From positions 46,082 to 110,081 of the forward strand of contig CAZUDO010000058.1 in assembly GCA_964618895.1 (NCBI GenBank): DNA of 64,000 nucleotides. The letters are read 5' to 3'. The notes under the pieces were generated by a model that worked only from the letters and a program-made list of their open reading frames with translations, was not told the DNA's origin and ran no database searches. The translations under genes and the position numbers were made by a program. Source of the stretch: an uncultured Candidatus Binatia bacterium. GTDB lineage: Bacteria; Desulfobacterota; Binatia; DP-6. Positions 1 through 64,000 of the stretch are shown here, in pieces (the first letter of the stretch is position 1; each line of letters opens with the position of its first letter).

Positions 1-1
1 T

Positions 2-112
2 GGGCTCGGCGACGGCGGTTTCGGGGGTGGCGGCTTCGGAGGCGGGGGGGGCGGATTCGACGGCTTTGGTGGCGGCAGCTTCGGGGGTGGCGGCGCCGGC
101 CGGAGCTGGTGA
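2..112 (+). CDS. 3' end of a glycine-rich protein (GGFGGGG repeats); the 5' end lies outside the window. A Gly-rich C-terminus next to lemA is typical of TPM-domain proteins
   Basis: Open frame from the window edge encoding GLGDGGFGGGGFGGGGGGFDGFGGGSFGGGGAGRSW, stop TGA at 110-112. It sits just upstream of lemA. Confidence 0.35.
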   Translation, partial: GLGDGGFGGGGFGGGGGGFDGFGGGSFGGGGAGRSW

Positions 113-121
113 GGAGGACCG

Positions 122-688
122 ATGCGGACGGTAACGAGGGTGATGGTGGTCGCGGCCCTGACGCTCGGGCTCGGCGGCTGCAGCTACAACCAGATGGTGT
201 CGCTCCGCGAGGCCGTGGATGCGTCGTGGGCACAGGTAGAGAACCAGCTGCAACGACGCAATGACCTCATCCCCAACCTGGTCGAGGTCACCCGCGGTTA
301 CGCCGCGCACGAGCGCACCATCTTCGAGGCGGTGGCCAACGCCCGGGGCCGGCTGCTGGCCGGGGGCTCGCGCGACGAGCGCATCGCCGCCGCCAGCGAG
401 CTCACGGGCGCGCTCGGCCGGCTGCTCGCCATCGCCGAGCGCTACCCCGATCTCAAGGCGAACGTCCAGTTCGCGAAGCTTTCCGACGAGCTCGCCGGCA
501 CCGAGAACCGGATCGCCGTCGAGCGCATGCGCTACAACGAGGCGGTCCGGACCTACAACACGTGCATCAAGGGCTTCCCGGCGGTGGTGTATGCGGGCAG
601 CTTCGGGTTCACCGAGCAGAAGTACTTCGAGGTGCCGGACGCGGCCAAGCAGGTTCCCAAGGTCGACTTCGGGACCGCGCAGCCGTAG
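122..688 (+). CDS. lemA: LemA family protein
   Basis: 188 aa. N-terminal lipoprotein-like signal (LGLGGCSY). The conserved LemA core (WAQVENQLQRRNDLIPNLVEVTRGYAAHE) is recognised from memory. GGAGG at 113-117 lies 4 nt before the ATG. Confidence 0.85.
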   Translation: MRTVTRVMVVAALTLGLGGCSYNQMVSLREAVDASWAQVENQLQRRNDLIPNLVEVTRGYAAHERTIFEAVANARGRLLAGGSRDERIAAASELTGALGRLLAIAERYPDLKANVQFAKLSDELAGTENRIAVERMRYNEAVRTYNTCIKGFPAVVYAGSFGFTEQKYFEVPDAAKQVPKVDFGTAQP

Positions 689-963
689 TCGCCCCGCCCG
701 CGACCATACGCAGCCCTGCATGACCGGATCCGTGGCGGTCAGGGCCGCCGCGCCAGCTCGCCCCGGGGCGGCGTTCGCACACCGTCATCCCGGTACCCCT
801 CCGTCATCGTTTTGTCAGCAGCCCGGATGGGTCAGCATGGCCCACGTGTCTCCAGCGGCCCGGAATCGGCGAGCACGCCTCGGCACACGTCTTGGAGAAA
901 GCCCCCACGGCCGACGGCATATCGCCAGGGTGCTGTTCAGGCCCGTGACCCGAGAGGTAGCTC

Positions 964-1140
964 GTGAGCGCACTGAGACGGCTGTTGGCTGACGAGAGCG
1001 CTCAAGGGCTGACGGAATACGCGATCACGGTCGGCTCGATCGCCTTGGCCGCCATCATCACGTTCATCGCGCTCAGCACGCAGCTGCGCGGCTATTTCAC
1101 GACCGTGAACGACGATTTCGCCCAGGTGCCCACGGGCTGA
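964..1140 (+). CDS. flp: Flp family type IVb pilin (58 aa). It is absent from the ORF track because it is under 60 aa
   Basis: GTG start after a GAGAGG Shine-Dalgarno. Encodes VSALRRLLADESAQGLTEYAITVGSIALAAIITFIALSTQLRGYFTTVNDDFAQVPTG. The G-x4-EY Flp motif is followed by a hydrophobic helix. Confidence 0.7.
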   Translation: MSALRRLLADESAQGLTEYAITVGSIALAAIITFIALSTQLRGYFTTVNDDFAQVPTG

Positions 1141-1147
1141 GGGCCGG

Positions 1148-2611
1148 CTACTTGAGCGACAGGAACGACAGGCGCGCCACCTCCATCGGCCCGGCGGGCA
1201 GCAGGCCGAGCAGGAGCGTGGCGACCGTCGCGACCAGGATGGTGGTGAGCAGGGCGGGCCGTGAGGCGGGACGATCGATCGTGCGCGTGCCGTCCACCAT
1301 GTACATCTGCACCACGACGCCGAGGTAGTAGTACACCGACACCAGGCTGTTGAGCACGCCGATCACCGCCAGGCCGACGTACCCCGCGTCGATCGCCGCA
1401 CTGAACAGGTAGACCTTGCCCGCGAACCCGGCCGTCGGCGGGATGCCGGCCAGGGACAGCATGGCGACCGTCATGGCCATACCGAGGAGCGGCTGGCGGA
1501 AGCCCACCCCGGCGAGGTCCGACAGCTCGTCGTTGGGCTCGTCCCGGCGCCCGAGCGCGAGCAGCACCCCGAACGCCCCCAGGTTCATGAAGGCGTACAC
1601 CGCCAGGTAGAAGAGCAGCGCCGCCCCGCCCTCCTTGCTGGCGGCCACCACGCCCACCAGTGCGTAGCCCGCGTGCGCGATGCTGGAGTACGCCAGCATG
1701 CGCTTCACGTTCCGCTGCGATACGGCGGTGACGTTGCCGACAGTCATGGTGAGGACGGCGAGGCCCCACAGGAGCCCGGTCCAGCGCGGAGCCACGGAGA
1801 CGAGCGCGTCCAGGAAGACCCGCCCGAGGGCCGCAAACGCCGCCGCCTTGACGCCGACCGCCATGAAGGCCGTCACCGACGTGGGGGCACCCTCGTACAC
1901 GTCCGGTGTCCAGGCATGGAACGGGACGAGCGCCACCTTGAAGCCGAGGCCGACCAGGACGAGCGCCATGCCGAGGAGCGTGAACGGCTCGAGCCCGTGC
2001 CGCACCAGGTGGGTGGCGATGACGGTCAAGCGGGTGCTGCCGGTTGCGCCGTAGAAGAAGGCGATACCGTAGAGCAGAAAGCCGGTCGCAAACGCGCCCA
2101 GCAGGAAGTACTTGAGCGCCGCCTCGGTCGAGCGCGCCTGGCGCCGCAGGAGACCCGCCAGCACGTACACCGCCACCGACATGATCTCGAGGGCCAGGAA
2201 GAGGACGATCAGGTCGTCGGCGGCCGCCAGCAGGATCATACCGCAGGTCGAGAGCAGCACCAGCGCGTAGTACTCGCCCGGCGGGATGGGCTGCTGGCGG
2301 AGATAGTCGACCGACATGAGGATGGTGAGCGCCGAGCCCGCGCACAGGAGCACGGCGAAGAAGAGCGCGTACCGGTCGGCCCGGACGGTGTCCTGGAATC
2401 CGCTCCCGGCCCCGCCGCCCGCCCAGAGCCAGACCGCCACCCCCGCCGCGGCCACCAAACCCGTGATGCCGACGACGGCCAGCACCTCACGATCCGGACC
2501 GCGCACCAGGGCGTCGACCATCATGACCAGGAACGCCGTCGTGGCGACGACGAGCGCCGGGAGCACCACCTCCCAGTGCCCTACGATGGCGGCGGGGTCG
2601 AGCGCCGTCAC
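1148..2611 (-). CDS. nuoN: NADH-quinone oxidoreductase subunit N
   Basis: Reading-frame match to NuoN (…FLLGAFATGFLLYGIAFFYGATG…, ~14 TM helices). GTG start at 2611 (VTALDPAAIV) overlaps the nuoM stop by 4 nt. The 947-aa ORF in the track is this gene plus an out-of-frame upstream extension. Confidence 0.85.
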   Translation of the reverse strand: MTALDPAAIVGHWEVVLPALVVATTAFLVMMVDALVRGPDREVLAVVGITGLVAAAGVAVWLWAGGGAGSGFQDTVRADRYALFFAVLLCAGSALTILMSVDYLRQQPIPPGEYYALVLLSTCGMILLAAADDLIVLFLALEIMSVAVYVLAGLLRRQARSTEAALKYFLLGAFATGFLLYGIAFFYGATGSTRLTVIATHLVRHGLEPFTLLGMALVLVGLGFKVALVPFHAWTPDVYEGAPTSVTAFMAVGVKAAAFAALGRVFLDALVSVAPRWTGLLWGLAVLTMTVGNVTAVSQRNVKRMLAYSSIAHAGYALVGVVAASKEGGAALLFYLAVYAFMNLGAFGVLLALGRRDEPNDELSDLAGVGFRQPLLGMAMTVAMLSLAGIPPTAGFAGKVYLFSAAIDAGYVGLAVIGVLNSLVSVYYYLGVVVQMYMVDGTRTIDRPASRPALLTTILVATVATLLLGLLPAGPMEVARLSFLSLK

Positions 2612-4122
2612 GGCCGCTCCGCGCGGGCCACTGCCGCCGCCCGGGGCGTGCCCGTCGTGCGCGCGATGATCTTGTCGACCGAGGGCTGCATGCGGACGAG
2701 GAACGGCGTGGGATAGAGGCCCATGACCACACACAGTGCCAGCACCGGCACGAGCACCGCGAGCTCCCGGCCGCTCAGATCCGCCAGCCGTGCGTTCTCT
2801 TCGTGCGTGACCGGCCCGAAGACCACACGTTGGTACATCCACAGGAGGTAGAGCGCGCCCAGCACGACCCCGGTGGTCGCGAAGGCGGTGAGCCAGGGCC
2901 AGCGGCCGAACGCCCCGCACAGGATCAGGAACTCGCCCACGAAGCCGTTCAAGCCGGGGAGCCCGCCCGAGGCCAGCATGGCCACCAGGAAGCACACCGC
3001 GAACACCGGCATGGCGTGCCACAGGCCGCCGAAGTCGGCGATCAGGCGTGTGTGCCGGCGTTCGTAGATCATGCCGACGAGCAGGAAGAGCGCGCCGGTG
3101 GACAGCCCGTGATTGACCATCTGGTAGACGCTGCCCGTCACCGCCATGGGCGTCAGGGCAAACAGGCCGAGGACGACGAAGCCCAGGTGCGACACCGACG
3201 AGTACGCAACCAGCTTCTTCAAGTCGGGCTGCACGGTAGCGACCAACGCACCGTACACGATGCCGATCACCGCCAGCACCGCGAACAGCGGCGCCGCCGC
3301 CTGCGCCGCCACCGGGAAGAGCGGCAACGCGAAGCGCAGGAAGCCGTACGTCCCCATCTTGAGGAGGACGCCGGCGAGGATCACGGAGCCCCCGGTGGGC
3401 GCCTCGGTGTGCGCGTCCGGCAGCCAGGTGTGCACCGGGAAGAGCGGGACCTTGATGGCGAAGGCGAGCGCGAAGGCCGCGAACAGCCAGCCCTGTTCGC
3501 GCGGCGTGAGCTGCAAAGCCAGCATGCGCTCGTAGGCGAACCCCATCCCACCCGTCTCGCCCTGCACGCGCCACGCGCAGTAGAGGATGGCGACCAGCAT
3601 GAGCAGGCTGCCCGCCATGGTGAACAGCATGAACTTGATCGCCGCGTAGACCCGGCGTTGCCCTCCCCAGACGCCGATCAGCAGCACCATGGGGATGAGC
3701 ATGACCTCCCAGAATACGTAGAACAGGAACATGTCGAGCGCGACCAGCGCTCCGATCATTCCTGTCTCCAGCACCAGGAAGAGGACGAAGAACTCCTTCA
3801 CCCGCCGGTGCACGTCGCCCCATGCCGCCAGGACGACGACCGGGGTGAGGAACGTCGTCAGGCAGACCAGGAAGAGACTCACCCCGTCGATCCCGAGGGT
3901 GTAGTGGATCCCCCACTGCGGCACCCATGCCACCTGCTCGACCAACTGGAAGTCCGCCTCGCCGGGTTCGAACCACGCCAACAGCACACACGAGAGCGCG
4001 AACGGCACGAGCGCGAACACGAACGCCGCCCGGCGGAGCGCCGCCACTGGCTCGCGCGGCAGGAGGGCCACCAGCACCGCCGCCACGAGGGGCGAGAAGA
4101 CGAGCAACGACAGGAGCGGCAT
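2608..4122 (-). CDS. nuoM: NADH-quinone oxidoreductase subunit M
   Basis: 504 aa antiporter-like subunit (…HTWLPDAHTEAPTGGSVILAGVLLK…). Confidence 0.9.
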   Translation of the reverse strand: MPLLSLLVFSPLVAAVLVALLPREPVAALRRAAFVFALVPFALSCVLLAWFEPGEADFQLVEQVAWVPQWGIHYTLGIDGVSLFLVCLTTFLTPVVVLAAWGDVHRRVKEFFVLFLVLETGMIGALVALDMFLFYVFWEVMLIPMVLLIGVWGGQRRVYAAIKFMLFTMAGSLLMLVAILYCAWRVQGETGGMGFAYERMLALQLTPREQGWLFAAFALAFAIKVPLFPVHTWLPDAHTEAPTGGSVILAGVLLKMGTYGFLRFALPLFPVAAQAAAPLFAVLAVIGIVYGALVATVQPDLKKLVAYSSVSHLGFVVLGLFALTPMAVTGSVYQMVNHGLSTGALFLLVGMIYERRHTRLIADFGGLWHAMPVFAVCFLVAMLASGGLPGLNGFVGEFLILCGAFGRWPWLTAFATTGVVLGALYLLWMYQRVVFGPVTHEENARLADLSGRELAVLVPVLALCVVMGLYPTPFLVRMQPSVDKIIARTTGTPRAAAVARAERP

Positions 4123-4123
4123 G

Positions 4124-6019
4124 TCAGTGGCTCGCGTAGTACCCGAGCAGCACCAGCACCCCGAGCAGGAAGGACAGGGCGTAGTGCTGGACGTTGCCGG
4201 TCTGCATCTGGCGCCAGAGCGCGCTGGTGGCGCCGACGAGCGTGGCGGCGCCGTTCACCGCGCCATCGATGACGCGCGGATCGACGACCCGCGCCCCAAC
4301 CCCGGCCAAGGCGAAGAGCGGCCGGACGACGAGCGCGTCGTACAGCTCGTCGACGCGGAACTTGTCGCGCACGAGCGCGTACAGCCCGCCCAGCCGGCGC
4401 GCCACCGTATCCGGCAGCGCGGGGCGCACGACGTAGCTCAGGTACGCGAGCCCGAGCCCGCCGACGGCCAACGCCGTCGCGAGCAGCTTGAACTGGAGGG
4501 GCGCCTCGGGCTCATGAACGTGCCCGATCACCGGCGCGAGCACCGCGGGCACGTTCATGGCGCCACCCACCGCCGCCAGGACCGCGAGCACGATCAGCGG
4601 CATCGTCATCACGGCGGGCGATTCATGCAGGTGGTGCTGGACCTCATGCGAGGCCCGGCACTGTCCGAAGAACGCCAGACAGAAGAGACGCCCGGTGTAG
4701 AAGGCGGTGAGGAACGCCACCACGAGTCCGACGACCGCGAGTCCGGGGCGAGCGTGCGCGCCCGCCAGCGCGCTCCACAAAATCTCGTCCTTGCTGAAGA
4801 ACCCGGAGAGCGGCCATACCCCGGCGATCGCCAGCGTGCCGACCGCCATGGTGGCACACGTGACCGGCATGCGCGTGCGCAGTCCCCCCATGCGGCCCAG
4901 GTCCTGTTCGCCCCCCAGGCCGTGGATCACACTGCCGGCGCCGAGGAAGAGCAGCGCCTTGAAGAAGGCGTGCGTCACCAGGTGGAAGACCGCAGCGCCG
5001 GGTGCCCCGACGCCGAGGCCGAGAAACATGTACCCCAGCTGGCTCACGGTGGAGTACGCGAGCACCTTCTTGATGTCGGCCTGGGCGGTGGCGATCACGC
5101 CCGCCAGGAGCGCCGTCGCCGCCCCAATACCGGCCACCACCGCGAGGGCCTCGGGCGCGAGCGCGTACACGGCATGCAGCCGCGCGATCATGTACACGCC
5201 GGCCGTCACCATGGTGGCGGCGTGGATCAGCGCCGACACGGGAGTGGGACCGGCCATCGCATCCGGCAGCCAGACGTAGAGCGGAATCTGGGCCGACTTA
5301 CCCGTGGCCCCGACGAAGAGGAGCAGCCCCACCACGACCGGCACCGGCCAGCCCCCGACGGTGGCGTCGCGCAGCAGGTCCAGGTGCTGCGTGATGGCCG
5401 ACACCTCGAGGGTCCACACGCCTTGGCGGCCGAGCGTCCACACCAGCAGGAAGAGGCCGAGCAGGAAAAAAGCGTCGCCAATGCGGTTCACCAGGAAGGC
5501 CTTCTTGCCGGCGATCGCGTTCTCTTCCTTCTCGTACCAGAACCCGATGAGCAGGTAGGAGCACAGCCCCACGCCCTCCCAGCCGACGAACAGGAGAAGC
5601 AGCGTGTCGGCCAGTACCAGAATCAACATCGCGGTGGTGAACAGGTTCAGATAGGCGAAGAAGCGCGCGAAGCTCGCGTCGCCGTGCATGTACCCGACCG
5701 AATACACGTGGATCAGGAAGCCGACCCCGGTCACCACCAGCGCCATGGTGGCGGACAAGCGGTCGAGCAGGAGCGCCGCGTCGACCCGCAGCGGCCCGGC
5801 CACGAGCCAGGTGTAGAGGGGATCGCGCAGCACCGCATGCTCGCCGGCGGCGTAGAGCTGGAGCGTGGCCGTGAGCGAGACCACGAAGGCCCCGCCCACC
5901 AGTCCCGGGCCGACGATCTTCACGGCGCCGGGCAGGCGCCGGCCGCCGGCGACGTGGAACACCACGCCGAGGGCCGGGAGCAGGATGATCCAGCGCAGGA
6001 GCGCGGTCTCGATCACCAT
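4124..6019 (-). CDS. nuoL: NADH-quinone oxidoreductase subunit L
   Basis: 631 aa (…[30 protein letters not shown]…). Confidence 0.9.
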
Positions 6020-6321
6020 CGCAGGCTCGTCAGCTCGTCGGCGTTGACGGTCTCGCGGTTGCGGAACACCGCCAGGATGATGGCGAGCCCGACCGCCGCT
6101 TCCGCCGCCGCCACCGCCATCACGAAGAACACGATCACCTGCCCATCGATCGAGCCGAGGCTCCGCGCCAGGGCAACGAAGCTCAGGTTGACGGCGTTCA
6201 GCATGAGCTCGATCGCCATGAACATGACGATCACGTTGCGCCGCACCAGGACGCCGAGCACGCCGATCGCAAACAGCACGGCACTGAGGCCGAGATACCA
6301 GCCGAGCGGTGCGGGCTCCAC
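6013..6321 (-). CDS. nuoK: NADH-quinone oxidoreductase subunit K
   Basis: ~102 aa from the GTG at 6321 ([23 protein letters not shown]…). The longer ORF-track call carries an out-of-family N-terminal extension. Confidence 0.8.
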
Positions 6322-6322
6322 G

Positions 6323-6814
6323 TCAGCTCTTCCGTTGCGCCATGGCGATCGCACCCACGATCGCCACCAGCAGGAGGACGGACGTGAGCTCGAACGGCAG
6401 GAGGTAGGTGGTGAACAACTGTCCCGCAAGGGCCGGCGTCTCGCCGAAGCCGGCAGGAACGTCCGGGGCCGCCCCGACCGCCGCGCGGCGCAGGCTGGCC
6501 ACGACGAGCCCGGTCAGCGCCACAGCCCCGGCCACCGCCGGAAGAAGGATCGCCCGCCGCTGCAGCGCGCGCACCTCGGCTTGCAGATTGAGCAGCATGA
6601 TCACGAACAGGAAGAGCACGACGATGGCGCCGGCGTACACGATGATCTGCAGGGCCGCGACCAGTTGCGCGTCCAGGCCGATGAAGAAGACCGACAGCAG
6701 AAACAGGGTGGCGACCAGCGCGCAGCCGCCGTGCACGGGATTCGGATGGATCACCACCGTGAGCGCCGCCGCCACGGTCAGCACGGCGAGCACGAGGAAG
6801 AGCAGGCTGCTCAC
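6323..6814 (-). CDS. nuoJ: NADH-quinone oxidoreductase subunit J
   Basis: ~163 aa from the GTG at 6814 ([18 protein letters not shown]…). The start overlaps the nuoH stop by 4 nt, which leaves no room for nuoI. Confidence 0.8.
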
Positions 6815-7911
6815 GACGTTTGCCTCGCCGCCCACAGCAGCACGGCCGCCGACGCCACCACGTTGGCGAGCGACAGCGGCAACAGCCCCTGCCAGCCGAG
6901 CCGCATCAGCTGATCGTAGCGAAAGCGCGGCAACGTCCAGCGCACCACGATCTGGAAGAACGTGAACACCACGAGCTTCACGGCGAACGCCGTCACCTGC
7001 AGGAGCGCGACCCCCCACGACGGCAGGAGGAGCGTGGCACCCCCGGGCAGGTGGAAGCCGTCGCGCAGGAGGTACGGCACCTGCCAGCCGCCGAAGAAGA
7101 GCGTGGTGAGGAGCGCCGACACCAGAACGACTTCGACGAAGTCGCTCATCATGAACATGAGGTGCTTCGGTCCGGAGTACTCGGTGAAGTACCCGCTCAC
7201 CAGTTCGGACTCGCTCTCCGGCAGGTCGAAGGGGATGCGCTTCGACTCGGCGATGCCTGCGACCAGGAAGATGAGGCACCCGATCGGCTGGTAGAGCACC
7301 CCCCACGCCGGCAGCCACCCCCACACCAGGTGCCCTTGCTGGCGGGCCATCTCCTGCAGGTCGAGCGTGTTGTACGTCATCACGATGCCGATCAGCGCCA
7401 GGCCCATGGCGATCTCGTACGAGATCATCTGGGCCGAGCCGCGGATGCCTCCGAGCAGCGACCAGCGGTTGTTGGACGCCCAGCCGCCGAGCACGACCCC
7501 GTACACGCCGAGCGACGCCATGGCGAGCACGTAGAGGAGGCCGACGTTCAGGTTGGCCGCCTGCAGGTTGATCACCCGCCCACCGATCTCGAGCACGTCG
7601 CCGAACGGCACCACGACGAAGGTGACCAGCACGGGCGCGACACTGAGGCACGGCGCCAGGAAGTGCAGCAGCCGGTCGCTGCCCTTCGGGACCAGGTCTT
7701 CCTTGAGCAGGAATTTGATCGGATCCGCCACCAGGGTGTTGATGATTCCGAGCCCGGCGAACCCGAAGATCGACGCGCGGTTGGCCCCGATGCGATCCTG
7801 GATGAGGGCGCTCACCTTGCGCTCGAAGAACACGCCCATCGCCATGACCTGCAGAATGAGCAGGACGACGAACACCGCCTTGGCGGCCGCGATGGCGAGT
7901 TCCACGCTCAC
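6811..7911 (-). CDS. nuoH: NADH-quinone oxidoreductase subunit H
   Basis: NuoH/ND1 family (…GWASNNRWSLLGGIRGSAQMISYEIAMGL…). GTG start at 7911, directly after the nuoE stop (TAG at 7913-7915). Confidence 0.8.
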   Translation of the reverse strand: MSVELAIAAAKAVFVVLLILQVMAMGVFFERKVSALIQDRIGANRASIFGFAGLGIINTLVADPIKFLLKEDLVPKGSDRLLHFLAPCLSVAPVLVTFVVVPFGDVLEIGGRVINLQAANLNVGLLYVLAMASLGVYGVVLGGWASNNRWSLLGGIRGSAQMISYEIAMGLALIGIVMTYNTLDLQEMARQQGHLVWGWLPAWGVLYQPIGCLIFLVAGIAESKRIPFDLPESESELVSGYFTEYSGPKHLMFMMSDFVEVVLVSALLTTLFFGGWQVPYLLRDGFHLPGGATLLLPSWGVALLQVTAFAVKLVVFTFFQIVVRWTLPRFRYDQLMRLGWQGLLPLSLANVVASAAVLLWAARQTS

Positions 7912-7912
7912 C

Positions 7913-8416
7913 CTACTCGCCCGCCAGCCGCTCGACCAGGGCGAGCGCGCGCGCCACGTCGAGGTTCTCGTGATAGGTGGCGTTGTTGACCTGCAACGCC
8001 GGCGCCGTGCCGCACGAGGCCAGGCACTCGACCTCCTCGAGCGAGAAGCGGCCGTCGGCCGTGCGCTCGCCGTCACGGATACCGAGGCGTCCTTCGAGCG
8101 CCCGCTGGATGGCGCTGGCGCCGCGCAACGCGCACGACAGGTTGCGGCACACCTGGATGTGCCAGCGCCCCTTCGGGACCTTCCAGTACATGGTGTAGAA
8201 CGACGCCACCGAGGTGACCCAGGCGAGCGGCAGCTCCATGAGCTCGGCGACGTACTCGAGGACCTCGGGCGACAGCCAGCCGAACTCGCGCTGCGCCAGC
8301 CAGAGGGTGGGCATGAGCGCCGCCCGGCGCTCCGGATACCGCGCCAGCACGGCGCCGTACTCGGTCAGCACGGCCGGCGAGAAACGCGGCGGCGCGGGCG
8401 CGGCGCTAGCGGTCAC
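7913..8416 (-). CDS. nuoE: NADH-quinone oxidoreductase subunit E (24 kDa, 2Fe-2S)
   Basis: 167 aa. Thioredoxin-like ferredoxin with cysteine motifs C-x4-C (VCRNLSC) and C-x3-C (ECLASCGTAP). It is present although nuoF and nuoG are absent from the locus. Confidence 0.8.
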   Translation of the reverse strand: MTASAAPAPPRFSPAVLTEYGAVLARYPERRAALMPTLWLAQREFGWLSPEVLEYVAELMELPLAWVTSVASFYTMYWKVPKGRWHIQVCRNLSCALRGASAIQRALEGRLGIRDGERTADGRFSLEEVECLASCGTAPALQVNNATYHENLDVARALALVERLAGE

Positions 8417-9626
8417 ACTCGCCCCCGATCATGTTGATCTGGCCGAAGGTGGTGATGATGTCGGCCACCATGGCCCCGCGCAGCATGGTGCCAAGAGCGG
8501 CCATGCCGTAGAAGCACGGCGGCCGCACGCGAACCCGGTACGGTCGCCCGCTGCCGTCGCTCACCAGGTAGAAGCCGAGCTCGCCGTTGGCGCCCTCGGT
8601 GGCGACGTACACCTCGCCGGGCGGGATCTTCTGGCCCTCGATGACCAGCTTGAAGTGGTTCATGAGCCCTTCGATCGAGCCGTAGACCTCCTGCTTGGGC
8701 GGCAAATGGAAGCGCGGGTCGGTGATGGTGATCGGCCCGTCCGGGAGCTGCGCCAGCGCCTGCTCGACCAGCCGCATGCTCTGCGTCAGCTCCTCGAAGC
8801 GCACCTGGAAGCGATCGTAGTTGTCGCCGCGGGTGCCGGTCGGGACGGTGAAGTCCATGCGGTCGTAGACCAGGTACGGGGCGGCCTTACGCACGTCGTA
8901 GGCCACCCCGCTCGCGCGCAGGAGCGGCCCGGTCAGCCCCCACGCGATCGCGTCGGCCGGGGTGATCGTCCCCACGCCCGCCATGCGGTCGACGAAGATG
9001 CGGTTCCGGGACACGAGCCGGTCGCAATCGATCAGCACGCGGCGGACGTTGCGGAAGGCGACCCGCACGCGCTCGCCGATGTCCGCCGGCAGGTCCCGCA
9101 TCACCCCGCCGAGCCGGCAGTAGGTGACGGTGAGACGCGCGCCGGTGATGAGCTCGACCAGATCGTAGAGGAACTCGCGCGCCTCGAGCATGTAGAAGCC
9201 GACCGACACCGCCCCGAGCTCGCTCGCCGCCATGCCGAGGCAGGTGAGGTGATCGGTGACACGCGACAGCTCGCCGACGATCAGCCGGATGTACTGGCAG
9301 CGTTCGGGGACGGTCACCCCGGCAAGCTTCTCGACGGCCAGCGCGAAGCCGACGTTGTTCAGTAGCGGCGAGGCGTAGTTCAGGCGGTCAGCGTACGGGA
9401 AGACGTGATTCCACGTCCCCTGCTCGCACATCTTCTCGAAGCCGCGGTGGAGGTAGCCGATCTCGACGTCCACGTCGACGATGGTCTCGCCGTCGAGACG
9501 CAGGTTGAACTTGACCGTCCCGTGCGACGCCGGATGGGACGGCCCCATCTGGATCTCCATGATCTCGTCATCGAGATTGGTCTCGCCGAAGCGGGCGGGC
9601 ATGACCGAACCGGGCGTGCGCGGCAT
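8406..9626 (-). CDS. nuoD: NADH-quinone oxidoreductase subunit D (49 kDa)
   Basis: 406 aa (…MEIQMGPSHPASHGTVKFNLRLDGETIVD…). Confidence 0.9.
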   Translation of the reverse strand: MPRTPGSVMPARFGETNLDDEIMEIQMGPSHPASHGTVKFNLRLDGETIVDVDVEIGYLHRGFEKMCEQGTWNHVFPYADRLNYASPLLNNVGFALAVEKLAGVTVPERCQYIRLIVGELSRVTDHLTCLGMAASELGAVSVGFYMLEAREFLYDLVELITGARLTVTYCRLGGVMRDLPADIGERVRVAFRNVRRVLIDCDRLVSRNRIFVDRMAGVGTITPADAIAWGLTGPLLRASGVAYDVRKAAPYLVYDRMDFTVPTGTRGDNYDRFQVRFEELTQSMRLVEQALAQLPDGPITITDPRFHLPPKQEVYGSIEGLMNHFKLVIEGQKIPPGEVYVATEGANGELGFYLVSDGSGRPYRVRVRPPCFYGMAALGTMLRGAMVADIITTFGQINMIGGECDR

Positions 9627-9629
9627 GGC

Positions 9630-10154
9630 TCAGGTGTCCTCGCGCTGGGGATACCAGGGACGGGTGAGCGGATCGCGCTCCGGCACGAGGGGCTGGCGCT
9701 GGCGCACGGGGTAGTCCTTGCGGAGCGGGTGGCCGACGAACTCGGGGTACATGAGGATGCGTCGCAGGTCGGGATGGCCCGCGAAGCGCACGCCGTACAT
9801 GTCCCACACCTCGCGTTCGGCCCACAACGCGGCCTTCCAGACGCCGCTCGCGGTCGGCACCACGGGATCGTCGTCGGTGACCGGGACCTTGACCCGCAGC
9901 GCGTGGCCATGGGTGAGCGAGTGGAGCTGGTAGACGACCTCGAACCGCGGCGTGCGCCCCAGGTAGTCGACCGCCGTCAGATCGACCAGGCGGTCGAAGC
10001 GCGTCTCGGGATCGTCGCGCAGCGCCGCCAGTGCCTGCGGCAGGAGCGCTGACTCGAGTACGACGACCGCCTCCCCCCGCGTCAGCTCGCGCGAGTACAC
10101 CTTCGCGCCCGGCACGAGCGCCAGCACGTGGTCGAGCAGCACGTCGGGGGTCAT
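9630..10154 (-). CDS. nuoC: NADH-quinone oxidoreductase subunit C (30 kDa)
   Basis: 174 aa (…ALWAEREVWDMYGVRFAGHPDLRRIL…). It is a separate gene, not a nuoCD fusion. Confidence 0.85.
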   Translation of the reverse strand: MTPDVLLDHVLALVPGAKVYSRELTRGEAVVVLESALLPQALAALRDDPETRFDRLVDLTAVDYLGRTPRFEVVYQLHSLTHGHALRVKVPVTDDDPVVPTASGVWKAALWAEREVWDMYGVRFAGHPDLRRILMYPEFVGHPLRKDYPVRQRQPLVPERDPLTRPWYPQREDT

Positions 10155-10182
10155 CGGGGACGCCTCGCGCCGCGTGTGGCCG

Positions 10183-10539
10183 TCAGCTCCACTCGAGCGC
10201 GCCTTTGCGCCACACGTACACCAGCCCGAGCGCCAGCACGAAGACGAAGATGGCCATCTCGACGAGGCCGAACATCCCCAGCGGCCGGAACATCACCGCC
10301 CACGGATAGAGAAACACGACCTCGACGTCGAACACGATGAACAAAATCGCGGTGAGGTAGAACTTGACCGAGAAGCGCCCCCACGCGGGTCCACTGGAGG
10401 GGTTGCCGCACTCGAACGGCTCCGCCTTGACGGCCGACGGCCGGCGCGGCCGCAAGAGCACGCCCGCGCCCATGAACAGCGCCGGGACGATCGCGGCAAT
10501 CGCGAACGACACGAGGATGGCGATGTACGCGGGTTCCAT
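10183..10539 (-). CDS. nuoA: NADH-quinone oxidoreductase subunit A
   Basis: 118 aa (…FECGNPSSGPAWGRFSVKFYLTAILFIVFDVEVVFLYPWA…). Only 28 nt separate it from nuoC, so no nuoB lies between them. Confidence 0.9.
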   Translation of the reverse strand: MEPAYIAILVSFAIAAIVPALFMGAGVLLRPRRPSAVKAEPFECGNPSSGPAWGRFSVKFYLTAILFIVFDVEVVFLYPWAVMFRPLGMFGLVEMAIFVFVLALGLVYVWRKGALEWS

Positions 10540-10668
10540 GCGGAGGCGCGGATGAAGCCCGCTTGGTATTGTGAACTCTCTGACGTGTCAAGGCGATCGA
10601 CGCCACACGCGCGTGCGCCGCGCGCTTTTGACTCGCCCGCAGCGCTCTGCTACCCGGAGCGCTCGTCG

Positions 10669-11748
10669 ATGCCGGCCCCGATTCCGCACGAGGCCCTCGC
10701 GCGCGCCGTGCGGGCGGCTTTCGGCGGCGACACCCGCGTGGTCTCGGTCGTGGCGCTGGCGGGCGATGCGTCCAGTCGACGCTACGTTCGCCTGACGCTC
10801 GCCGGACCGGGCATACCCCCGACCGTCGTCGGCATGGTGCTCGGCGCCGAGCGCGGCCCGCTCGGGTCGGACGAGATCGGCGGGGGCACCGCGGGGGACG
10901 AGATCCCCTTCGTCAACGTCGGCCGCTACCTGGCGCGCGTCGGCCTGCCCGTGCCGGCGGTGGTCCACGACGCCGCGCGGGCCGACGGTCTCCTGCTGGT
11001 GGAAGACATCGGCGACACCACGCTGTGGACCGCGGCCAGCGGGACACCGGCGGACGCCCCCGCGCTGTTCGAGGCGGCGGTCGACCTGCTGGTCGCCTTC
11101 CAGGCAGCCGGGGCGCGCCACCCCGAGGCGACGTGCGCCGCGTTCCGGCGGCGGTTCGACGCCCGGCTGGCGCGCTGGGAGCTCGAACACTTCGTCGAGC
11201 ACGGCATCGAGACCCGGTACGGCCGGGCCCTGCTCGGCCCCGAGCGCACCGCGCTGCTCGCTGCCCTGGCGCCGCTGGTCGCACCCTTCGAGACCACCGA
11301 GCCCGTCCTCGCCCATCGCGACTTCATGGCGTGGAACCTGCACGTGCAGGACGGCCGGCTGCGGTTGATCGACTTCCAGGACGCGCTGCTGGCTCCGGAC
11401 ACGTATGACCTGGCGGCGCTCCTGACCGATCGCACCACCACCACCCTGATCACCCCGGCGCTCGAGGGCCGGCTGCTTACCCGCTTCGTCGCGGCACGGG
11501 CCGCGGCGGGACTCCCGGTCCACGGCGACGCGGGCGATCGCTATCGTGCCTGCGCCCTCCATCGCGCACTCAAGGTCATCGGTCGCTTCTACTTTCTCGA
11601 GTGTGTCAAGGGGAAGCCGGGCTACCTCGCCTACCTGCCAGCGGTGTACGCCGTCGCGCGCCGGATGTTGACCGCCCTGCCCGATCTCGCCCCGGCGCGT
11701 CCGCTGCTCGTCCGTCATCTCCCCGAGCTGGGAGCCGACCCCGCGTGA
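10669..11748 (+). CDS. Aminoglycoside-phosphotransferase-fold kinase, AmgK-like (anomeric MurNAc/GlcNAc kinase candidate)
   Basis: 359 aa with an APH/choline-kinase fold (…LAHRDFMAWNLHV…LIDFQDA…). It is immediately followed by a MurU-like nucleotidyltransferase with a GTGA overlap, the arrangement seen in the AmgK-MurU recycling pathway. Confidence 0.6.
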   Translation: MPAPIPHEALARAVRAAFGGDTRVVSVVALAGDASSRRYVRLTLAGPGIPPTVVGMVLGAERGPLGSDEIGGGTAGDEIPFVNVGRYLARVGLPVPAVVHDAARADGLLLVEDIGDTTLWTAASGTPADAPALFEAAVDLLVAFQAAGARHPEATCAAFRRRFDARLARWELEHFVEHGIETRYGRALLGPERTALLAALAPLVAPFETTEPVLAHRDFMAWNLHVQDGRLRLIDFQDALLAPDTYDLAALLTDRTTTTLITPALEGRLLTRFVAARAAAGLPVHGDAGDRYRACALHRALKVIGRFYFLECVKGKPGYLAYLPAVYAVARRMLTALPDLAPARPLLVRHLPELGADPA

Positions 11749-12506
11749 TTCGCCGCGCCATGATCTTCGCGGCCGGTCGCGGCACACGTCTCGCTCCGCT
11801 CACCGACCGGACGCCGAAGCCCCTCCTGCCCGTCGCCGGGCGTCCGCTCCTCGAACACATCCTGGAATTCCTGATCGCGGGCGGGATCCGCGAGGTGGTG
11901 ATCAACCTCCATCATCTGGGAGCGCGCATCGAAGAGCATCTCGGGGACGGGGCGCGCTTCGGCGTCCGCATCCGGTACTCCTGGGAAGACCCGATTCTGG
12001 ACACCGGCGGCGGCCTCAAGCGTGCCGAGCCACTGCTCGCCGGCGAGCCGTTCGTGGTCGTGAACGGTGACAGCCTGCTCGAGATGGCGCTCGGCGACAT
12101 CGTCGCCCATCACCAGGCTCGCGGCGCGCTGGCGACGATCGCGGTCCGGCCCGATGCCGAGGCCGCCCGCTACGGGCTGGTCGAGCTCGACCCGACGGAT
12201 CGGGTCCGGCGCATCTCCGGCCTGCCGGCGGTGATGCCGCAGATGGCCCCCCTGCGCGGATGTATGTTCCCGGGGCTGCACGTCCTCGACCCAGACATCT
12301 TTTCTTGGATGGAGCCAAATCTGGCCTACGGGCTCATGAAAGTGACATACCCGCGCCTGCTCGAGGCGGGGCAGCTGGTGGCCGGCTTCGTGACCCATGC
12401 CCGGTGGGTCAATATCGACACACCGGACGCGCTGGCCAAGGCAGATTTGACCCTGCGCGCGGCGCCATTCCGCTACCCCCCAATCGCGCGGGGCGGCACG
12501 GTCTGA
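11745..12506 (+). CDS. Nucleotidyltransferase, MurU-like (MurNAc-1-phosphate uridylyltransferase candidate)
   Basis: NTP-transferase N-terminus (AMIFAAGRGTRLAPLTDRTPKPLLPVAGRPLLEH). The GTG start at 11745 overlaps the upstream stop. An alternative ATG lies at 11760. Confidence 0.6.
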   Translation: MIRRAMIFAAGRGTRLAPLTDRTPKPLLPVAGRPLLEHILEFLIAGGIREVVINLHHLGARIEEHLGDGARFGVRIRYSWEDPILDTGGGLKRAEPLLAGEPFVVVNGDSLLEMALGDIVAHHQARGALATIAVRPDAEAARYGLVELDPTDRVRRISGLPAVMPQMAPLRGCMFPGLHVLDPDIFSWMEPNLAYGLMKVTYPRLLEAGQLVAGFVTHARWVNIDTPDALAKADLTLRAAPFRYPPIARGGTV

Positions 12507-12667
12507 GCTCCCTGCACGACCCGGGGGTGTGGCTTCCTTGACTGCATCCTGGACCTCTAGTACGCGAGCCCCCAGATTGTTCGGGCGGATGGGGTCGACG
12601 GCGCGGCGGGGGAGTGGCGGGGATGGGCCCAACGGCACATGCTTTGCAGGGCAAGGGGTACGCAGGC

Positions 12668-14020
12668 ATGGGACTCACCATCGTCCATAAGAGTGACCTC
12701 GCGAACCGGAAGAAGAATCCCCGGGTCGCCCTCGTGTTGGCCGGAGGCGCGGTCACCGGCGGGGCCTACAAGCTCGGCGGCCTGAAGGCCCTCGACGACT
12801 TCCTGATCAACCGGAAGACCACCGATTTCGACGTCTACGTCGGCCTGTCGGCCGGCGCGTTCCTGGCGGCACCGCTGGCTGGCGGCGTCACCCCGCCCGA
12901 GATGTTGCGCTCCCTCGACGGCACCTCGGAGGACTTCACCTACCTCTCGCCGCTCGATTTCTATCAGCTGAACGTCCGCGAGTTCGTCCGCAAGCCGCTC
13001 GAGTTCGTGGCCGACCTGGTCACGTACTTTCCCAAATTGTTGCACGAGTTTCTCGTACGGACGCCGGAGCTGGTGCGCGCGCTCCAGGAACCTCTGGCCC
13101 GGGCGCGCCGGCAGCCGACCCTCGGCAACCTGATCGAGTGCGTCAAGCCGATCATCGACACCATCGGAGCCGCACCGGAGTTCCCCTTCCCGCTCGCGTA
13201 CCTCCCGTCGGGGCTGTGCGACAACGCGAGCCTCGAGCGCTATCTCCGCGTCAACATCGAGCGCCGCGGGATGAGCAACGACTTCCGCGTGCTCTATCGC
13301 CGACGCGGCGTCGAGCTGTACATCGTGGCCATGAACCTCGACACCGCCGAGCGCGCCGTGTTCGGCCACGACGAGGACACGACACTCACCATCTCCGAGG
13401 CCGTCCAGGCCTCGACCGCCCTGCCCGGCTTCTACAAGCCGGCGCGCATCAAGGGCGTCGACTACGTCGACGGCGGCGTGCGGCGCACGGCCAACATCGA
13501 CGTCGCCATCGAGCACGGCGCCGACCTGGTCATCTGCTACAACCCCTTTCGGCCGTTCTCGAACCGGGTGGTGCGGCGCTACGTTCCCGAGCGCAACGAG
13601 TATCAGCTCGAGGGCCGCCCGCTCGCGGATCAGGGCATGCTCACGGTCATCAACCAGTGTTTCCGGACCCTGCTCCACTCGCGTCTCCAGTTGGGCATCC
13701 GGCAGTACCAGGACGATCCCCACTTCCAGGGCGACATCATCCTTCTCGAGCCCGCCGAGACGGACCAGACCTTCTTCCGCATGCAGCCACTCAACCTGTG
13801 GGCGAGCCGCAGTGCCGGGGCCCACGGCTACCTGTCGGTCACGCAGTCGATCGATGCGCATTACGAGCTCATCCGCAACATCCTGCAGAGCTACGGCATC
13901 CTGATGACGCGCAAAGAGGTCCGCGAGGGCCTCGAGCGGCTCCTGCGTACCGAGCCCAGCGAAGCGCCCGACGACATGCTGTTGCGCGAGGTCCCCAAGC
14001 GCAACCTGCACGTCGCGTAG
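12668..14020 (+). CDS. Patatin-like phospholipase family protein
   Basis: Glycine-rich oxyanion motif (LAGGAVTGGAYKLG), GxSxG motif (GLSAGA) and a DGG catalytic Asp motif. The start is uncertain, with alternative ATGs at 12614 and 12623. Confidence 0.75.
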   Translation: MGLTIVHKSDLANRKKNPRVALVLAGGAVTGGAYKLGGLKALDDFLINRKTTDFDVYVGLSAGAFLAAPLAGGVTPPEMLRSLDGTSEDFTYLSPLDFYQLNVREFVRKPLEFVADLVTYFPKLLHEFLVRTPELVRALQEPLARARRQPTLGNLIECVKPIIDTIGAAPEFPFPLAYLPSGLCDNASLERYLRVNIERRGMSNDFRVLYRRRGVELYIVAMNLDTAERAVFGHDEDTTLTISEAVQASTALPGFYKPARIKGVDYVDGGVRRTANIDVAIEHGADLVICYNPFRPFSNRVVRRYVPERNEYQLEGRPLADQGMLTVINQCFRTLLHSRLQLGIRQYQDDPHFQGDIILLEPAETDQTFFRMQPLNLWASRSAGAHGYLSVTQSIDAHYELIRNILQSYGILMTRKEVREGLERLLRTEPSEAPDDMLLREVPKRNLHVA

Positions 14021-14027
14021 TGCGCCG

Positions 14028-14621
14028 CTACGCCACCGCCGCCGCGTCCTCTTCCGGGAGCCGCACGGGCGTGGTCGCCGCCGGGTAGCGGCCGGTGATC
14101 GGCGCGTAGAAGAGGCGGATCGCGTCCATGTCGGCGCGCACGTCGTCGGTCGGCAGCCGCACCGGGCCGATGCCGCCGACCCGCCGGGTGTAGTCCAGGA
14201 AGGCGCACACGATCGGCACGCCGGCGCCACGCGCGATGTGGTAGAAGCCCGAGCGCCAGTGCGCGACGCGACTGCGCGTGCCCGACGGCGGGATGACCAG
14301 GAACAGGCGCTCGACCGCCGCGAAGCGGGTCACTACCTGCTGGACGACGTTCTGGCGGGCGCTGCGATCGACGGCGATCCCACCGAGCCAGCGCATGAAC
14401 CCCCCGAACGGCCACCGAAAGAGCTCCCGCTTGCCGAGCCACGCCGGCCGCACACCGAGCACGTACGCTACCGCCAGCATGAACGGCAGATCCCAGTTCG
14501 AGGTGTGTGGGGCCGCGATGACCACCACCTTGCCGGCGGCGGGCAGCTGTCCCTCGACCCGCCAGCCGAAGACCCCGAGGTATGCGCGTCCCAGACGCCG
14601 CGCCAACCAGCCCGCCTGCAT
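14028..14621 (-). CDS. Lysophospholipid (1-acyl-sn-glycerol-3-phosphate) acyltransferase family protein
   Basis: 197 aa with an HxxxxD motif (HTSNWD) and a PSGTRS motif. The start was trimmed from the fused 519-aa ORF in the track. Confidence 0.7.
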   Translation of the reverse strand: MQAGWLARRLGRAYLGVFGWRVEGQLPAAGKVVVIAAPHTSNWDLPFMLAVAYVLGVRPAWLGKRELFRWPFGGFMRWLGGIAVDRSARQNVVQQVVTRFAAVERLFLVIPPSGTRSRVAHWRSGFYHIARGAGVPIVCAFLDYTRRVGGIGPVRLPTDDVRADMDAIRLFYAPITGRYPAATTPVRLPEEDAAAVA

Positions 14622-14665
14622 CGTCTGCCTCCGTGCCGCTCGCGCGGCCTCCGGCACGCGCCGCG

Positions 14666-15808
14666 TCAGACGCGTTCGATGATGGTCGCTATGCCCATGC
14701 CGTAGCCGATGCACATCGTGCTCAGCCCGACCGCCTGGTCCCGCCGCTCGAGCTCGTCGAGCAGTGTGCCGATCAGCATCGCGCCGGTCGCACCGAGTGG
14801 GTGCCCGAGAGCGATCGCGCCTCCGTTGACGTTCACCTTGTCGTGCGGAATGCCGAACTCCTGCATCGTGATCATCGGCACGGGCGCGAACGCCTCGTTG
14901 ATCTCGACCAGGTCGATGTCGGCGATGGTCATGCCGGTGCGCCGCAGGATCTTCTGCGTGGCGGGGATGGGCCCCGTCAGCATGATGATCGGCTCGGAGC
15001 CGACGACGACCGTATCGACGATCCGTGCGCGCGGCTTGAGCCCGTATTCCTTCACCCCGCGCTTCGAAGCGATGAGCACGCCCCCGGCCCCGTCGACGAT
15101 GCCGCTCGAGTTGCCGGCGTGGATGCGACCGTCCGGCTTGAACGAGGGCTTGAGGGCCATGAGCCCCTCGAGCGTGGTCTGCGGGCGCGGATGCTCGTCG
15201 GTGTCGATGCGCTTGCGGCTCCCGTCCTGCTGCGGGGCATCGGCGACCGGGACCAGGCTCTTGGCGAAACGGTGCTCCTGCATCGCCTGCCAGGCGCGGC
15301 GCTGGCTTTCGAGCGCGTACTCGTCGATCTGCTGGCGACCGTAGTTCCAGCGTTCGGCGATCATCTCGGCCGACAGCCCCTGGGGGACGAGCGCGTAGCG
15401 GTCGGTCATGCTCGACGGCAACGCGCCCATGTCGGCGCCCATCGGGCAGCGGCTCATGCTCTCGACGCCGCCAGCGTAGACGAGGTCGTACGCCCCCGCG
15501 GCCGCTCCCTGGGCGGCCAGGTTGACGGCCGTCTGCCCCGAGCCGCAGAAGCGGTTCAGGCTGACGCCGGGGATCTCGATCGGCCACCCGGCGGCGAGCA
15601 CGGCGGCGCGCGCGACGCAGGCCCCCTGCTCGCCCGTCTCCGTGACACAGCCGATGATCACGTCGTCAATGCGGCTGGCGTCGACCCCCGTCCGGGCGAC
15701 GACGCCGTGCATCGGAACCGTGCAGAGGTCGATGGGGTGGACGCCGGCCAGGCCCCCGTTGCGGCGACCACGCGGCGTGCGACAGGCATCGATGATGAAC
15801 GCATCCAT
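14666..15808 (-). CDS. Acetyl-CoA C-acyltransferase (thiolase)
   Basis: 380 aa from MDAFIIDACRTPRGRR. Thiolase motifs NRFCGSGQ and GGAIALGHPLGATG are present. Confidence 0.85.
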   Translation of the reverse strand: MDAFIIDACRTPRGRRNGGLAGVHPIDLCTVPMHGVVARTGVDASRIDDVIIGCVTETGEQGACVARAAVLAAGWPIEIPGVSLNRFCGSGQTAVNLAAQGAAAGAYDLVYAGGVESMSRCPMGADMGALPSSMTDRYALVPQGLSAEMIAERWNYGRQQIDEYALESQRRAWQAMQEHRFAKSLVPVADAPQQDGSRKRIDTDEHPRPQTTLEGLMALKPSFKPDGRIHAGNSSGIVDGAGGVLIASKRGVKEYGLKPRARIVDTVVVGSEPIIMLTGPIPATQKILRRTGMTIADIDLVEINEAFAPVPMITMQEFGIPHDKVNVNGGAIALGHPLGATGAMLIGTLLDELERRDQAVGLSTMCIGYGMGIATIIERV

Positions 15809-16010
15809 TGCTGCGCCGCTAACAGCCGGCCTCGGCCCTGTCAAACCAGCGCGCGTAGACGCAGGGCGGCGTAGTTGCGTCCTGGGACGATCTGCCCGAG
15901 TACCGGAGCCGATCACGAGCACGTCATGCGCCTCGCAGGTGCCTTGCGCCGCACCACCCATGGGGTCCCGTGCGTTGCCCGGGGTATACCCCTGTGTTAG
16001 GTGTTGCCGG

Positions 16011-16718
16011 ATGATCGCGACGGCGCCACTCGATCTCGAGGCCGTCAACCGGCAGCTCGAGCAGGCCACGCCCGAGGACATCCTGCGCTGGACCTGGAAG
16101 CGCTTCCAGCCCGACGTCCTCCTCACCTGCTCGTTTCAGCACGACGGTGTCGCCCTCGCGCACATGCTGCGCTCGATCGCGCCCGACGTGCCGGTCGTGT
16201 TCATCAATACCGGCTTCCACTTCCCGGAGACCCTCGCGTACCGCGACGAGATCACGCAGCGGTTCGGCCTCAAGCTGGTCGAGCTGCACCCGATCATGCC
16301 CCGCGAGGAGTTCGCCACGCACTACGGGCTCGATCTCTACGCGCGCGATCCCGACCGGTGCTGCCACATCAACAAGGTCGAGCCCCTGCGGCGATTCCTT
16401 CCCGGCATGCGTGCCTGGATCAACGGCCGGCGTCGGGATCAGGCCACCACCCGCGGCGCGATCCGCGTCGTCGAGGCCTACCAGGACGGCCTCTGCAAGG
16501 TGAACCCGATCGCCGCGTGGTCCTCGCGCGACACGTTCTACTACCTCGAGCGCCACGGCATCCCGCATCATCCGTTGTTCGAGAAGGGCTACACCAGCAT
16601 CGGCTGCGCGCCCTGCACCCGCCCCGTCGTTGGCGGCGAAGGCGAACGCGCCGGCCGGTGGGCGGGGCAGGAAAAAACGGAGTGCGGGTTGCATACGTTC
16701 CTCGACCCGAAACCGTAG
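16011..16718 (+). CDS. cysH: Phosphoadenylyl-sulfate/adenylyl-sulfate reductase (thioredoxin), CysH family
   Basis: 235 aa PAPS-reductase fold. CC-x(n)-CxxC cysteines (CCHINKV…CAPC) suggest an Fe-S APS-reductase type. The C-terminal ECGLH motif is present. Confidence 0.8.
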   Translation: MIATAPLDLEAVNRQLEQATPEDILRWTWKRFQPDVLLTCSFQHDGVALAHMLRSIAPDVPVVFINTGFHFPETLAYRDEITQRFGLKLVELHPIMPREEFATHYGLDLYARDPDRCCHINKVEPLRRFLPGMRAWINGRRRDQATTRGAIRVVEAYQDGLCKVNPIAAWSSRDTFYYLERHGIPHHPLFEKGYTSIGCAPCTRPVVGGEGERAGRWAGQEKTECGLHTFLDPKP

Positions 16719-16753
16719 CCCGCGCTGCACCGGGTGCCGTGCCTGGGCGCTCG

Positions 16754-17536
16754 TCACTCGTCGTCGTCCCGGTCCGCCATCGCCTCGGCATACAGCTCGA
16801 GAAGCGGCTCGCCCAGGCGGCGGACCAGCCAGCGGTGCACCACGCCGACGGTCTGCTGCCACCCCGGCCCCGCATGCGGCCAGTGTCCGACGCCGGCCAG
16901 CACCTGCACGTCCGCACCCAGCGTCGCCGCGAGCGCTCGCGCCGGCTCGACCGGCAGGAACGTATCCCTCGCGCCGGCGACCACCAAGGTCGGCACCGCG
17001 GAGGAGACCGGCAGAGCGCTACCGCCCGACAGAAGGTCGCGGACAAACGCGGCCTCTTCCGCCTCGCCACCGTCGCGTACCTGCGCCAGCGCCGTCGGCG
17101 ACAGGTCGCCCCAGAACGCTCGCGCCACGTCCTCGGCCGGCGATGCCAGGGGCCGGCCGAGAGTCACGGTCAGCAGCGATCGCCAGCCGGTGACGATCGA
17201 ACGGATTCCTGGGCGAGCCGGGAGCACCGGCGCCATCAGCACGACCGCCAAGGGCCGCGCCGCACTGGCGGCCGCCAGCACCACCGCGGCTCCGGCGTCA
17301 TGGCCGACCAGGACCGGACGGGTCGCCAGACCGGCGGCATACTCGGCCACTCCGGCGGCTCGGGCCGCGATGCCGCCGATCCCCCCCAGTGTAAGCGCAT
17401 GACACTCCCAGCCACGATGCGCCAGGTAGCTCCCGAACCCGCGCCAGCCGCGGCATCCGGCCCACAGCCCCGGGACGAGGAGCACCGTGGCCGCGTAACG
17501 GCCACTCTCGGCCGGCACTACTTCGGCGGTGACCAT
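16754..17536 (-). CDS. Alpha/beta hydrolase fold protein
   Basis: 260 aa with an a/b-hydrolase core (LLVPGLWAG…GHDAGAAV…GHWPHAG). Confidence 0.6.
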   Translation of the reverse strand: MVTAEVVPAESGRYAATVLLVPGLWAGCRGWRGFGSYLAHRGWECHALTLGGIGGIAARAAGVAEYAAGLATRPVLVGHDAGAAVVLAAASAARPLAVVLMAPVLPARPGIRSIVTGWRSLLTVTLGRPLASPAEDVARAFWGDLSPTALAQVRDGGEAEEAAFVRDLLSGGSALPVSSAVPTLVVAGARDTFLPVEPARALAATLGADVQVLAGVGHWPHAGPGWQQTVGVVHRWLVRRLGEPLLELYAEAMADRDDDE

Positions 17537-17560
17537 GTGTACTCGGCTCCAGTCAACGAA

Positions 17561-17596
17561 AAAGGCCCTTCGGTAGATGCCGAAGGGCCTTTCTCC
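17561..17596 (-). terminator. Intrinsic terminator hairpin downstream of the Lys-rich small gene
   Basis: The minus strand reads AAAGGCCCTTCGG-catcta-CCGAAGGGCCTTTTTCG. This is a 13-bp GC-rich stem followed by a U-tract. Confidence 0.6.
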
Positions 17597-17704
17597 GGAC
17601 CCGCTTTGGGCCCGCTCTCGCCTGAGAAACTCGCTACATTCTCGAGATTTTCGCTTTGTCTACGTGCCTAGCAGTTGAAGCTCGAACCGAACGTGATGCC
17701 GTCA

Positions 17705-17797
17705 CTACTTCTTCTTGGAGCCCTTCTTCTTTGCGGGGGCCTTCTTCTTCGCCTTGCTCTTCTTCTTCGCCTTCTTAGCCTTCTTCTTCGCAGCCAT
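17705..17797 (-). CDS. 30-aa Lys/Ala-rich basic peptide (MAAKKKAKKAKKKSKAKKKAPAKKKGSKKK), resembling histone-H1/HU-tail repeats
   Basis: ATG at 17797 is preceded by a perfect AGGAGG 5 nt upstream, and the stop is TAG. The gene is bracketed by a consensus-like promoter and an intrinsic terminator. The plus-strand ORF 17675..17893 is its shadow. Confidence 0.6.
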   Translation of the reverse strand: MAAKKKAKKAKKKSKAKKKAPAKKKGSKKK

Positions 17798-17884
17798 GTC
17801 TACCTCCTGTTAAGGGTTGAAACGCCTCTTTCCGTCCCAACTCTCAGGCGAGAATCCCCTCCACCCCTCCTCACAACGGTACCG

Positions 17885-17914
17885 AGTATATGAGCGCGTC
17901 CGCGATGAAGTCAA
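17885..17914 (-). promoter_or_regulatory. Sigma70-like promoter TTGACT-N18-TATACT driving the Lys-rich peptide gene
   Basis: On the minus strand TTGACT spans 17914-17909 and TATACT spans 17890-17885. An A/T tract (A10) lies further upstream at 17938-17947 and may act as an UP element. Confidence 0.5.
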
Positions 17915-18045
17915 GAGAAGATCAGCGTTTTGGAAATTTTTTTTTAAACTGACGGGCGCCGCCCACGCTCGTGAATCTAGTCGCGCAGAATATCGTTCCT
18001 GCGCTCCACCAGGATCGAGTAGCAGAGCGTTCTACGTCAGCTCGA

Positions 18046-18398
18046 TGTACTCGTCGATTGCCTCCCGCGAAAGATTCCGTTACCACTCGCCGTCGGTGCA
18101 GCGGCGTGGAGTGCAGGCGCTGGGCGGCTTGATGGTACTTGCGATCGCAGGCGTGACCATCTCGGCGCTCTTCGGCGAGCATGGAACGGCACACTTGCTG
18201 CGGTTGCGTGCGGAACGCCGGGCCCTCACCGACAACGCCTTCGCACTCATGCAACGCAACACCCAACTCCGCTCCGACATCGCCCACCTACGCGGCGACG
18301 ACCGCCACCTGGAAGGGTTCGCCCGCCGCCAGCTGGGGCTCGTGCGACCGAACGAGACCGTGTACCGCTTTCGACGGCACACGGACGGCGCGCGCTAG
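18046..18398 (+). CDS. ftsB: Cell division protein FtsB/DivIC (septum formation initiator)
   Basis: Single TM helix (LMVLAIAGVTISALF) followed by a coiled coil (LRLRAERRALTDNAFALMQRNTQLRSDIAHLR) and a C-terminal LGLVRPNETVYRF. The start is uncertain, with an alternative ATG at 18131. Confidence 0.55.
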
Positions 18399-18781
18399 GT
18401 TTCTTCCCCGCCCGACGCGAACTCCTCGTACTCGTCCGCATCCATCAGGTCTTCCAGCTCGGCCTCGTCTTCGATCTTGATCTCGACCAGCCATCCCTCG
18501 TGATAGGGGTCCTCGTTGACGATCGCCGGGTGGTCCTCGAGCTCCGTATTGATGGCCGTGATCGTCCCACTCAAGGGCGCGACCAGCTCGGAGACCGTAC
18601 GTACCGACTCGAGCTCACCGAAGGGCTCCCCCTTCTCCAGTTCGTCACCCACGTCGGGCAACTCCACCGCGATCACTTCCCCCAGCTCGGCCTGTCCATA
18701 GTCCGAGATGCCGACCCGGGCACGCGTCCCGTCGACTCGGAGCCAGAGATGATCTTCAGTGAACTTCAGAATGTCCGCCAT
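18395..18781 (-). CDS. gcvH: Glycine cleavage system H-like protein whose lipoyl-lysine is replaced by Arg
   Basis: 128 aa GcvH fold (…EKGEPFGELESVRTVSELVAPLSGTITAIN…DPYHEGWLVEIKI…). The canonical ESVKA lipoylation site reads ESVRT here, and the Arg is encoded by codon CGT. Confidence 0.7.
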   Translation of the reverse strand: MADILKFTEDHLWLRVDGTRARVGISDYGQAELGEVIAVELPDVGDELEKGEPFGELESVRTVSELVAPLSGTITAINTELEDHPAIVNEDPYHEGWLVEIKIEDEAELEDLMDADEYEEFASGGEET

Positions 18782-18893
18782 CGACAGGTCCCTCGCAGAC
18801 GGGAACGCGGGTGGTCTTCATTCGGGCCGGTAGGTTGCGGCCGTTATAGGACCCGTCCTCACCCTGTCAAGGGCAACACCGCGCCCGAGCGCC

Positions 18894-21656
18894 TCAGGAG
18901 CACCCGCTGGTGGCGCCGCAGTTGAGGCACTTGTAGCAGCTGCCGTTGCGCACCATGAGCGCCCCGCAGTCGGAACAGCTGGGGGCGTCCGCCTGCGGAC
19001 TGAACGTGACCTGCGTGGGGGCGCCCGCGTCGACCACCGCCACCTCGCGCGCCGACCCCACGACGCGGGCCGGCTCATCGCGCTCCACGATCCCGATCAA
19101 GGCGCGCGCCTCGCCGCCGAGGAAGCGGGAGCCGAGGAAGCGGAAGAGGTAGTCGATGAGCGACTTCGCCATCGGGATGTCGGGATTCTTCGTGAATCCC
19201 GACGGCTCGAAGCGCACGTGACTGAACTTCGAGACCAACACCTCGAGCGGGACACCGAACTGGAGGGCCATCGAGGTGAGCACCCCGATGCTGTCCATCA
19301 GACCGGAGATGGTGCTCCCTTCTTTGGCCATCTTGATGAAGATCTCGCCCGGGGTCCCGTCCTCGTAGAAGCCGACATGGATATACCCCTCGTGCCCCGC
19401 GACATCGAACTTGTGGCACAAGGCCTGGCGATCGGCGGGTAGCCGGCGGCGTACGGGCCGCGCGGCCACGTGTTCACCATGCGCCACGGCCTCGGTGCCG
19501 GGCCGAGTCGTGTTGAGCGGCTGCACCTTCTTGCACCCGTCACGGTAGACGGCGACCGCCTTGAGTCCGAGCTTCCAGGCCTGGATGTAGGCGTCCTCGA
19601 TTTCCTCCACGGTGGCGTGCTCGGGCACGTTGATGGTCTTGGAGATGGCCCCCGAGATGAAGGGCTGCACGGCGCCCATCATGCGGATGTGCCCGAGCGG
19701 GTGGATCGTGCGCATGCCGCGGGCGGGCTTGAACGCACAGTCGAACACCGCGAGGTGCTCCGGATGGAGCCCGGGCGCCCCCTCGATCGTGTCATGCTCG
19801 TCGAGATACTCGACCAGCGCCTGGGTCTCCTTCGAATCGTAGCCCAGCCGCTTGAGAGCGCGGGGAACAGTATTGTTCACGATCTTGAGGATGCCGCCCC
19901 CCACCAGCTTCTTGTACTTGACCAGCGCGATGTCCGGCTCCACCCCGGTCGTATCGCAATCCATCATGAAGGCGATGGTCCCCGTGGGCGCAAGCACGGT
20001 CACCTGCGAGTTACGCACCCCGTGCGCCCGCCCCATGGCCAACGCTTCGTCCCACACATCGCGCGCCGCGGCCAGGAGGTCGAGCGGTACGAGCGCGGAA
20101 TCGAGCTTGTAGGCGTAGCTCCGGTGCTTCTCGATGACGCGCAACTGGGGATCGCGGTTGCGTGCGAAACCATCGTACGGGCCGAGGGCACTCGCCACCA
20201 CCCCTGACTGGCGGTAGGCCTCCCCACTCATGAGGGCCGTCACCGCCGCCGCGTACTGACGGCCGGCGTCGGAGTCGTAGGGGATGCCGAACGACATCAG
20301 CAGCGCCCCCAGGTTGGCGTACCCGAGCCCGAGCTCGCGGTAGGCGTGCGCGGTGGTGGCGATCTCCGGCGTCGGATAGCTGGAGCGATCGATGATGATG
20401 TCCTGCGCCGTGATGAGGAGACTGACCGCGTGCCGGAACCCGGCCACGTCGAACGCGCCGTTCGCCTCCGCGAACCGCGTGAGGTTGAGGCTCGCCAGGT
20501 TGCAGGCGCTGTCGTCGAGGTGCATGTACTCCGAGCACGGATTGGAGGCGTTGATCCGGCCGGTATTCGGGCACGTGTGCCAATCGTTGATGGTGGTGTC
20601 GAATTGCATGCCCGGGTCGCCACACTGATGCGTGGCTTCGGCGATCATGCGGAGCAGCTCCCGCGCCGGCCGCGTCTCCGCCACCTCGCCGCTGGTCACG
20701 AAACGCGTGCTCCACGGTCGCCCTTCGAGGGCGGCGCGCATGAATTCATCGGTGACCCGGACGGAGTTGTTGGCGTTCTGGAAGAAGATCGAGCTGTACG
20801 CGGGCCCGTCGAGCGACGAATCGTACCCCGCCGCCACCAGCGCCCACGCCTTCCGTTCCTCGTTGGCCTTGCAGCGGATGAAGTCGATGATGTCCGGATG
20901 CTCGACGTTGAGCACGACCATCTTGGCGGCGCGCCGCGTCTTGCCGCCCGACTTGATGACGCCCGCCGAGGCGTCGGCCGCCCGCATGAAGGACACCGGA
21001 CCCGAGGCGGTTCCGCCGCCGGCGAGCCGCTCCTTCGCCGACCGCACGCGCGAGAGGTTGACGCCCGACCCCGAACCACCTTTGAAAATTACCCCCTCTT
21101 TGCGGTACCAGTCGAGGATCGAATCCATCCGGTCCTCGACGGAGAGGATGAAGCAGGCCGAACACTGCGGCGTGGGCTCGATACCCATGTTGAACCACAC
21201 GGGGCTGTTGAAGGAGGCTTTCTGCTGCACGAGGATGTGAGTCAGCTCGTCGGCGAAGTTCTGGCGGTCGGCTGGGGTGGCGAAGTAGCCCTGCGCATCA
21301 CCCCACTCGGACAGCGTACCCACCACCCGACCGATCAGCTGCCGGACGCTGCGCTCCCGGATCGGGGTCCCGAGCGGGCCGCGGAAGTACTTCGACACCA
21401 CGACGTTGGTGGCGAGTTGCGACCACGGTTTCGGCACCTCGACGTCGCGCTGCTCGAACACGACCTCGCCGCTCTCACCCGAAATCACGGCGGCACGCGT
21501 CTCCCACTCGACCTCGTCGAACGGATTGGTGCCTGGCGGCACGAAGCGGCGGGCGATCGTGAGACCGTTGCGCCGCGGGCGCGCCTCCGGCGTCTCCCCG
21601 CCCACCACCGCCTCCGTCCCATGGTCCTGTGCCCGGTCTGTAGCCATCGTCGTCAT
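18894..21656 (-). CDS. nrdJ: Adenosylcobalamin-dependent ribonucleoside-diphosphate reductase (class II)
   Basis: 920 aa. RNR active-site region (NPCSEY…) and a C-terminal CxxC…CxxC zinc-ribbon-like tail. Confidence 0.9.
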   Translation of the reverse strand: MTTMATDRAQDHGTEAVVGGETPEARPRRNGLTIARRFVPPGTNPFDEVEWETRAAVISGESGEVVFEQRDVEVPKPWSQLATNVVVSKYFRGPLGTPIRERSVRQLIGRVVGTLSEWGDAQGYFATPADRQNFADELTHILVQQKASFNSPVWFNMGIEPTPQCSACFILSVEDRMDSILDWYRKEGVIFKGGSGSGVNLSRVRSAKERLAGGGTASGPVSFMRAADASAGVIKSGGKTRRAAKMVVLNVEHPDIIDFIRCKANEERKAWALVAAGYDSSLDGPAYSSIFFQNANNSVRVTDEFMRAALEGRPWSTRFVTSGEVAETRPARELLRMIAEATHQCGDPGMQFDTTINDWHTCPNTGRINASNPCSEYMHLDDSACNLASLNLTRFAEANGAFDVAGFRHAVSLLITAQDIIIDRSSYPTPEIATTAHAYRELGLGYANLGALLMSFGIPYDSDAGRQYAAAVTALMSGEAYRQSGVVASALGPYDGFARNRDPQLRVIEKHRSYAYKLDSALVPLDLLAAARDVWDEALAMGRAHGVRNSQVTVLAPTGTIAFMMDCDTTGVEPDIALVKYKKLVGGGILKIVNNTVPRALKRLGYDSKETQALVEYLDEHDTIEGAPGLHPEHLAVFDCAFKPARGMRTIHPLGHIRMMGAVQPFISGAISKTINVPEHATVEEIEDAYIQAWKLGLKAVAVYRDGCKKVQPLNTTRPGTEAVAHGEHVAARPVRRRLPADRQALCHKFDVAGHEGYIHVGFYEDGTPGEIFIKMAKEGSTISGLMDSIGVLTSMALQFGVPLEVLVSKFSHVRFEPSGFTKNPDIPMAKSLIDYLFRFLGSRFLGGEARALIGIVERDEPARVVGSAREVAVVDAGAPTQVTFSPQADAPSCSDCGALMVRNGSCYKCLNCGATSGCS

Positions 21657-21778
21657 GTCCCCCCCCCCGCTCCCTCCCGGCGTTCATCCCCGGATCTTGA
21701 GGTGCCGGCGGACATACACCACTACATCTTGTGCTGTCAAGATCGTTCCGTCCAATGGGCGCGGAGCGCGAGCGCACC

Positions 21779-22093
21779 ATGACGCCGACTCGTCTCGGCG
21801 ACGTGCTGCGCGTGGCGCTGGCGCGTCTGCCACACGCCCAACAGCTCGCCGACTATGCGCTGTGGGCCAAATGGGACGCCGTCGTCGGCCCCACGCTGGC
21901 GGCGCACGCGCAGCCGCGGCGCCTGCGACGCGGCATCCTGCTGGTCGCCGTCGATAGCTCGGCGTGGATGCTCGAGCTGCAGTTCTTGAAGCAGGACCTC
22001 ACCCAGCGACTGAACGCGGCGCTCGGTCGCCGGGTGGTGCGCGACCTGTTCGTCGTGCTGGGCGGGGATCAGCGGGAGGACGAGCCGCGGTGA
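21779..22093 (+). CDS. DUF721 (DciA-like) domain protein
   Basis: …YALWAKWDAVVGPTLAAHAQPRRLRRGILLVAVDSSAWMLELQFLKQDL… matches the DUF721 core. The start is uncertain, with in-frame candidates at 21731 (GTG) and 21755. Confidence 0.5.
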   Translation: MTPTRLGDVLRVALARLPHAQQLADYALWAKWDAVVGPTLAAHAQPRRLRRGILLVAVDSSAWMLELQFLKQDLTQRLNAALGRRVVRDLFVVLGGDQREDEPR

Positions 22094-22273
22094 CGGGTGT
22101 GGGCGGGTGCCGGCGCGTTCGTGGCCGGCGGGCGGGAGTCCGGGGTCTCCGCTTCGCTCCTCGGCTCGCCGCGCGCACCGCTTCGATTGAGCAGGCATGC
22201 TCGCCTCGTCAAGGCGCTCCGACCCCGGACTCCCGCCCGCCGGCCACGCCGCAGCGCGCTGCGCACGCGCCCC

Positions 22274-23515
22274 CTACTGCGCTACCGCCTCGCCGATCCG
22301 CCCATCCTCTTGTGGGGGGAAGCGGTAGTGTTCGCGCGTCGTGTTGGTGACGGCGTAGGCGACCAGGGCGGCGATGTCGAGCGGGGCTTCGGCCGCGGCC
22401 ACCTCGGCAGGCTGGGCCCGGGTGGCCGGGTGGCGGGGAACGAAGAGCTGGCAGCAGTCCTGGTCGGGGAGGATCGACGTGTCGTAGGTGCCGATGCGGC
22501 CAGCTTGGGTGGTGATCTCGTCCTTGTCGGTCCCGATCAGCGGACGGAGGACGGGGAGCGTCGCGACCGCGTTGATGACGGTCAGGTTGGGCAGCGTCTG
22601 CGACGCGACCTGCCCGAGGCTGTCCCCGGTGACGAGTGCCTGGGCGCCGCGGCGCTGGGCCAGCGTCTCGGCGATGCGGAGCATCATGCGGCGATAGAGT
22701 ACGACCCGCAGCGGACGGCGGACAGCCGCCACGATCTGCCGCTGCACCTCGCCGAACGGCACCAGGAAGAGATCGGCCTCGCCCTGCCACTCGACCAAGA
22801 GGCCCGCCAGCGTGCGCGCCTTGTCCTGACTGGTGCGGTCGAGGAACGGCTCGCTATGGAAGTGTACGAAGTCGACCCGGCAGCCCCGGCGCATCATACG
22901 CCAGGCGGCGACCGGCGAGTCGATCCCGCCCGACAGCAGCGCCAGCACACGCCCGCTCGTGCCGGCCGGCAGCCCGCCCGCGCCGATGCCCTTCTCGACC
23001 GAGAAGAACGCGCGCCCGGGAAGCACATCGACGGTGATGGTCACCACCCCGTGCTCGAGATCCACCCGTGCGCCGGTGGCAGCCTGGATGGCCGCCCCCA
23101 GGCGTGCGTTCACCTCCGGCGAGGTGAGCGGAAAGCCCTTGTCGCTCCGCTTGGTGAACACCCGGAAGCTCGGCACCGTGAGGCCGGCGAGTTGCTCCAG
23201 GACGGCGTGCCCCAGCCGATCGACGGCGGCGGTCGCCGCGGCCGGCCCATCGCCCGCGAGCGGCTGCTCGTACGCGAGTGCGAAGTTCGCCAGGCCGAAG
23301 ACCCGGCTGAGCCGGCGGCGCAGCTCCGGCCAGGCCGCCGGATCGTACAACGGCACGAGCAGGCGCGCCGAGGCACGGCCGATCGGCCCGACCGGCAGCC
23401 CTGCGGTCACGCGCGCCACGTAGGCGGCGAGCTGGCGAACGAAGTACGGACGGTTGCGCCCCTTGAGCGTGATCTCGTGGTAGCGCAACACGACCACGCA
23501 ACTCGCGGTCGGCAT
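22274..23515 (-). CDS. thiI: tRNA uracil 4-sulfurtransferase ThiI
   Basis: 413 aa from MPTASCVVVLRYHEITLKGRNR (THUMP domain) followed by a PP-loop SGGIDS. Confidence 0.85.
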   Translation of the reverse strand: MPTASCVVVLRYHEITLKGRNRPYFVRQLAAYVARVTAGLPVGPIGRASARLLVPLYDPAAWPELRRRLSRVFGLANFALAYEQPLAGDGPAAATAAVDRLGHAVLEQLAGLTVPSFRVFTKRSDKGFPLTSPEVNARLGAAIQAATGARVDLEHGVVTITVDVLPGRAFFSVEKGIGAGGLPAGTSGRVLALLSGGIDSPVAAWRMMRRGCRVDFVHFHSEPFLDRTSQDKARTLAGLLVEWQGEADLFLVPFGEVQRQIVAAVRRPLRVVLYRRMMLRIAETLAQRRGAQALVTGDSLGQVASQTLPNLTVINAVATLPVLRPLIGTDKDEITTQAGRIGTYDTSILPDQDCCQLFVPRHPATRAQPAEVAAAEAPLDIAALVAYAVTNTTREHYRFPPQEDGRIGEAVAQ

Positions 23516-23600
23516 CGGTTCTGTGTAGCACAGCCTCTGCCCGGTGCCATCCGCGCCTTTGCGCGCGTCGGCGCCGATGCTAGGGTCGTCCGGCATCCCG

Positions 23601-24209
23601 ATGGGCACGATGGAAGAGGTGGTCCGCATCCTGGCGCACGCGCTCGCCGCACGCGCTCGCCGCACGCTCGACGAGTCCGCCAAGACCCGCGCCGCCGTCC
23701 TCGTTCCTCTGCTGGCGGTCGACGACGCACCCCACGTGCTCTTCACGCGGCGCGCCAATGACCTTCCGCACCACCGCGGCGAGGTTGCGTTCCCCGGCGG
23801 AAGTCATCATCCCGGCGACGACGCCGACCTGTCGTTCACGGCGCTCCGTGAATCGCACGAAGAGATCGGCCTCGCGCCCGGCGACGTCCGGCTGCTCGGT
23901 GCCCTGGATGACATCGAAACCATGGCCTCCCGTTTCGTGATCACCCCCTTCGTGGGGGTCGTCCCGTACCCCTATCCCTGGCGCCCGTGTGCGGACGAGG
24001 TCGACACCATCTTCACCGTGCCGCTGCACGTGCTCCACACCCCGTCCACGCTGCAACGTGAGACCTGGGATTTCGGCGGTCGCATGCTCCCCGTCGACAC
24101 CTACCGCGTGCACGGGCAGGTCATCTGGGGCGCCACGCACCGCATCACGCGCAACCTCCTCTCCCTCCTCGACACGCCGGCTCACCCTGCGCCGGGGGCG
24201 AGCACCTGA
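23601..24209 (+). CDS. NUDIX hydrolase, CoA pyrophosphatase-like
   Basis: NudL-type signature (…LFTRRANDLPHHRGEVAFPGGSHHPGDD…) and a Nudix box (ALRESHEEIGL). The start is uncertain, with an upstream ATG at 23544. Confidence 0.7.
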   Translation: MGTMEEVVRILAHALAARARRTLDESAKTRAAVLVPLLAVDDAPHVLFTRRANDLPHHRGEVAFPGGSHHPGDDADLSFTALRESHEEIGLAPGDVRLLGALDDIETMASRFVITPFVGVVPYPYPWRPCADEVDTIFTVPLHVLHTPSTLQRETWDFGGRMLPVDTYRVHGQVIWGATHRITRNLLSLLDTPAHPAPGAST

Positions 24210-24210
24210 C

Positions 24211-25554
24211 GTGTGGCGCCTGCTCCTCCTGCTGGTCGTGGCCGGGCTCGGGGTGATCGCCCTGTATGCCGAGCCCTTCGCACCGACCGTGACCCTCGAG
24301 ACTCCCGTCGACACCGTCGGACGAGGTACCACGCTACGCGTGGTGGCCCGCGATCGCGGCTCGGGCCTGGCGCACATCGAATTGCGGCTCGTGCCCGAGG
24401 GCAGTGCCCCGGTCGTGGTCGCCGAAGAGCACTTTCCGCGCCGCTCCTGGCGCGGAAGCGGCGTCCACGAGACCACGATCACCCCAACCCTCGACCTGAG
24501 CGCCGCCAAAGTCCCCGAAGGACGGGCGACCCTCGAGCTCCGCGTCGCGGACCACTCGTGGCTGGCCGGCCTGCGTCGCAAGCCGCAACTCACGCACCCC
24601 GTCACCATCGACCTGACTCCGCCGACGCTCGAGATCCCTCCGACCGAGCACGTCGCACGCTTGGGGGGCGCGGAATGCGTGGTCTACAAGGTCGGGCCGG
24701 ACACCGTTCGCACGGGCGTCGAAGTGGGACCCCGCTTCTTCCCCGCCACTGCCGGGCTGTTCGCCGACCCGGCGCTGCGGGTGGCACTGTTCGCCCTGCC
24801 GCCAGACACCCCCGAGGCGCAACCCACGGTCGTGGTGAGCGATCAGGTGGGGAACACGCGGCGGCTCACGTTCGGGGTCACCGTCACCCCGCGCCGTTTC
24901 GCCGACAAGATCATGCCCCTCAGCGACGACTTCCTGGCCCGCAAGGTTCCCGAACTCCTGCAGGCCAACGAGCTCGAGACGAGCGGCGATCTCGTCACCG
25001 GCTACCTGCGGATCAACCGGGACCTGCGCGCCACCAGCGAAGCCCGACTGCGTGAGATGTGCCGCGAGACTGCCTCCACCCCGCGCTGGGAAGGTTCGTT
25101 CCATCGCCTCCCCAACGCCGCACCCCTGTCCGGGTTCGCCGACCACCGCACCTACGTCTACGGCGGCAAGACGGTCGACGAACAGACCCACCTCGGTTTC
25201 GACCTCGCCTCCATTCGCGGCAGCGCGGTACCCGCCGGCAATCGCGGCCGGGTGGTCTTCGCGGGCCCGCTCGGCATCTACGGCAACACCGTCGTCCTGG
25301 ACCACGGCCTTGGGCTGTTCTCGCTCTACGGGCACCTGAGCACCATGCAGGTGACGGCAGGCGCCGATGTTGCACGCGGCGACATGCTCGGGAACACCGG
25401 GGACACGGGGCTCGCCGCAGGTGACCACCTGCATTTCAGCACCATGATCCATGGCGTGCACGTCGACCCGGTCGAATGGTGGGACGCGCATTGGATCCGC
25501 GACCATGTCGAGTCGCGCCTGAACGCCTACCCGCGCTCCGGAGGCGCTTCGTGA
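24211..25554 (+). CDS. M23 family metallopeptidase (peptidoglycan DD-endopeptidase-like)
   Basis: N-terminal TM/signal. The C-terminal LytM domain has HxxxD (HLGFD) and H-x-H (GDHLHFSTMIHGVHVDP). Confidence 0.8.
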   Translation: MWRLLLLLVVAGLGVIALYAEPFAPTVTLETPVDTVGRGTTLRVVARDRGSGLAHIELRLVPEGSAPVVVAEEHFPRRSWRGSGVHETTITPTLDLSAAKVPEGRATLELRVADHSWLAGLRRKPQLTHPVTIDLTPPTLEIPPTEHVARLGGAECVVYKVGPDTVRTGVEVGPRFFPATAGLFADPALRVALFALPPDTPEAQPTVVVSDQVGNTRRLTFGVTVTPRRFADKIMPLSDDFLARKVPELLQANELETSGDLVTGYLRINRDLRATSEARLREMCRETASTPRWEGSFHRLPNAAPLSGFADHRTYVYGGKTVDEQTHLGFDLASIRGSAVPAGNRGRVVFAGPLGIYGNTVVLDHGLGLFSLYGHLSTMQVTAGADVARGDMLGNTGDTGLAAGDHLHFSTMIHGVHVDPVEWWDAHWIRDHVESRLNAYPRSGGAS

Positions 25555-26756
25555 GCGATCGGCAGGTGGCCGCCGCGGGCGAGCTGGTGGCCCTCGGCGT
25601 CGATCCCGCCACCTTGTCGACCGACCCGGTGCCGGACGCTACCGTCGCGACGCTGCGCACCCTCGTGGCGGGCCCCGATGGCGTCGCTGTCGCCAACGCC
25701 CTGGGTGCCCTCGACGCACCGTCCGTCCCCGCGCTGCTCCTGGCGCTCGAGCCGCACGCTACCCGCGTCGGGCACCGGGCCATCCGGCGTGCGCTCTACC
25801 GGCTCGCCCAGCGCAAGGTGGCAATCCCCGAGCGTCCACCCTCGCCTGCCCCCGGGCGCGCGGGCGCCCCCGCTCTGGAGGCGTTGCTCTCCCCCTTCGA
25901 CCGCGACGGCGATCGGCTGATCTGGCTCATGCGCGAGCTCCCGCTCGGGGGCTCGCTGGTCGCCTACGCGCACGTCCACGAGCCGCGCGGGCTGCTCGAG
26001 TTCTCTGCGGGCGAGGTGGGACGCAAGCGCCTGCGCGAGCTCCGTCGCCGCATGACGGCGGACCACGGCCTCGCCCTCGTCCCGGTCGACTGGCGGATCG
26101 CCGACGCCCTGCTCGTCGAGGCACAGGCCCGGCTGGAGAAACCGGACTCCCGCCACGACTACCTCCGCGTCCGCCCGCGCTTCACGACCGCCGAGCCGGC
26201 GGCGCCGGCAGAGCCCGTGTCGGCGCGCGTCACCCCGCTCGACGACGCCGAGCGCAGCGCGCTGGTCGCCGCATCCGCGGCGCTGCTGGAGGAGCCCGAG
26301 GTCCGGGCGTGGTGGCCCGCCGAGAGCGACGCGCGCCCGTTCATCGCCGAGATGGAAGCCGTCCGAGAAAGCCCGCTCCTGGTGAGCCGGGCCGCCCAGG
26401 AGGAGCGCCTGCGGGAGATTCTACGCCGGGCGGCACAAACCCTCACGCCGCCCACCGTACTGGCCCGCCGGCTCGACGGCACCGCCTACGTGCTCGCCGA
26501 ATCGGGCCGGGTCCCGGCGGCCCGTCTGGCGATGGCCGTCGCCGTGACGCTGCACGAGCAACCCGACGACGCCGCCGACATCCCCGTCGTCGCCCTCCTC
26601 ACCGAGCGCGCGCTCGGACAGATGCTCGCCACCGACACCGCCCAGCACGACGAGGCGCAGCGCGGCTCGCTGGTGGTTACGCCGGCGCAGTTCCTGCGCG
26701 ACCACGCCGCGGCTAGAGATCAATCGTCATCCCATCCCGGGCGCACTCGAAGCTGA
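25551..26756 (+). CDS. Hypothetical protein, translationally coupled to the M23 peptidase
   Basis: GTGA start/stop overlap at 25551-25554. About 400 aa, Ala/Arg-rich, with no domain recognised. The C-terminus overlaps the convergent MBL gene by 44 nt. Confidence 0.4.
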   Translation: MSDRQVAAAGELVALGVDPATLSTDPVPDATVATLRTLVAGPDGVAVANALGALDAPSVPALLLALEPHATRVGHRAIRRALYRLAQRKVAIPERPPSPAPGRAGAPALEALLSPFDRDGDRLIWLMRELPLGGSLVAYAHVHEPRGLLEFSAGEVGRKRLRELRRRMTADHGLALVPVDWRIADALLVEAQARLEKPDSRHDYLRVRPRFTTAEPAAPAEPVSARVTPLDDAERSALVAASAALLEEPEVRAWWPAESDARPFIAEMEAVRESPLLVSRAAQEERLREILRRAAQTLTPPTVLARRLDGTAYVLAESGRVPAARLAMAVAVTLHEQPDDAADIPVVALLTERALGQMLATDTAQHDEAQRGSLVVTPAQFLRDHAAARDQSSSHPGRTRS

Positions 26757-27453
26757 TCTCGGCCAGGCGGCCGAGGGGTTCGCTCCCGAGGTGCGTCAAA
26801 ACCAGGCGCCGGCAGCCGAAGTCCCGTGCCCGCTGGGCGATCTCGCGGTACGACAGATGGAAGTCGGGCATGCGCGGCTCGAAGGTCGAGCACTCGCACA
26901 GGAAGAGATCGACGCCGCGCGCCCGGGTGACGAATTCCTCCGTCCAGCCCGAGTCGCCGGAGTAGAGCACGCTCCGCCCCGCCACCTCGACCCGATACCC
27001 GAGACAGACCATCTCGCTGGCATGCGGCACCGCGAACGGCAGCACGGTCACGTCCCCGGTGACAAACGCCGTCCCTGGTATCACCTCGATCACGTCGAAC
27101 GGGAACGGCAGCTGCTGCCGCGCGCTGTGCTCGTACAGCGCCTCGAACAACGCCGCGAGGCGCGGCGCGGTGCCCGGTGGGCCATACACCGTCAGCGGGC
27201 GTGTGCGCGGATGCTCGTAGAGGTACTCCATCAGCAGGAAGGGGACGCCGCCGAAGTGGTCGCCATGGAGATGGGAGAGCAGCACGAAGTCGATGGCCGC
27301 CGGGTCGTACCCGTCGCGCTTGAGCGCCTGCAGCACGGTCGGACCACAGTCGAGCAGGAAGGTCGCCGACGGCGCCACCACCAGGTACGCGCTGTGTGCC
27401 CGCCCACCGGAGCCGAAGGCGTCGCCCGAACCGAGCACGACTACCCGGACCAT
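26713..27453 (-). CDS. MBL-fold metallo-hydrolase
   Basis: 246 aa with HxHxDH (HLHGDH) and downstream His/Asp ligands. Confidence 0.8.
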   Translation of the reverse strand: MVRVVVLGSGDAFGSGGRAHSAYLVVAPSATFLLDCGPTVLQALKRDGYDPAAIDFVLLSHLHGDHFGGVPFLLMEYLYEHPRTRPLTVYGPPGTAPRLAALFEALYEHSARQQLPFPFDVIEVIPGTAFVTGDVTVLPFAVPHASEMVCLGYRVEVAGRSVLYSGDSGWTEEFVTRARGVDLFLCECSTFEPRMPDFHLSYREIAQRARDFGCRRLVLTHLGSEPLGRLAEISFECARDGMTIDL

Positions 27454-27647
27454 GATTCAGCCGTCTCCCCGCCGCACAGGGGCGCGCAGCACCGTCATCG
27501 GTTCGTCACTGACGTCCCCGGAACTCTGCGCCATCGACGCCTCCATCAGACACCAGGCCGCGGGCGAACCAATCTCGAGTTCGTGATGGCATGGGCCTTG
27601 CTGCTCCCCTTCTAGTAGAGCCCGCAGTACGTGGCTAGAGGTCGACG

Positions 27648-27962
27648 ATGTTCGAGCTGTTCGCCGGGTTACAAGGGGGGATGTTCGACGAGGGAGCCCG
27701 CCTCCTCCAGGTGAGTCTGGTGGCCGTGGTGGCGGGGCTGCTCGCGGAGGCTCTGGTGGACACCGGCACGCGCGCCCGGGGCATGCCCCTGCTGTGCGGT
27801 CTGACGGGGGTGTGGCTCGGGAACTGGGCGGCGCGCCTCGCGGACTGGAGTCCCGCCCCGCACGTGGCCGACCACGCCCTGCTGCCAGCGCTCCTCGGCA
27901 CCCTCACCGTGGCGGTGTTCGTCAAGCTGGTCGGCCTCGGCATCGTTGGCCCGCAGCGATAG
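27648..27962 (+). CDS. Small membrane protein, possibly of the GlsB/YeaQ/YmgE family
   Basis: 104 aa with two or three TM helices (…LLAEALVDTGTRARGMPLLCGLTGVWLGNW…). AGAGG Shine-Dalgarno upstream. Confidence 0.4.
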   Translation: MFELFAGLQGGMFDEGARLLQVSLVAVVAGLLAEALVDTGTRARGMPLLCGLTGVWLGNWAARLADWSPAPHVADHALLPALLGTLTVAVFVKLVGLGIVGPQR

Positions 27963-27967
27963 AGGGG

Positions 27968-28285
27968 TCAGTCACCGGGCGGCGACGGCGCGCCGCGCTC
28001 TTCGCGCCCCTGGTGCAGCTCCCGGAACCGGCGCTCCAGCTCGGCGAACCCGGCCTCCATCCGGCCCGAGCGCGCCACCACGTCTTCGAGCTGTCGCCCG
28101 AGCTGATCACGCTGCAGCTCGACCTCGCGCAGGCGTCGCTCGAGGTCCTGCACCGCTTCGGTGCGCTTGATGACGAAGTCGCCCGCTCCAGAGTGGACCA
28201 GGTACATCGTGCCGCCGACGCCCAGCACGAAGCCGAGGAGCAGTGCGAACAGAAAACGGATCACACCGGCCATCCATCCCTCCAT
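27968..28285 (-). CDS. Hypothetical membrane-anchored coiled-coil protein
   Basis: 105 aa with an N-terminal TM segment (VIRFLFALLLGFVLGVGGTMYLV) followed by a coiled coil. Confidence 0.4.
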   Translation of the reverse strand: MEGWMAGVIRFLFALLLGFVLGVGGTMYLVHSGAGDFVIKRTEAVQDLERRLREVELQRDQLGRQLEDVVARSGRMEAGFAELERRFRELHQGREERGAPSPPGD

Positions 28286-28294
28286 GATCGGGTC

Positions 28295-31200
28295 CTAGAG
28301 CGGCGTCGGACTCGCCGTCTCGGCCAGCAGGCGCAGCTCGTGCACGACCACGTGCAGAGCCGCCAGGCTCGGGCGCGGGAGCGCGCGCACGTCGCGCACC
28401 AGCGCCTCGATCGCCTCCAGCGCATGCACCGGGAGCGCCTCCGGCGTGAGATGTGCCAGCCGCCGTCGCGCACGCAGCACGTCCGTCACCAACCCCTCGA
28501 CCGCCCGCTGCTGCCAGCGATCGTCTTCCCCGGCCTCACCGAGACGGCCCCACAACCATGCGAAGTCGAGCTGCCGCCCGAGCCCATAGTAGCGTGCGGC
28601 GGTCGCCTCGAGATCGTTGCCCTGTTGGCGCGCCACCGTGACCACGTCGAGGGCGCCGGCAAGCCACCCGGCGGCCGCGACGGCACGCGCCAGCGGGCTC
28701 GGGAGGCCGGACATCTCGAGGTCGGCCACCTGTTTGGCGAAGGCCTGCGCCTCGGCACCCACCAGCCACTCCGGGAGACGATCGCGCACGCGCCCCAGCC
28801 CCGGCGCCAGGTCGGCCAGCAGCTCGACCGCCGGGCGCGCGGGGTCGCCGTTGGCCAGCAGCCACTTCGTCACCCGCTCCGCTGGCCGCTCGAGGGCGAG
28901 CGCGCACACGGTCTGGGCCTCCGCGGAGCCGCCCACGCCGCGCCCGGCCGCCACCAGCTCAGCCGCCCCGATCAGACTCCAGGCGATGCCCCAGGCGCGC
29001 ACCACCGCGACCGTCGACGCGCCGGTGTCGCGCGCCACCCGTGCGACGAAGGTCATGCCCAGCCCATCCACCAGCGCGTTCACGACCTCGGTGGCGACGA
29101 TCTCCCGCCGCAGCGGGTGGGCGGCGATCGCCGCCGGGAAGCGGGCTGCCACCCCGTCCGGGAAGTAGTGCGTCAGGTGATGGGCGAACAACGTGTCGTC
29201 GGCCAGCTCCGACGCCAGCAGCGCCCGCTGCAGGGAGATTTTCGTGTACGCCATCAGGACGGCCAGCTCGGGACGGGTGAGTCCCAGGAAGGTCGGGCGC
29301 CGGGCACGCAGAGCATCGCGATCGGGCAGCACCTCGAGGCTCCGGTCGAGGCCGACCACCCGCTCGAGCTCGGCCATGAGATCGCGGAAGTCGGCCAGCC
29401 GGGTCCGGCTGCGGAGCTCGTCCACCCCCAGCAGCTCGCTCTGCGCGCGGTTGTGGGCCAGCACGCGTTCGACCACGTCGGGCGTGACCTCGGCCAGGAG
29501 CGCGTTCCGCTCCCGGGGCGTGAGGGCGCCGTGCTCGATCGCCGCCTGCAGACAGATCTTGAGATTCACCTCGTGGTCCGACATGTCGACACCGGCCGAG
29601 TTGTCGACCGCGTCCGTGTTCACCCGGCCGCCCGCGAGCGCGTATTCGATCCGTGCCCGCGGCGTGAGGCCGAGGTTGCCTCCCTCTGCCACCATCCGCG
29701 CGCGCAGCGCGTTGGCGCGCACGCGCACCTGGTCGTTCACCGCGTCGCGGATGTCGGCGTCGGTCTCCTGCGAACTGCCGACGTAGGTCCCGATACCGCC
29801 GTTGAACAACACGTCGACGTCGAGCCCAAGCACGGCGTGGACCAACCGCTCGCCGCTCACCGCGTCGTCCCCGAGCCCGAGGAGGGCGCGCACCTCGGGT
29901 GACACGGTCACGCGTTTGGCGGCACGCGCCACCACCATTCCCCCCGGAGACAGGACGGCCGTATCGTACGCCTCCCAGCCGAGGCCGGCGGCGAACAGCC
30001 GTGCGCGCTCCGCAAAACTGCGCGCCGGATCGGGCTCGGGATCGAGGAAGACGTGCCGGTGATTGAACGCCGCTCGCAACCGGACGTGCGGGGAGCGCAG
30101 CAGCCCGTTGCCGAACACGTCGCCCCCCATATCGCCGATGCCGGCCACCGCGAGCGGCGCCGTGTCGGCATCGACCCCGAGGGCCCGGCCGTGCGTGCGC
30201 ACGCATTCCCAGGCGCCGCGCGCCGTGATGCCGAGCTTCTTATGATCGTAGCCGTTGGAGCCTCCGGACGCGAAGGCGTCGCCGAGCCAGAATCCGTACT
30301 CGGCCGCGATCCCGTTGGCGGTGTCCGAGAAGGTGGCCGTGCCCTTGTCGGCGGCCACGACCAGATACGGGTCGTCGTCGTCGTGGACGACCAGGTCGGC
30401 CGGCGCGTGCACCCGACCCGCGACCAGATTGTCGGTCAGGTCGAGGAGGCCCCGGATGAGGGTCGTATACGCAGCGATCACGGCCTCGGGATCGCGCCGC
30501 CCTTTCACCACGAATCCACCCTTGGCGCCGGTCGGGACGATGACGGCGTTCTTCACGGTCTGGGTCTTCATGAGCCCCAGGATCTCGGTGCGGAAATCGT
30601 CGGGCCGATCGCTCCACCGGATGCCCCCGCGAGAAATCTTGCCGCCGCGTAGATGCACGCCTTCCATGCCAGGCCCCTGCACGAAGATCTCGTACAGCGG
30701 CCGCGGCGTCGGCAGGAACATCAGGCCGGCGCTGTGCAGCTTGAGGGCGATGTACGCCCGTGGCGGACCCGGGGCGAAGAAGTTCGTACGCACCGTCGCC
30801 TCGACCAGCTCGAGCAGGGCGCGTAGCAGACGATCCTCACGTAGACTCTGCACGGCGTCGAGGCTGGCAAGGAAGCGCGCGGCCGGCGGCTCGGCGCCCG
30901 GCTCGGAGGGGCCCCCCGGGCGGAAGCGCCCCGCAAAGCAGGCGAAGAGCAGGCGCGCCGGCTCGGGATGGTCGGCGAGGGTGGCCAGGACCGCCTCACG
31001 ACCCCCGAGCCCGGCCTGGACCGCATAGGCGCCGTACGCGCGCAGGCAGTCGACCGCGCGCCAGTCGAGTCCGGCTTCGACAACCAGGCGGTTGAGCACA
31101 TCGTTCTGCGTCCGCTCGTCGTGGATCGCGACCAGCGCGTTCGCCAGGCGCGCGCCGACGGCCGCCACGTCGAGCCGCTGCTGGCGACGGTCCTGGATGC

Positions 31201-32998
31201 GGAAGGTCTGCACGAACAGCAGACGCCCCTCGGGCAGCGCCACCCGCACCTGATCTTCGGCCAACGCCCGCAGCCCCAAATGCTCGAGCATGGCGACGCA
31301 CTCGGAGAGCACCAACGGCGCATCGGCCCGATAGAGCTGGAGGGCCGTGGTGGCGCCGTCGGCGTCGTCGTGGAGTGCCACCTGCATGCAGGCGTCGTGC
31401 TGCACGCGCTCGAACCGTTCCACGTCGACCGCGGCGCGCGCGACGGAAACGGCCGCCCGATAGTCGCCCGGGAACGCCCCCGCGTAGCGCGCGACCAGCC
31501 GCTGGCCCGCGTCCTCGCCGTAGCGGGCGATCAACTCGTCCCGCAACCCTTCGTCCCACGTCCGCACGATGGCCCGGATGGTGGCTTCCAACGCCCCTGT
31601 GTCGGCCGGTGCCGCCGCGTCCAGCGCCGGCGCCATGGTGAGGTGCAGCAGCACCCGGTCGGCGTCACCCAGGATCAGGTGCTCGTCGACCACCGCCCCT
31701 CCGACGTACGCAGCCACGGCCTCCCGCACGCGCTCCTGCGCGTCGCTCGAGAACCGGTCGCGCGGCAGGACCACGAGCACCGGGACGCGCCCGCCGGCCG
31801 CCGGCGGACGCACGGTCACGACGATCTCGTCGGTGCGCGCCGCCGCCCGCACCGACTGGATCTGCTCGCGGATGTCCGCGGGCGTGCCGGCGAACAGGAC
31901 GGGCTTGGGGAGGGCGTTGAAGATGGCGACGATCTCCTTGTGGTCGTGGCTGCCAGGCACCACCTGCTCGGCGGCCAGGACCTGCCGCAGGAGCCGGCGC
32001 AGCAGCGGGAGCTCGGCCGCTTCCTCGGCGTAGGCTTTCGACGTGAACAGCCCGACGAAGCGGCGCGCGCCGGTCACGCGGCCGTCGGTGTCGAGCTCGC
32101 GGACGACGAGGTCGTCCATGCAGGCGCGGCGATGCACCGGCGCGGCGGCCAGGGTCTTCGACACGGCGAGCAAGCGGCCGTCCGCCGTCGCCGGCTCGTC
32201 GACGCCATGGTCGTCGGCTCGCAACAACCCGAGGCTGGTGCCCGGCCGGGACACCAGTGCCGTCCCGCCCGCCGCCACCTCGTACTCGCGATAGCCGAGG
32301 AAGACGAAGCCGCCGTCGACGAGCCAGCGCAGCAAGTCGCCCACCGCCGCCGCATCGGCCGCTGCCTGTGCGGGCCGGGTCCGTCCCGCCGCCTCGAGCT
32401 CGCCGGCGAGCACATGTGCGCGTGCCACCATGGCCACGAAGTCGTCCGTGACCAGACGAACGGCCTCGAGGCCGGCACGAATGTCGTCGGCGAGCCGTGC
32501 GCGCGCCGCATCGTCGAGCGCCGGCACCTCGATGTGCAGGAACGACTCGTGCGCCCCCGCCTCTTCCGGCGGCGCCACCAGCTCGAGGCGCCCGGTCGGA
32601 TCGCGCCCGACCGTGAGGATGGGATGGAGGAACGTGAGGGTCTCGCACCCGGCGGCACGCAGGCGCTCGCGCACCGTGTCGACCACGAACGGCCGATCGC
32701 CCATGATGGTCTCGATCACGGTGACCGGCGCGTCCCAGCCCTCGTGGGCGTAGGTCGGTACGAACACCCGCACGCGGAGATCGGGGCCCGGCGCCGCGAA
32801 GAAGCGGAACGCCGACGCCACCAGGGCGGCGGTCGCCTCGTCGCCGAGCCCCTCCGGCGCGTCGGCTCCGCGCAGGAGCACGCGCGCGAACACCACCGCC
32901 TGCGCGGCTTCGGGACCATGCATCAGGCGGGTGACCAGGTTTCTGAGCCGCTCCGCCACCAACGATCGGCCCATCGTCTCGCGCTCCTCGGTCCCCAT
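28295..32998 (-). CDS. gdh: NAD-specific glutamate dehydrogenase (large, ~180 kDa GDH family)
   Basis: 1567 aa. Catalytic core (…GGIRWSDRPDDFRTEILGLMKTQTVKNAVIVPTGAKGGFVVK…). Confidence 0.9.
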   Translation of the reverse strand: MGTEERETMGRSLVAERLRNLVTRLMHGPEAAQAVVFARVLLRGADAPEGLGDEATAALVASAFRFFAAPGPDLRVRVFVPTYAHEGWDAPVTVIETIMGDRPFVVDTVRERLRAAGCETLTFLHPILTVGRDPTGRLELVAPPEEAGAHESFLHIEVPALDDAARARLADDIRAGLEAVRLVTDDFVAMVARAHVLAGELEAAGRTRPAQAAADAAAVGDLLRWLVDGGFVFLGYREYEVAAGGTALVSRPGTSLGLLRADDHGVDEPATADGRLLAVSKTLAAAPVHRRACMDDLVVRELDTDGRVTGARRFVGLFTSKAYAEEAAELPLLRRLLRQVLAAEQVVPGSHDHKEIVAIFNALPKPVLFAGTPADIREQIQSVRAAARTDEIVVTVRPPAAGGRVPVLVVLPRDRFSSDAQERVREAVAAYVGGAVVDEHLILGDADRVLLHLTMAPALDAAAPADTGALEATIRAIVRTWDEGLRDELIARYGEDAGQRLVARYAGAFPGDYRAAVSVARAAVDVERFERVQHDACMQVALHDDADGATTALQLYRADAPLVLSECVAMLEHLGLRALAEDQVRVALPEGRLLFVQTFRIQDRRQQRLDVAAVGARLANALVAIHDERTQNDVLNRLVVEAGLDWRAVDCLRAYGAYAVQAGLGGREAVLATLADHPEPARLLFACFAGRFRPGGPSEPGAEPPAARFLASLDAVQSLREDRLLRALLELVEATVRTNFFAPGPPRAYIALKLHSAGLMFLPTPRPLYEIFVQGPGMEGVHLRGGKISRGGIRWSDRPDDFRTEILGLMKTQTVKNAVIVPTGAKGGFVVKGRRDPEAVIAAYTTLIRGLLDLTDNLVAGRVHAPADLVVHDDDDPYLVVAADKGTATFSDTANGIAAEYGFWLGDAFASGGSNGYDHKKLGITARGAWECVRTHGRALGVDADTAPLAVAGIGDMGGDVFGNGLLRSPHVRLRAAFNHRHVFLDPEPDPARSFAERARLFAAGLGWEAYDTAVLSPGGMVVARAAKRVTVSPEVRALLGLGDDAVSGERLVHAVLGLDVDVLFNGGIGTYVGSSQETDADIRDAVNDQVRVRANALRARMVAEGGNLGLTPRARIEYALAGGRVNTDAVDNSAGVDMSDHEVNLKICLQAAIEHGALTPRERNALLAEVTPDVVERVLAHNRAQSELLGVDELRSRTRLADFRDLMAELERVVGLDRSLEVLPDRDALRARRPTFLGLTRPELAVLMAYTKISLQRALLASELADDTLFAHHLTHYFPDGVAARFPAAIAAHPLRREIVATEVVNALVDGLGMTFVARVARDTGASTVAVVRAWGIAWSLIGAAELVAAGRGVGGSAEAQTVCALALERPAERVTKWLLANGDPARPAVELLADLAPGLGRVRDRLPEWLVGAEAQAFAKQVADLEMSGLPSPLARAVAAAGWLAGALDVVTVARQQGNDLEATAARYYGLGRQLDFAWLWGRLGEAGEDDRWQQRAVEGLVTDVLRARRRLAHLTPEALPVHALEAIEALVRDVRALPRPSLAALHVVVHELRLLAETASPTPL

Positions 32999-33460
32999 TC
33001 AGCGCCCCCCTTCTTCCGTCGCCACCTCATCGACGACCGCGAACTGGTGCACCAGCCGCTCCCCGACCTGATAGCCGCGCGCCAGCAACGTCGCGCGGAG
33101 TTCGCCGTCACCCGCGTCGAGCGGGGCGCTCAGCTGCCGGCACCCCCGCCGCCGCGCCCGCTCCTCGGCGAACGCCACCAGGCCGTGCAGTACCGGCCCC
33201 GTCGGCGCCCGCCGGGTCCACGCCCCGTCCAGCTCCGCCGTGAGCCCGCCCTGCCCCAGCGAACGGCCGTAATGCAGGGCTACGATGCCGACGATCTCGC
33301 CGCCGGGCTCCTCGGCCACGTACAAGTCGTTGCGCAGGTCCTTCAGCACCCGCGCATACAAGCGACGGAAGCGGCCGTCGCCGGCAACGCCCAACACCGC
33401 CTCGACCTGCGGCAGATCGTGACGACGCCCCCGGCGCACGTGGAACGGAGCGGGCTCCAT
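32999..33460 (-). CDS. GNAT family N-acetyltransferase
   Basis: 153 aa with acetyl-CoA binding motifs A and B (…GEIVGIVALHYG…RRRGCRQL…). Confidence 0.6.
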   Translation of the reverse strand: MEPAPFHVRRGRRHDLPQVEAVLGVAGDGRFRRLYARVLKDLRNDLYVAEEPGGEIVGIVALHYGRSLGQGGLTAELDGAWTRRAPTGPVLHGLVAFAEERARRRGCRQLSAPLDAGDGELRATLLARGYQVGERLVHQFAVVDEVATEEGGR

Positions 33461-33550
33461 GCGGCGAGTGGTCTCTTAGCACAGGTTCTGCGGAACCCCT
33501 CACACCCCGCGCCGCCTTGCAAATCGGGCCTGAGCCGCTAGCGTGCTGGC

Positions 33551-34837
33551 ATGCGCGGGGAGAGCCTGGTGTCGACTGACGCCGCCATCCCGCTCACCGT
33601 CGAGCGGCTCACGTTCGGCCCGGACGCGCTCGCGCGCCAGGACGGCCAGGTAGTGTTCGTGCCGTACGCCGCCCCCGGCGACCGCATCGTCGCCGACGTG
33701 GTCGAGCGGCGGCGCGACTACCTGCGCGCCCGGGTACGGTCGGTGGATACACCCGGCGCAGCCCGCGTCCTCCCGGGCTGCGCGCATTTCTCCGTCTGCG
33801 GCGGCTGTCAGTGGCAACACGTCGCGCCGGCGGCGCAACGCGAGGCGAAGGCGGCGGTGGTCGCGGAGCAGCTCGCCCGTGTGGCGGGCGTGGCGGACGC
33901 CCGCGTTCTGCCGACACTCCCCTCTCCGGCCGACTGGGGTTACCGGGACCGCATCACGCTGGTGGTGGAAGGGCGTCGGCTCGGCTACCACCGCGCCCGC
34001 TCGCACACCCTGGTGGAGATCGCCGCTTGTCCGATCGCCGCGCCGGCACTATCCGCACACCTGGACGCGGCGCGCGCCCTCGCCACCGACGTCCGCGTGC
34101 CCCTCGAGCGGCTCTCGCTGGTCGCCGCCCCCGGCGGCGTCGTCCTGGTCGCCACCGCCACGCGCGCCCCCGGACCGGCGGACGTGGCGGTGGTCGAGCG
34201 GGTCCTCGCGCGGTGGGCGAGCGTGCGCGGCGCCGTGATCCGCGGAGGCGGCGTCCGGCTGGTCACCGGCGACCCGTGCGTCATCGTCCCGCTCGAACCC
34301 GGGCTCACCCTCGAGGTCCCGGCGGACGTGTTCACGCAGGGAAACCTGGAGGCCAATCGCCACCTGGTGGCGACCGTGCTCGCCTGGGGTATCTTCCCCC
34401 CCTCCGCCTCGGTGCTCGACCTCTACTGCGGCGCCGGCAATTTTGCGCTGCCGATCGCGCGCCGCGCGGCGCACGTGCTCGGAATCGAGCACGACGCCCT
34501 CGCCGTCGACGCCGCGCGCGCGAACGCGACCCGGCTCGGGCTCGCGCACGCGACCTTTCGCGCCACCACCGTCGCCGGCGCGCTCGCGGACGTCCGTCCC
34601 GGCAGCATCGACACGATCGTTCTGGATCCACCACGCTCCGGCGCCGCCGACGCAATGCCGGCGCTCGCGCGCCTGCGGGCCCCGCGCATCCTCTACGTCT
34701 CCTGCGATCCCGCCACGCTGGCGCGCGACGTGCGCGTCGTACTCGCCGCCGGTTACGAGCTCGTGCGCGTGCAGCCGATCGATCTCTTTCCGCAGACGTA
34801 TCACGTCGAAAGCGTGACGGAATTACGCTTGACTTGA
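33551..34837 (+). CDS. rlmD: 23S rRNA (uracil-5)-methyltransferase RlmD/RumA family
   Basis: TRAM-like N-terminus, a 4Fe-4S cysteine cluster (CAHFSVCGGCQWQH…C) and a SAM-methyltransferase domain (DLYCGAGNF…DPPRSG). Confidence 0.85.
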   Translation: MRGESLVSTDAAIPLTVERLTFGPDALARQDGQVVFVPYAAPGDRIVADVVERRRDYLRARVRSVDTPGAARVLPGCAHFSVCGGCQWQHVAPAAQREAKAAVVAEQLARVAGVADARVLPTLPSPADWGYRDRITLVVEGRRLGYHRARSHTLVEIAACPIAAPALSAHLDAARALATDVRVPLERLSLVAAPGGVVLVATATRAPGPADVAVVERVLARWASVRGAVIRGGGVRLVTGDPCVIVPLEPGLTLEVPADVFTQGNLEANRHLVATVLAWGIFPPSASVLDLYCGAGNFALPIARRAAHVLGIEHDALAVDAARANATRLGLAHATFRATTVAGALADVRPGSIDTIVLDPPRSGAADAMPALARLRAPRILYVSCDPATLARDVRVVLAAGYELVRVQPIDLFPQTYHVESVTELRLT

Positions 34838-34906
34838 CGGGAGGCCCCCCCTATCCTTCGCTCCGGCGTGCGGTTCGTCGCCGCCTCCGCGGAGGTCACG
34901 CCCTGC

Positions 34907-35155
34907 ATGGCGAAGCAAAGCGAGAAGCCCGCCCGCCCCAAGGTCACGATCATCCCGGGCCGCGGGGTGAGCCAGACCATCAACTATCTGCTCGAGGATC
35001 GCGACGATCTCGAGTGGCTGGTCGCGGTGGGCCGCAACAAGAACGGCGAGATCTTCTTCTACGACACGGGCGGCGACATCATCGAAGACCTGGGCACACT
35101 CGAGTACCTGAAAGAGCGCATCACGCGCGCCCATTTTGGCGAAGAGCCCGACTGA
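34907..35155 (+). CDS. Hypothetical small protein (82 aa)
   Basis: MAKQSEKPARPKVTIIPGRGVSQTINYLLEDRDDLEWLVAVGRNKNGEIFFYDTGGD… with GGAGG 10 nt upstream. No family recognised. Confidence 0.4.
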   Translation: MAKQSEKPARPKVTIIPGRGVSQTINYLLEDRDDLEWLVAVGRNKNGEIFFYDTGGDIIEDLGTLEYLKERITRAHFGEEPD

Positions 35156-35194
35156 GCGCCGATCGCCGCCGCCACCACCAGGATCGCCGCCCGC

Positions 35195-36904
35195 CTACAG
35201 CGTCTTCAGGTACTCGAGCACCGCGCGCCGCTCGGCCGCAGACAGGTGGTCACCGAAGGTGTGCCCGGCGTTCGACTGACTCCAGTAGGTCGTGTCGTAC
35301 ACCAGCGACCGCTCCGTCTCCGGCAGGCTCGCCTGCGGCGTGTCGAGGGCGACGTACGGCCAGCCGAGCGCCTGCTCGTCGAAGTGGGTGCTGTCGAGGT
35401 CCTGCCGCTTCCAGTAGGCCGGCCGCGCCCGGCTGTTCAGCACCAGCTCGACGGTCGGCACCGAGCCGTTGTGCAGGTACGGCGCCGTGGCCCAGATGCC
35501 GTCGAGCGGCGGCGGCATGTAGCCCGGGAACGGATCGTCCGGCACCATACGCGTGATGCGGCCGTAGAAGGACCGGTTGTACCAGTCGACCAGCTGCGGT
35601 GCGTGCACGATGCCGGCCTCGGCCACCACCGGGTCGGTGCCGACCACGGCGAGCGGGATCAGCAGGTTGGGATAGCTGTCGTCCTCGTCCCGCGCACCGT
35701 ACGTGCCGTGGCAGCCGGCGCAGGCGGCGAGGAAGACGCGCTCGCCGCGCGCGGCGAGCTTCCGGTCGACGGCACGCGCGTACGCCGGGGGACGCACCGT
35801 GCGGATGAACGCCTGGATGTCCTTGAAGGCTTCATCGACCTGCGCGGCGCGCGCCACGTCGTCCACGCACACCGAGGTGGCCAGCGCCATGGTGCCACGG
35901 TGATCGCCGCGCGCCATGCCGTTGTAGAACAGCGCATGCTTCTTGTGCGCCCGCCACCACGGCGGCGGGTCGGAGGTCACGCGGGCGTCCACCAGCGGCT
36001 GGCCGTCGCGATCCTTCACCACCAGCGGTGTCAGCTCGGCGTCGCTCCAGGCAAGCGTGTCACGGTCGTGATGCACCATCAGGATGACGGCGAACATCTC
36101 CGCCGGGTTCATGCCGATGGTGCGCATGGCCGTGAGCGGTCCCAGCACCGCGCCCCGCCCGACGACGCGCCGGAGCTGGCTCTTCTCGCCGGCGTCGAGC
36201 CCGAGCAGGTCGAGCACGGCGTCGTCGAGCGGCACCCCCGTCGAGCCGCCGCCGGCACCGCGGGTGAAATCGGCAGTAGCGTTGCCGAGGCCAATCACCA
36301 GCTGCCCGTCGAACACCCCGCCGTGGCACATGAGGCAGTTGGCGTTGATCACCCGTGTCCCATCGGGGGCCGTGAAGGCGTTCATGAAGAACGGCAGCTC
36401 GGCATTCAGCCCCTCGCGGTCGGGGATGCGCGGGGCGTCGGCGCCGCCTCCGAAGCCCCCGGAGAGCGTCCCGCGCAGGCCCTCGATGTTCCACAGCTTG
36501 GCCGGTACCCCGCAGGTCATATAGTCGCCGTTCAGCAGCTCGCGCCGGCCGCGCACGGCGTCGCCGTCCACTTGCGGCTCCGCCGGCAGGGCCACGCCGG
36601 CGTTCCAGGGACACCCGCTGCGGGACCGGCCCGCCGTGCAGCACGGGCGACAGGCGCGCCGGGCGACGCCCTTGCACGTGGCGGCCGCCTGCGTGAAGGC
36701 GCTGCGCGCCCCGGCAACACACTGCCGCCGCGCCGCGCCGCTGCCCGTGCAGGCCGGCTGCGCAGCCGTGCGCCGCGCGCGCGCCGCCTCGACGCAGCCG
36801 CGCTGCGTCGCCCCGCACTCGCGCAGGCACGCGCCGGGACCGGCGAACGCCGGCTCGGCGAGCGCGATCGGGAGGACCAGGAGGAGGGGCGCGAGCGTCC
36901 GCAT
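35195..36904 (-). CDS. Secreted di-heme c-type cytochrome (two CxxCH motifs), CCP/MauG- or DHOR-like
   Basis: 569 aa from MRTLAPLLLVLPIALAEPAFA (signal peptide), with heme motifs CLMCHGG and CAGCHGT. The N-terminal 80 aa are Cys-rich. The start was trimmed from the 906-aa ORF, whose N-terminus is antisense read-through over the Rieske gene. Confidence 0.7.
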   Translation of the reverse strand: MRTLAPLLLVLPIALAEPAFAGPGACLRECGATQRGCVEAARARRTAAQPACTGSGAARRQCVAGARSAFTQAAATCKGVARRACRPCCTAGRSRSGCPWNAGVALPAEPQVDGDAVRGRRELLNGDYMTCGVPAKLWNIEGLRGTLSGGFGGGADAPRIPDREGLNAELPFFMNAFTAPDGTRVINANCLMCHGGVFDGQLVIGLGNATADFTRGAGGGSTGVPLDDAVLDLLGLDAGEKSQLRRVVGRGAVLGPLTAMRTIGMNPAEMFAVILMVHHDRDTLAWSDAELTPLVVKDRDGQPLVDARVTSDPPPWWRAHKKHALFYNGMARGDHRGTMALATSVCVDDVARAAQVDEAFKDIQAFIRTVRPPAYARAVDRKLAARGERVFLAACAGCHGTYGARDEDDSYPNLLIPLAVVGTDPVVAEAGIVHAPQLVDWYNRSFYGRITRMVPDDPFPGYMPPPLDGIWATAPYLHNGSVPTVELVLNSRARPAYWKRQDLDSTHFDEQALGWPYVALDTPQASLPETERSLVYDTTYWSQSNAGHTFGDHLSAAERRAVLEYLKTL

Positions 36905-36936
36905 GCCCGTGCGGTACCATCGCGTTGCCGCGACCG

Positions 36937-37293
36937 TCAATCGTCCGGCAGCGCCCCCGACGGACACTCCGCAACGATGCTCGACCCCTCGACCCGCAGC
37001 GGCACGCGGATGAGGCTCCGCCCGCACGGCGGACCGGCGATACACTCGCCGGTCTCCGGCCGGTAGTAGGCGCCGTGGGTGGCACACTGCACGAAGCGAC
37101 CGTCGGCGGTGAAGAACTGGTTCTCCACCCAGTCGAGCCCCATGGGGACGTGGCGGCAGCGGTTCACGTAGGCGTGCAGCTCGCCGCCGTAGTTCAAGAG
37201 GAACGCCTCCACCTCGTAGCCGTCCCACTGCAGGAGGAACTTCTTCGTCTGCCCCGGAGCCAGCTCGCCCACCTGCGCCACGGTCACGCTCAT
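36937..37293 (-). CDS. Rieske (2Fe-2S) domain protein
   Basis: 118 aa with the Rieske cluster-binding boxes CRH (CRHVPMG) and CxTH (CATHGAYY). Confidence 0.8.
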   Translation of the reverse strand: MSVTVAQVGELAPGQTKKFLLQWDGYEVEAFLLNYGGELHAYVNRCRHVPMGLDWVENQFFTADGRFVQCATHGAYYRPETGECIAGPPCGRSLIRVPLRVEGSSIVAECPSGALPDD

Positions 37294-37446
37294 GCCGGGG
37301 TAGAAGTGCCGCGCCCGGCGCCCGGGAGCAAGTGCGGCCGGTTGTGTCGCGCGCCGGGGCTCCGGGCGCGGGCGGGTTCCCTCCCGCGCGCAGTACGTGG
37401 TCGTTCGTGCTCCACCGCATGACGTCGACCGGAGGCCCCACCGCGG

Positions 37447-38604
37447 TCACAGCGCGCGCCGCACCGCCTCCACCAACGCCGCCAGATCGACGCACTCGAC
37501 GACGGCGGCGCCGCTGGGCGCGTACTGCGCCAGCACGCTGTCGCCGGTGTTCCAGCGCGCCTGCGGCTCGGGCACCAGCCAAACGATCCGCTGCACGCGC
37601 GCGGCGAGCGCCCGCAGCACGTCGGCCCGCGCCGGGAGCCGGTTGTTGCGGGCGTCGCCCAGGACGAGCAGCAGCGTCGTACCCGTCAGCACCGCGCGCC
37701 CCGTCGCCTCGAGCTCCACCAGGACGCGGCCGAAGTCGGAGCGGGCGTGGAGATCGAGCGGTCCGCCGGGCGCCACATGCCCGTCTTCGAGCGAGATCGG
37801 GCACAGGTGATCGACATAGCCGAACAGGGTGACGCGCCGGAAATGGTCGGCCGCCGGCGCCAGCAGGCCGAGGAGCAGCTCGCTCGCCGCCGCCACCGAG
37901 CCCGAAAGGTCGCACAGCGCGACCAGATCGGGGCGTCCGGGCCGCCGGCCCCGAAAGCGCAGGCGAGCGGGCACACCGCCGCTGGCGGTCGCCGTCCGGA
38001 TGGTGCGGCGCAGGTCGAGTCGGCCGCGGCGCTGGCGGCGCTCGCGGCGCGCGAGCCGGGCGCGCAGGCGCTGCCCGAGGGCGCGCACCACGTCGCGCGC
38101 CTCGGCCACGTCAGACGCCGTCAGCTCGCGGAAGGGCATGTGCATGATCGCGCGGGCCCGTGCCGCCCGGCCGGCACGCGTCCCGTCGTCAGGGCCCTTG
38201 GGGCTCGCCACGCGACGGGCAACCGCGGCCCGCGTCGACGCCGGAACCGCCGCGCGCGCACCGGGCGCGTCCGCCGCCTCGCGCTGCTCGCGACCGCCCG
38301 CACCCCGTTCCGTTCCCGCCCGGCCGCGAGCCCCCGTTCCACCCGCCCCGCCGCCACGCCGCCGACGGCTCCGTCCCGCGGCCTCGTCACCTCCGCCGAG
38401 GGGGAAGTGGCTCTCGAACAGCCGATCGAACGCCGCGCGGTCGCGCTCGTCCTTCACCACCGTAGCGGCGAACGCCTCGCGCAGAACCTCGCGCTCGAGG
38501 CTGGCCACCGTCACGGCGCGCACGGCGTCGAGGGTCTCGGCCACCGACACCTCGAGGCCGTCGTGGCGCAAGGCCTGCACGAAGGCGAGGATGCGCTCCC
38601 GCAT
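37447..38604 (-). CDS. VWA domain protein, CoxE-like (partner of the MoxR ATPase)
   Basis: 385 aa. The C-terminal VWA has a MIDAS motif (DLSGS). Central Arg/Gly-rich linker. Confidence 0.7.
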   Translation of the reverse strand: MRERILAFVQALRHDGLEVSVAETLDAVRAVTVASLEREVLREAFAATVVKDERDRAAFDRLFESHFPLGGGDEAAGRSRRRRGGGAGGTGARGRAGTERGAGGREQREAADAPGARAAVPASTRAAVARRVASPKGPDDGTRAGRAARARAIMHMPFRELTASDVAEARDVVRALGQRLRARLARRERRQRRGRLDLRRTIRTATASGGVPARLRFRGRRPGRPDLVALCDLSGSVAAASELLLGLLAPAADHFRRVTLFGYVDHLCPISLEDGHVAPGGPLDLHARSDFGRVLVELEATGRAVLTGTTLLLVLGDARNNRLPARADVLRALAARVQRIVWLVPEPQARWNTGDSVLAQYAPSGAAVVECVDLAALVEAVRRAL

Positions 38605-38658
38605 CGCCGCATCGTAGCGGCTCGCACGGCGACGGGCGACCGCACGCGCCGGTGCGGA

Positions 38659-39009
38659 TCACACCACCAGCAGGGAGACGATGCGCGACAGCCAGGGGAT
38701 GAACGACAGGAACGTGTACACCGTGGCCAGCACCACCATCGACTCGTACACCAGCGGGCGCGCCCCGAGCCGGCGCAGGATGATCAGGAAGGCGCACGCC
38801 TTGGCCTTGAACAGGCAGAGGGTCGCCCCGACGCCCAGGTACGGGATGGAGTAGAGGAGGATCGGGTTGCCCTCGTTCCAGTGCCAGCGCAGCCCCTCGT
38901 AAGTGGCCACGCCGTCGAAGATCTGCAGGCACAGGTTCAAGAGGAAGAGCTGATGGAGCCGGCTGTGTGCTGGGGTGTCCGGCATGGTGGCGCCCGCATC
39001 CGGCTGCAA
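38659..39009 (-). CDS. Small integral membrane protein, DUF5658-like
   Basis: 116 aa with 3-4 TM helices and a conserved EGNP motif (HWNEGNPILL). It lies between the MoxR and VWA genes. Confidence 0.4.
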   Translation of the reverse strand: MQPDAGATMPDTPAHSRLHQLFLLNLCLQIFDGVATYEGLRWHWNEGNPILLYSIPYLGVGATLCLFKAKACAFLIILRRLGARPLVYESMVVLATVYTFLSFIPWLSRIVSLLVV

Positions 39010-39077
39010 GCCAGGTGCCAGGGCATCCCCGCGCCGTTACACGGCGGGGGGGCACGGCGACCGTCAGTGCTGCACCG

Positions 39078-39956
39078 TCAGCGTCCCGCGGCAGCACCGA
39101 GGAGCGCACCCACTTTGGCTTCCGCCTTGCGCAGATCCTCCTCGTGCTTCACCACCAGGGCCAGCGTCTGGCGCACGGTCGCCGCGTCCAGCTCGCGCAC
39201 GCCGAGGGCGCACAGGCCGCGCGCCCAATCGAGCGTCTCGGCGATGCTGGGCGCCTTCTTGAGGTCGAGCTTGCGCAGGCCAGCGATGAACCGTGCCACC
39301 TGCACGCGCAGCCGGTCGTCGAGATCGGGGACCTTGAGCGCGACGATCTCGGCCTCCTTCTCCGCCCCGGGGAAGTCGATGAAGAGATGCAGGCAGCGGC
39401 GGACGAGGGCCTCGGACAGTTCGCGCGTGCGATTCGAGGTGAGCACGACGATCGGCCGCTGGCGGGCGCGGATGGTGCCCAGCTCGGGCACGCTCACCTG
39501 GAAGTCGCTCAGGATCTCCAGGAGGAAGGCCTCGAACTCCGGATCCGCCTTGTCGATCTCGTCGATCAGCAGCACCTGCCGGCGTGGCGCCGTGAGCGCG
39601 CGGAGCAGCGGGCGCTCGAGCAGGAACTCGCGCGAGAAGATGTGGTGCTCGACCTCCTGCCAGCCCCGCTGCTCTCCCTGCCCGGCCTGGATGCGCAGGA
39701 GCTGCTTCTGGTAGTTCCACTCGTAGAGCGCGCGCGCCTCGTCGAGGCCTTCGTAGCACTGCAGGCGCACCAGGTCGGTCTCGCACAGCTCGGCCAGCAC
39801 TTTCCCCAGCTCGGTCTTGCCCGCACCCGCCGGTCCCTCCGCCAGGAGGGGCATCTCGAGCGCCAACGCCAGGAACACGGCGGTCTCGACCCGCGGCGTC
39901 GTGATGTAGCGCGCCCGGCGCAGGCCGTTGCGCACCTGCGCCAGCGTGATGTCCAT
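39078..39956 (-). CDS. MoxR family AAA+ ATPase (CoxD-like)
   Basis: Walker A (GPAGAGKT) and Walker B (LLIDEIDK), AAA_5 type. The ATG at 39956 lies 8 nt after the stop of the upstream hydrolase gene. The ORF-track start at 39983 lies inside the upstream gene. Confidence 0.8.
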   Translation of the reverse strand: MDITLAQVRNGLRRARYITTPRVETAVFLALALEMPLLAEGPAGAGKTELGKVLAELCETDLVRLQCYEGLDEARALYEWNYQKQLLRIQAGQGEQRGWQEVEHHIFSREFLLERPLLRALTAPRRQVLLIDEIDKADPEFEAFLLEILSDFQVSVPELGTIRARQRPIVVLTSNRTRELSEALVRRCLHLFIDFPGAEKEAEIVALKVPDLDDRLRVQVARFIAGLRKLDLKKAPSIAETLDWARGLCALGVRELDAATVRQTLALVVKHEEDLRKAEAKVGALLGAAAGR

Positions 39957-39964
39957 CGCGACCC

Positions 39965-42900
39965 TCAGCTGGCCGGCTGGCACCCGAGGCGCAGCCGGTC
40001 GACGTCACGCGCGCCGCTGCCGAGCAACGCCACCCCCCGCACGTTCTTGCGGCCGGGGCGGCCCGATCCGCGGAGCGGCACCTGCACCTGACCGAGCGCC
40101 GTGCAGGGGCCGTAGTCGATCGGGGTGGTGAACGTGACCTCGTTCTGGCGTACCCCGCCCTGCACGCCGCCCAGCGCAACCAGCGCGTCGAGCAGCGTCT
40201 GCGCGTTGGCCACGTCGGTCGCGTTCCGGCTCACCGGCGTCGGCGCCAGGAGCGTGTAGGACGTGACCGGATCGCCACCCGCGGGGCAATCGGGAAGGGT
40301 CGCCTCCGCCCGGTTGAAGCAGACACCCAGGCGGTAGGTGCACACCCCGTCGGGGGTCCGGTCTGCGTCGCAGGCGGGATCCCCGTCGCGGCAGTCCTGC
40401 TTGCGGCTGAGCCGTCCGGCGACATCGCGGAACGGCGTGTTGGTGGGATCGATCACCTGCCACTGCGCGTGGCAGTCGTAGCGCGTCGCGCCGCCCCCCG
40501 GGACGAGCGGGGGAACGAAGCCGCCGGTGAACATGTCGGGATGGAGCACGGCGAAGGTCGAGAAAGCGGTGACCCCGGGCGTGGTCACCGTATGCGTGGC
40601 GGTGCTCACCGTCGTCGGCAGCAGCGTGTAGGTGGCGCCGGCGCACGGCCCGTTGGCGCCGCAGTCGGGGTCCTCGTCGCAGGCGGCAGCACCGAGCGTG
40701 CAGGCCCCCGGCGTGAAGCTGGCGACCACCAGCGCGGCCTCTTCCGGGGAGCCGGGCGCGATGCCGGCGACACCGAGCTCGGTCACCGAGTACCCGAGAC
40801 TCAGGTCGGCGCTGAACACGCCCGCCAGCTCGCGCTGCAGCGTGACGTGGAACGGCAGGATGCCGAGCGTCCCGATGGTAGCGAGCTCGCCGGGCGCCAC
40901 GTCGTCCTCGGTAGCGAACGCCGACGTGCCGAGGATGGCGCGCCCGACGGTCACGCGCGTGGCCACCGCGTTGTTTGCGAACGCCACCGTCACGTCCGGC
41001 GTCGGTTCGCTGAACGGGGCCGCACCGCCCGTGCTCACGGTACGGGCGAAGAACGTCTGCGTCGAGGCCCCGGCGGGCGCCGTCCGGTTCTCGACCGGGT
41101 TGTAGTTGGGATCGTCCGCGAACGAGAACCGTCCGGGCGTCCCGTTGGTCACGATGTCACGGAACCAGGCGAGCACCTCGTCGAGGAGGCCCGGGTTGGG
41201 CACCCGGATGGGGCGCGCGAGCGGCGGGAACGCCGTACCGGTCACCGGGAACTCGTCGTACAGGCCAACGTCCGGGGCCAGGGTGAGCGTGCCGGGGTCG
41301 GCGCGCATGACGGCGGCATGGGAGGCCGGCCCGCTCTGCAAGAAGGCCGCCGTGGCGGTGCCCCCGGCGACGTTGGCGCGCACCGTGCGCGGGGTGGGCA
41401 CCACCGGCAGGGCGATCGGGTTGTGGCGCGGGTTCCTGACGAACGGGTCGAAGACCGGCAGGCCGGCGGCGACCGCGAGCGCCTCGCTGGCCTGATTCGG
41501 CACCACCTCGTCGCCCGTGCTCTCGATCAGGAGGACGTTGCGGGCCGGCACGTCGTTCAGCAGGAGGCTGGCTGCGTTCACGCCGTCCGCGGGATCGACG
41601 ATCGTCTGGATCAGGTTCGGAGCGATGGCGAACTGGTCGGCGACGTTGGCCGGGTCGAGGCCGAGAATGCCGTTCACCAGCGCCTGGTTACCGCCCCCGA
41701 CGGACGAGTTCTGGAACAGCTGCGTGATCAGGCCCCCGCCGCCGGCATTGAGCACCGACGCCGACAGCTGGCGCTCGATCGGCACGAAGCCGGCCCCCAT
41801 GAGCCCGCCGAGCGAGTGCCCCATGAAGTAGATGCGCTGGTCGTTGAAGAGCGTGCCGAGCCATTGGTCGAGCGAGTGTCCCTTGATGAGGCGGACCAGC
41901 TGCATCAGGTCGACGTAGGTCTGGCGGAGGTTGTCGCGCACGCCGAGGAAGTTGTGGAAGCCCTGGAAGAAGCCGAGGTTGGTGGACAAGTACCCGATGC
42001 TGAACGGCCCCACCGCCCCGTCGGCGAAGCCGTCGGGCACGCGCGTGCCGCCGAAGTTGTTGGCGGTGTCCTGCGCGCACGGGGTGTTCATGGGACAGTC
42101 GAAGTAGCGGTAGCCGTGCTGGGCGGCGTCGATGCCGATGCTGGCGAAGCCGCGCTTGCCGAGCTCGTTGGCGTATTCGAGCACCGTGTCGCGCTGCCCG
42201 CCCAGGCCATGCATCTGGATGACGATCGGAAAACCCCCGGGCGGGAGCTCCAGGGCGAAGGGCATCACCACGGTCACCGGAATGTTCTGCATGGTGACCA
42301 CCATCGGCCGGCCGCTGCCGTCGCGCGTGAAGCGCTCGTCCGTGGTCTCGCACGCCGCCAGCGAGCAGGTGACGAATCCGGGCGGGTCAGGAATGTCGGC
42401 GAAGGGACCGCTGCCGTTGGGGTCCAGGGTCTGGAAGCGCGGGCTCGGGAACCACCCGGTCAGGACGGCGATGATGCCTTCGTGCGGCGTCGAGCCGAAC
42501 AACTCGTTCAGCTGGCCGGCGGTGTAGGACACGAACTGGCCGTACGGTTGCGGGCCCCAGGTCGGCACCGTGACCGTCGGCACCGGCAACCCGGGCAGCA
42601 CCTCGTCGCGGATGCGCACCAAGTCGTCGACCGTCGACTGCGTGGTGAACACCGTCATGCCGGCAATCGCGCTTGCCGCGACACCGTGGCCGCCGAGCGT
42701 CGTCACCACCGGGTCGAAGATGGCGTCGGCGTCGGCGGTGGCGCTCGCTCCGTCGCGCACGCTGGTCCAGTCGGCCGACGGCACGGCCGTCATGCCGCCC
42801 CCCGTCACGCTGGTGCGAACCACGCACGCGTAGCGCGTCCTGGCCGCCAGCGGCCGGCCGGGGACGGGCAGGACGGCGAGCACGTTCGGGATACGCGAGT

Positions 42901-43351
42901 CGGCGTTCCACTTGAGCATGATCGGGACCGGCGTCGCGGTGGCGGCGTCGGCGCAGAAGACGCTGTCCGTGAGCGCCGGGGCCAGCACGGGTGACGGCGG
43001 CAGGCTGGCGGGATCGATGGCGCCCGAGAAGAAGAAGTAGATCGCCGACGTGGTCCCGAAGCCGTCGAGCAGGTCGAGCGCCTCTTCCACCGACGCCGTG
43101 TTGGATTGGATGACGAGGCTGGCGAGGCCGATCTTGGCGGCGGACGGGAGCCCGGCGTTGATGAGCGTGCCGTCGCCGTCGCCGGGGCGCCCCTGGTCGA
43201 AGTAGAGGTCGTTCGGGAACGGCAGCGCGCCGAAGACGGCCGGCGTGGTGTTCGGCGCCGGCAGGGTGAAGAGTACGGTCGGACCGGCGGCAAACGTGGC
43301 CACCGGACCGAGCCCGAGCGCGCACACCAAAGCCGGCAGCCAGCGTGGCAT
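39965..43351 (-). CDS. Large secreted alpha/beta-hydrolase (lipase/esterase-like, GHSLGG) with a C-terminal Cys-rich region
   Basis: 1128 aa from MPRWLPALVCALGLGPVATFAAGP (signal peptide). Nucleophile elbow FMGHSLGGLMGAG. The C-terminal ~250 aa contain many paired cysteines. The start was trimmed from the 1167-aa ORF. Confidence 0.6.
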   Translation of the reverse strand: MPRWLPALVCALGLGPVATFAAGPTVLFTLPAPNTTPAVFGALPFPNDLYFDQGRPGDGDGTLINAGLPSAAKIGLASLVIQSNTASVEEALDLLDGFGTTSAIYFFFSGAIDPASLPPSPVLAPALTDSVFCADAATATPVPIMLKWNADSRIPNVLAVLPVPGRPLAARTRYACVVRTSVTGGGMTAVPSADWTSVRDGASATADADAIFDPVVTTLGGHGVAASAIAGMTVFTTQSTVDDLVRIRDEVLPGLPVPTVTVPTWGPQPYGQFVSYTAGQLNELFGSTPHEGIIAVLTGWFPSPRFQTLDPNGSGPFADIPDPPGFVTCSLAACETTDERFTRDGSGRPMVVTMQNIPVTVVMPFALELPPGGFPIVIQMHGLGGQRDTVLEYANELGKRGFASIGIDAAQHGYRYFDCPMNTPCAQDTANNFGGTRVPDGFADGAVGPFSIGYLSTNLGFFQGFHNFLGVRDNLRQTYVDLMQLVRLIKGHSLDQWLGTLFNDQRIYFMGHSLGGLMGAGFVPIERQLSASVLNAGGGGLITQLFQNSSVGGGNQALVNGILGLDPANVADQFAIAPNLIQTIVDPADGVNAASLLLNDVPARNVLLIESTGDEVVPNQASEALAVAAGLPVFDPFVRNPRHNPIALPVVPTPRTVRANVAGGTATAAFLQSGPASHAAVMRADPGTLTLAPDVGLYDEFPVTGTAFPPLARPIRVPNPGLLDEVLAWFRDIVTNGTPGRFSFADDPNYNPVENRTAPAGASTQTFFARTVSTGGAAPFSEPTPDVTVAFANNAVATRVTVGRAILGTSAFATEDDVAPGELATIGTLGILPFHVTLQRELAGVFSADLSLGYSVTELGVAGIAPGSPEEAALVVASFTPGACTLGAAACDEDPDCGANGPCAGATYTLLPTTVSTATHTVTTPGVTAFSTFAVLHPDMFTGGFVPPLVPGGGATRYDCHAQWQVIDPTNTPFRDVAGRLSRKQDCRDGDPACDADRTPDGVCTYRLGVCFNRAEATLPDCPAGGDPVTSYTLLAPTPVSRNATDVANAQTLLDALVALGGVQGGVRQNEVTFTTPIDYGPCTALGQVQVPLRGSGRPGRKNVRGVALLGSGARDVDRLRLGCQPAS

Positions 43352-43518
43352 GCGCCTCTGTCGCACACCCCGGCGTGCGCTGGCAAGGGGAAAATCGGAC
43401 CCGAAACCCGTGGGGCGCCAGCCACTTACCGGTTCCGTGCCCGCGAAGAGTGCGCGCCGGAGGGCCACGCCCCTCCGGGTGCATCGGGGCGGGGCGCGGA
43501 GCGGACGGGTTCCGTGCG

Positions 43519-43548
43519 TTGACAGAAGTAGCTACGTGGGGCTACTTT
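43519..43548 (+). promoter_or_regulatory. Candidate promoter/operator of the phd-vapC operon
   Basis: TTGACA at 43519-43524, followed by the inverted repeat AAGTAGC-N8-GCTACTT (43526-43547) that overlaps the -10 region. This is typical of antitoxin autoregulation. Confidence 0.4.
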
Positions 43549-43549
43549 G

Positions 43550-43846
43550 ATGGAGATGAAGGCCGTCGCCGTGAAGGAGCTGAAGAATCACCTCAGCGCC
43601 TACCTGCGCGAGGTCAGGAGCGGGGAGGTCGTACTCGTGACGGACCGCGGGCGAGTGGTGGCCGAACTCCGGCAGCCGACCAGTGACGCCCCCTTGAGCT
43701 CACTCGACCACGCCGTCGAACGTCTGCGGGCGCAGGGCATCCTGGTGGCAGGGCTGCCACAGGACCCGCGAGCGTACCGTCCGTCCCCGCTTGAGAAGCC
43801 CGTTCGCACCGCCGACCTGCTGGCGGCCGAACGCGGCGAGCGGTGA
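43550..43846 (+). CDS. phd: Type II antitoxin, Phd/YefM family
   Basis: MEMKAVAVKELKNHLSAYLREVRSGEVVLVTDRGRVVAEL matches Phd/YefM. An alternative TTG start lies at 43547. Confidence 0.8.
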   Translation: MEMKAVAVKELKNHLSAYLREVRSGEVVLVTDRGRVVAELRQPTSDAPLSSLDHAVERLRAQGILVAGLPQDPRAYRPSPLEKPVRTADLLAAERGER

Positions 43847-44271
43847 CGATCTACGCCGAGACGAGCGCCGTTCTGCGATGGCTCTTCGCCGAACCCGGCG
43901 GGGGAGAGGTCCTGGCGGTCCTCGCCGCGGCGACCAAGGTCACCTGCTCACGCCTCACGCTGGTCGAAACACGCCGCGTGATCCGTCGTGCCGAACGGGA
44001 GACGCGCGTCTCGGCCGCACAGAGTGCCGACCTCCTGGCAGTGTTCGCGCAGGCCGTCTCCACCTGGGCGATCCTGGATCTCACCAACGACGTGGCGCGG
44101 CGTGCCGAGGAGGGGTTCCCCAGCGAGCCGGTGCGCACGTTGGACGCGATCCACTTGGCGAGCGCGCTCTTCCTGCGCCAGTCGTTCCCGGACCTCGTGA
44201 TGCTGACGGTGGACGACCGGGTGCGCGCCAACGCACTACAGCTCGGCTTGCAGTCCGGCCTCGCGAGTTGA
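43843..44271 (+). CDS. vapC: Type II toxin VapC (PIN domain)
   Basis: GTGA overlap with the phd stop. PIN acidic residues are present (…YAETSA…LDAIHLASAL…). Confidence 0.8.
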   Translation: MTIYAETSAVLRWLFAEPGGGEVLAVLAAATKVTCSRLTLVETRRVIRRAERETRVSAAQSADLLAVFAQAVSTWAILDLTNDVARRAEEGFPSEPVRTLDAIHLASALFLRQSFPDLVMLTVDDRVRANALQLGLQSGLAS

Positions 44272-44358
44272 GCTCGCGCTGCACGGCCCGCCAGCGACAT
44301 TCGCACCTCCCCGTGTCGTCTGCTACGGTCCGCTCACTGCACGCCACGGAGCCGTAGC

Positions 44359-45297
44359 ATGTCTGCCCGCAACGACGATCCGCAGCCTCCCGCCCGCCCC
44401 ACGCTCGCCTCCACCGCCGTCGAATGGATCGGGCGCAAGATCCCGTGCCTCGATCACGGCTTCGTCTATCTCGTCGACGCCATGGGCAGCGACGCCTCCA
44501 TCGTGCAGGCGGCGCGCGTCAGCTACGGCCTCGGCACCAAGAGCCTGCACGAAGATCGCGGCCTGATCCGCTACCTCATGCGCCATCAGCACACCACGCC
44601 GTTCGAGATGGTCGAGTTTAAATTCCACGTGAAATTACCTATCTTTGTAGCAAGGCAGTGGATTCGTCACCGGATGGCCAGCGTGAACGAATATTCAGGA
44701 CGCTATTCCGTTTTGCCCGACGAGTTCTACGTCCCCGACGCCGCACAGGTGACCGCGCAGTCGGCCACCAACCGCCAGGGCGGCAGTGACGCCGTCGATC
44801 CCGCGCGGGGCCGCGCCGTCGTGGAGCTGATCGCGCGCGAGCAGCGCCTGGTGCGCGAGGGCTACGAGCAGATGCTGGCCTGGGACATCCGGCGCGAGCT
44901 CGCGCGCGTGAACCTCGGCGTGGCGCAGTACACCGAGTGGTACTGGAAGAGCGATCTGCACAACATCTTCCGCTTCCTGCAGCTCCGGCTCGATCCGCAC
45001 GCCCAGCACGAGATCCGGGTCTACGCCGAAGCCATGGCGCAGATCGTGCGCGCCGTCGTCCCGGGCGCCTGGGAGGCGTTCGAGGACTACCAGCTGCACG
45101 CCGAGCGCTTCTCGGGGCTCGAGCTGCAGGCGCTCGCCCGGCTGCTGGCGGAGCAGCCCGGCGGCTTTCCCGCCGACGACGTCGTCACGGCGGCCCTCCC
45201 CACCTCCTGGCAGGAGCGCACCGCCGGCGGCGCGCTCAAGCGCAACCGCGAGCGCGAGGAGTTTCTGGCCAAGCTCACCCGCCTGCGCCGGAGCTGA
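44359..45297 (+). CDS. thyX: FAD-dependent thymidylate synthase ThyX
   Basis: 312 aa with the ThyX motif RHRMASVNEYSGRYS. Confidence 0.85.
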   Translation: MSARNDDPQPPARPTLASTAVEWIGRKIPCLDHGFVYLVDAMGSDASIVQAARVSYGLGTKSLHEDRGLIRYLMRHQHTTPFEMVEFKFHVKLPIFVARQWIRHRMASVNEYSGRYSVLPDEFYVPDAAQVTAQSATNRQGGSDAVDPARGRAVVELIAREQRLVREGYEQMLAWDIRRELARVNLGVAQYTEWYWKSDLHNIFRFLQLRLDPHAQHEIRVYAEAMAQIVRAVVPGAWEAFEDYQLHAERFSGLELQALARLLAEQPGGFPADDVVTAALPTSWQERTAGGALKRNREREEFLAKLTRLRRS

Positions 45298-45384
45298 GCC
45301 ACGGCCGACGCCCCCGCCGTCCCGGCCGCCGTCCAGAAGGGCGTCCGCCTGTTCAATCGCCGGCGGTATCTGAGCGCCCAGATC

Positions 45385-45672
45385 GTGTGGGAAGACACCT
45401 GGCGGGCGAGCACCGGCACGGACCGGCCCTTCCTCGAGGGCCTGGTCCAGCTCGCGGCGGGGCTCCACCTGCGTACCCGGCGCGGGGGCCAGCGCGGCGC
45501 GGAGCACCTGATCGCCCAGGCGCTGATCACCTTCGAGGAGTTCCAGCCTGCGACGCACGGCGTCGACGTGACCGCCCTCCTCACCGAGGTGGGGGCCTAC
45601 CTCGACCGCATCCGGGAGCAGCGCCGCCCGCACCGCCTGCTCGATACCTGGCACCTGCCCCGCATCCCCTAA
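45385..45672 (+). CDS. DUF309 domain protein with an unresolved or atypical start
   Basis: …RRYLSAQIVWEDTWRASTG…FLEGLVQLAAGLHLRTRRGGQRGAEHLIAQAL… matches DUF309. The frame is open from the thyX stop at 45298, but the first canonical start (GTG at 45385) lies inside the conserved helix. Confidence 0.45.
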   Translation: MWEDTWRASTGTDRPFLEGLVQLAAGLHLRTRRGGQRGAEHLIAQALITFEEFQPATHGVDVTALLTEVGAYLDRIREQRRPHRLLDTWHLPRIP

Positions 45673-45722
45673 CGACCACCGACGGTAGCGACGGCGCCGG
45701 AGCAACATGCTATGGGCGGGTC

Positions 45723-48167
45723 ATGCAGGCACTTCGACTGACCGCCGTCCTGGGGGCCGCGGTGATCGTGCTCGCGACCGGCGTCCCCGCCAGGGCGCGG
45801 ACGGCCAGCCCGCCGCCCTGCGACCGGTTCGCGATCGCCGCTGCGCCGCCGTTCCTGGCCGACGTGACCGGCCCGAAGCTCGATACCGTCGTGTTCCAGG
45901 GCAAGCGCCTCATGCTCGGGGCGAGCTGCATGTCGCGCCCGGCGTCCATCCGGAAGACCGCGGACGGCTGGCGCATCAAGGCCACCTGGAAGACGTGCGG
46001 CACCATCCGCAAGGCCGTCCTGAAGGGCACCATCGACACCCAGTGCCAGGCCCTCTCGGGCACGATCCGCGCCAAGCGCCAGCCGCCCGCCGACTTCGTC
46101 GCCCGCACCTGTCGCTGCGGCGACGGGATCGCCCTCGCCGGCTGCGGCGAAGAGTGCGATCCAGACGACGGCGGGTCGTGTGTCCAGTGCCGCACCGTGA
46201 TGCCCCCGAGCGCCACCACGACCGCCACAACCGTCACCCCCACCTCGACCACCGTGACCACGACCACCACCACCCTGCCCCCGGGCCCGCGCTGCGGCGA
46301 CGGGGTGCGGGACCCCGGCGAGGAATGCGACCGTGCCCACCTGGGCGGCGCGCACTGCGAAGGCTCGGCCGGCGGTGCGCACGTCACCTGCACCGACCAG
46401 TGCACCCTCGACCGGAGCGGCTGCTGCGGGAACGGCGTGCTCGAGGCCTTCGAGCAGTGCGACAGCGACGACCTGGGGGACGCCCGCTGCCCCGACGACT
46501 CGACGGCGGGCGCGTTCGTCGGCTGCGGCACGGACTGCCGGCTCGACTGGAGCCAGTGCCCGTCGTGCGCCGGGCAGAGCTTCGGGAGCACCTGGGAGGC
46601 CATCCAGCAGGTCATCTTCGCGCGCCACGACTGCACCAACGACGCCTGTCACGGCGCGGCGCGCCAGGGCGGCCTCGACCTCCATCCGACCGTGGCCTAC
46701 GACAACCTCTTCGAAGTGCCATCGAGCCAGGTGAGCGAGACCGTGCGCCTCGAACCGGGAGACCAGCGACGGAGCTACCTGTGGCTCAAGCTGGCGGCCA
46801 AGACCGACCCCGCCCTGATTCCGGAGGGCGTCACCGTCGGCGGCAATCCCATGCCGAGCGTGGGACCGGCGCTCACCCCGGATGAGCTCGAGCTGCTGCG
46901 CCTCTGGATCTACGCCGGCGCGCCCGAGGACGGCACGGTGCGCGGCACCGACGCGCTCGCGGGCGCCTGCCTGCCGCCACCCCGTCCCCTCATCATCACC
47001 CCACTCGATCCGCCGGCGCCCGGCCAGGGCGTGCAGTTCACCATGCCGCCCTGGGAGCTGCTGCCGCGGAACGAACGCGAGATCTGCTTCGCGTCCTACT
47101 ACGACTTCACCGGCCAGGTGCCGCCCGAGTTCCTGAGCCCGGACGGCAAGTCGTTCCGCTTCTCCTCCCAGGAGCTGCGGCAGGACCCGCAGAGCCACCA
47201 TCTGATCCTGTACCGCTATCCGGGCACCGCCGACGCCGACTACGCCGCCATCGCGCGCGACGCCATCTTCGGGCAGTGGACCTGCGTCGGCGGTGAGCGC
47301 GACGGCCAGCCCTGTCAGCCCACCGTCGCCGGCACGTGCGGGGACGGGCTGTGTGGCAGCACGATCCGCGACTCGTTCGCCTGCATCGGGTTCGGGCCGG
47401 CGTTCCTGAACGACATGATCGGCGGCGCCCAGAAGGCGCAGGCCTTCGACCAGTACGCGCCCGGCGTATTCGCCCAGATCCCGCTGCGCGGCATCGTCAT
47501 GTGGAATTCCCATGCCTTCAACCTGTCGACGGTCGATACCCACATGCACGCGTGGCTCAACTATTACTTCGCCTCCGACCAGCGCTACCCGCTCGAGCCC
47601 ATCTTCAACTTCTTCAGCATCTTCGCCGCCGACGGCACGCCGCCCTACCAGAAGCGGACCGTATGCAGTACCGAGCAGCTGCCGCGCTACGCGCGCCTGT
47701 TCAGTCTCTCGTCGCACAGCCACAAGCGCGGCGAGCAGTTCTGGATCACGCATCCCGACGGCCGCCGGCTGTACGAGAACTTCAACTACAACGACCCGCC
47801 CAACAAGACGTTCACCCCGCCGCTCGCGTTCGACAGCCGCACCGGGGCACTCCGTCAGCTGCGCTACTGCGCCACCTACAACAATGGCGTGCGGTCCGAT
47901 GGCTCGCCCGACCCCGAAACCGTGACCCGGCGCTCACGCATGCCGAACAACGCCCCGCCCTGCGAGGCGGTGGCATGCGTCGCCGGACGCATCGGCGCAC
48001 CGTGCGGAGTCAGCGGCAACCTGGCGGGCAACGACCGGGCGTGCGACTCGTCGCCGGGCGCCGGCGACGGCTGGTGCGACGCGTGCGCCATCGTCGGCGG
48101 TGAGAGCACCGAGAACGAGATGTTCATCCTGATCGGCTCGTTCTTCGTCCAGCCGCCGGGATCGTAG
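45723..48167 (+). CDS. Secreted cysteine-rich repeat protein with a PSCyt1-like segment and a ~450-aa C-terminal domain of unknown function
   Basis: 814 aa. Signal peptide, then three Myxococcus-type cysteine-rich repeats (CGDGIALAGCGEECD, CGDGVRDPGEECD, CGNGVLEAFEQCD) and a Thr-rich linker. A segment follows that matches my recollection of the planctomycete cytochrome c PSCyt1 pattern (CTNDACHG…GGLDL…SYLWLKL…NPMP…LTPDELELLRLWIYAGA), but with C-x4-CH instead of CxxCH. Confidence 0.6.
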   Translation: MQALRLTAVLGAAVIVLATGVPARARTASPPPCDRFAIAAAPPFLADVTGPKLDTVVFQGKRLMLGASCMSRPASIRKTADGWRIKATWKTCGTIRKAVLKGTIDTQCQALSGTIRAKRQPPADFVARTCRCGDGIALAGCGEECDPDDGGSCVQCRTVMPPSATTTATTVTPTSTTVTTTTTTLPPGPRCGDGVRDPGEECDRAHLGGAHCEGSAGGAHVTCTDQCTLDRSGCCGNGVLEAFEQCDSDDLGDARCPDDSTAGAFVGCGTDCRLDWSQCPSCAGQSFGSTWEAIQQVIFARHDCTNDACHGAARQGGLDLHPTVAYDNLFEVPSSQVSETVRLEPGDQRRSYLWLKLAAKTDPALIPEGVTVGGNPMPSVGPALTPDELELLRLWIYAGAPEDGTVRGTDALAGACLPPPRPLIITPLDPPAPGQGVQFTMPPWELLPRNEREICFASYYDFTGQVPPEFLSPDGKSFRFSSQELRQDPQSHHLILYRYPGTADADYAAIARDAIFGQWTCVGGERDGQPCQPTVAGTCGDGLCGSTIRDSFACIGFGPAFLNDMIGGAQKAQAFDQYAPGVFAQIPLRGIVMWNSHAFNLSTVDTHMHAWLNYYFASDQRYPLEPIFNFFSIFAADGTPPYQKRTVCSTEQLPRYARLFSLSSHSHKRGEQFWITHPDGRRLYENFNYNDPPNKTFTPPLAFDSRTGALRQLRYCATYNNGVRSDGSPDPETVTRRSRMPNNAPPCEAVACVAGRIGAPCGVSGNLAGNDRACDSSPGAGDGWCDACAIVGGESTENEMFILIGSFFVQPPGS

Positions 48168-48185
48168 CGAGGAGGAGGGATCCGC

Positions 48186-49226
48186 ATGCGTGCGCTGGGA
48201 TGGGGACTGCGGCTCGCGCTCGCGGGGCTGTTCGCCTTCGCGGCCAGCGGGAAGCTGCTCGGGCATGCCGAGTCGGTGGCGGCCTTCACGACCCTCGGCG
48301 CGGGCAGCGGGTTCCGTCTCTTCATCGGCGGGTGCGAGCTGCTCGGCGCCATCGGCCTCGTCCTGCCCCCGTTCGCCGCCCTGGCCGCGCTCGCTCTTTC
48401 CCTGGTCATGATCGGCGCCGTCGCGGCCCATCTGCTGGTCCTCGGGCCGAGCGCCGCGCCGGCGGCCGTGGTCCTCGCCGCGCTGCTCGCGGTGGCGTGG
48501 CTCGAGCGCGGCGGTCTCCGGGCGCTGCACGTGCTCGTCACCGGCAAGGGGGCCATGGACGGCTGGCTCGCCCACAGCTACGACCGTGGCATCCAGCAGG
48601 TCTTCCGGGGCCTGTTCACCGAGCTGTCGCGCGACGTCCTGGCGGCGATGCAGGGTGCCCGTCGCATCCTCGACGCCGGCTGCGGCCCGGGGCAGTTCAC
48701 GGTCATGGCCGCCGAGGCGCTGCCCCGGACCGAGGTGTGGGGCATCGACCTCGCCCCGGCGATGCTGGCCCTCGCCCGCCAGCATGCCGCCGCCTCCCCG
48801 GCCGTGGCGCGCGTCCACTTCGAGCGTGCCGACGTGACCCGTTTGCCCTTCCCCGACGCCCACTTCGACGCCGTCATGACCACCGGCTCGATCAAGCAGT
48901 GGCCGGACCCGGTGGCGGGCCTGTGCGAGCTGCACCGGGTGCTGGTGCCGGGCGGGCGCGCGTTCGTGGTCGAGCTGAACCGCGCCGCACCACCGGCCGC
49001 CGTGGCCGCGTTCGTGGCCCGCGCCGGCACGTGGGTGGCACGCGTCTTCCTGCCACGCGCGGTGGCGCAGGGGATGGCGCCCGCGGACGGGGTGGCGATC
49101 GTACGCGCCTCGCCGTTCGGTACGGTCGTCGGCGAGCGCCTGCTGCTCGACGGCCTGCTCTGGCTGGCGGAGCTGCAGCGTGCCCCGGCGCACGACCCGC
49201 CGCGCGTTCCGGCCCCGCCCGGCTGA
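48186..49226 (+). CDS. DoxX-family membrane domain fused to a class I SAM-dependent methyltransferase
   Basis: The N-terminal ~115 aa have three or four TM helices of DoxX type. The C-terminus carries methyltransferase motif I (ILDAGCGPGQF) and a post-I acidic residue. GGAGGAGGG Shine-Dalgarno upstream. Confidence 0.65.
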   Translation: MRALGWGLRLALAGLFAFAASGKLLGHAESVAAFTTLGAGSGFRLFIGGCELLGAIGLVLPPFAALAALALSLVMIGAVAAHLLVLGPSAAPAAVVLAALLAVAWLERGGLRALHVLVTGKGAMDGWLAHSYDRGIQQVFRGLFTELSRDVLAAMQGARRILDAGCGPGQFTVMAAEALPRTEVWGIDLAPAMLALARQHAAASPAVARVHFERADVTRLPFPDAHFDAVMTTGSIKQWPDPVAGLCELHRVLVPGGRAFVVELNRAAPPAAVAAFVARAGTWVARVFLPRAVAQGMAPADGVAIVRASPFGTVVGERLLLDGLLWLAELQRAPAHDPPRVPAPPG

Positions 49227-49229
49227 GCC

Positions 49230-50114
49230 GTGGCGCAGCCCACCGCCCGCTCGCGCTACCGGCCGGATACCGTCCCGGACTACAGCCACCGCTTCCACGC
49301 CGGCAACGTCGGCGACGTGTGGAAACACTGTGCGTTGCTCGAGGTGCTACGCGGGGCAGCCGCGCACGGCGGGCCGGTGCACTATGTCGAGACGCACGCC
49401 GGCGAAGGCGGGTACGCCCTCGGTCCGACGGGCGAGTGGAGCGAGGGCATCGGGCGCCTGTGGGCCGCCCCCGATCGCGACGGAGCGCCGGACGGGCTCG
49501 CGCGCTACCTGAGCCTCTGCCGGCGCCTCGGCCGCGGTGGAGAACGACCCACGCGCTACCCCGGGTCGCCCGCGTTCGCCCGCGCCGCTCTCGGCGCCGA
49601 CGCGCCGCTCCTACTCTGGGAACGCGACCAGCACGCCTGGGAGCAGCTGACCGCGCATGCCGCAGGCGACCCGCATACCCTCGTCATCCGGGGCGACGGG
49701 CTGCAGGCCCTGGACGACACGCTCGCCACGCTCGCGCGCGAGCCCGCGCCCGTCGTCGTTTTCGTCGACCCGCCCTACACCCACAAGTCGGACTGGGTGA
49801 CCGTCCCCGACGCCCTCGTCCGCGCCGCCGCGGCGGCGCCGCACGCCTGCCTCATGCTGTGGTATCCCGTGAAGAGCCTGACCCGGCCGAACGCCATGAT
49901 CGCGCGCCTGGAGGCCGCCGCCGTCCCCGGGACCGTCGCTGAGCTGGTGACCACGCCGCTCGAGCACCAGCGCCAACGGCTGAACGGCAGCGGTGTGCTG
50001 CTGGTGCGCCCGCCCGCGTCCGTGCTCGCCGCCCTCGCCGCGACCGCGCCGGTCATCGGCGCACACTGCGCTACGCACGCCGGCACCTGGTCGTTCCGCA
50101 TGCGGAGCTGGTGA
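49230..50114 (+). CDS. rlmJ: 23S rRNA (adenine2030-N6)-methyltransferase RlmJ
   Basis: RlmJ signatures HAGNVGDVWKH and the DPPY catalytic motif (VFVDPPYTHK). GTG start. Confidence 0.8.
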   Translation: MAQPTARSRYRPDTVPDYSHRFHAGNVGDVWKHCALLEVLRGAAAHGGPVHYVETHAGEGGYALGPTGEWSEGIGRLWAAPDRDGAPDGLARYLSLCRRLGRGGERPTRYPGSPAFARAALGADAPLLLWERDQHAWEQLTAHAAGDPHTLVIRGDGLQALDDTLATLAREPAPVVVFVDPPYTHKSDWVTVPDALVRAAAAAPHACLMLWYPVKSLTRPNAMIARLEAAAVPGTVAELVTTPLEHQRQRLNGSGVLLVRPPASVLAALAATAPVIGAHCATHAGTWSFRMRSW

Positions 50115-50219
50115 CGGCTACGCGGGAGATCGAAGAAGATCCGCCAGTGACCCACGCGGCGGCGGTAGCTCGCGCGGAATCTTCATCGGACGAGTCGAGG
50201 CGACGCTGGATCCGAACGC

Positions 50220-50879
50220 CTACAGCCGGAGCGCCTCGAGCGTCGCCTCGATCTCATGGGTTGGCAGACGCTGCAGGTGTCGACTGATCGCGTCGACGAC
50301 CGTGGCGGCGCCTCCGCTCGCCGAGAGCCGCCGCGTCGACGGGTCCCACGTGAGGCGGGCAAAGCGATGGTCGAGACCATCGCCGCGGACGCGCAGGCCG
50401 TGGCACACGACCGTCCCACCGGTCCAGGCATCCGCCCGGCACCGTGTGGCTCGGAGGGTGAGCCTGGCGTCACCTGTCCGGCCCCGCACGCGCAGTCGGA
50501 GGCCGTCGACACGCAGGGAAGACACGGTCCGGGCCGGCGCGGATCCTTTTGTTGCCCCGCCCGCGCCGCCCGGCCGCGCGGCGTGGCCGGCGCCGTCACG
50601 CACCTCGATGCGGGCGTTGCGCGCCGTGAGCGCACGCGCAAACCCGAGCCGGAACGGGCCGACCCGCGTCCGCTCGAGTCGCAGCTCGTCGGCCGCCACG
50701 TCGATCACGCGACGGCCGGCCACGACGCGGGTCGAATGGAAGCCACGAATGACGACGCCATCGTGGGCCGGCGGTCCGGGCACGGGAGCGGGCGCCCGCC
50801 CCAGACCGAGCCCGGCCACCATCGCCGCACCGGCCACCGCGAGCGCGCCGAGCAGGTATCTCGTGTCGCGTGCGGTCAT
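50220..50879 (-). CDS. Hypothetical periplasmic/membrane-anchored protein, translationally coupled to the giant repeat protein
   Basis: The ATG at 50879 shares its A with the giant gene's TGA stop (TGATG). N-terminal TM (YLLGALAVAGAAMVAGLGL) then a beta-rich Arg-rich region. An alternative ATG at 50897 gives the ORF-track start. Confidence 0.45.
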   Translation of the reverse strand: MTARDTRYLLGALAVAGAAMVAGLGLGRAPAPVPGPPAHDGVVIRGFHSTRVVAGRRVIDVAADELRLERTRVGPFRLGFARALTARNARIEVRDGAGHAARPGGAGGATKGSAPARTVSSLRVDGLRLRVRGRTGDARLTLRATRCRADAWTGGTVVCHGLRVRGDGLDHRFARLTWDPSTRRLSASGGAATVVDAISRHLQRLPTHEIEATLEALRL

Positions 50880-53800
50880 CAGGGGAGGAAGTTGCATCGT
50901 CCGGTGAGCAGGCGGCCGAGCTCGCAGCGCGTCATGTCGGGCGCGAGGCCGCCGAAGGTCGCGTCGGGCAGCTGCTGGAGATCCGGCCGCCCGAGCGCGT
51001 CGAAGCCGGGCACGAGCGGACGGAGCGTCGTCATCGTACCCATGAAGAACGGCGCCAGGGTGAGCCGTTGGTCACGCAGGAGGCCGAACGTGCGGGCGGC
51101 AAACGTGGCCTGTCCGGTGAGCGCGGTGCGGAGGTTCTGGAGTCCCAGCCGGACACGTCCGACCTGAGCCCGATCGGCGGCGGGGATGACGAGGGCGTCG
51201 TCGGCCTGGTCGTCGGTCTCGGCCACCACCACGTCGATCGCCGCGACCAACGCGGCGAGCGCCTCGTCGAGCCGGATGCGGGCGAGGGTGAGCTCGGTCG
51301 TGCCACCCGGCCGCAGCGTGAGGAGGAGTGGATTGGCGAGGAAGACCTGCTGCGCGGTACGGCGGTTGGCGATCGCGTCGTCGGCGTCGACTCCGAAATC
51401 GTAGGCGGCCACTGCATGAGCGGCGGCGGCCGCGGCCTCGAGCGTCGCCCGGAGCACGAGGACGTCGCCGCTGTCGATCTCGACCGGGCCGAGGCCCGAG
51501 CGGCGGACACACGGCGGCAGGTTGTCGGGGTCGAACGGAATCGTCGCACCCGCCGGGATACGGGCGAGATGGGCGAGCGCTGCGTCGGCCGCCGGCACGG
51601 AGGTGCGGATCGCGTCGAGGACCTCGGTCGTGTCCGGCGCGTCCGGCGGAATGGCGCCGTCGTGCACCGCGGACAGGCCACACAGCGTGGCCGCCGACCC
51701 GACGCCCTCGCCGCCCGAGGCGCGCAGGAGATCCAGGGCCAGCGGCGCGTCGACGCGTACGGCCAACCCGGTGAGGGCGGCCAGCAGGCTCGCCTCGGGA
51801 TTGCCGGGGTCGGCCGCGGCCGCCGCGGCGCAGAACGGATCCGCCTGCACCGCATTGCCGGCCCGCAGGCGGGCGAGGCAACGCAGCACGTTGGCTTCGG
51901 CCCCGTCACTGCGTCCGTCACCGTCGCTGTCGGCGTCGGTCGGATCGCTCCGTAGATCGAGGACTTCCTCCCCGTCGCCCACACCGTCACCGTCGCTGTC
52001 GGCGCTTCCGGGCCTCGTGCCCGTGTCGAAGCCGTCGGCGAACGTGCCGGTCGCGGTCTCGACCGGATCGACGAGGCGATCGCCGTCCGTATCGGGGAAG
52101 GTGACGAAGCGGAGCAGTGGCTCGCCCTGGCGGCGGAGCGGGACGTGTGCCGAGACGGGTACGCTGGTGCCGTCGTCGACGGCGACGATGAGGTCCTGGT
52201 CGGCCCCGTCGACGAGCGACGAGATGTCGAGCGGACCGGGCAGGATCGAGCCCGCAAACGGCACCGGCCCGATGGTTGGCGAACTTCTGACGTAGGTCGC
52301 GGCAGTGTCGCTGCCTCCCCCCTGGGCCCAGCTCGTGAAGCGCAACGTGAAGAGGGCGCCGGTCACCGTCGAGCGCACGCACACGGTGCGGCCAGCGAGC
52401 TGCGAGTTGCTGTCGCCGCAGACGCGGAAGAAGGTCGGCCGGAAGCCGTTCTCGAGCGCGTCGCAGGCGCCACACGCGAATTCGAAATCCTGGCCGCTGG
52501 ATGTGAACGAGCTTTCGAGGAGCCGCCGGCCGTTCGGCCGTTCGACGAAGCGGCCAGCCTCGAGCACGTCGCGGAAGCTGTTGCGGCGCGTGAGGGCGAC
52601 GGACACCTGGCTCTCGATGCGGACCGTACCTGCGAGCGGGTCGGCGTTCGGGTCGGCGAGGGCCACGTCCACGTCGATGCTGTCGCCGTCGGCGACCAGG
52701 GCACGGATCGCGAGCGTCGGCTGACAGGCATCGCCGCCGCCGTCGAAATCGGCGTCGGCCTGGTCCGGGTTCCGCACCGTGCGACAGTTGTCGCGTCCGT
52801 CGGCGACGCCGTCGCCGTCGCCGTCGGGGTCGAGCGGGTCGCTGCCGCGGGCCACCTCGTCCGCGTCGGTGAGTCCGTCGGCATCGGTGTCCGGATTCTG
52901 CGGGTCGGTACCGTTGGCGACCTCGGTACCGTCGCCGAGGCCGTCTTCGTCGGTGTCCGCAAAGCGCGGGTCGGTGCCACGGGCGACCTCGGCGCCGTCG
53001 TTGAGGCCGTCCCCGTCGGTGTCGGGGTTGCGCGGGTCGGTGCCGGTCGCCTGCTCGACCGGATTGGCGAGGCCGTCGCCGTCGGTGTCGGCGGGGCCGT
53101 CGGCGGGGTTGCGCGGGTCGAGGCCGTTGGCGACCTCGTACCCGTCGGAGAGGCCGTCGGCGTCGGTGTCCGCGCTCGTCGGATTGGTGCCACGGGTGGC
53201 CTCGTCGGCGTCGGAGAGCCCGTCGGCGTCGGCGTCGGGGAAGGCGAAGAAGTTGACGATCTGCGCCTGTTCCTCGGGGGTGATGCCCTCGAGGGCGCGG
53301 CCGCCGAGGCGGGAGAGGCGGGTGGCGGTGGCGATCGCGTCGGCGCGGGCCGTGCGTCGCGCCCCGAAGTGCATGAGGATGGTGCGCCCGCCGGGGGGCA
53401 CGGTCACCTGGAACGAGACGCCGATGGAACCCCGGTTGAAGTCGTTGGCAAACACACCCCCGGGCTCCTGGCGGGCGTTGGGTCCCGAGAAGACGTAGGC
53501 GAGCGCCGGACTCCCGGTGACGTCACCGTCGTCCGTGACCACGAAGTCGTCGGCGAGGTCACCGGTCAGGTCGCCACTGGACGTCGAGACCACGACCCGT
53601 GGCATCGGGAAGGGGAATTCGGACGAGTTGATGGACACGAACGCGGCTCGCGGCTCACGAGTCGGGTTGTCGAGGATCTCGAGGTAGCGGACGAACGCGT
53701 CGTCTCGCGGCACGAAGATCTTGCGACTGAAGCGCAGGGCGCCTTGGATGTTGGGCCCGACGAAGGCGCCGTCGGGTGACCCCGGGCCAGACGACGTCGG

Positions 53801-56800
53801 GACGATGGCCGAGAACGAGACACCACCCTGCCCGTCGCTGCTCACGCTCACGTTGAAGCCGCTGAAGAAGGTCTCCTGGATCGTCCCGGCAAAATAGACC
53901 GGCCAGCGGAACGACAGTCCGTCGCGCAGTACGATGGGCACGGGCGCGTTCCGGCGGTCGTCGGTGGCCACCAGCGGATTGGTCCCGTCGGCCAGCACCT
54001 CCTCGCCGTCGCTCCGGCCGCCCCGGTCGGTATCACGGTTCCGCGGATCGGTGCCGAGCAGCTGCACCTCCTCGCCGTCCAACAGGGCATCGAGGTCCGT
54101 GTCGGCCTGCCGCGGGTTGGTCCCGCGCTGCAGCTCGTCGCGGGTAACGAGGCCGTCGTCGTCGGGGTCGGCGCCGGCGTCGGAGGCATCCAGCGGATCG
54201 AGGTTGATCCGCACCTCGACGCCGTCCGGAATACCGTCGCCGTCGGTGTCCGCCCGCAGCGGGTCGGTCCCGCGGCCGATCTCGTCCCCGTCACCGAGGC
54301 CGTCGTCGTCGCTGTCCGGGTCGCGCGGGTCGGTGCCGCGCGCCGCCTCGTCGGCGTCGCGGAGTCCGTCGGCGTCGGTGTCGGCGCTGCGCGGGTTGGT
54401 GCCCCCGCTGACCTCCGCGCCGTCCCGGATGCCATCGCCGTCGCTGTCGGCATTGGTCGGATTCGTCCCCGCCGTCTGCTCGACGAGGTTGTCGAGGCCG
54501 TCGCCGTCGGGGTCGGCGCCACCGTCGGCCGCCGACCGCGGATCGAATCCCCAGGCCACCTCGAAGCCGTCGCGGAGGCCGTCGCCGTCGCTGTCGGGGT
54601 CGTCGGACCGCGTCCCGCGCGCGGCTTCTTCGGCGTCAGAGAGGCCGTCGCCATCGGCGTCGAGAGCCACGAAGTTGAGGATGGACGCACGCTCCTCGGG
54701 TGACAGGAACGAGAGCGCGGCTCCACCGAGGCCCGCGAGTCGCGTGGCGTTGGCGACGGCTCCAGCGTCGGTGCCGCTCACCGACGCGAATTGCAGTAGG
54801 CGGATCCTGCCGCCTGGAGGAATCCGGACCGTGAACGTCGTCGTGAGGTTCGCGAAACCGCGGCCTCGGCGGGGATCGAACTCGGACGCGAACCGGACGG
54901 AGGAGGGCTCGAGCCGTGCGAAGGGTCCCGAGAAGACGTGCGCGACCGGCGGATTGAGCAGGGCGCCTCCGGGGGATGACGCCACGTGGGTGACGACGAA
55001 ATCGTCGCCGGCATCCGCGAGCGCGTCGCCGTTCGACGTGGTCACGATCTCGATGGGGAGAGCGCCCGACGGCCCGAATACCCGGAAGAAGCTCCTGGCC
55101 TCCAGGGTGGCAACCGTCTCGGTGTCGGCCAGATTGTCGATGACCTCCAGAACGCGCACGAAGCGGTCATTCCCGGGCACGAACACCTTGCGTACCAAGC
55201 GCAGGTCGCCGCCGAGCGCGGGACCGATGACGAGTTCGCGCGGGAAGGCGCCGCCCGCCGACCCTCCCGGGACGTCGAAATCGGCGACCGCCGTCCTGCC
55301 GACGAAAAACCCGAACGAGAACAGGCCCGAGTCGGTATCCAGGTTCAGTAGGGAATGAAGCCGGGAAGTCCCGACCCCGAGCGAGCCGTTCGCGTTCACG
55401 GTCCAGACGGCCCCACTGCCGTCACGAAGACCCGAGAGCGGCAGGGCATAGCCGGTCGCCTCGCTGAACGGGTTCCGGGGATCGGTGCTATCGACGAGCA
55501 CCTCCTGCCCGTCGGTGCGGCCCGCCCCATCGGTGTCGGGGATCAGCGGATCGGTGCCGGCGAGATGCACTTCTTCGCCATCCCGGAGCGTGTCACCGTC
55601 GCTGTCCGGCTCGAACACGTCCGTGCCACGCGCGACCTCCTCCGCGTTGCCGAGCCCGTCCAGGTCGGCGTCCGCCGCCGCGTCCGTCGGATCGAGCGGG
55701 TTGAGCCCGCTCGCGTCCTCGGCGCCGTCGCGCACGCCGTCGCCGTCGGTGTCGGGACGGAACGGGTCGGTGCCCTCGTCGAACTCGTCGCCGTCGTCGA
55801 GGCCATCGCCGTCGCTGTCGGCCACCAGCGGGTCGGTGCCGGTGAGGAAGCGCTCGACCCCGTCGCACAGGTCGTCGCCGTCGGTGTCGAAGAGGGAGGG
55901 GTCGGTCCCGAGGGGCGGCTCCTCGCAGTCGCCGAGGCCGTCCGCGTCGAAGTCGCGCTCGAGCCCGCGGCCGCACGGGTCGGTCGCGTCGAGCGGGTCG
56001 GTGAGCGTGAGGACCTCGAAGCCGTCCCGGAGACCATCGTCATCGGTGTCGGGGTCGTTCGGGTCGGTGCCGATGTCGACCTCGTCGGCGTCGGTGATAC
56101 CGTCGCCGTCGGTATCGAGGTCGCCCGACGGCCGGTCGTCGGAGGGATCCGTCGGGTCGAAGCCGAGGTCGCGCTCCACCCCGTCATCGAGGCCGCCGCC
56201 GTCGGTGTCGCGGTCGAGCGGGTCGGTGACGAAGCCGTCGGCGCCCGGGATCACCTCCTCGCCGTCGAGGAGACGGTCGCCGTCGGTGTCAGCGCGCGTG
56301 GGGTTCGTGCCACGCGTCACCTCGTTGCCGTCGAGGAGCGTGTCACCGTCCGTGTCGGGCACGCAGGGGTCGGTGCCCTGGAGGAACTCCTGCCCGTTCG
56401 CTAGCCCGTCGGCGTCGGGATCGCGGTCGGCGTCCCGGAGCCGGGAGTTGAGGCCGCAGGAGCGGTGCAGGTCCTCGAAGTCGTTCGGCACGCCGTCGCC
56501 GTCGCGGTCGGCGCCGAGATTCACCACCAAGCGCACCGACGTGAACACGCCGTCGTTCGAGATGCTGACGATGACCGCTCCGCTGTCCGTCCTTGCGGTG
56601 ACGAGGCCGTCGGGCCCGACAGTCGCAATGGCGGCGTTGCTGCTCACGTACGTGGTCCCGGTGCTTCCGGCGGTCACATCGGGCATCGAGCCGTCGGCAA
56701 GCGTCGCGACGACGGTGATCTGCGCGCTCTGCCCTTCGGCGGTGAGCGTGTCCGGCACGACGGTGGTAGCGAGCGACTCGACCGCCGGCGGCGCGTCGCC

Positions 56801-59800
56801 CAGCTCGATGGTGCCCACGTCGATGGTCTCGCCGAGCTCGGCGGCGAAGAAGCCCGACACGCCGGCGAGCAGCCCGGCGTCGAACGAGACCGCCCGCGCC
56901 CGGAACAGCCCGGGCGCCGCCGGCACGTTCGGAATGAGGAACGTGCCGTCTGAATTCACGCGCACGGACCGGCTGCGCGCCGTTACCGTGGCGCCGGCGA
57001 CGCCGCCACTCGACCCGCCGGGGCCGACGACGACGCCCCGCACGCGCATCGACGGTGGGGGCGGCGGACTTGCGAAGAACCACCCGGACTTGGCGATGCC
57101 GCTTCCCGGGTCGGATACGATGGTGGCACCGTCAGGCTGCACCGTAGCCGTACCGGCGCTCACGTACTGCCCGAGGTCGTGGTCGAAGCTGAACAGCTCG
57201 ATGATCTGCCCCGGCGGCAGGCCGTCGGAGTTCGGGACGATGAGTCGGGCCGGCGGATCGAAGTGAATGCCGGGCGGCTGGAATGTTCCCACCCAGGGGG
57301 GTGCCGCACCGCCCGACGGCGGCATCGGCGCCTGGTCGCTGCTCACCTGCGTGACGCCCATGGTGACGACCTGCGACGTCGCCGCCAGCAGCCCGGCTCC
57401 CGGCACCGACACCGAGTTGGCGAGAACCTCCAGGCCGAAGCCTTCGACGCCGGCCATCCGCAGGACGACGTTCTCAGCGCCGCCCACCTCCTGGAAGTTG
57501 GGTTCGTCGAGCTGTGGCAGGAAGATTGGCATGCCGAGGGTGTTGTCGGTACCGGGCAGTATCTCGACCGCCAGCTCGATCGGCGGCCAGACGCCAGGCC
57601 GCGTCGTCGTACTGCCGCCGACGAACAGATGCGCGGCCCCGGGCGGGACGTCCTGCAGGACGAACGTGCCGTCATCGCCCGTGAAGGTGGCGATGGGTGG
57701 GTCCGTGCCGGCGAGGGCCACCGTGGCATGCGGGATCGGCCGTTCTTCGGTGTCGAGGACGACGCCGAGGAGGCGGGCCGGCCCGGTCGGCGATGGCACC
57801 ACCGCCGAGGCAAGGAACACGGGGTCTTGCGTCGCGATGCCGTCGAAGGTCGCGGAGACGACATTGTTGTTCACACCGGCGTCGGGGCCGAGGACGAGCG
57901 TGAGCGCGACGCGTCCATCGTCGTTGGTCGCCACCGTCGTGACGAGGGCCCCGCCCAGGTTGCCGCCCCCGCCATCGACACGGAAGGTGACAGGCAGCCC
58001 CGCGCACACGTTGCCGCCGGCGTCCACGGCGAACACCTCGAACGGGCGCGCCAGCGCCGAGCCGGCCAGGCCCACCTGGTTCTCGCCGGAGATCGCGAGC
58101 AGCTTCTCGCACGGCCCGCCGGCGGCGGAGGCGGTGAACGTCACCGGGTCGTCGAAGCCGGCGCTCCGCACCTCCACCCGGTTGTTGCCGACGCCAGCAC
58201 GCGTCCCGAGCGCCCATTCGACGCTCGCCCGGCCGTCGGCACCGGTGAGCACGCCGAGGCTCTGCGCCTCTTCCGTCGCGCCCACCCCGCGGAGGACGCC
58301 ATCGTTCCGCACCACCGCGAACTCGAGCAGCCGGCCGGACAAGGGCGCGCCGGCGGCATCCACCGCGCGTACGGCCAGCGGCGCGGCCAGCGGCTCGCGC
58401 ACGACGCCCGACTGGCCGTCGCCCGCGACGATCTCGAGCCGGAGACCGGGAGACGGGGCGCGGCGGGTGATGGTCACACTGAACGGCGCACTCACGTTGC
58501 CGGCGGTGTCGGTCGCGACCGCGGTAAGGACGTTGGTCCCGAGCGCGAGCGCGACCGCATCCACCAGGAAGCTCCGGTTACGAACGACGCCGTTCGCGCT
58601 GCCGAGCCGGCCGCTGACCACCACCCGGCAGTCCTCGGCGTTGACCGTGCCGACGACGACATCGTTCACCGCGCCGGTGACGGTGACGGTCGAAGCGGTG
58701 ACGACGCCGCCCTCCGCCGGCGTCTCGATGATGACGCTCGGTGGCGCCGTGTCCCGGATCACCGTCACGCTCGCGCTCGCCGTGAGCCCGTCCGCCGTCC
58801 GCGCGAGGGCCAGCAGGGTATTGAGTCCCTCGCGCAGCGGCACCGGGGAGGCGACGAACCGTCCGCCCGCCAGCACCGCCGTAACGCCACTCACGTCCAC
58901 GCTCGTGACGGTGGCCGACACGACCCCCGTGACATCGACAACGTCTCCCCTGGTCAGGAAGCCACCGGCTGGCGCGTCGATCGCGATCGACGGAGCCTGG
59001 CAGTCGTCCAGCTCGTCGATATCGCCGTCGCAATCGTTGTCGATGCGGTCACAGACCTCTGACGACGGGTCACCGGGGACGCATTCCTGCGCCGTACCGT
59101 TTGCGCAGGCTGGGACCGTCCGGGTACAGGCGCCCACGCCGCACGTCTGCGTCCCGAGCCCTTCGTCCGTGGCCCCGTCGCAGTCGTTGTCCTGCCCGTC
59201 GCAGCCCTCCGTCGTCGGGGTGCCCGGAACGCACGCCGGCGGCGTGCCGTTCACACACGCCGCGACGCTTCGCGTGCAGGCGCCGGTACCGCACGTCTGC
59301 GTCCCGAGCTCCTCGTCCGTAGCCCCGTCGCAGTCGTTGTCCTGCCCGTCGCACACCTCCGTCGTCGCGGTGCCCGGGCCGCACGCCGGCGGCGTACCGT
59401 TCACACAGGCCGCCACCGTCCGCGTACAGGCGCCGGTACCGCACGTCTGCGTCCCGAGCTCCTCGTCCGCGGCCCCGTCGCAGTCGTTGTCCTGCCCGTC
59501 GCAGACTTCGGGCGAGGGGACGCAGTCACTGGTGCACCGGTCGCTGCAGCCGGCGGTGCCTGGCGGCTCGCACGTTTCGCCGGTGTCGACGACCCCATCC
59601 CCGCACCGGGGGCGCGTGCAGTTCGTCCGGCATCGATCGGGCGCCGCGTCGCTGTTGGCGTCCCCGTCGTCGCATGCCTCCGGCGGGGTGACAATGCCGT
59701 TCCCGCAGCCCGTGACCGTGCAGTTGGCATCGCAGCCATCGCCGCTCAGGCTATTGCCATCGTCGCACTCCTCGCCGGGGGAGACGACGTGGTTCCCGCA

Positions 59801-60043
59801 CGCGATCTCACAGGCGCTGCCTCCAGCGCGGCAGCACGCCTTGCAGTCGACGGAAAAAAGATGTGCACAGAAACTCTTGCCCGCATGCGCAGCCGACGCA
59901 CAGGCACGCTTCGCCTGCTTGCACCGGCTCTCGCACTCGTCGACCCTCGGCGTTGCCGTGGCACCGCCGGCGCAGGCGATCACGGCGAGCCCCAGCGCCA
60001 CTGCCAAGCGCCAGCGAAGGCTTCCTTCACGCGCGATACTCAT
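50879..60043 (-). CDS. Giant secreted repeat protein (3054 aa) with Myxococcus Cys-rich repeats, MopE-like CDGxDNDCDG motifs, Ig-like domains, thrombospondin type 3 calcium-binding repeats and a duplicated ~230-aa module
   Basis: True start MSIAREGSLRWRLAVALGLAVIACAGG (signal peptide) at 60043, with GGAGG 9 nt upstream. The ATG overlaps the upstream gene's TGA (ATGA). Dozens of DxDxDGxxDxxE repeats are present. The start was trimmed from the 3165-aa ORF. Confidence 0.8.
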   Translation of the reverse strand: MSIAREGSLRWRLAVALGLAVIACAGGATATPRVDECESRCKQAKRACASAAHAGKSFCAHLFSVDCKACCRAGGSACEIACGNHVVSPGEECDDGNSLSGDGCDANCTVTGCGNGIVTPPEACDDGDANSDAAPDRCRTNCTRPRCGDGVVDTGETCEPPGTAGCSDRCTSDCVPSPEVCDGQDNDCDGAADEELGTQTCGTGACTRTVAACVNGTPPACGPGTATTEVCDGQDNDCDGATDEELGTQTCGTGACTRSVAACVNGTPPACVPGTPTTEGCDGQDNDCDGATDEGLGTQTCGVGACTRTVPACANGTAQECVPGDPSSEVCDRIDNDCDGDIDELDDCQAPSIAIDAPAGGFLTRGDVVDVTGVVSATVTSVDVSGVTAVLAGGRFVASPVPLREGLNTLLALARTADGLTASASVTVIRDTAPPSVIIETPAEGGVVTASTVTVTGAVNDVVVGTVNAEDCRVVVSGRLGSANGVVRNRSFLVDAVALALGTNVLTAVATDTAGNVSAPFSVTITRRAPSPGLRLEIVAGDGQSGVVREPLAAPLAVRAVDAAGAPLSGRLLEFAVVRNDGVLRGVGATEEAQSLGVLTGADGRASVEWALGTRAGVGNNRVEVRSAGFDDPVTFTASAAGGPCEKLLAISGENQVGLAGSALARPFEVFAVDAGGNVCAGLPVTFRVDGGGGNLGGALVTTVATNDDGRVALTLVLGPDAGVNNNVVSATFDGIATQDPVFLASAVVPSPTGPARLLGVVLDTEERPIPHATVALAGTDPPIATFTGDDGTFVLQDVPPGAAHLFVGGSTTTRPGVWPPIELAVEILPGTDNTLGMPIFLPQLDEPNFQEVGGAENVVLRMAGVEGFGLEVLANSVSVPGAGLLAATSQVVTMGVTQVSSDQAPMPPSGGAAPPWVGTFQPPGIHFDPPARLIVPNSDGLPPGQIIELFSFDHDLGQYVSAGTATVQPDGATIVSDPGSGIAKSGWFFASPPPPPSMRVRGVVVGPGGSSGGVAGATVTARSRSVRVNSDGTFLIPNVPAAPGLFRARAVSFDAGLLAGVSGFFAAELGETIDVGTIELGDAPPAVESLATTVVPDTLTAEGQSAQITVVATLADGSMPDVTAGSTGTTYVSSNAAIATVGPDGLVTARTDSGAVIVSISNDGVFTSVRLVVNLGADRDGDGVPNDFEDLHRSCGLNSRLRDADRDPDADGLANGQEFLQGTDPCVPDTDGDTLLDGNEVTRGTNPTRADTDGDRLLDGEEVIPGADGFVTDPLDRDTDGGGLDDGVERDLGFDPTDPSDDRPSGDLDTDGDGITDADEVDIGTDPNDPDTDDDGLRDGFEVLTLTDPLDATDPCGRGLERDFDADGLGDCEEPPLGTDPSLFDTDGDDLCDGVERFLTGTDPLVADSDGDGLDDGDEFDEGTDPFRPDTDGDGVRDGAEDASGLNPLDPTDAAADADLDGLGNAEEVARGTDVFEPDSDGDTLRDGEEVHLAGTDPLIPDTDGAGRTDGQEVLVDSTDPRNPFSEATGYALPLSGLRDGSGAVWTVNANGSLGVGTSRLHSLLNLDTDSGLFSFGFFVGRTAVADFDVPGGSAGGAFPRELVIGPALGGDLRLVRKVFVPGNDRFVRVLEVIDNLADTETVATLEARSFFRVFGPSGALPIEIVTTSNGDALADAGDDFVVTHVASSPGGALLNPPVAHVFSGPFARLEPSSVRFASEFDPRRGRGFANLTTTFTVRIPPGGRIRLLQFASVSGTDAGAVANATRLAGLGGAALSFLSPEERASILNFVALDADGDGLSDAEEAARGTRSDDPDSDGDGLRDGFEVAWGFDPRSAADGGADPDGDGLDNLVEQTAGTNPTNADSDGDGIRDGAEVSGGTNPRSADTDADGLRDADEAARGTDPRDPDSDDDGLGDGDEIGRGTDPLRADTDGDGIPDGVEVRINLDPLDASDAGADPDDDGLVTRDELQRGTNPRQADTDLDALLDGEEVQLLGTDPRNRDTDRGGRSDGEEVLADGTNPLVATDDRRNAPVPIVLRDGLSFRWPVYFAGTIQETFFSGFNVSVSSDGQGGVSFSAIVPTSSGPGSPDGAFVGPNIQGALRFSRKIFVPRDDAFVRYLEILDNPTREPRAAFVSINSSEFPFPMPRVVVSTSSGDLTGDLADDFVVTDDGDVTGSPALAYVFSGPNARQEPGGVFANDFNRGSIGVSFQVTVPPGGRTILMHFGARRTARADAIATATRLSRLGGRALEGITPEEQAQIVNFFAFPDADADGLSDADEATRGTNPTSADTDADGLSDGYEVANGLDPRNPADGPADTDGDGLANPVEQATGTDPRNPDTDGDGLNDGAEVARGTDPRFADTDEDGLGDGTEVANGTDPQNPDTDADGLTDADEVARGSDPLDPDGDGDGVADGRDNCRTVRNPDQADADFDGGGDACQPTLAIRALVADGDSIDVDVALADPNADPLAGTVRIESQVSVALTRRNSFRDVLEAGRFVERPNGRRLLESSFTSSGQDFEFACGACDALENGFRPTFFRVCGDSNSQLAGRTVCVRSTVTGALFTLRFTSWAQGGGSDTAATYVRSSPTIGPVPFAGSILPGPLDISSLVDGADQDLIVAVDDGTSVPVSAHVPLRRQGEPLLRFVTFPDTDGDRLVDPVETATGTFADGFDTGTRPGSADSDGDGVGDGEEVLDLRSDPTDADSDGDGRSDGAEANVLRCLARLRAGNAVQADPFCAAAAAADPGNPEASLLAALTGLAVRVDAPLALDLLRASGGEGVGSAATLCGLSAVHDGAIPPDAPDTTEVLDAIRTSVPAADAALAHLARIPAGATIPFDPDNLPPCVRRSGLGPVEIDSGDVLVLRATLEAAAAAAHAVAAYDFGVDADDAIANRRTAQQVFLANPLLLTLRPGGTTELTLARIRLDEALAALVAAIDVVVAETDDQADDALVIPAADRAQVGRVRLGLQNLRTALTGQATFAARTFGLLRDQRLTLAPFFMGTMTTLRPLVPGFDALGRPDLQQLPDATFGGLAPDMTRCELGRLLTGRCNFLP
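59128..59510. repeat. Tandem 150-bp near-identical repeats encoding the 50-aa MopE-like units EVCDGQDNDCDGATDEELGTQTCGTGACTR…
   Basis: Units begin at 59128, 59278 and 59428 and are about 90% identical at the DNA level. Confidence 0.7.
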
Positions 60044-63000
60044 TCGGTATCCCCCTCCGGTTCGTGAGCCTTCTTGCCGACATTCGTCGCAGCCGCCGCC
60101 GACACGATACGACCCGGCGGGACGCCGATGTTCCGGAGCCGACGCACGGCGGCGGTGACGCAGCGGACATACTCGCCGTGCGTCCCGTAGCCGCGGCGCG
60201 CCGCCGCCGGGCAGGTCGGGCACAGGGCCTCGATCGCCACGACGGCGCGGGCCGGCACGTCGAGGTCGTTGGCCAGCGCGGATACGCAGGCGATCGTGCA
60301 CTGTCCCATCGAGCACGTACCGGGCACGCCGTCGCGCCCACAGGCCGTGCCGTCCGGCACGGGCGCGCTCTGGCATGCGTTCCCCCTGCAGCGGTCGAGC
60401 GTGCAGTCGTTTCCGTCATCGCAGTCCGCGTCGCGGCCACAGCAGTCCGACACCGGCTCGTGTCCGCAGCCCCGCTCGGCATCGCACCGATCGGTCGTAC
60501 ACACCTCGTCGTCGTCGCACGCCGCATCGACCGGCCGGTGTACGACAGCGTCGGCCACCTCGTCGCAGGCGTCCGTGGTGCACGGGACCCCGTCGTCGAC
60601 GACCGGCGGCGTCCCGGGGTGGCACGCCCCGGCGGTCACGTCGCAGGTCTCGGCGCCGGTGCAGAACAACCCGTCGTCGCAGTCCGCGTCGCGGCCACAG
60701 CAGTCCGGCACCGCCTCGTGTCCGCAGCCCCGCTTGGCATCGCACCGGTCGGTCGTGCACCCCTCCCCATCGTCGCACGCCGCATCGACCGGCCGGTGTA
60801 CGACGGCGTCGGCCGCCTCGTCGCAGGCATCCGCGGTGCACGGGACGCCGTCGTCGACGGGCGGGGGCGTGCCCCGGCGACACGTTCCCGATGCCACCTC
60901 GCACGTCTCGATGCCGGTGCAGAACCGGCCGTCATCGCAGTCGGCGTCACGCATGCAGCGGTCGCAGGCATCGCCGATCCCGTCGCCGTCGCTGTCCCGC
61001 TGTGACGGATCGGGGACCTCGGGGCAGTCGTCGACCGGATCCGGGATGCTGTCGGCGTCGCTGTCCGCGATCGCCACCACGACCGGCGCGAGCTCGCACG
61101 CCACGCCCGGCGGACAGTCGCCGTCGACGCCGCACACGCCCTGCGGCCGCTGGCAGACGCCTTCCTGGCAACGCGCACCGCTCGGGCACTCCGCGTCCGC
61201 GAGGCAGCTGGCGCCGATCTCGGTGCAGCGGCCGGCGCTGACGAACACCTGCGTCCCGGACTCCTCGTCCGGCGGCAGCGGGTCGAAAAGCGGATCGGTC
61301 TGGCTGCCGGCCGCGTCGCTCACCGTGCCGATGGTGCGGACCGTGCGCGACCGGACACTGAACACCTGCACGACCAAGTCGTCCTGGTCGTCGTCGTTGT
61401 TCAGGTCGGCGCCCTGCTCCGCCTCGCGCGTGAGGAAGCGGACGGTGTCGCGCTGGACCCGGTACGGCGTGCGCGGATCACACGCCTCCAGGCGGCAGGG
61501 TGTCAGGGCCTGACCGCTGTTCAGGAGGACGCCCTCCGCCACGTCGTAGACCTGGAGAACGTCGTCGGCGGTGTCTCCGTCGCCGTTGAGCTGGGTGCCT
61601 TCCTCTGCTTCGGGCGTCCGGAACGCCACCAGCGTCGGGCCGAGCACGAAGTCCCGTGCCGCAACCGAGGCCGCGTCCACCACCGTCGCGCTCGCCCCCG
61701 CGGCATCGAGGATGAACACCTGCAGGACGCGGTCGCCGAGGTCGCCGTCCGCGTTCAGCGGCGCGTTCTGGGCGGCCTCGTCTCCAATCGCCACCGCAAC
61801 CGAAACGACGACGCCGCCCGCGATCTCCATGTCTCTCACCGCCGCCACCTCCGCGGCGACACCCGTCTCCACCCACCGGCTACCGGGGCCCCGGCATGTG
61901 TCGGCGCCAGCCGGAATGCGCGGATGGACTTGGAGGACGCGGTCGTCGGCATCGCCATCGCCGTTCAGGTCGACTCCGTCCTCGTCCGTCTCCGGCACGA
62001 GCGCCGCCACCCACGTCGGCGACAGGGAGACCGCGCTCGCGGCACACCCGAGGTTCGCGACCCCGGCACCCTGCCAGAGATGGACCACCCGATCGGCGCT
62101 GTCGCCGTCGCCGTTCAGATCGGGACCCGAGGGGCATGCGGTTGCCACGCCCCCAGCCTCGGGCCGGAGGAAGGCGGCCGCACCGTCCGCGATCGCCACC
62201 GCGGTTGCCGGGCACAAGGAGACGGGCTGCGCCGGCGTGGTCGCCGTGTCGATCACCAGCAACACGTCGTCGTCCGCGTCGCCGTCGCCGGAGAGATCCC
62301 CGGACGCACCCAACGGGCCGCGCACGAACACGTCGGCGAGGCCGTTGGTGTCGCCCACCACCAGGTTCGCCGCCGGGCTCGCGAACGCGACCTGCCGGCC
62401 GCCGCGGGAGAGCGCGGGGTTGCCGCTCAGGTTCCCGGCGGCGTTGCCGGCGCCGTCGACGCTCATCCGGGCCGTGAGGCCGGTGTCCAGATCGTGCACG
62501 AAGACGTCGATGAAGCCATTCGTGTCTCCGGAGATCAGGTTGGTGGCGAAGCTGGCGAAGCCCACGACCCGGCCATCGGGGTCGATCGTCGCCGAGAACG
62601 CGTCCTCGTTCGCCTGGGTGCCGGTCGAGTCGACGCTCACGCGCCGCGTGATCCCGGTCGCCCGGTCGTGCACGAACACGTCGTTCGCGCCGTTGGTGTC
62701 GCCGGCCACGAGGTTGCTCGCGACGCTCTCGAAGACGACGACCCGGCCGGCGCCGGAGAGACGCGGCGAGAAGCTGTCCCCGTTGCCAGCGCTCACGCGC
62801 GTCATCCGTCCGGTGGCCCGGTCGTACACGAACACGTCGTCGGCGCCGTTGCCGTCACCGGCGACCAGATTGGTCGCGCTGCTACCGAAGGCAACCAAGC
62901 GTCCGTCGGCAGAGACGGAGGGGGTTTCGCTCGCGCCGTCGGCAGGGCCCTCGGTCGCAGCGATGGACACCCGCGTCGTCGCAACGCTGGCCGGCTCGTC

Positions 63001-63981
63001 GAAGACCCCGTTGCCGTCGGTGTCGCGGTCGTGGACGAAGATGCCCTGGAGATCGCCGCCGTCGGCCGCCACCAGGTCGGTCGCCAGGCTCGCAAACGCC
63101 ACCACCCGGCCGTCGGCCGAGATTGCGGGTGCGATCGAATGGCCGTTGGCCTCGGCGCCGCCCGGACCGACGCTCACGCGCACGGTCGCCTGCCCTCCGG
63201 GCCCGGGCTCGTCGAAGGTTCCGTCGCCGTCGGCGTCGCGGTCGTGGACGAAGACGTCGGAACGAACGTTCGCGTCGCCCGCGACGAGATCCGCCGACGC
63301 GCTCGCGAACGCGATCCACCGGCCGTCGGCCGACAGCGCAGGCGCCGCGCCGCCGCCGCTCGCCTCCGCGCCGTCCGACGCCACGCTGACGCGAACGGTC
63401 GCGACCGCACCCGGCTCGTCGAAGACGCCGTCGCCGTCAGGGTCGCGGTCCCGGATGAACACGTCGCCGACCCCGTTCGTGTCGCCGGCGACGAGGTTGC
63501 TCGCCGCGCTGACGAAGGCCACCGAGCGGCCATCGGCCGAGAGGGCGAGGTCCCCCGTGTTCTGCCCGCTCGAGCCGTTCCCCTGCGCCCCTGCGGTCGC
63601 GACGCTCACCCGCGCGGTCCCCTGGAGAGCACGCGCCGATTCCGAGCTGCGGAGAAACACCCGGCCGCTCGAGATGGCGAGGGCGCGCCCGGCGATGACC
63701 GGCGCCGCATCCGCCACCACCGGCGGCCCGGCGAGGAGCGACGCGGCGGTCGCACCCTCGGCGCGGAAAACGCGCAACAGCGTGTCGCGCACGTCGCCGT
63801 CCCCGTTCGCATCGGCCGCGAACTGCAGCGCCTCCGGCTCGAGGAACGCGAGCACCCTGTCCTCGGTGGCCTGCGCAGGGAATCCGAACGGTGGGTCGGC
63901 GATGCGGGCGACGGCGCGCCCCTCGGCGCCGCCCGCACCGATCCGCAGGAGCGTGCCCGTCGTCCGGTCGCGCAGCGTCAT
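60040..63981 (-). CDS. PD40/TolB-like beta-propeller repeat protein with C-terminal cysteine-rich repeats; the N-terminus may extend beyond the window
   Basis: At least nine tandem copies of SADGRxVAFxSxAxNLVxGDTNGxxDVFVHDR (PD40/WD40-like). Acidic DGDGD motifs follow, then two near-identical 87-aa Cys-rich repeats. No signal peptide is seen at the first in-window Met, so the true start is probably upstream of 64000. Confidence 0.65.
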   Translation of the reverse strand: MTLRDRTTGTLLRIGAGGAEGRAVARIADPPFGFPAQATEDRVLAFLEPEALQFAADANGDGDVRDTLLRVFRAEGATAASLLAGPPVVADAAPVIAGRALAISSGRVFLRSSESARALQGTARVSVATAGAQGNGSSGQNTGDLALSADGRSVAFVSAASNLVAGDTNGVGDVFIRDRDPDGDGVFDEPGAVATVRVSVASDGAEASGGGAAPALSADGRWIAFASASADLVAGDANVRSDVFVHDRDADGDGTFDEPGPGGQATVRVSVGPGGAEANGHSIAPAISADGRVVAFASLATDLVAADGGDLQGIFVHDRDTDGNGVFDEPASVATTRVSIAATEGPADGASETPSVSADGRLVAFGSSATNLVAGDGNGADDVFVYDRATGRMTRVSAGNGDSFSPRLSGAGRVVVFESVASNLVAGDTNGANDVFVHDRATGITRRVSVDSTGTQANEDAFSATIDPDGRVVGFASFATNLISGDTNGFIDVFVHDLDTGLTARMSVDGAGNAAGNLSGNPALSRGGRQVAFASPAANLVVGDTNGLADVFVRGPLGASGDLSGDGDADDDVLLVIDTATTPAQPVSLCPATAVAIADGAAAFLRPEAGGVATACPSGPDLNGDGDSADRVVHLWQGAGVANLGCAASAVSLSPTWVAALVPETDEDGVDLNGDGDADDRVLQVHPRIPAGADTCRGPGSRWVETGVAAEVAAVRDMEIAGGVVVSVAVAIGDEAAQNAPLNADGDLGDRVLQVFILDAAGASATVVDAASVAARDFVLGPTLVAFRTPEAEEGTQLNGDGDTADDVLQVYDVAEGVLLNSGQALTPCRLEACDPRTPYRVQRDTVRFLTREAEQGADLNNDDDQDDLVVQVFSVRSRTVRTIGTVSDAAGSQTDPLFDPLPPDEESGTQVFVSAGRCTEIGASCLADAECPSGARCQEGVCQRPQGVCGVDGDCPPGVACELAPVVVAIADSDADSIPDPVDDCPEVPDPSQRDSDGDGIGDACDRCMRDADCDDGRFCTGIETCEVASGTCRRGTPPPVDDGVPCTADACDEAADAVVHRPVDAACDDGEGCTTDRCDAKRGCGHEAVPDCCGRDADCDDGLFCTGAETCDVTAGACHPGTPPVVDDGVPCTTDACDEVADAVVHRPVDAACDDDEVCTTDRCDAERGCGHEPVSDCCGRDADCDDGNDCTLDRCRGNACQSAPVPDGTACGRDGVPGTCSMGQCTIACVSALANDLDVPARAVVAIEALCPTCPAAARRGYGTHGEYVRCVTAAVRRLRNIGVPPGRIVSAAAATNVGKKAHEPEGDTE
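60413..60960. repeat. Tandem ~261-bp repeats encoding 87-aa Cys-rich units inside the PD40 protein gene
   Basis: The unit starting at 60413 repeats at 60674 with over 90% identity. A partial third copy lies near 60930. Confidence 0.65.
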
Positions 63982-64000
63982 GACCAGATCCGTCTGATCC

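Follow-up and report, generated by a model that had tools for sequence, protein, structure and literature searches.

A predicted giant surface protein of an uncultured Binatia bacterium carries candidate glycan-binding modules of a large domain family and is paired with a small basic gene

Giant proteins with thrombospondin type 3 (TSP3) repeats are frequent in environmental bacteria, Myxococcota-like ones included, and contacts between cell and matrix, between cells or between predator and prey have been attributed to them; to our knowledge almost none is understood beyond CglD. At the cell surface of Myxococcus xanthus, CglD takes part in adhesion to the substratum in a Ca2+-dependent manner (bioRxiv 10.1101/2023.10.19.562135). 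The cell-cell cohesion proteins MtsC and MtsD (NF047638/NF047639) are also TSP3-rich and secreted. The "Dockerin-type" giant proteins of Omnitrophota exceed 30,000 aa and combine bacterial TSP3, dockerin/EF-hand and discoidin repeats (bioRxiv 10.1101/2023.11.21.568195). At polymorphic toxin-immunity loci (CdiA-CT/CdiI, SitA/SitI) the C-terminal domain of a long secreted protein is followed by a small cognate gene. The SitA proteins, from myxobacteria, are lipoproteins; the immunity proteins SitI and CdiI stay in the cytoplasm.

The DNA analysed here is a stretch of 64,000 nucleotides from an uncultured, GC-rich Candidatus Binatia bacterium, referred to as the window. An earlier note had described in it three consecutive minus-strand open reading frames joined by overlapping stop and start codons; the frames and both overlaps are present, and the genes are called A, B and C from 5' to 3' (Table 1). 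Co-expression of the trio at a fixed ratio, which had been read from these junctions, does not follow from overlaps alone; B has a strong Shine-Dalgarno motif of its own (GGAGG ∼10 nt 5' of its start, within gene A), and the 4-nt ATGA overlap is the commonest junction in compact GC-rich operons. Only the B/C junction looks like true termination-reinitiation coupling, because only there is a Shine-Dalgarno motif missing, both in the window and at a second locus, L002. An alternative start for C is the ATG at 50897, and B is overlapped from either start. GC3 is 0.90 in A, 0.89 in B and 0.83 in C; it falls to 0.62 in a longer extension of the B frame (60044-60376), therefore the B start at 60043 is the right one. 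Terminator-like or promoter-like sites were not found on the minus strand within 50220-63981, and the genes 3' of C are convergent and encode housekeeping methyltransferases.

Table 1. Positions in the window of the three genes, their junctions and the domains of their predicted products
Feature	Positions	Strand	Remarks
Gene A	60040..63981	(-)	at least 1313 aa; frame open to window end 63999
A: seven PD40 (WD40-like beta-propeller) units	62314..63570	(-)	aa ∼138-556; Pfam PD40 E 1.1e-13, regex count
A: six LNGDGD..D.VLQV units, DxDxDG-type Ca2+ loops	61282..62304	(-)	aa ∼560-900
A: Cys-rich region, three ∼86-aa repeats (Dicty_CTDC-like)	60292..61209	(-)	aa ∼925-1230; Pfam Dicty_CTDC E 1.5e-8
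A stop/B start overlap	60040..60043	(-)	ATGA; minus strand reads CCGAATGAGT
Gene B	50879..60043	(-)	3054 aa, pI 4.05; signal peptide with lipobox-like VIAC, aa 21-24
B: N-terminal Cys-rich helical region with DUF4215/myxo_disulf units	59504..59947	(-)	aa 33-180
B: four MopE-like CDGxDNDCDG units	59009..59506	(-)	aa 180-345; 150-nt tandem array, 84% identity
B: Ig-like/beta-sandwich section	56510..59008	(-)	aa 346-1178; Glucodextran_B x2, Big_1, CarboxypepD_reg x2, weak Big_2
B: TSP3 block 1	55544..56509	(-)	aa 1179-1500, 12 units
B: supersandwich module copy 1	54662..55459	(-)	aa 1529-1794
B: TSP3 block 2	54044..54661	(-)	aa 1795-2000, 8 units
B: supersandwich module copy 2	53237..53959	(-)	aa 2029-2269; the copy modelled
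B: TSP3 block 3	52724..53236	(-)	aa 2270-2440, 6 units and a eukaryote-type TSP_3-like CxxxxNPDQxDxD unit
B: middle domain	52094..52726	(-)	aa 2440-2650; conserved in P0029 (E 8e-70)
B: short TSP3 block 4	51896..52093	(-)	aa 2651-2716, 3 units
B: conserved C-terminal domain	50882..51841	(-)	aa 2735-3054; Ala/Leu-rich, pI 4.55
B stop/C start overlap	50877..50881	(-)	TGATG; minus strand reads CCCCTGATGACC
Gene C	50220..50879	(-)	219 aa, pI 11.8, 16% Arg

The DNA repeats of the locus have diverged (72-86% identity) and a second assembly of the same sequencing run, Logan contig L001, matches the window from 48110 to 59201 with 1 mismatch, so no misassembly is obvious. Over that interval misassembly was rejected because of the match; both assemblies were probably built from the same reads, and the contig breaks inside the MopE array of B. 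By exact look-up neither B nor a 225-aa form of C was on record, while the 219-aa form of C was indexed.

The giant secreted product claimed for the central gene is borne out in size, in its signal peptide and in its identity to an independently called protein (P0005). Its reported TSP3, MopE, Ig-like and Cys-rich content was also found. The MopE units comprise three exact copies of CDGQDNDCDG and one variant. As corrections to the note, a fourth, short TSP3 block accompanies the three long ones, and two more conserved regions without assignment are present, aa 2440-2650 and the C-terminal aa 2735-3054. B matched Pfam TSP3_bac (PF18884), a model of repeated 22-aa Dx[DN]xDG...D..E units, with E 8.9e-76 (249.7 bits, cutoff 25), and 29 D-x-D-x-D-type units were counted by regex, with a 66-nt tandem periodicity. 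Two Glucodextran_B, two CarboxypepD_reg, DUF4215/myxo_disulf and a weak Big_1 were matched as well, and all Pfam and NCBIfam matches are to extracellular-type domains. Within the Ig-like section aa ∼810-1000 carry no domain assignment, the middle domain has no Pfam match, and Pfam detects no glycoside-hydrolase catalytic domain in B.

The best NCBIfam match of B is the integrin-like gliding adhesin CglD (NF033765), at 139.4 bits for a cutoff of 400 and in eight stretches confined to the TSP3 blocks. B and CglD have in common an N-terminus of a secreted or lipoprotein type, which in B is a prediction, Cys-rich repeats and long runs of DxDxDG thrombospondin-type-3/COMP-like Ca2+-binding repeats. 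However, CglD has a VWA/MIDAS domain in its C-terminal half whereas B gave no VWA match at E≤0.01, and B is roughly three times as long. B is also set apart by its supersandwich modules, by a C-terminal domain of its own and by the gene coupled to it on the 3' side. The window holds no glt or agl genes. The matches to MtsD (92.7 bits, cutoff 800) and MtsC (23.2 bits, cutoff 350) were sub-threshold, and the C-terminus of B has neither a MYXO-CTERM tag nor another hydrophobic terminal helix. Like the Omnitrophota giants, B is very long, repetitive, Ca2+-binding and predicted to be an extracellular attachment protein of an uncultured bacterium, and elongation by repeat duplication, proposed for those proteins (bioRxiv 10.1101/2023.11.21.568195), is proposed here for B. 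In contrast, B has no dockerin matches, and no conserved small partner gene has been described for the Omnitrophota proteins.

The lipobox of B fits [LVI][ASTVI][GAS]C as a pattern only, its paralogue P0029 has an ordinary signal peptide with no lipobox, and no outer-membrane translocation or sorting system was found near B in the window; surface exposure is therefore assumed, as a prediction from the sequence. The earlier reading of the locus as a cell-surface, adhesion or matrix system stands for B, in view of its extracellular-type domains and of relatives that add VWA, Big_7 and surface-sorting tags, but not for the trio as a system. B itself looks like an extracellular, Ca2+-binding protein of the adhesion or matrix type.

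Two copies of a module without assignment had been noticed in B. They are genuine paralogues (37% identity over 287 aa, E 7e-43), and the module, rather than an oddity of this protein, belongs to a large family with a recognisable fold. A profile built from it matched 2,764 representative clusters (50% identity), 484 of them at E≤1e-30, with up to eight copies per protein, and neither Pfam nor NCBIfam has a model for it. A word-index homology search with the module gave one match, the index being nearly blind for these sequences. In giant relatives the copies lie ∼380 aa apart and alternate with TSP3 blocks, and VWA (in P0007 and P0012) and Big_7 domains are added; standalone module proteins have signal peptides together with IPTL-CTERM or PEP-CTERM-like tails, or with TSP3, DUF11 or CBM_4_9 partners. 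The conserved motifs are RKVFVPxDDxFxRYLExxxN ... IVNF. An AF2 model of copy 2 made from a 31-sequence alignment (pLDDT 86.5, pTM 0.87; a 3-sequence alignment gave pLDDT 40) has a galactose-mutarotase-like beta-supersandwich followed by C-terminal helices, and a Foldseek search with it found confident three-dimensional similarity to solved supersandwich domains, in agreement with this fold.

The fold is that of the N-terminal beta-supersandwich of GH15 glucodextranase/dextran dextrinase and of GH94/GH65 phosphorylases, a domain described as "glycoside-hydrolase-type carbohydrate-binding", and B also bears two Glucodextran_B-type Ig domains. Sequence identity to these domains is ∼10%. Unlike them, the module of B is repeated, interleaved with TSP3 blocks and marked by conserved motifs of its own, and unlike the enzymes B has no (alpha/alpha)6 catalytic domain. 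The modules of B may thus be glycan-binding, lectin-like units, although this is not implied by the fold, because the same supersandwich is found in glycosidases as a structural domain that does not bind, and it also forms the P1 domain of YidC. The module would represent a new lectin-like family in giant bacterial surface proteins, very large at >2,700 clusters (50% identity).

The C-terminal domain of B, which ends TLRPLVPGFDALGRPD...GGLAPDMTRCELGRL..GRC, is conserved in every relative found (43-56% identity), a sample biased in that the relatives were partly found via this domain. It gave no significant match in Pfam or among PDB sequences and none in NCBIfam, and a word-index search with it returned nothing, missing even B itself. 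The N-terminal Cys-rich region is common to B, P0029 and a short relative at locus L084, whose N-terminus is homologous to that of the longer proteins (BLASTP 3e-11 to P0029; hhalign 3.8e-5). In this short form the Cys-rich N-terminus is joined through a Thr-rich linker, almost directly, to the ∼320-aa C-terminal domain, and total lengths differ widely between B and its relatives (3054, 2056 and roughly 500 aa). It therefore seems that the ∼2,500 aa of repeats in B (MopE, Ig-like, TSP3 and module) arose by expansion between the ends of a conserved frame. Because it is the frame and not the adhesin repeats that is conserved, B may act primarily through its C-terminal domain, in a function that has nothing to do with adhesion. 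A contig profile search with the N-terminal alignment returned 80 unrelated loci (Myxococcota, Binatia, Peregrinibacteria and others), driven by generic DUF4215/myxo_disulf motifs (GEECDDGN, DGCDANC); none of the 80 had C, the middle domain or the C-terminal domain of B, or A-like regions next to them. An HMM of the N-terminal frame found no further members among the 83 loci L001-L083, and a collection-wide search with it was swamped by the DUF4215 repeat.

The pairing of B with C recurs in a small sample of three or four loci, depending on whether L084 and L085 come from one organism, and the stop and start codons overlap in all. A homologue of the B C-terminal domain is followed by a C homologue of 52% identity at L002, with the same TGATG, of 42% at L003, with a 16-nt overlap, and of 31% at L085, with a 10-nt overlap. 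The pairing spans 31-54% protein identity and at least three samples, two of the loci sharing a sample. These data support B and C as a genuine conserved, overlapping gene pair. C has one N-terminal hydrophobic segment (aa 9-27), a signal peptide or membrane anchor, which is conserved among the homologues together with the motif RVGPFRLGFA. No Pfam, NCBIfam or PDB-sequence match was found for C, and Pfam at E≤10 gave nothing meaningful for four C homologues; the word-index search of 5.8 billion sequences, nearly blind here, returned C itself and one homologue. Its dN/dS of 0.39 against the closest relative is a sign of purifying selection, and in distant comparisons the value reaches ∼0.9, nearing 1. 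An LptC-like bitopic periplasmic protein was considered for C and rejected (hhalign probability 0.4% against E. coli LptC).

The reading that we favour, at a probability somewhat below one half (about 0.45), is that B, a giant protein of the cell surface or matrix, depends on Ca2+ and probably binds glycans, and that its C-terminal domain has the basic, co-translated protein C as its partner, A being a neighbour. B would be exported by Sec, possibly lipidated, to the outside of the cell, and would have grown by module expansion within a frame formed by the Cys-rich N-terminus and the ∼320-aa acidic C-terminal domain. MopE-like and Ig-like or prealbumin-like domains would make up part of the insertion. 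The four TSP3 blocks would act as Ca2+-rigidified spacers and the two supersandwich modules would bind glycan in a lectin-like manner, giving a long Ca2+-dependent adhesin or matrix protein on polysaccharide, either the cell's own exopolysaccharide or the envelope of other cells. Translation of C would fall to ribosomes that have just terminated on B, given that the stop and start codons overlap and that C lacks a Shine-Dalgarno motif in the window and in L002. As a small, exported and very basic protein, C would bind the acidic domain of B at roughly 1:1 or less and serve B as an envelope-side dock, assembly factor or chaperone. A would be co-transcribed with B here, B having its own ribosome-binding context. 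The gene arrangement and the complementary charges (pI 4.55 for the C-terminal domain, 11.8 for C) suggest the physical interaction and the role of C, while the Ca2+ dependence and surface location of B are predictions from its domains.

The same pair could instead be an effector-immunity cassette, in which the C-terminal domain is a toxin acting in the periplasm or envelope, carried on a variable stalk that binds target cells (the Thr-rich linker in L084, the ∼2,500 aa of adhesin modules in the window), and exported C is the immunity protein, its coupled translation protecting the producer. The layout is like that of polymorphic toxins, a long repeat-rich secreted protein with a C-terminal domain and an overlapping small gene directly 3', and the lipobox-like VIAC of B recalls the lipoprotein SitA. 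The small gene co-varies with the C-terminal domain in the three or four loci, the length between the two ends of the frame is highly variable, and C is small, exported, fast-evolving, almost an orphan and opposite in charge to the domain. However, C carries an export signal, unlike the cytoplasmic SitI and CdiI, and neither Pfam nor NCBIfam detects in B a domain typical of toxins, pre-toxins or their delivery (RHS, haemagglutinin repeats, PAAR, LXG and the like). The C-terminal domain is conserved among the relatives, allowing for their biased sampling, unlike a polymorphic tip; no T5SS, T6SS or T7SS genes lie nearby in the window, and downstream there are convergent housekeeping genes rather than orphan toxin or immunity modules. 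We regard this alternative as unlikely.

It is slightly less likely still that B and C have no specific link, B being one of many modular giant TSP3 proteins and C a small exported protein that evolves rapidly and rides in the same packed operon. Short gene overlaps are commonplace in compact GC-rich genomes, the low-complexity, Arg/Ala/Gly-rich composition of C is typical of high-GC open reading frames, its GC3 is weaker than that of A and B, and its dN/dS nears 1 in distant comparisons. Yet an always-overlapping pairing with the same C-terminal domain recurs across the loci described above, the RVGPFRLGFA motif and hydrophobic segment of C are conserved, and C was called by independent gene callers.

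Gene A is very probably truncated at its N-terminus by the window edge, 1313 aa being a minimum, because its frame has no stop codon between 63981 and the window end, the called product has no signal peptide at its start, and the in-frame residues 5' of the called start (DQTDLV) carry on the sequence; additional genes may lie upstream. The array of nine or more PD40 blades ascribed to A resolves into seven canonical PD40 units (regex, aa 150-556, with a 213-nt tandem periodicity) and seven LNGDGD...VLQV Ca-loop units. One Ca-loop unit precedes the PD40 units and six, matched by no Pfam model, follow them; then comes a Cys-rich region, with one TSP3-like DSDGDGIGDACD and the three Cys-rich repeats (86% identity in a 258-nt tandem repeat), before a tail of 85 aa in which the motif HGEYVRCV stands. 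A is predicted to hold a PD40 propeller and not to be TolB, because it passes the PD40 gathering score (51 bits against 20.9) and scores 27.9 bits for a cutoff of 343 against the TolB equivalog.

The trio as a unit is not supported, and an A-B link was found at no other locus. At L003, the only relative with upstream DNA visible, no PD40 gene comes before the B homologue; upstream of it lie 266 nt without a gene, then a divergent NYN_YacP gene and a cold-shock gene. A 66-aa fragment upstream, considered as the tail of an A-like protein, belongs to the cold-shock protein. A-like regions beside B-like or C-like genes occurred in none of the 80 other loci examined. On these comparisons A is a local, lineage-specific neighbour that would lie outside the conserved unit. 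A single cell-surface system made of all three products, with A obligatory and a fixed ratio, is thus very improbable: the ATGA overlap, the lack of internal terminators and promoters and the DxDxDG loops, Cys-rich repeats and TSP3-like unit (one in A) that A shares with B speak for it, but the upstream DNA at L003 and the 80 loci speak against it, B need not depend on A for translation because it has its own strong Shine-Dalgarno motif, and A is cut by the window edge. The PD40 gene was over-read as a component; it is a neighbour, not a demonstrated part.

Returning to B and C, we propose only tentatively, and with some doubt, that they form an undescribed two-gene cassette, a stretchable secreted frame protein with an obligatorily coupled basic exported partner, and that the module is a new lectin-like family. 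Such a cassette would represent either a new way of docking giant surface proteins in the envelope, or of assembling them, or a new toxin-immunity family whose stalk is adhesive. With this locus a large domain family that the catalogues lack gains a fold and a profile; the family is interleaved with TSP3 repeats in thousands of proteins, and the supersandwich module is a candidate glycan-binding unit and a candidate entry for domain databases. The conserved, translation-coupled small partner C is a candidate dock, chaperone or immunity protein. Modular insertion into a small frame, the apparent origin of the 3,054-aa B, serves as a concrete model for the growth of giant surface proteins.

The earlier note had claimed three consecutive minus-strand genes with overlapping stop and start codons, and reading of the frames and junctions bore this out (see table below). 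The minus strand reads CCGAATGAGT between A and B, where ATGA is common to stop and start and GGAGG lies ∼10 nt 5' of the B start, and CCCCTGATGACC between B and C, where TGA and ATG have one base in common (TGATG); no purine-rich ribosome-binding motif was found at the B/C junction in the window. The G+C content of the window is 70.9%; together with the TIGR02232 repeats it suggests, but no more than suggests, a Myxococcota-like source. Third-position GC was 0.90 in A, 0.89 in B and 0.83 in C, while that of a possible 5' extension of B (60044-60376) was only 0.62, therefore 60043 was taken as the correct start of B. Independent gene calls returned exactly the 3054 aa of B (P0005) and the 219 aa of C. 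Within the three genes, the minus strand showed no terminator-like or promoter-like sites.

Positions of the three minus-strand genes in the window
Feature	Position	Strand	Type
Gene A (PD40-propeller protein)	60040-63981	-	ORF
Gene B (TSP3-repeat protein)	50879-60043	-	ORF
Gene C (small basic exported protein)	50220-50879	-	ORF

The genes could in principle have been fragments of a misassembled repeat region. L001, a contig from a second, Logan assembly of the same run (SRR9952630), matched window positions 48110-59201 with one mismatch, and the internal DNA repeats were diverged (66-nt TSP3 units, 72-80% identity; a 150-nt MopE tandem array of 3.2 copies at 59025-59506, minus strand, 84% identity; the 258-nt Cys-rich repeat of A, 86% identity). 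Gross misassembly in the gene region is therefore unlikely. L001 stops at 59201, inside the MopE array, and MopE copy number is thus the least secure point of B. The surrounding genes are housekeeping genes. Methyltransferases, among them an RlmJ-type enzyme (Pfam 'RsmJ', PF04378), converge on C, and ThyX, PIN, NAD-glutamate dehydrogenase and a VWA/AAA pair are encoded nearby as well; no secretion or sorting machinery was found around A-B-C in the window. The region 37447-43531 (minus strand) carries a VWA CoxE-like gene and an AAA (MoxR-like) ATPase gene, together with an overlapping 1189-aa ORF (GC3 0.92) with no Pfam match.

The frame of A runs without a stop from 63981 to the window end and A as read has no signal peptide; the window edge almost certainly cuts off part of A, and the trio is therefore a lower bound for the operon. 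Seven canonical PD40 units were counted (aa 150-556), fewer than the nine or more blades previously proposed. Another seven units follow the pattern 'LNGDGD..D.VLQV' and contain DxDxDG loops, and A also has three Cys-rich repeats of ∼86 aa and a tail of 85 aa. Family matches of A were to PD40 and a Dictyostelium-type Cys repeat; TolB was ruled out (27.9 bits; cutoff 343). The tail (60043-60291, minus strand) carries a motif, GTHGEYVRCV...IVSAAA..NVGKK, which recurs in an unrelated Cys-rich protein from a Woesearchaeota MAG, again at the C-terminus (L040, 2597-4075, plus strand; WKNHGKFVSCV...IISEAAKSDIGKK), and it may represent a small, widespread C-terminal domain that is as yet uncatalogued.

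B has an acidic pI of 4.05 and begins with a signal peptide with a lipobox-like VIAC; its lipidation is uncertain because the signal peptide of the paralogue P0029 is an ordinary one. Searches against Pfam and NCBIfam identified TSP3_bac (E 9e-76; 29 TSP3 units by regular expression), four MopE-like units, two Glucodextran_B, a weak Big_1, two CarboxypepD_reg and DUF4215/myxo_disulf repeats, and no VWA domain. The three long TSP3 blocks described previously were present, but a fourth, short block was also found. B belongs to the giant bacterial TSP3/COMP-like Ca2+-binding surface proteins, a known kind which also includes dockerin-type giants (bioRxiv 10.1101/2023.11.21.568195), CglD and the Mts proteins. 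The CglD model scored 139 bits on B (cutoff 400) and the MtsD model 93 bits (cutoff 800), in both cases from the TSP3 repeats alone. B thus fails the membership tests for MtsC/MtsD and for CglD, of which the VWA domain is a defining part (bioRxiv 10.1101/2023.10.19.562135).

The two copies of the repeated module of B (aa 1529-1794 and 2029-2269) share 37% identity (E 7e-43). A word-index search with the module returned a single relative, P0003, a standalone protein of 383 aa that carries a signal peptide and ends in a PEP-CTERM-like tail, whereas an exhaustive HMMER search of representative clusters, using a profile built from three sequences, matched 2,764 clusters at E<=1e-3, 1,575 at <=1e-10 and 484 at <=1e-30. 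The word index also failed to return B itself with B-derived queries, although the representative library contains B; it badly under-reports homologues of this low-complexity, high-GC protein. Giant relatives carry up to eight copies at a spacing of ∼380 aa, interleaved with TSP3 blocks, and additionally VWA and Big_7. Single-copy proteins of 300-800 aa make up about one-third of the best 150 module matches; in these standalone members the module matches no Pfam or NCBIfam family, and they carry sorting tails of the IPTL-CTERM type, TSP_3, DUF11 or CBM_4_9. An AlphaFold2 model from a 31-sequence alignment (pLDDT 86.5, pTM 0.87) showed a large beta-sandwich followed by helices. Structural matches to aldose-1-epimerases scored about 12 and that to the YidC P1 domain 13.5, with identity of ∼10% throughout, and Foldseek returned the same set. 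By its model and matches the module, formerly listed as unassigned, is a galactose-mutarotase-like beta-supersandwich, used here without a catalytic domain, and it belongs to a large family of recognisable fold. InterPro names this fold 'glycoside hydrolase-type carbohydrate-binding'; from fold and context the module may bind glycan.

Two standalone module proteins from two studies, P0074 and P0081 (L087/L088 5798-9164, JGI; L091 1373-4803, Logan), are encoded divergently from a ∼710-aa Sulfatase+TPR gene, and through these neighbours the family could be linked to sulfated or otherwise modified glycans. At L086 (2499-25162), P0007 (3053 aa, five modules) clusters with five more TSP3_bac-matching genes, two of them upstream and three immediately downstream; beyond these, a 2091-aa ORF without a Pfam match runs off the locus. 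Such gene families can form arrays.

C is 16% Arg (pI 11.8), has one N-terminal hydrophobic segment and gave no match in Pfam or NCBIfam and no sequence match in the PDB. Its single close homologue, P0002 (52% identity; dN/dS 0.39 between C and this closest relative), lies on a 1.8-kb contig, L002, where the preceding ORF ends in sequence homologous to the C-terminus of B and the junction is again TGATG. P0029, found among the module matches, is a 2056-aa relative of B from the same sample as the window but on another contig (L003), and matches B over its N-terminal region (E 2.5e-57), a middle domain (8e-70) and the C-terminal domain (2.4e-89); a 234-aa C homologue follows with a 16-nt overlap (42% identity, E 2e-27). 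Scanning JGI metagenomes with an alignment of the C-terminal domain yielded two soil contigs, L084 and L085, and on L085 the domain is followed by a C homologue (10-nt overlap, E 1e-15). The four C proteins have a common hydrophobic N-terminus and the motif RVGPFRLGFA, and matched nothing in Pfam even at E 10. No PD40 gene was found upstream of the L003 B homologue, which is preceded by a 266-nt gap, a divergent NYN_YacP gene and a cold-shock gene. By this comparison B-C is conserved, with gene A outside the conserved unit. The known B-C loci number three or four (L084 and L085 may be one organism), two of them from one sample.

A short relative of B on L084 (2-1444, plus strand; ∼480+ residues visible) has a Cys-rich N-terminus and a single DUF4215-like unit; a Thr-rich, mucin-like linker then replaces all adhesin modules and leads straight into the C-terminal domain. 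Its N-terminus proved homologous to that of P0029 by BLASTP (3e-11) and by hhalign with the B/P0029 alignment (3.8e-5). The conserved entity thus appears to be a two-ended frame, consisting of the Cys-rich N-terminal region and the ∼320-aa C-terminal domain (aa 2735-3054 in B), plus gene C, and the B of the window would be a version of this frame expanded ∼six-fold. A ∼800-aa gene at 45700-48167 (plus strand; strong coding signal, GC3 ∼0.93, no Pfam match) encodes a signal peptide, CGDG...EECD units of DUF4215-like type and a Thr-rich linker resembling that of the L084 protein; its C-terminal domain is rich in His (HHLILY, HAFN, HMHAW, HSHKRG), which suggests a metal-binding enzyme.

The reading that we favour, at a probability of about 0.45, is that B is a displayed Ca2+-binding, probably polysaccharide-binding protein whose C-terminal domain is bound by the coupled basic protein C. 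B would be Sec-exported and displayed extracellularly, with its TSP3 blocks as Ca2+-binding rigid spacers, a role established for thrombospondin/COMP type-3 repeats and argued for CglD (bioRxiv 10.1101/2023.10.19.562135). The Ig-like and supersandwich modules would provide binding surfaces, probably for polysaccharide. Production of C would be coupled to the completion of B, given the overlap of stop and start and the absence of a Shine-Dalgarno sequence before C in the window and on L002; C would then bind the acidic C-terminal domain of B and serve at the envelope as a dock, chaperone or assembly factor. In this reading the ligand, the location, complex formation and the role of C are inferred, while gene structure, domains, module fold, family size, B-C conservation and the short form were shown.

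The main rival, an effector-immunity cassette, would fit a C-terminal domain borne by a variable-length stalk and a downstream C that is small, exported, fast-evolving and oppositely charged, but is improbable given a tip that is conserved rather than polymorphic, with neither toxin or delivery domains nor a dedicated secretion system. Slightly less probable again is that B and C have no specific link. That A, B and C form one system, as the earlier note proposed, is the least credible reading, only B-C recurring at L003.

Current understanding is not overturned by these findings on B and C; what is new in them is a fold assignment and a size for a previously uncurated module family, a frame-plus-insertion architecture and a conserved coupled partner, C.
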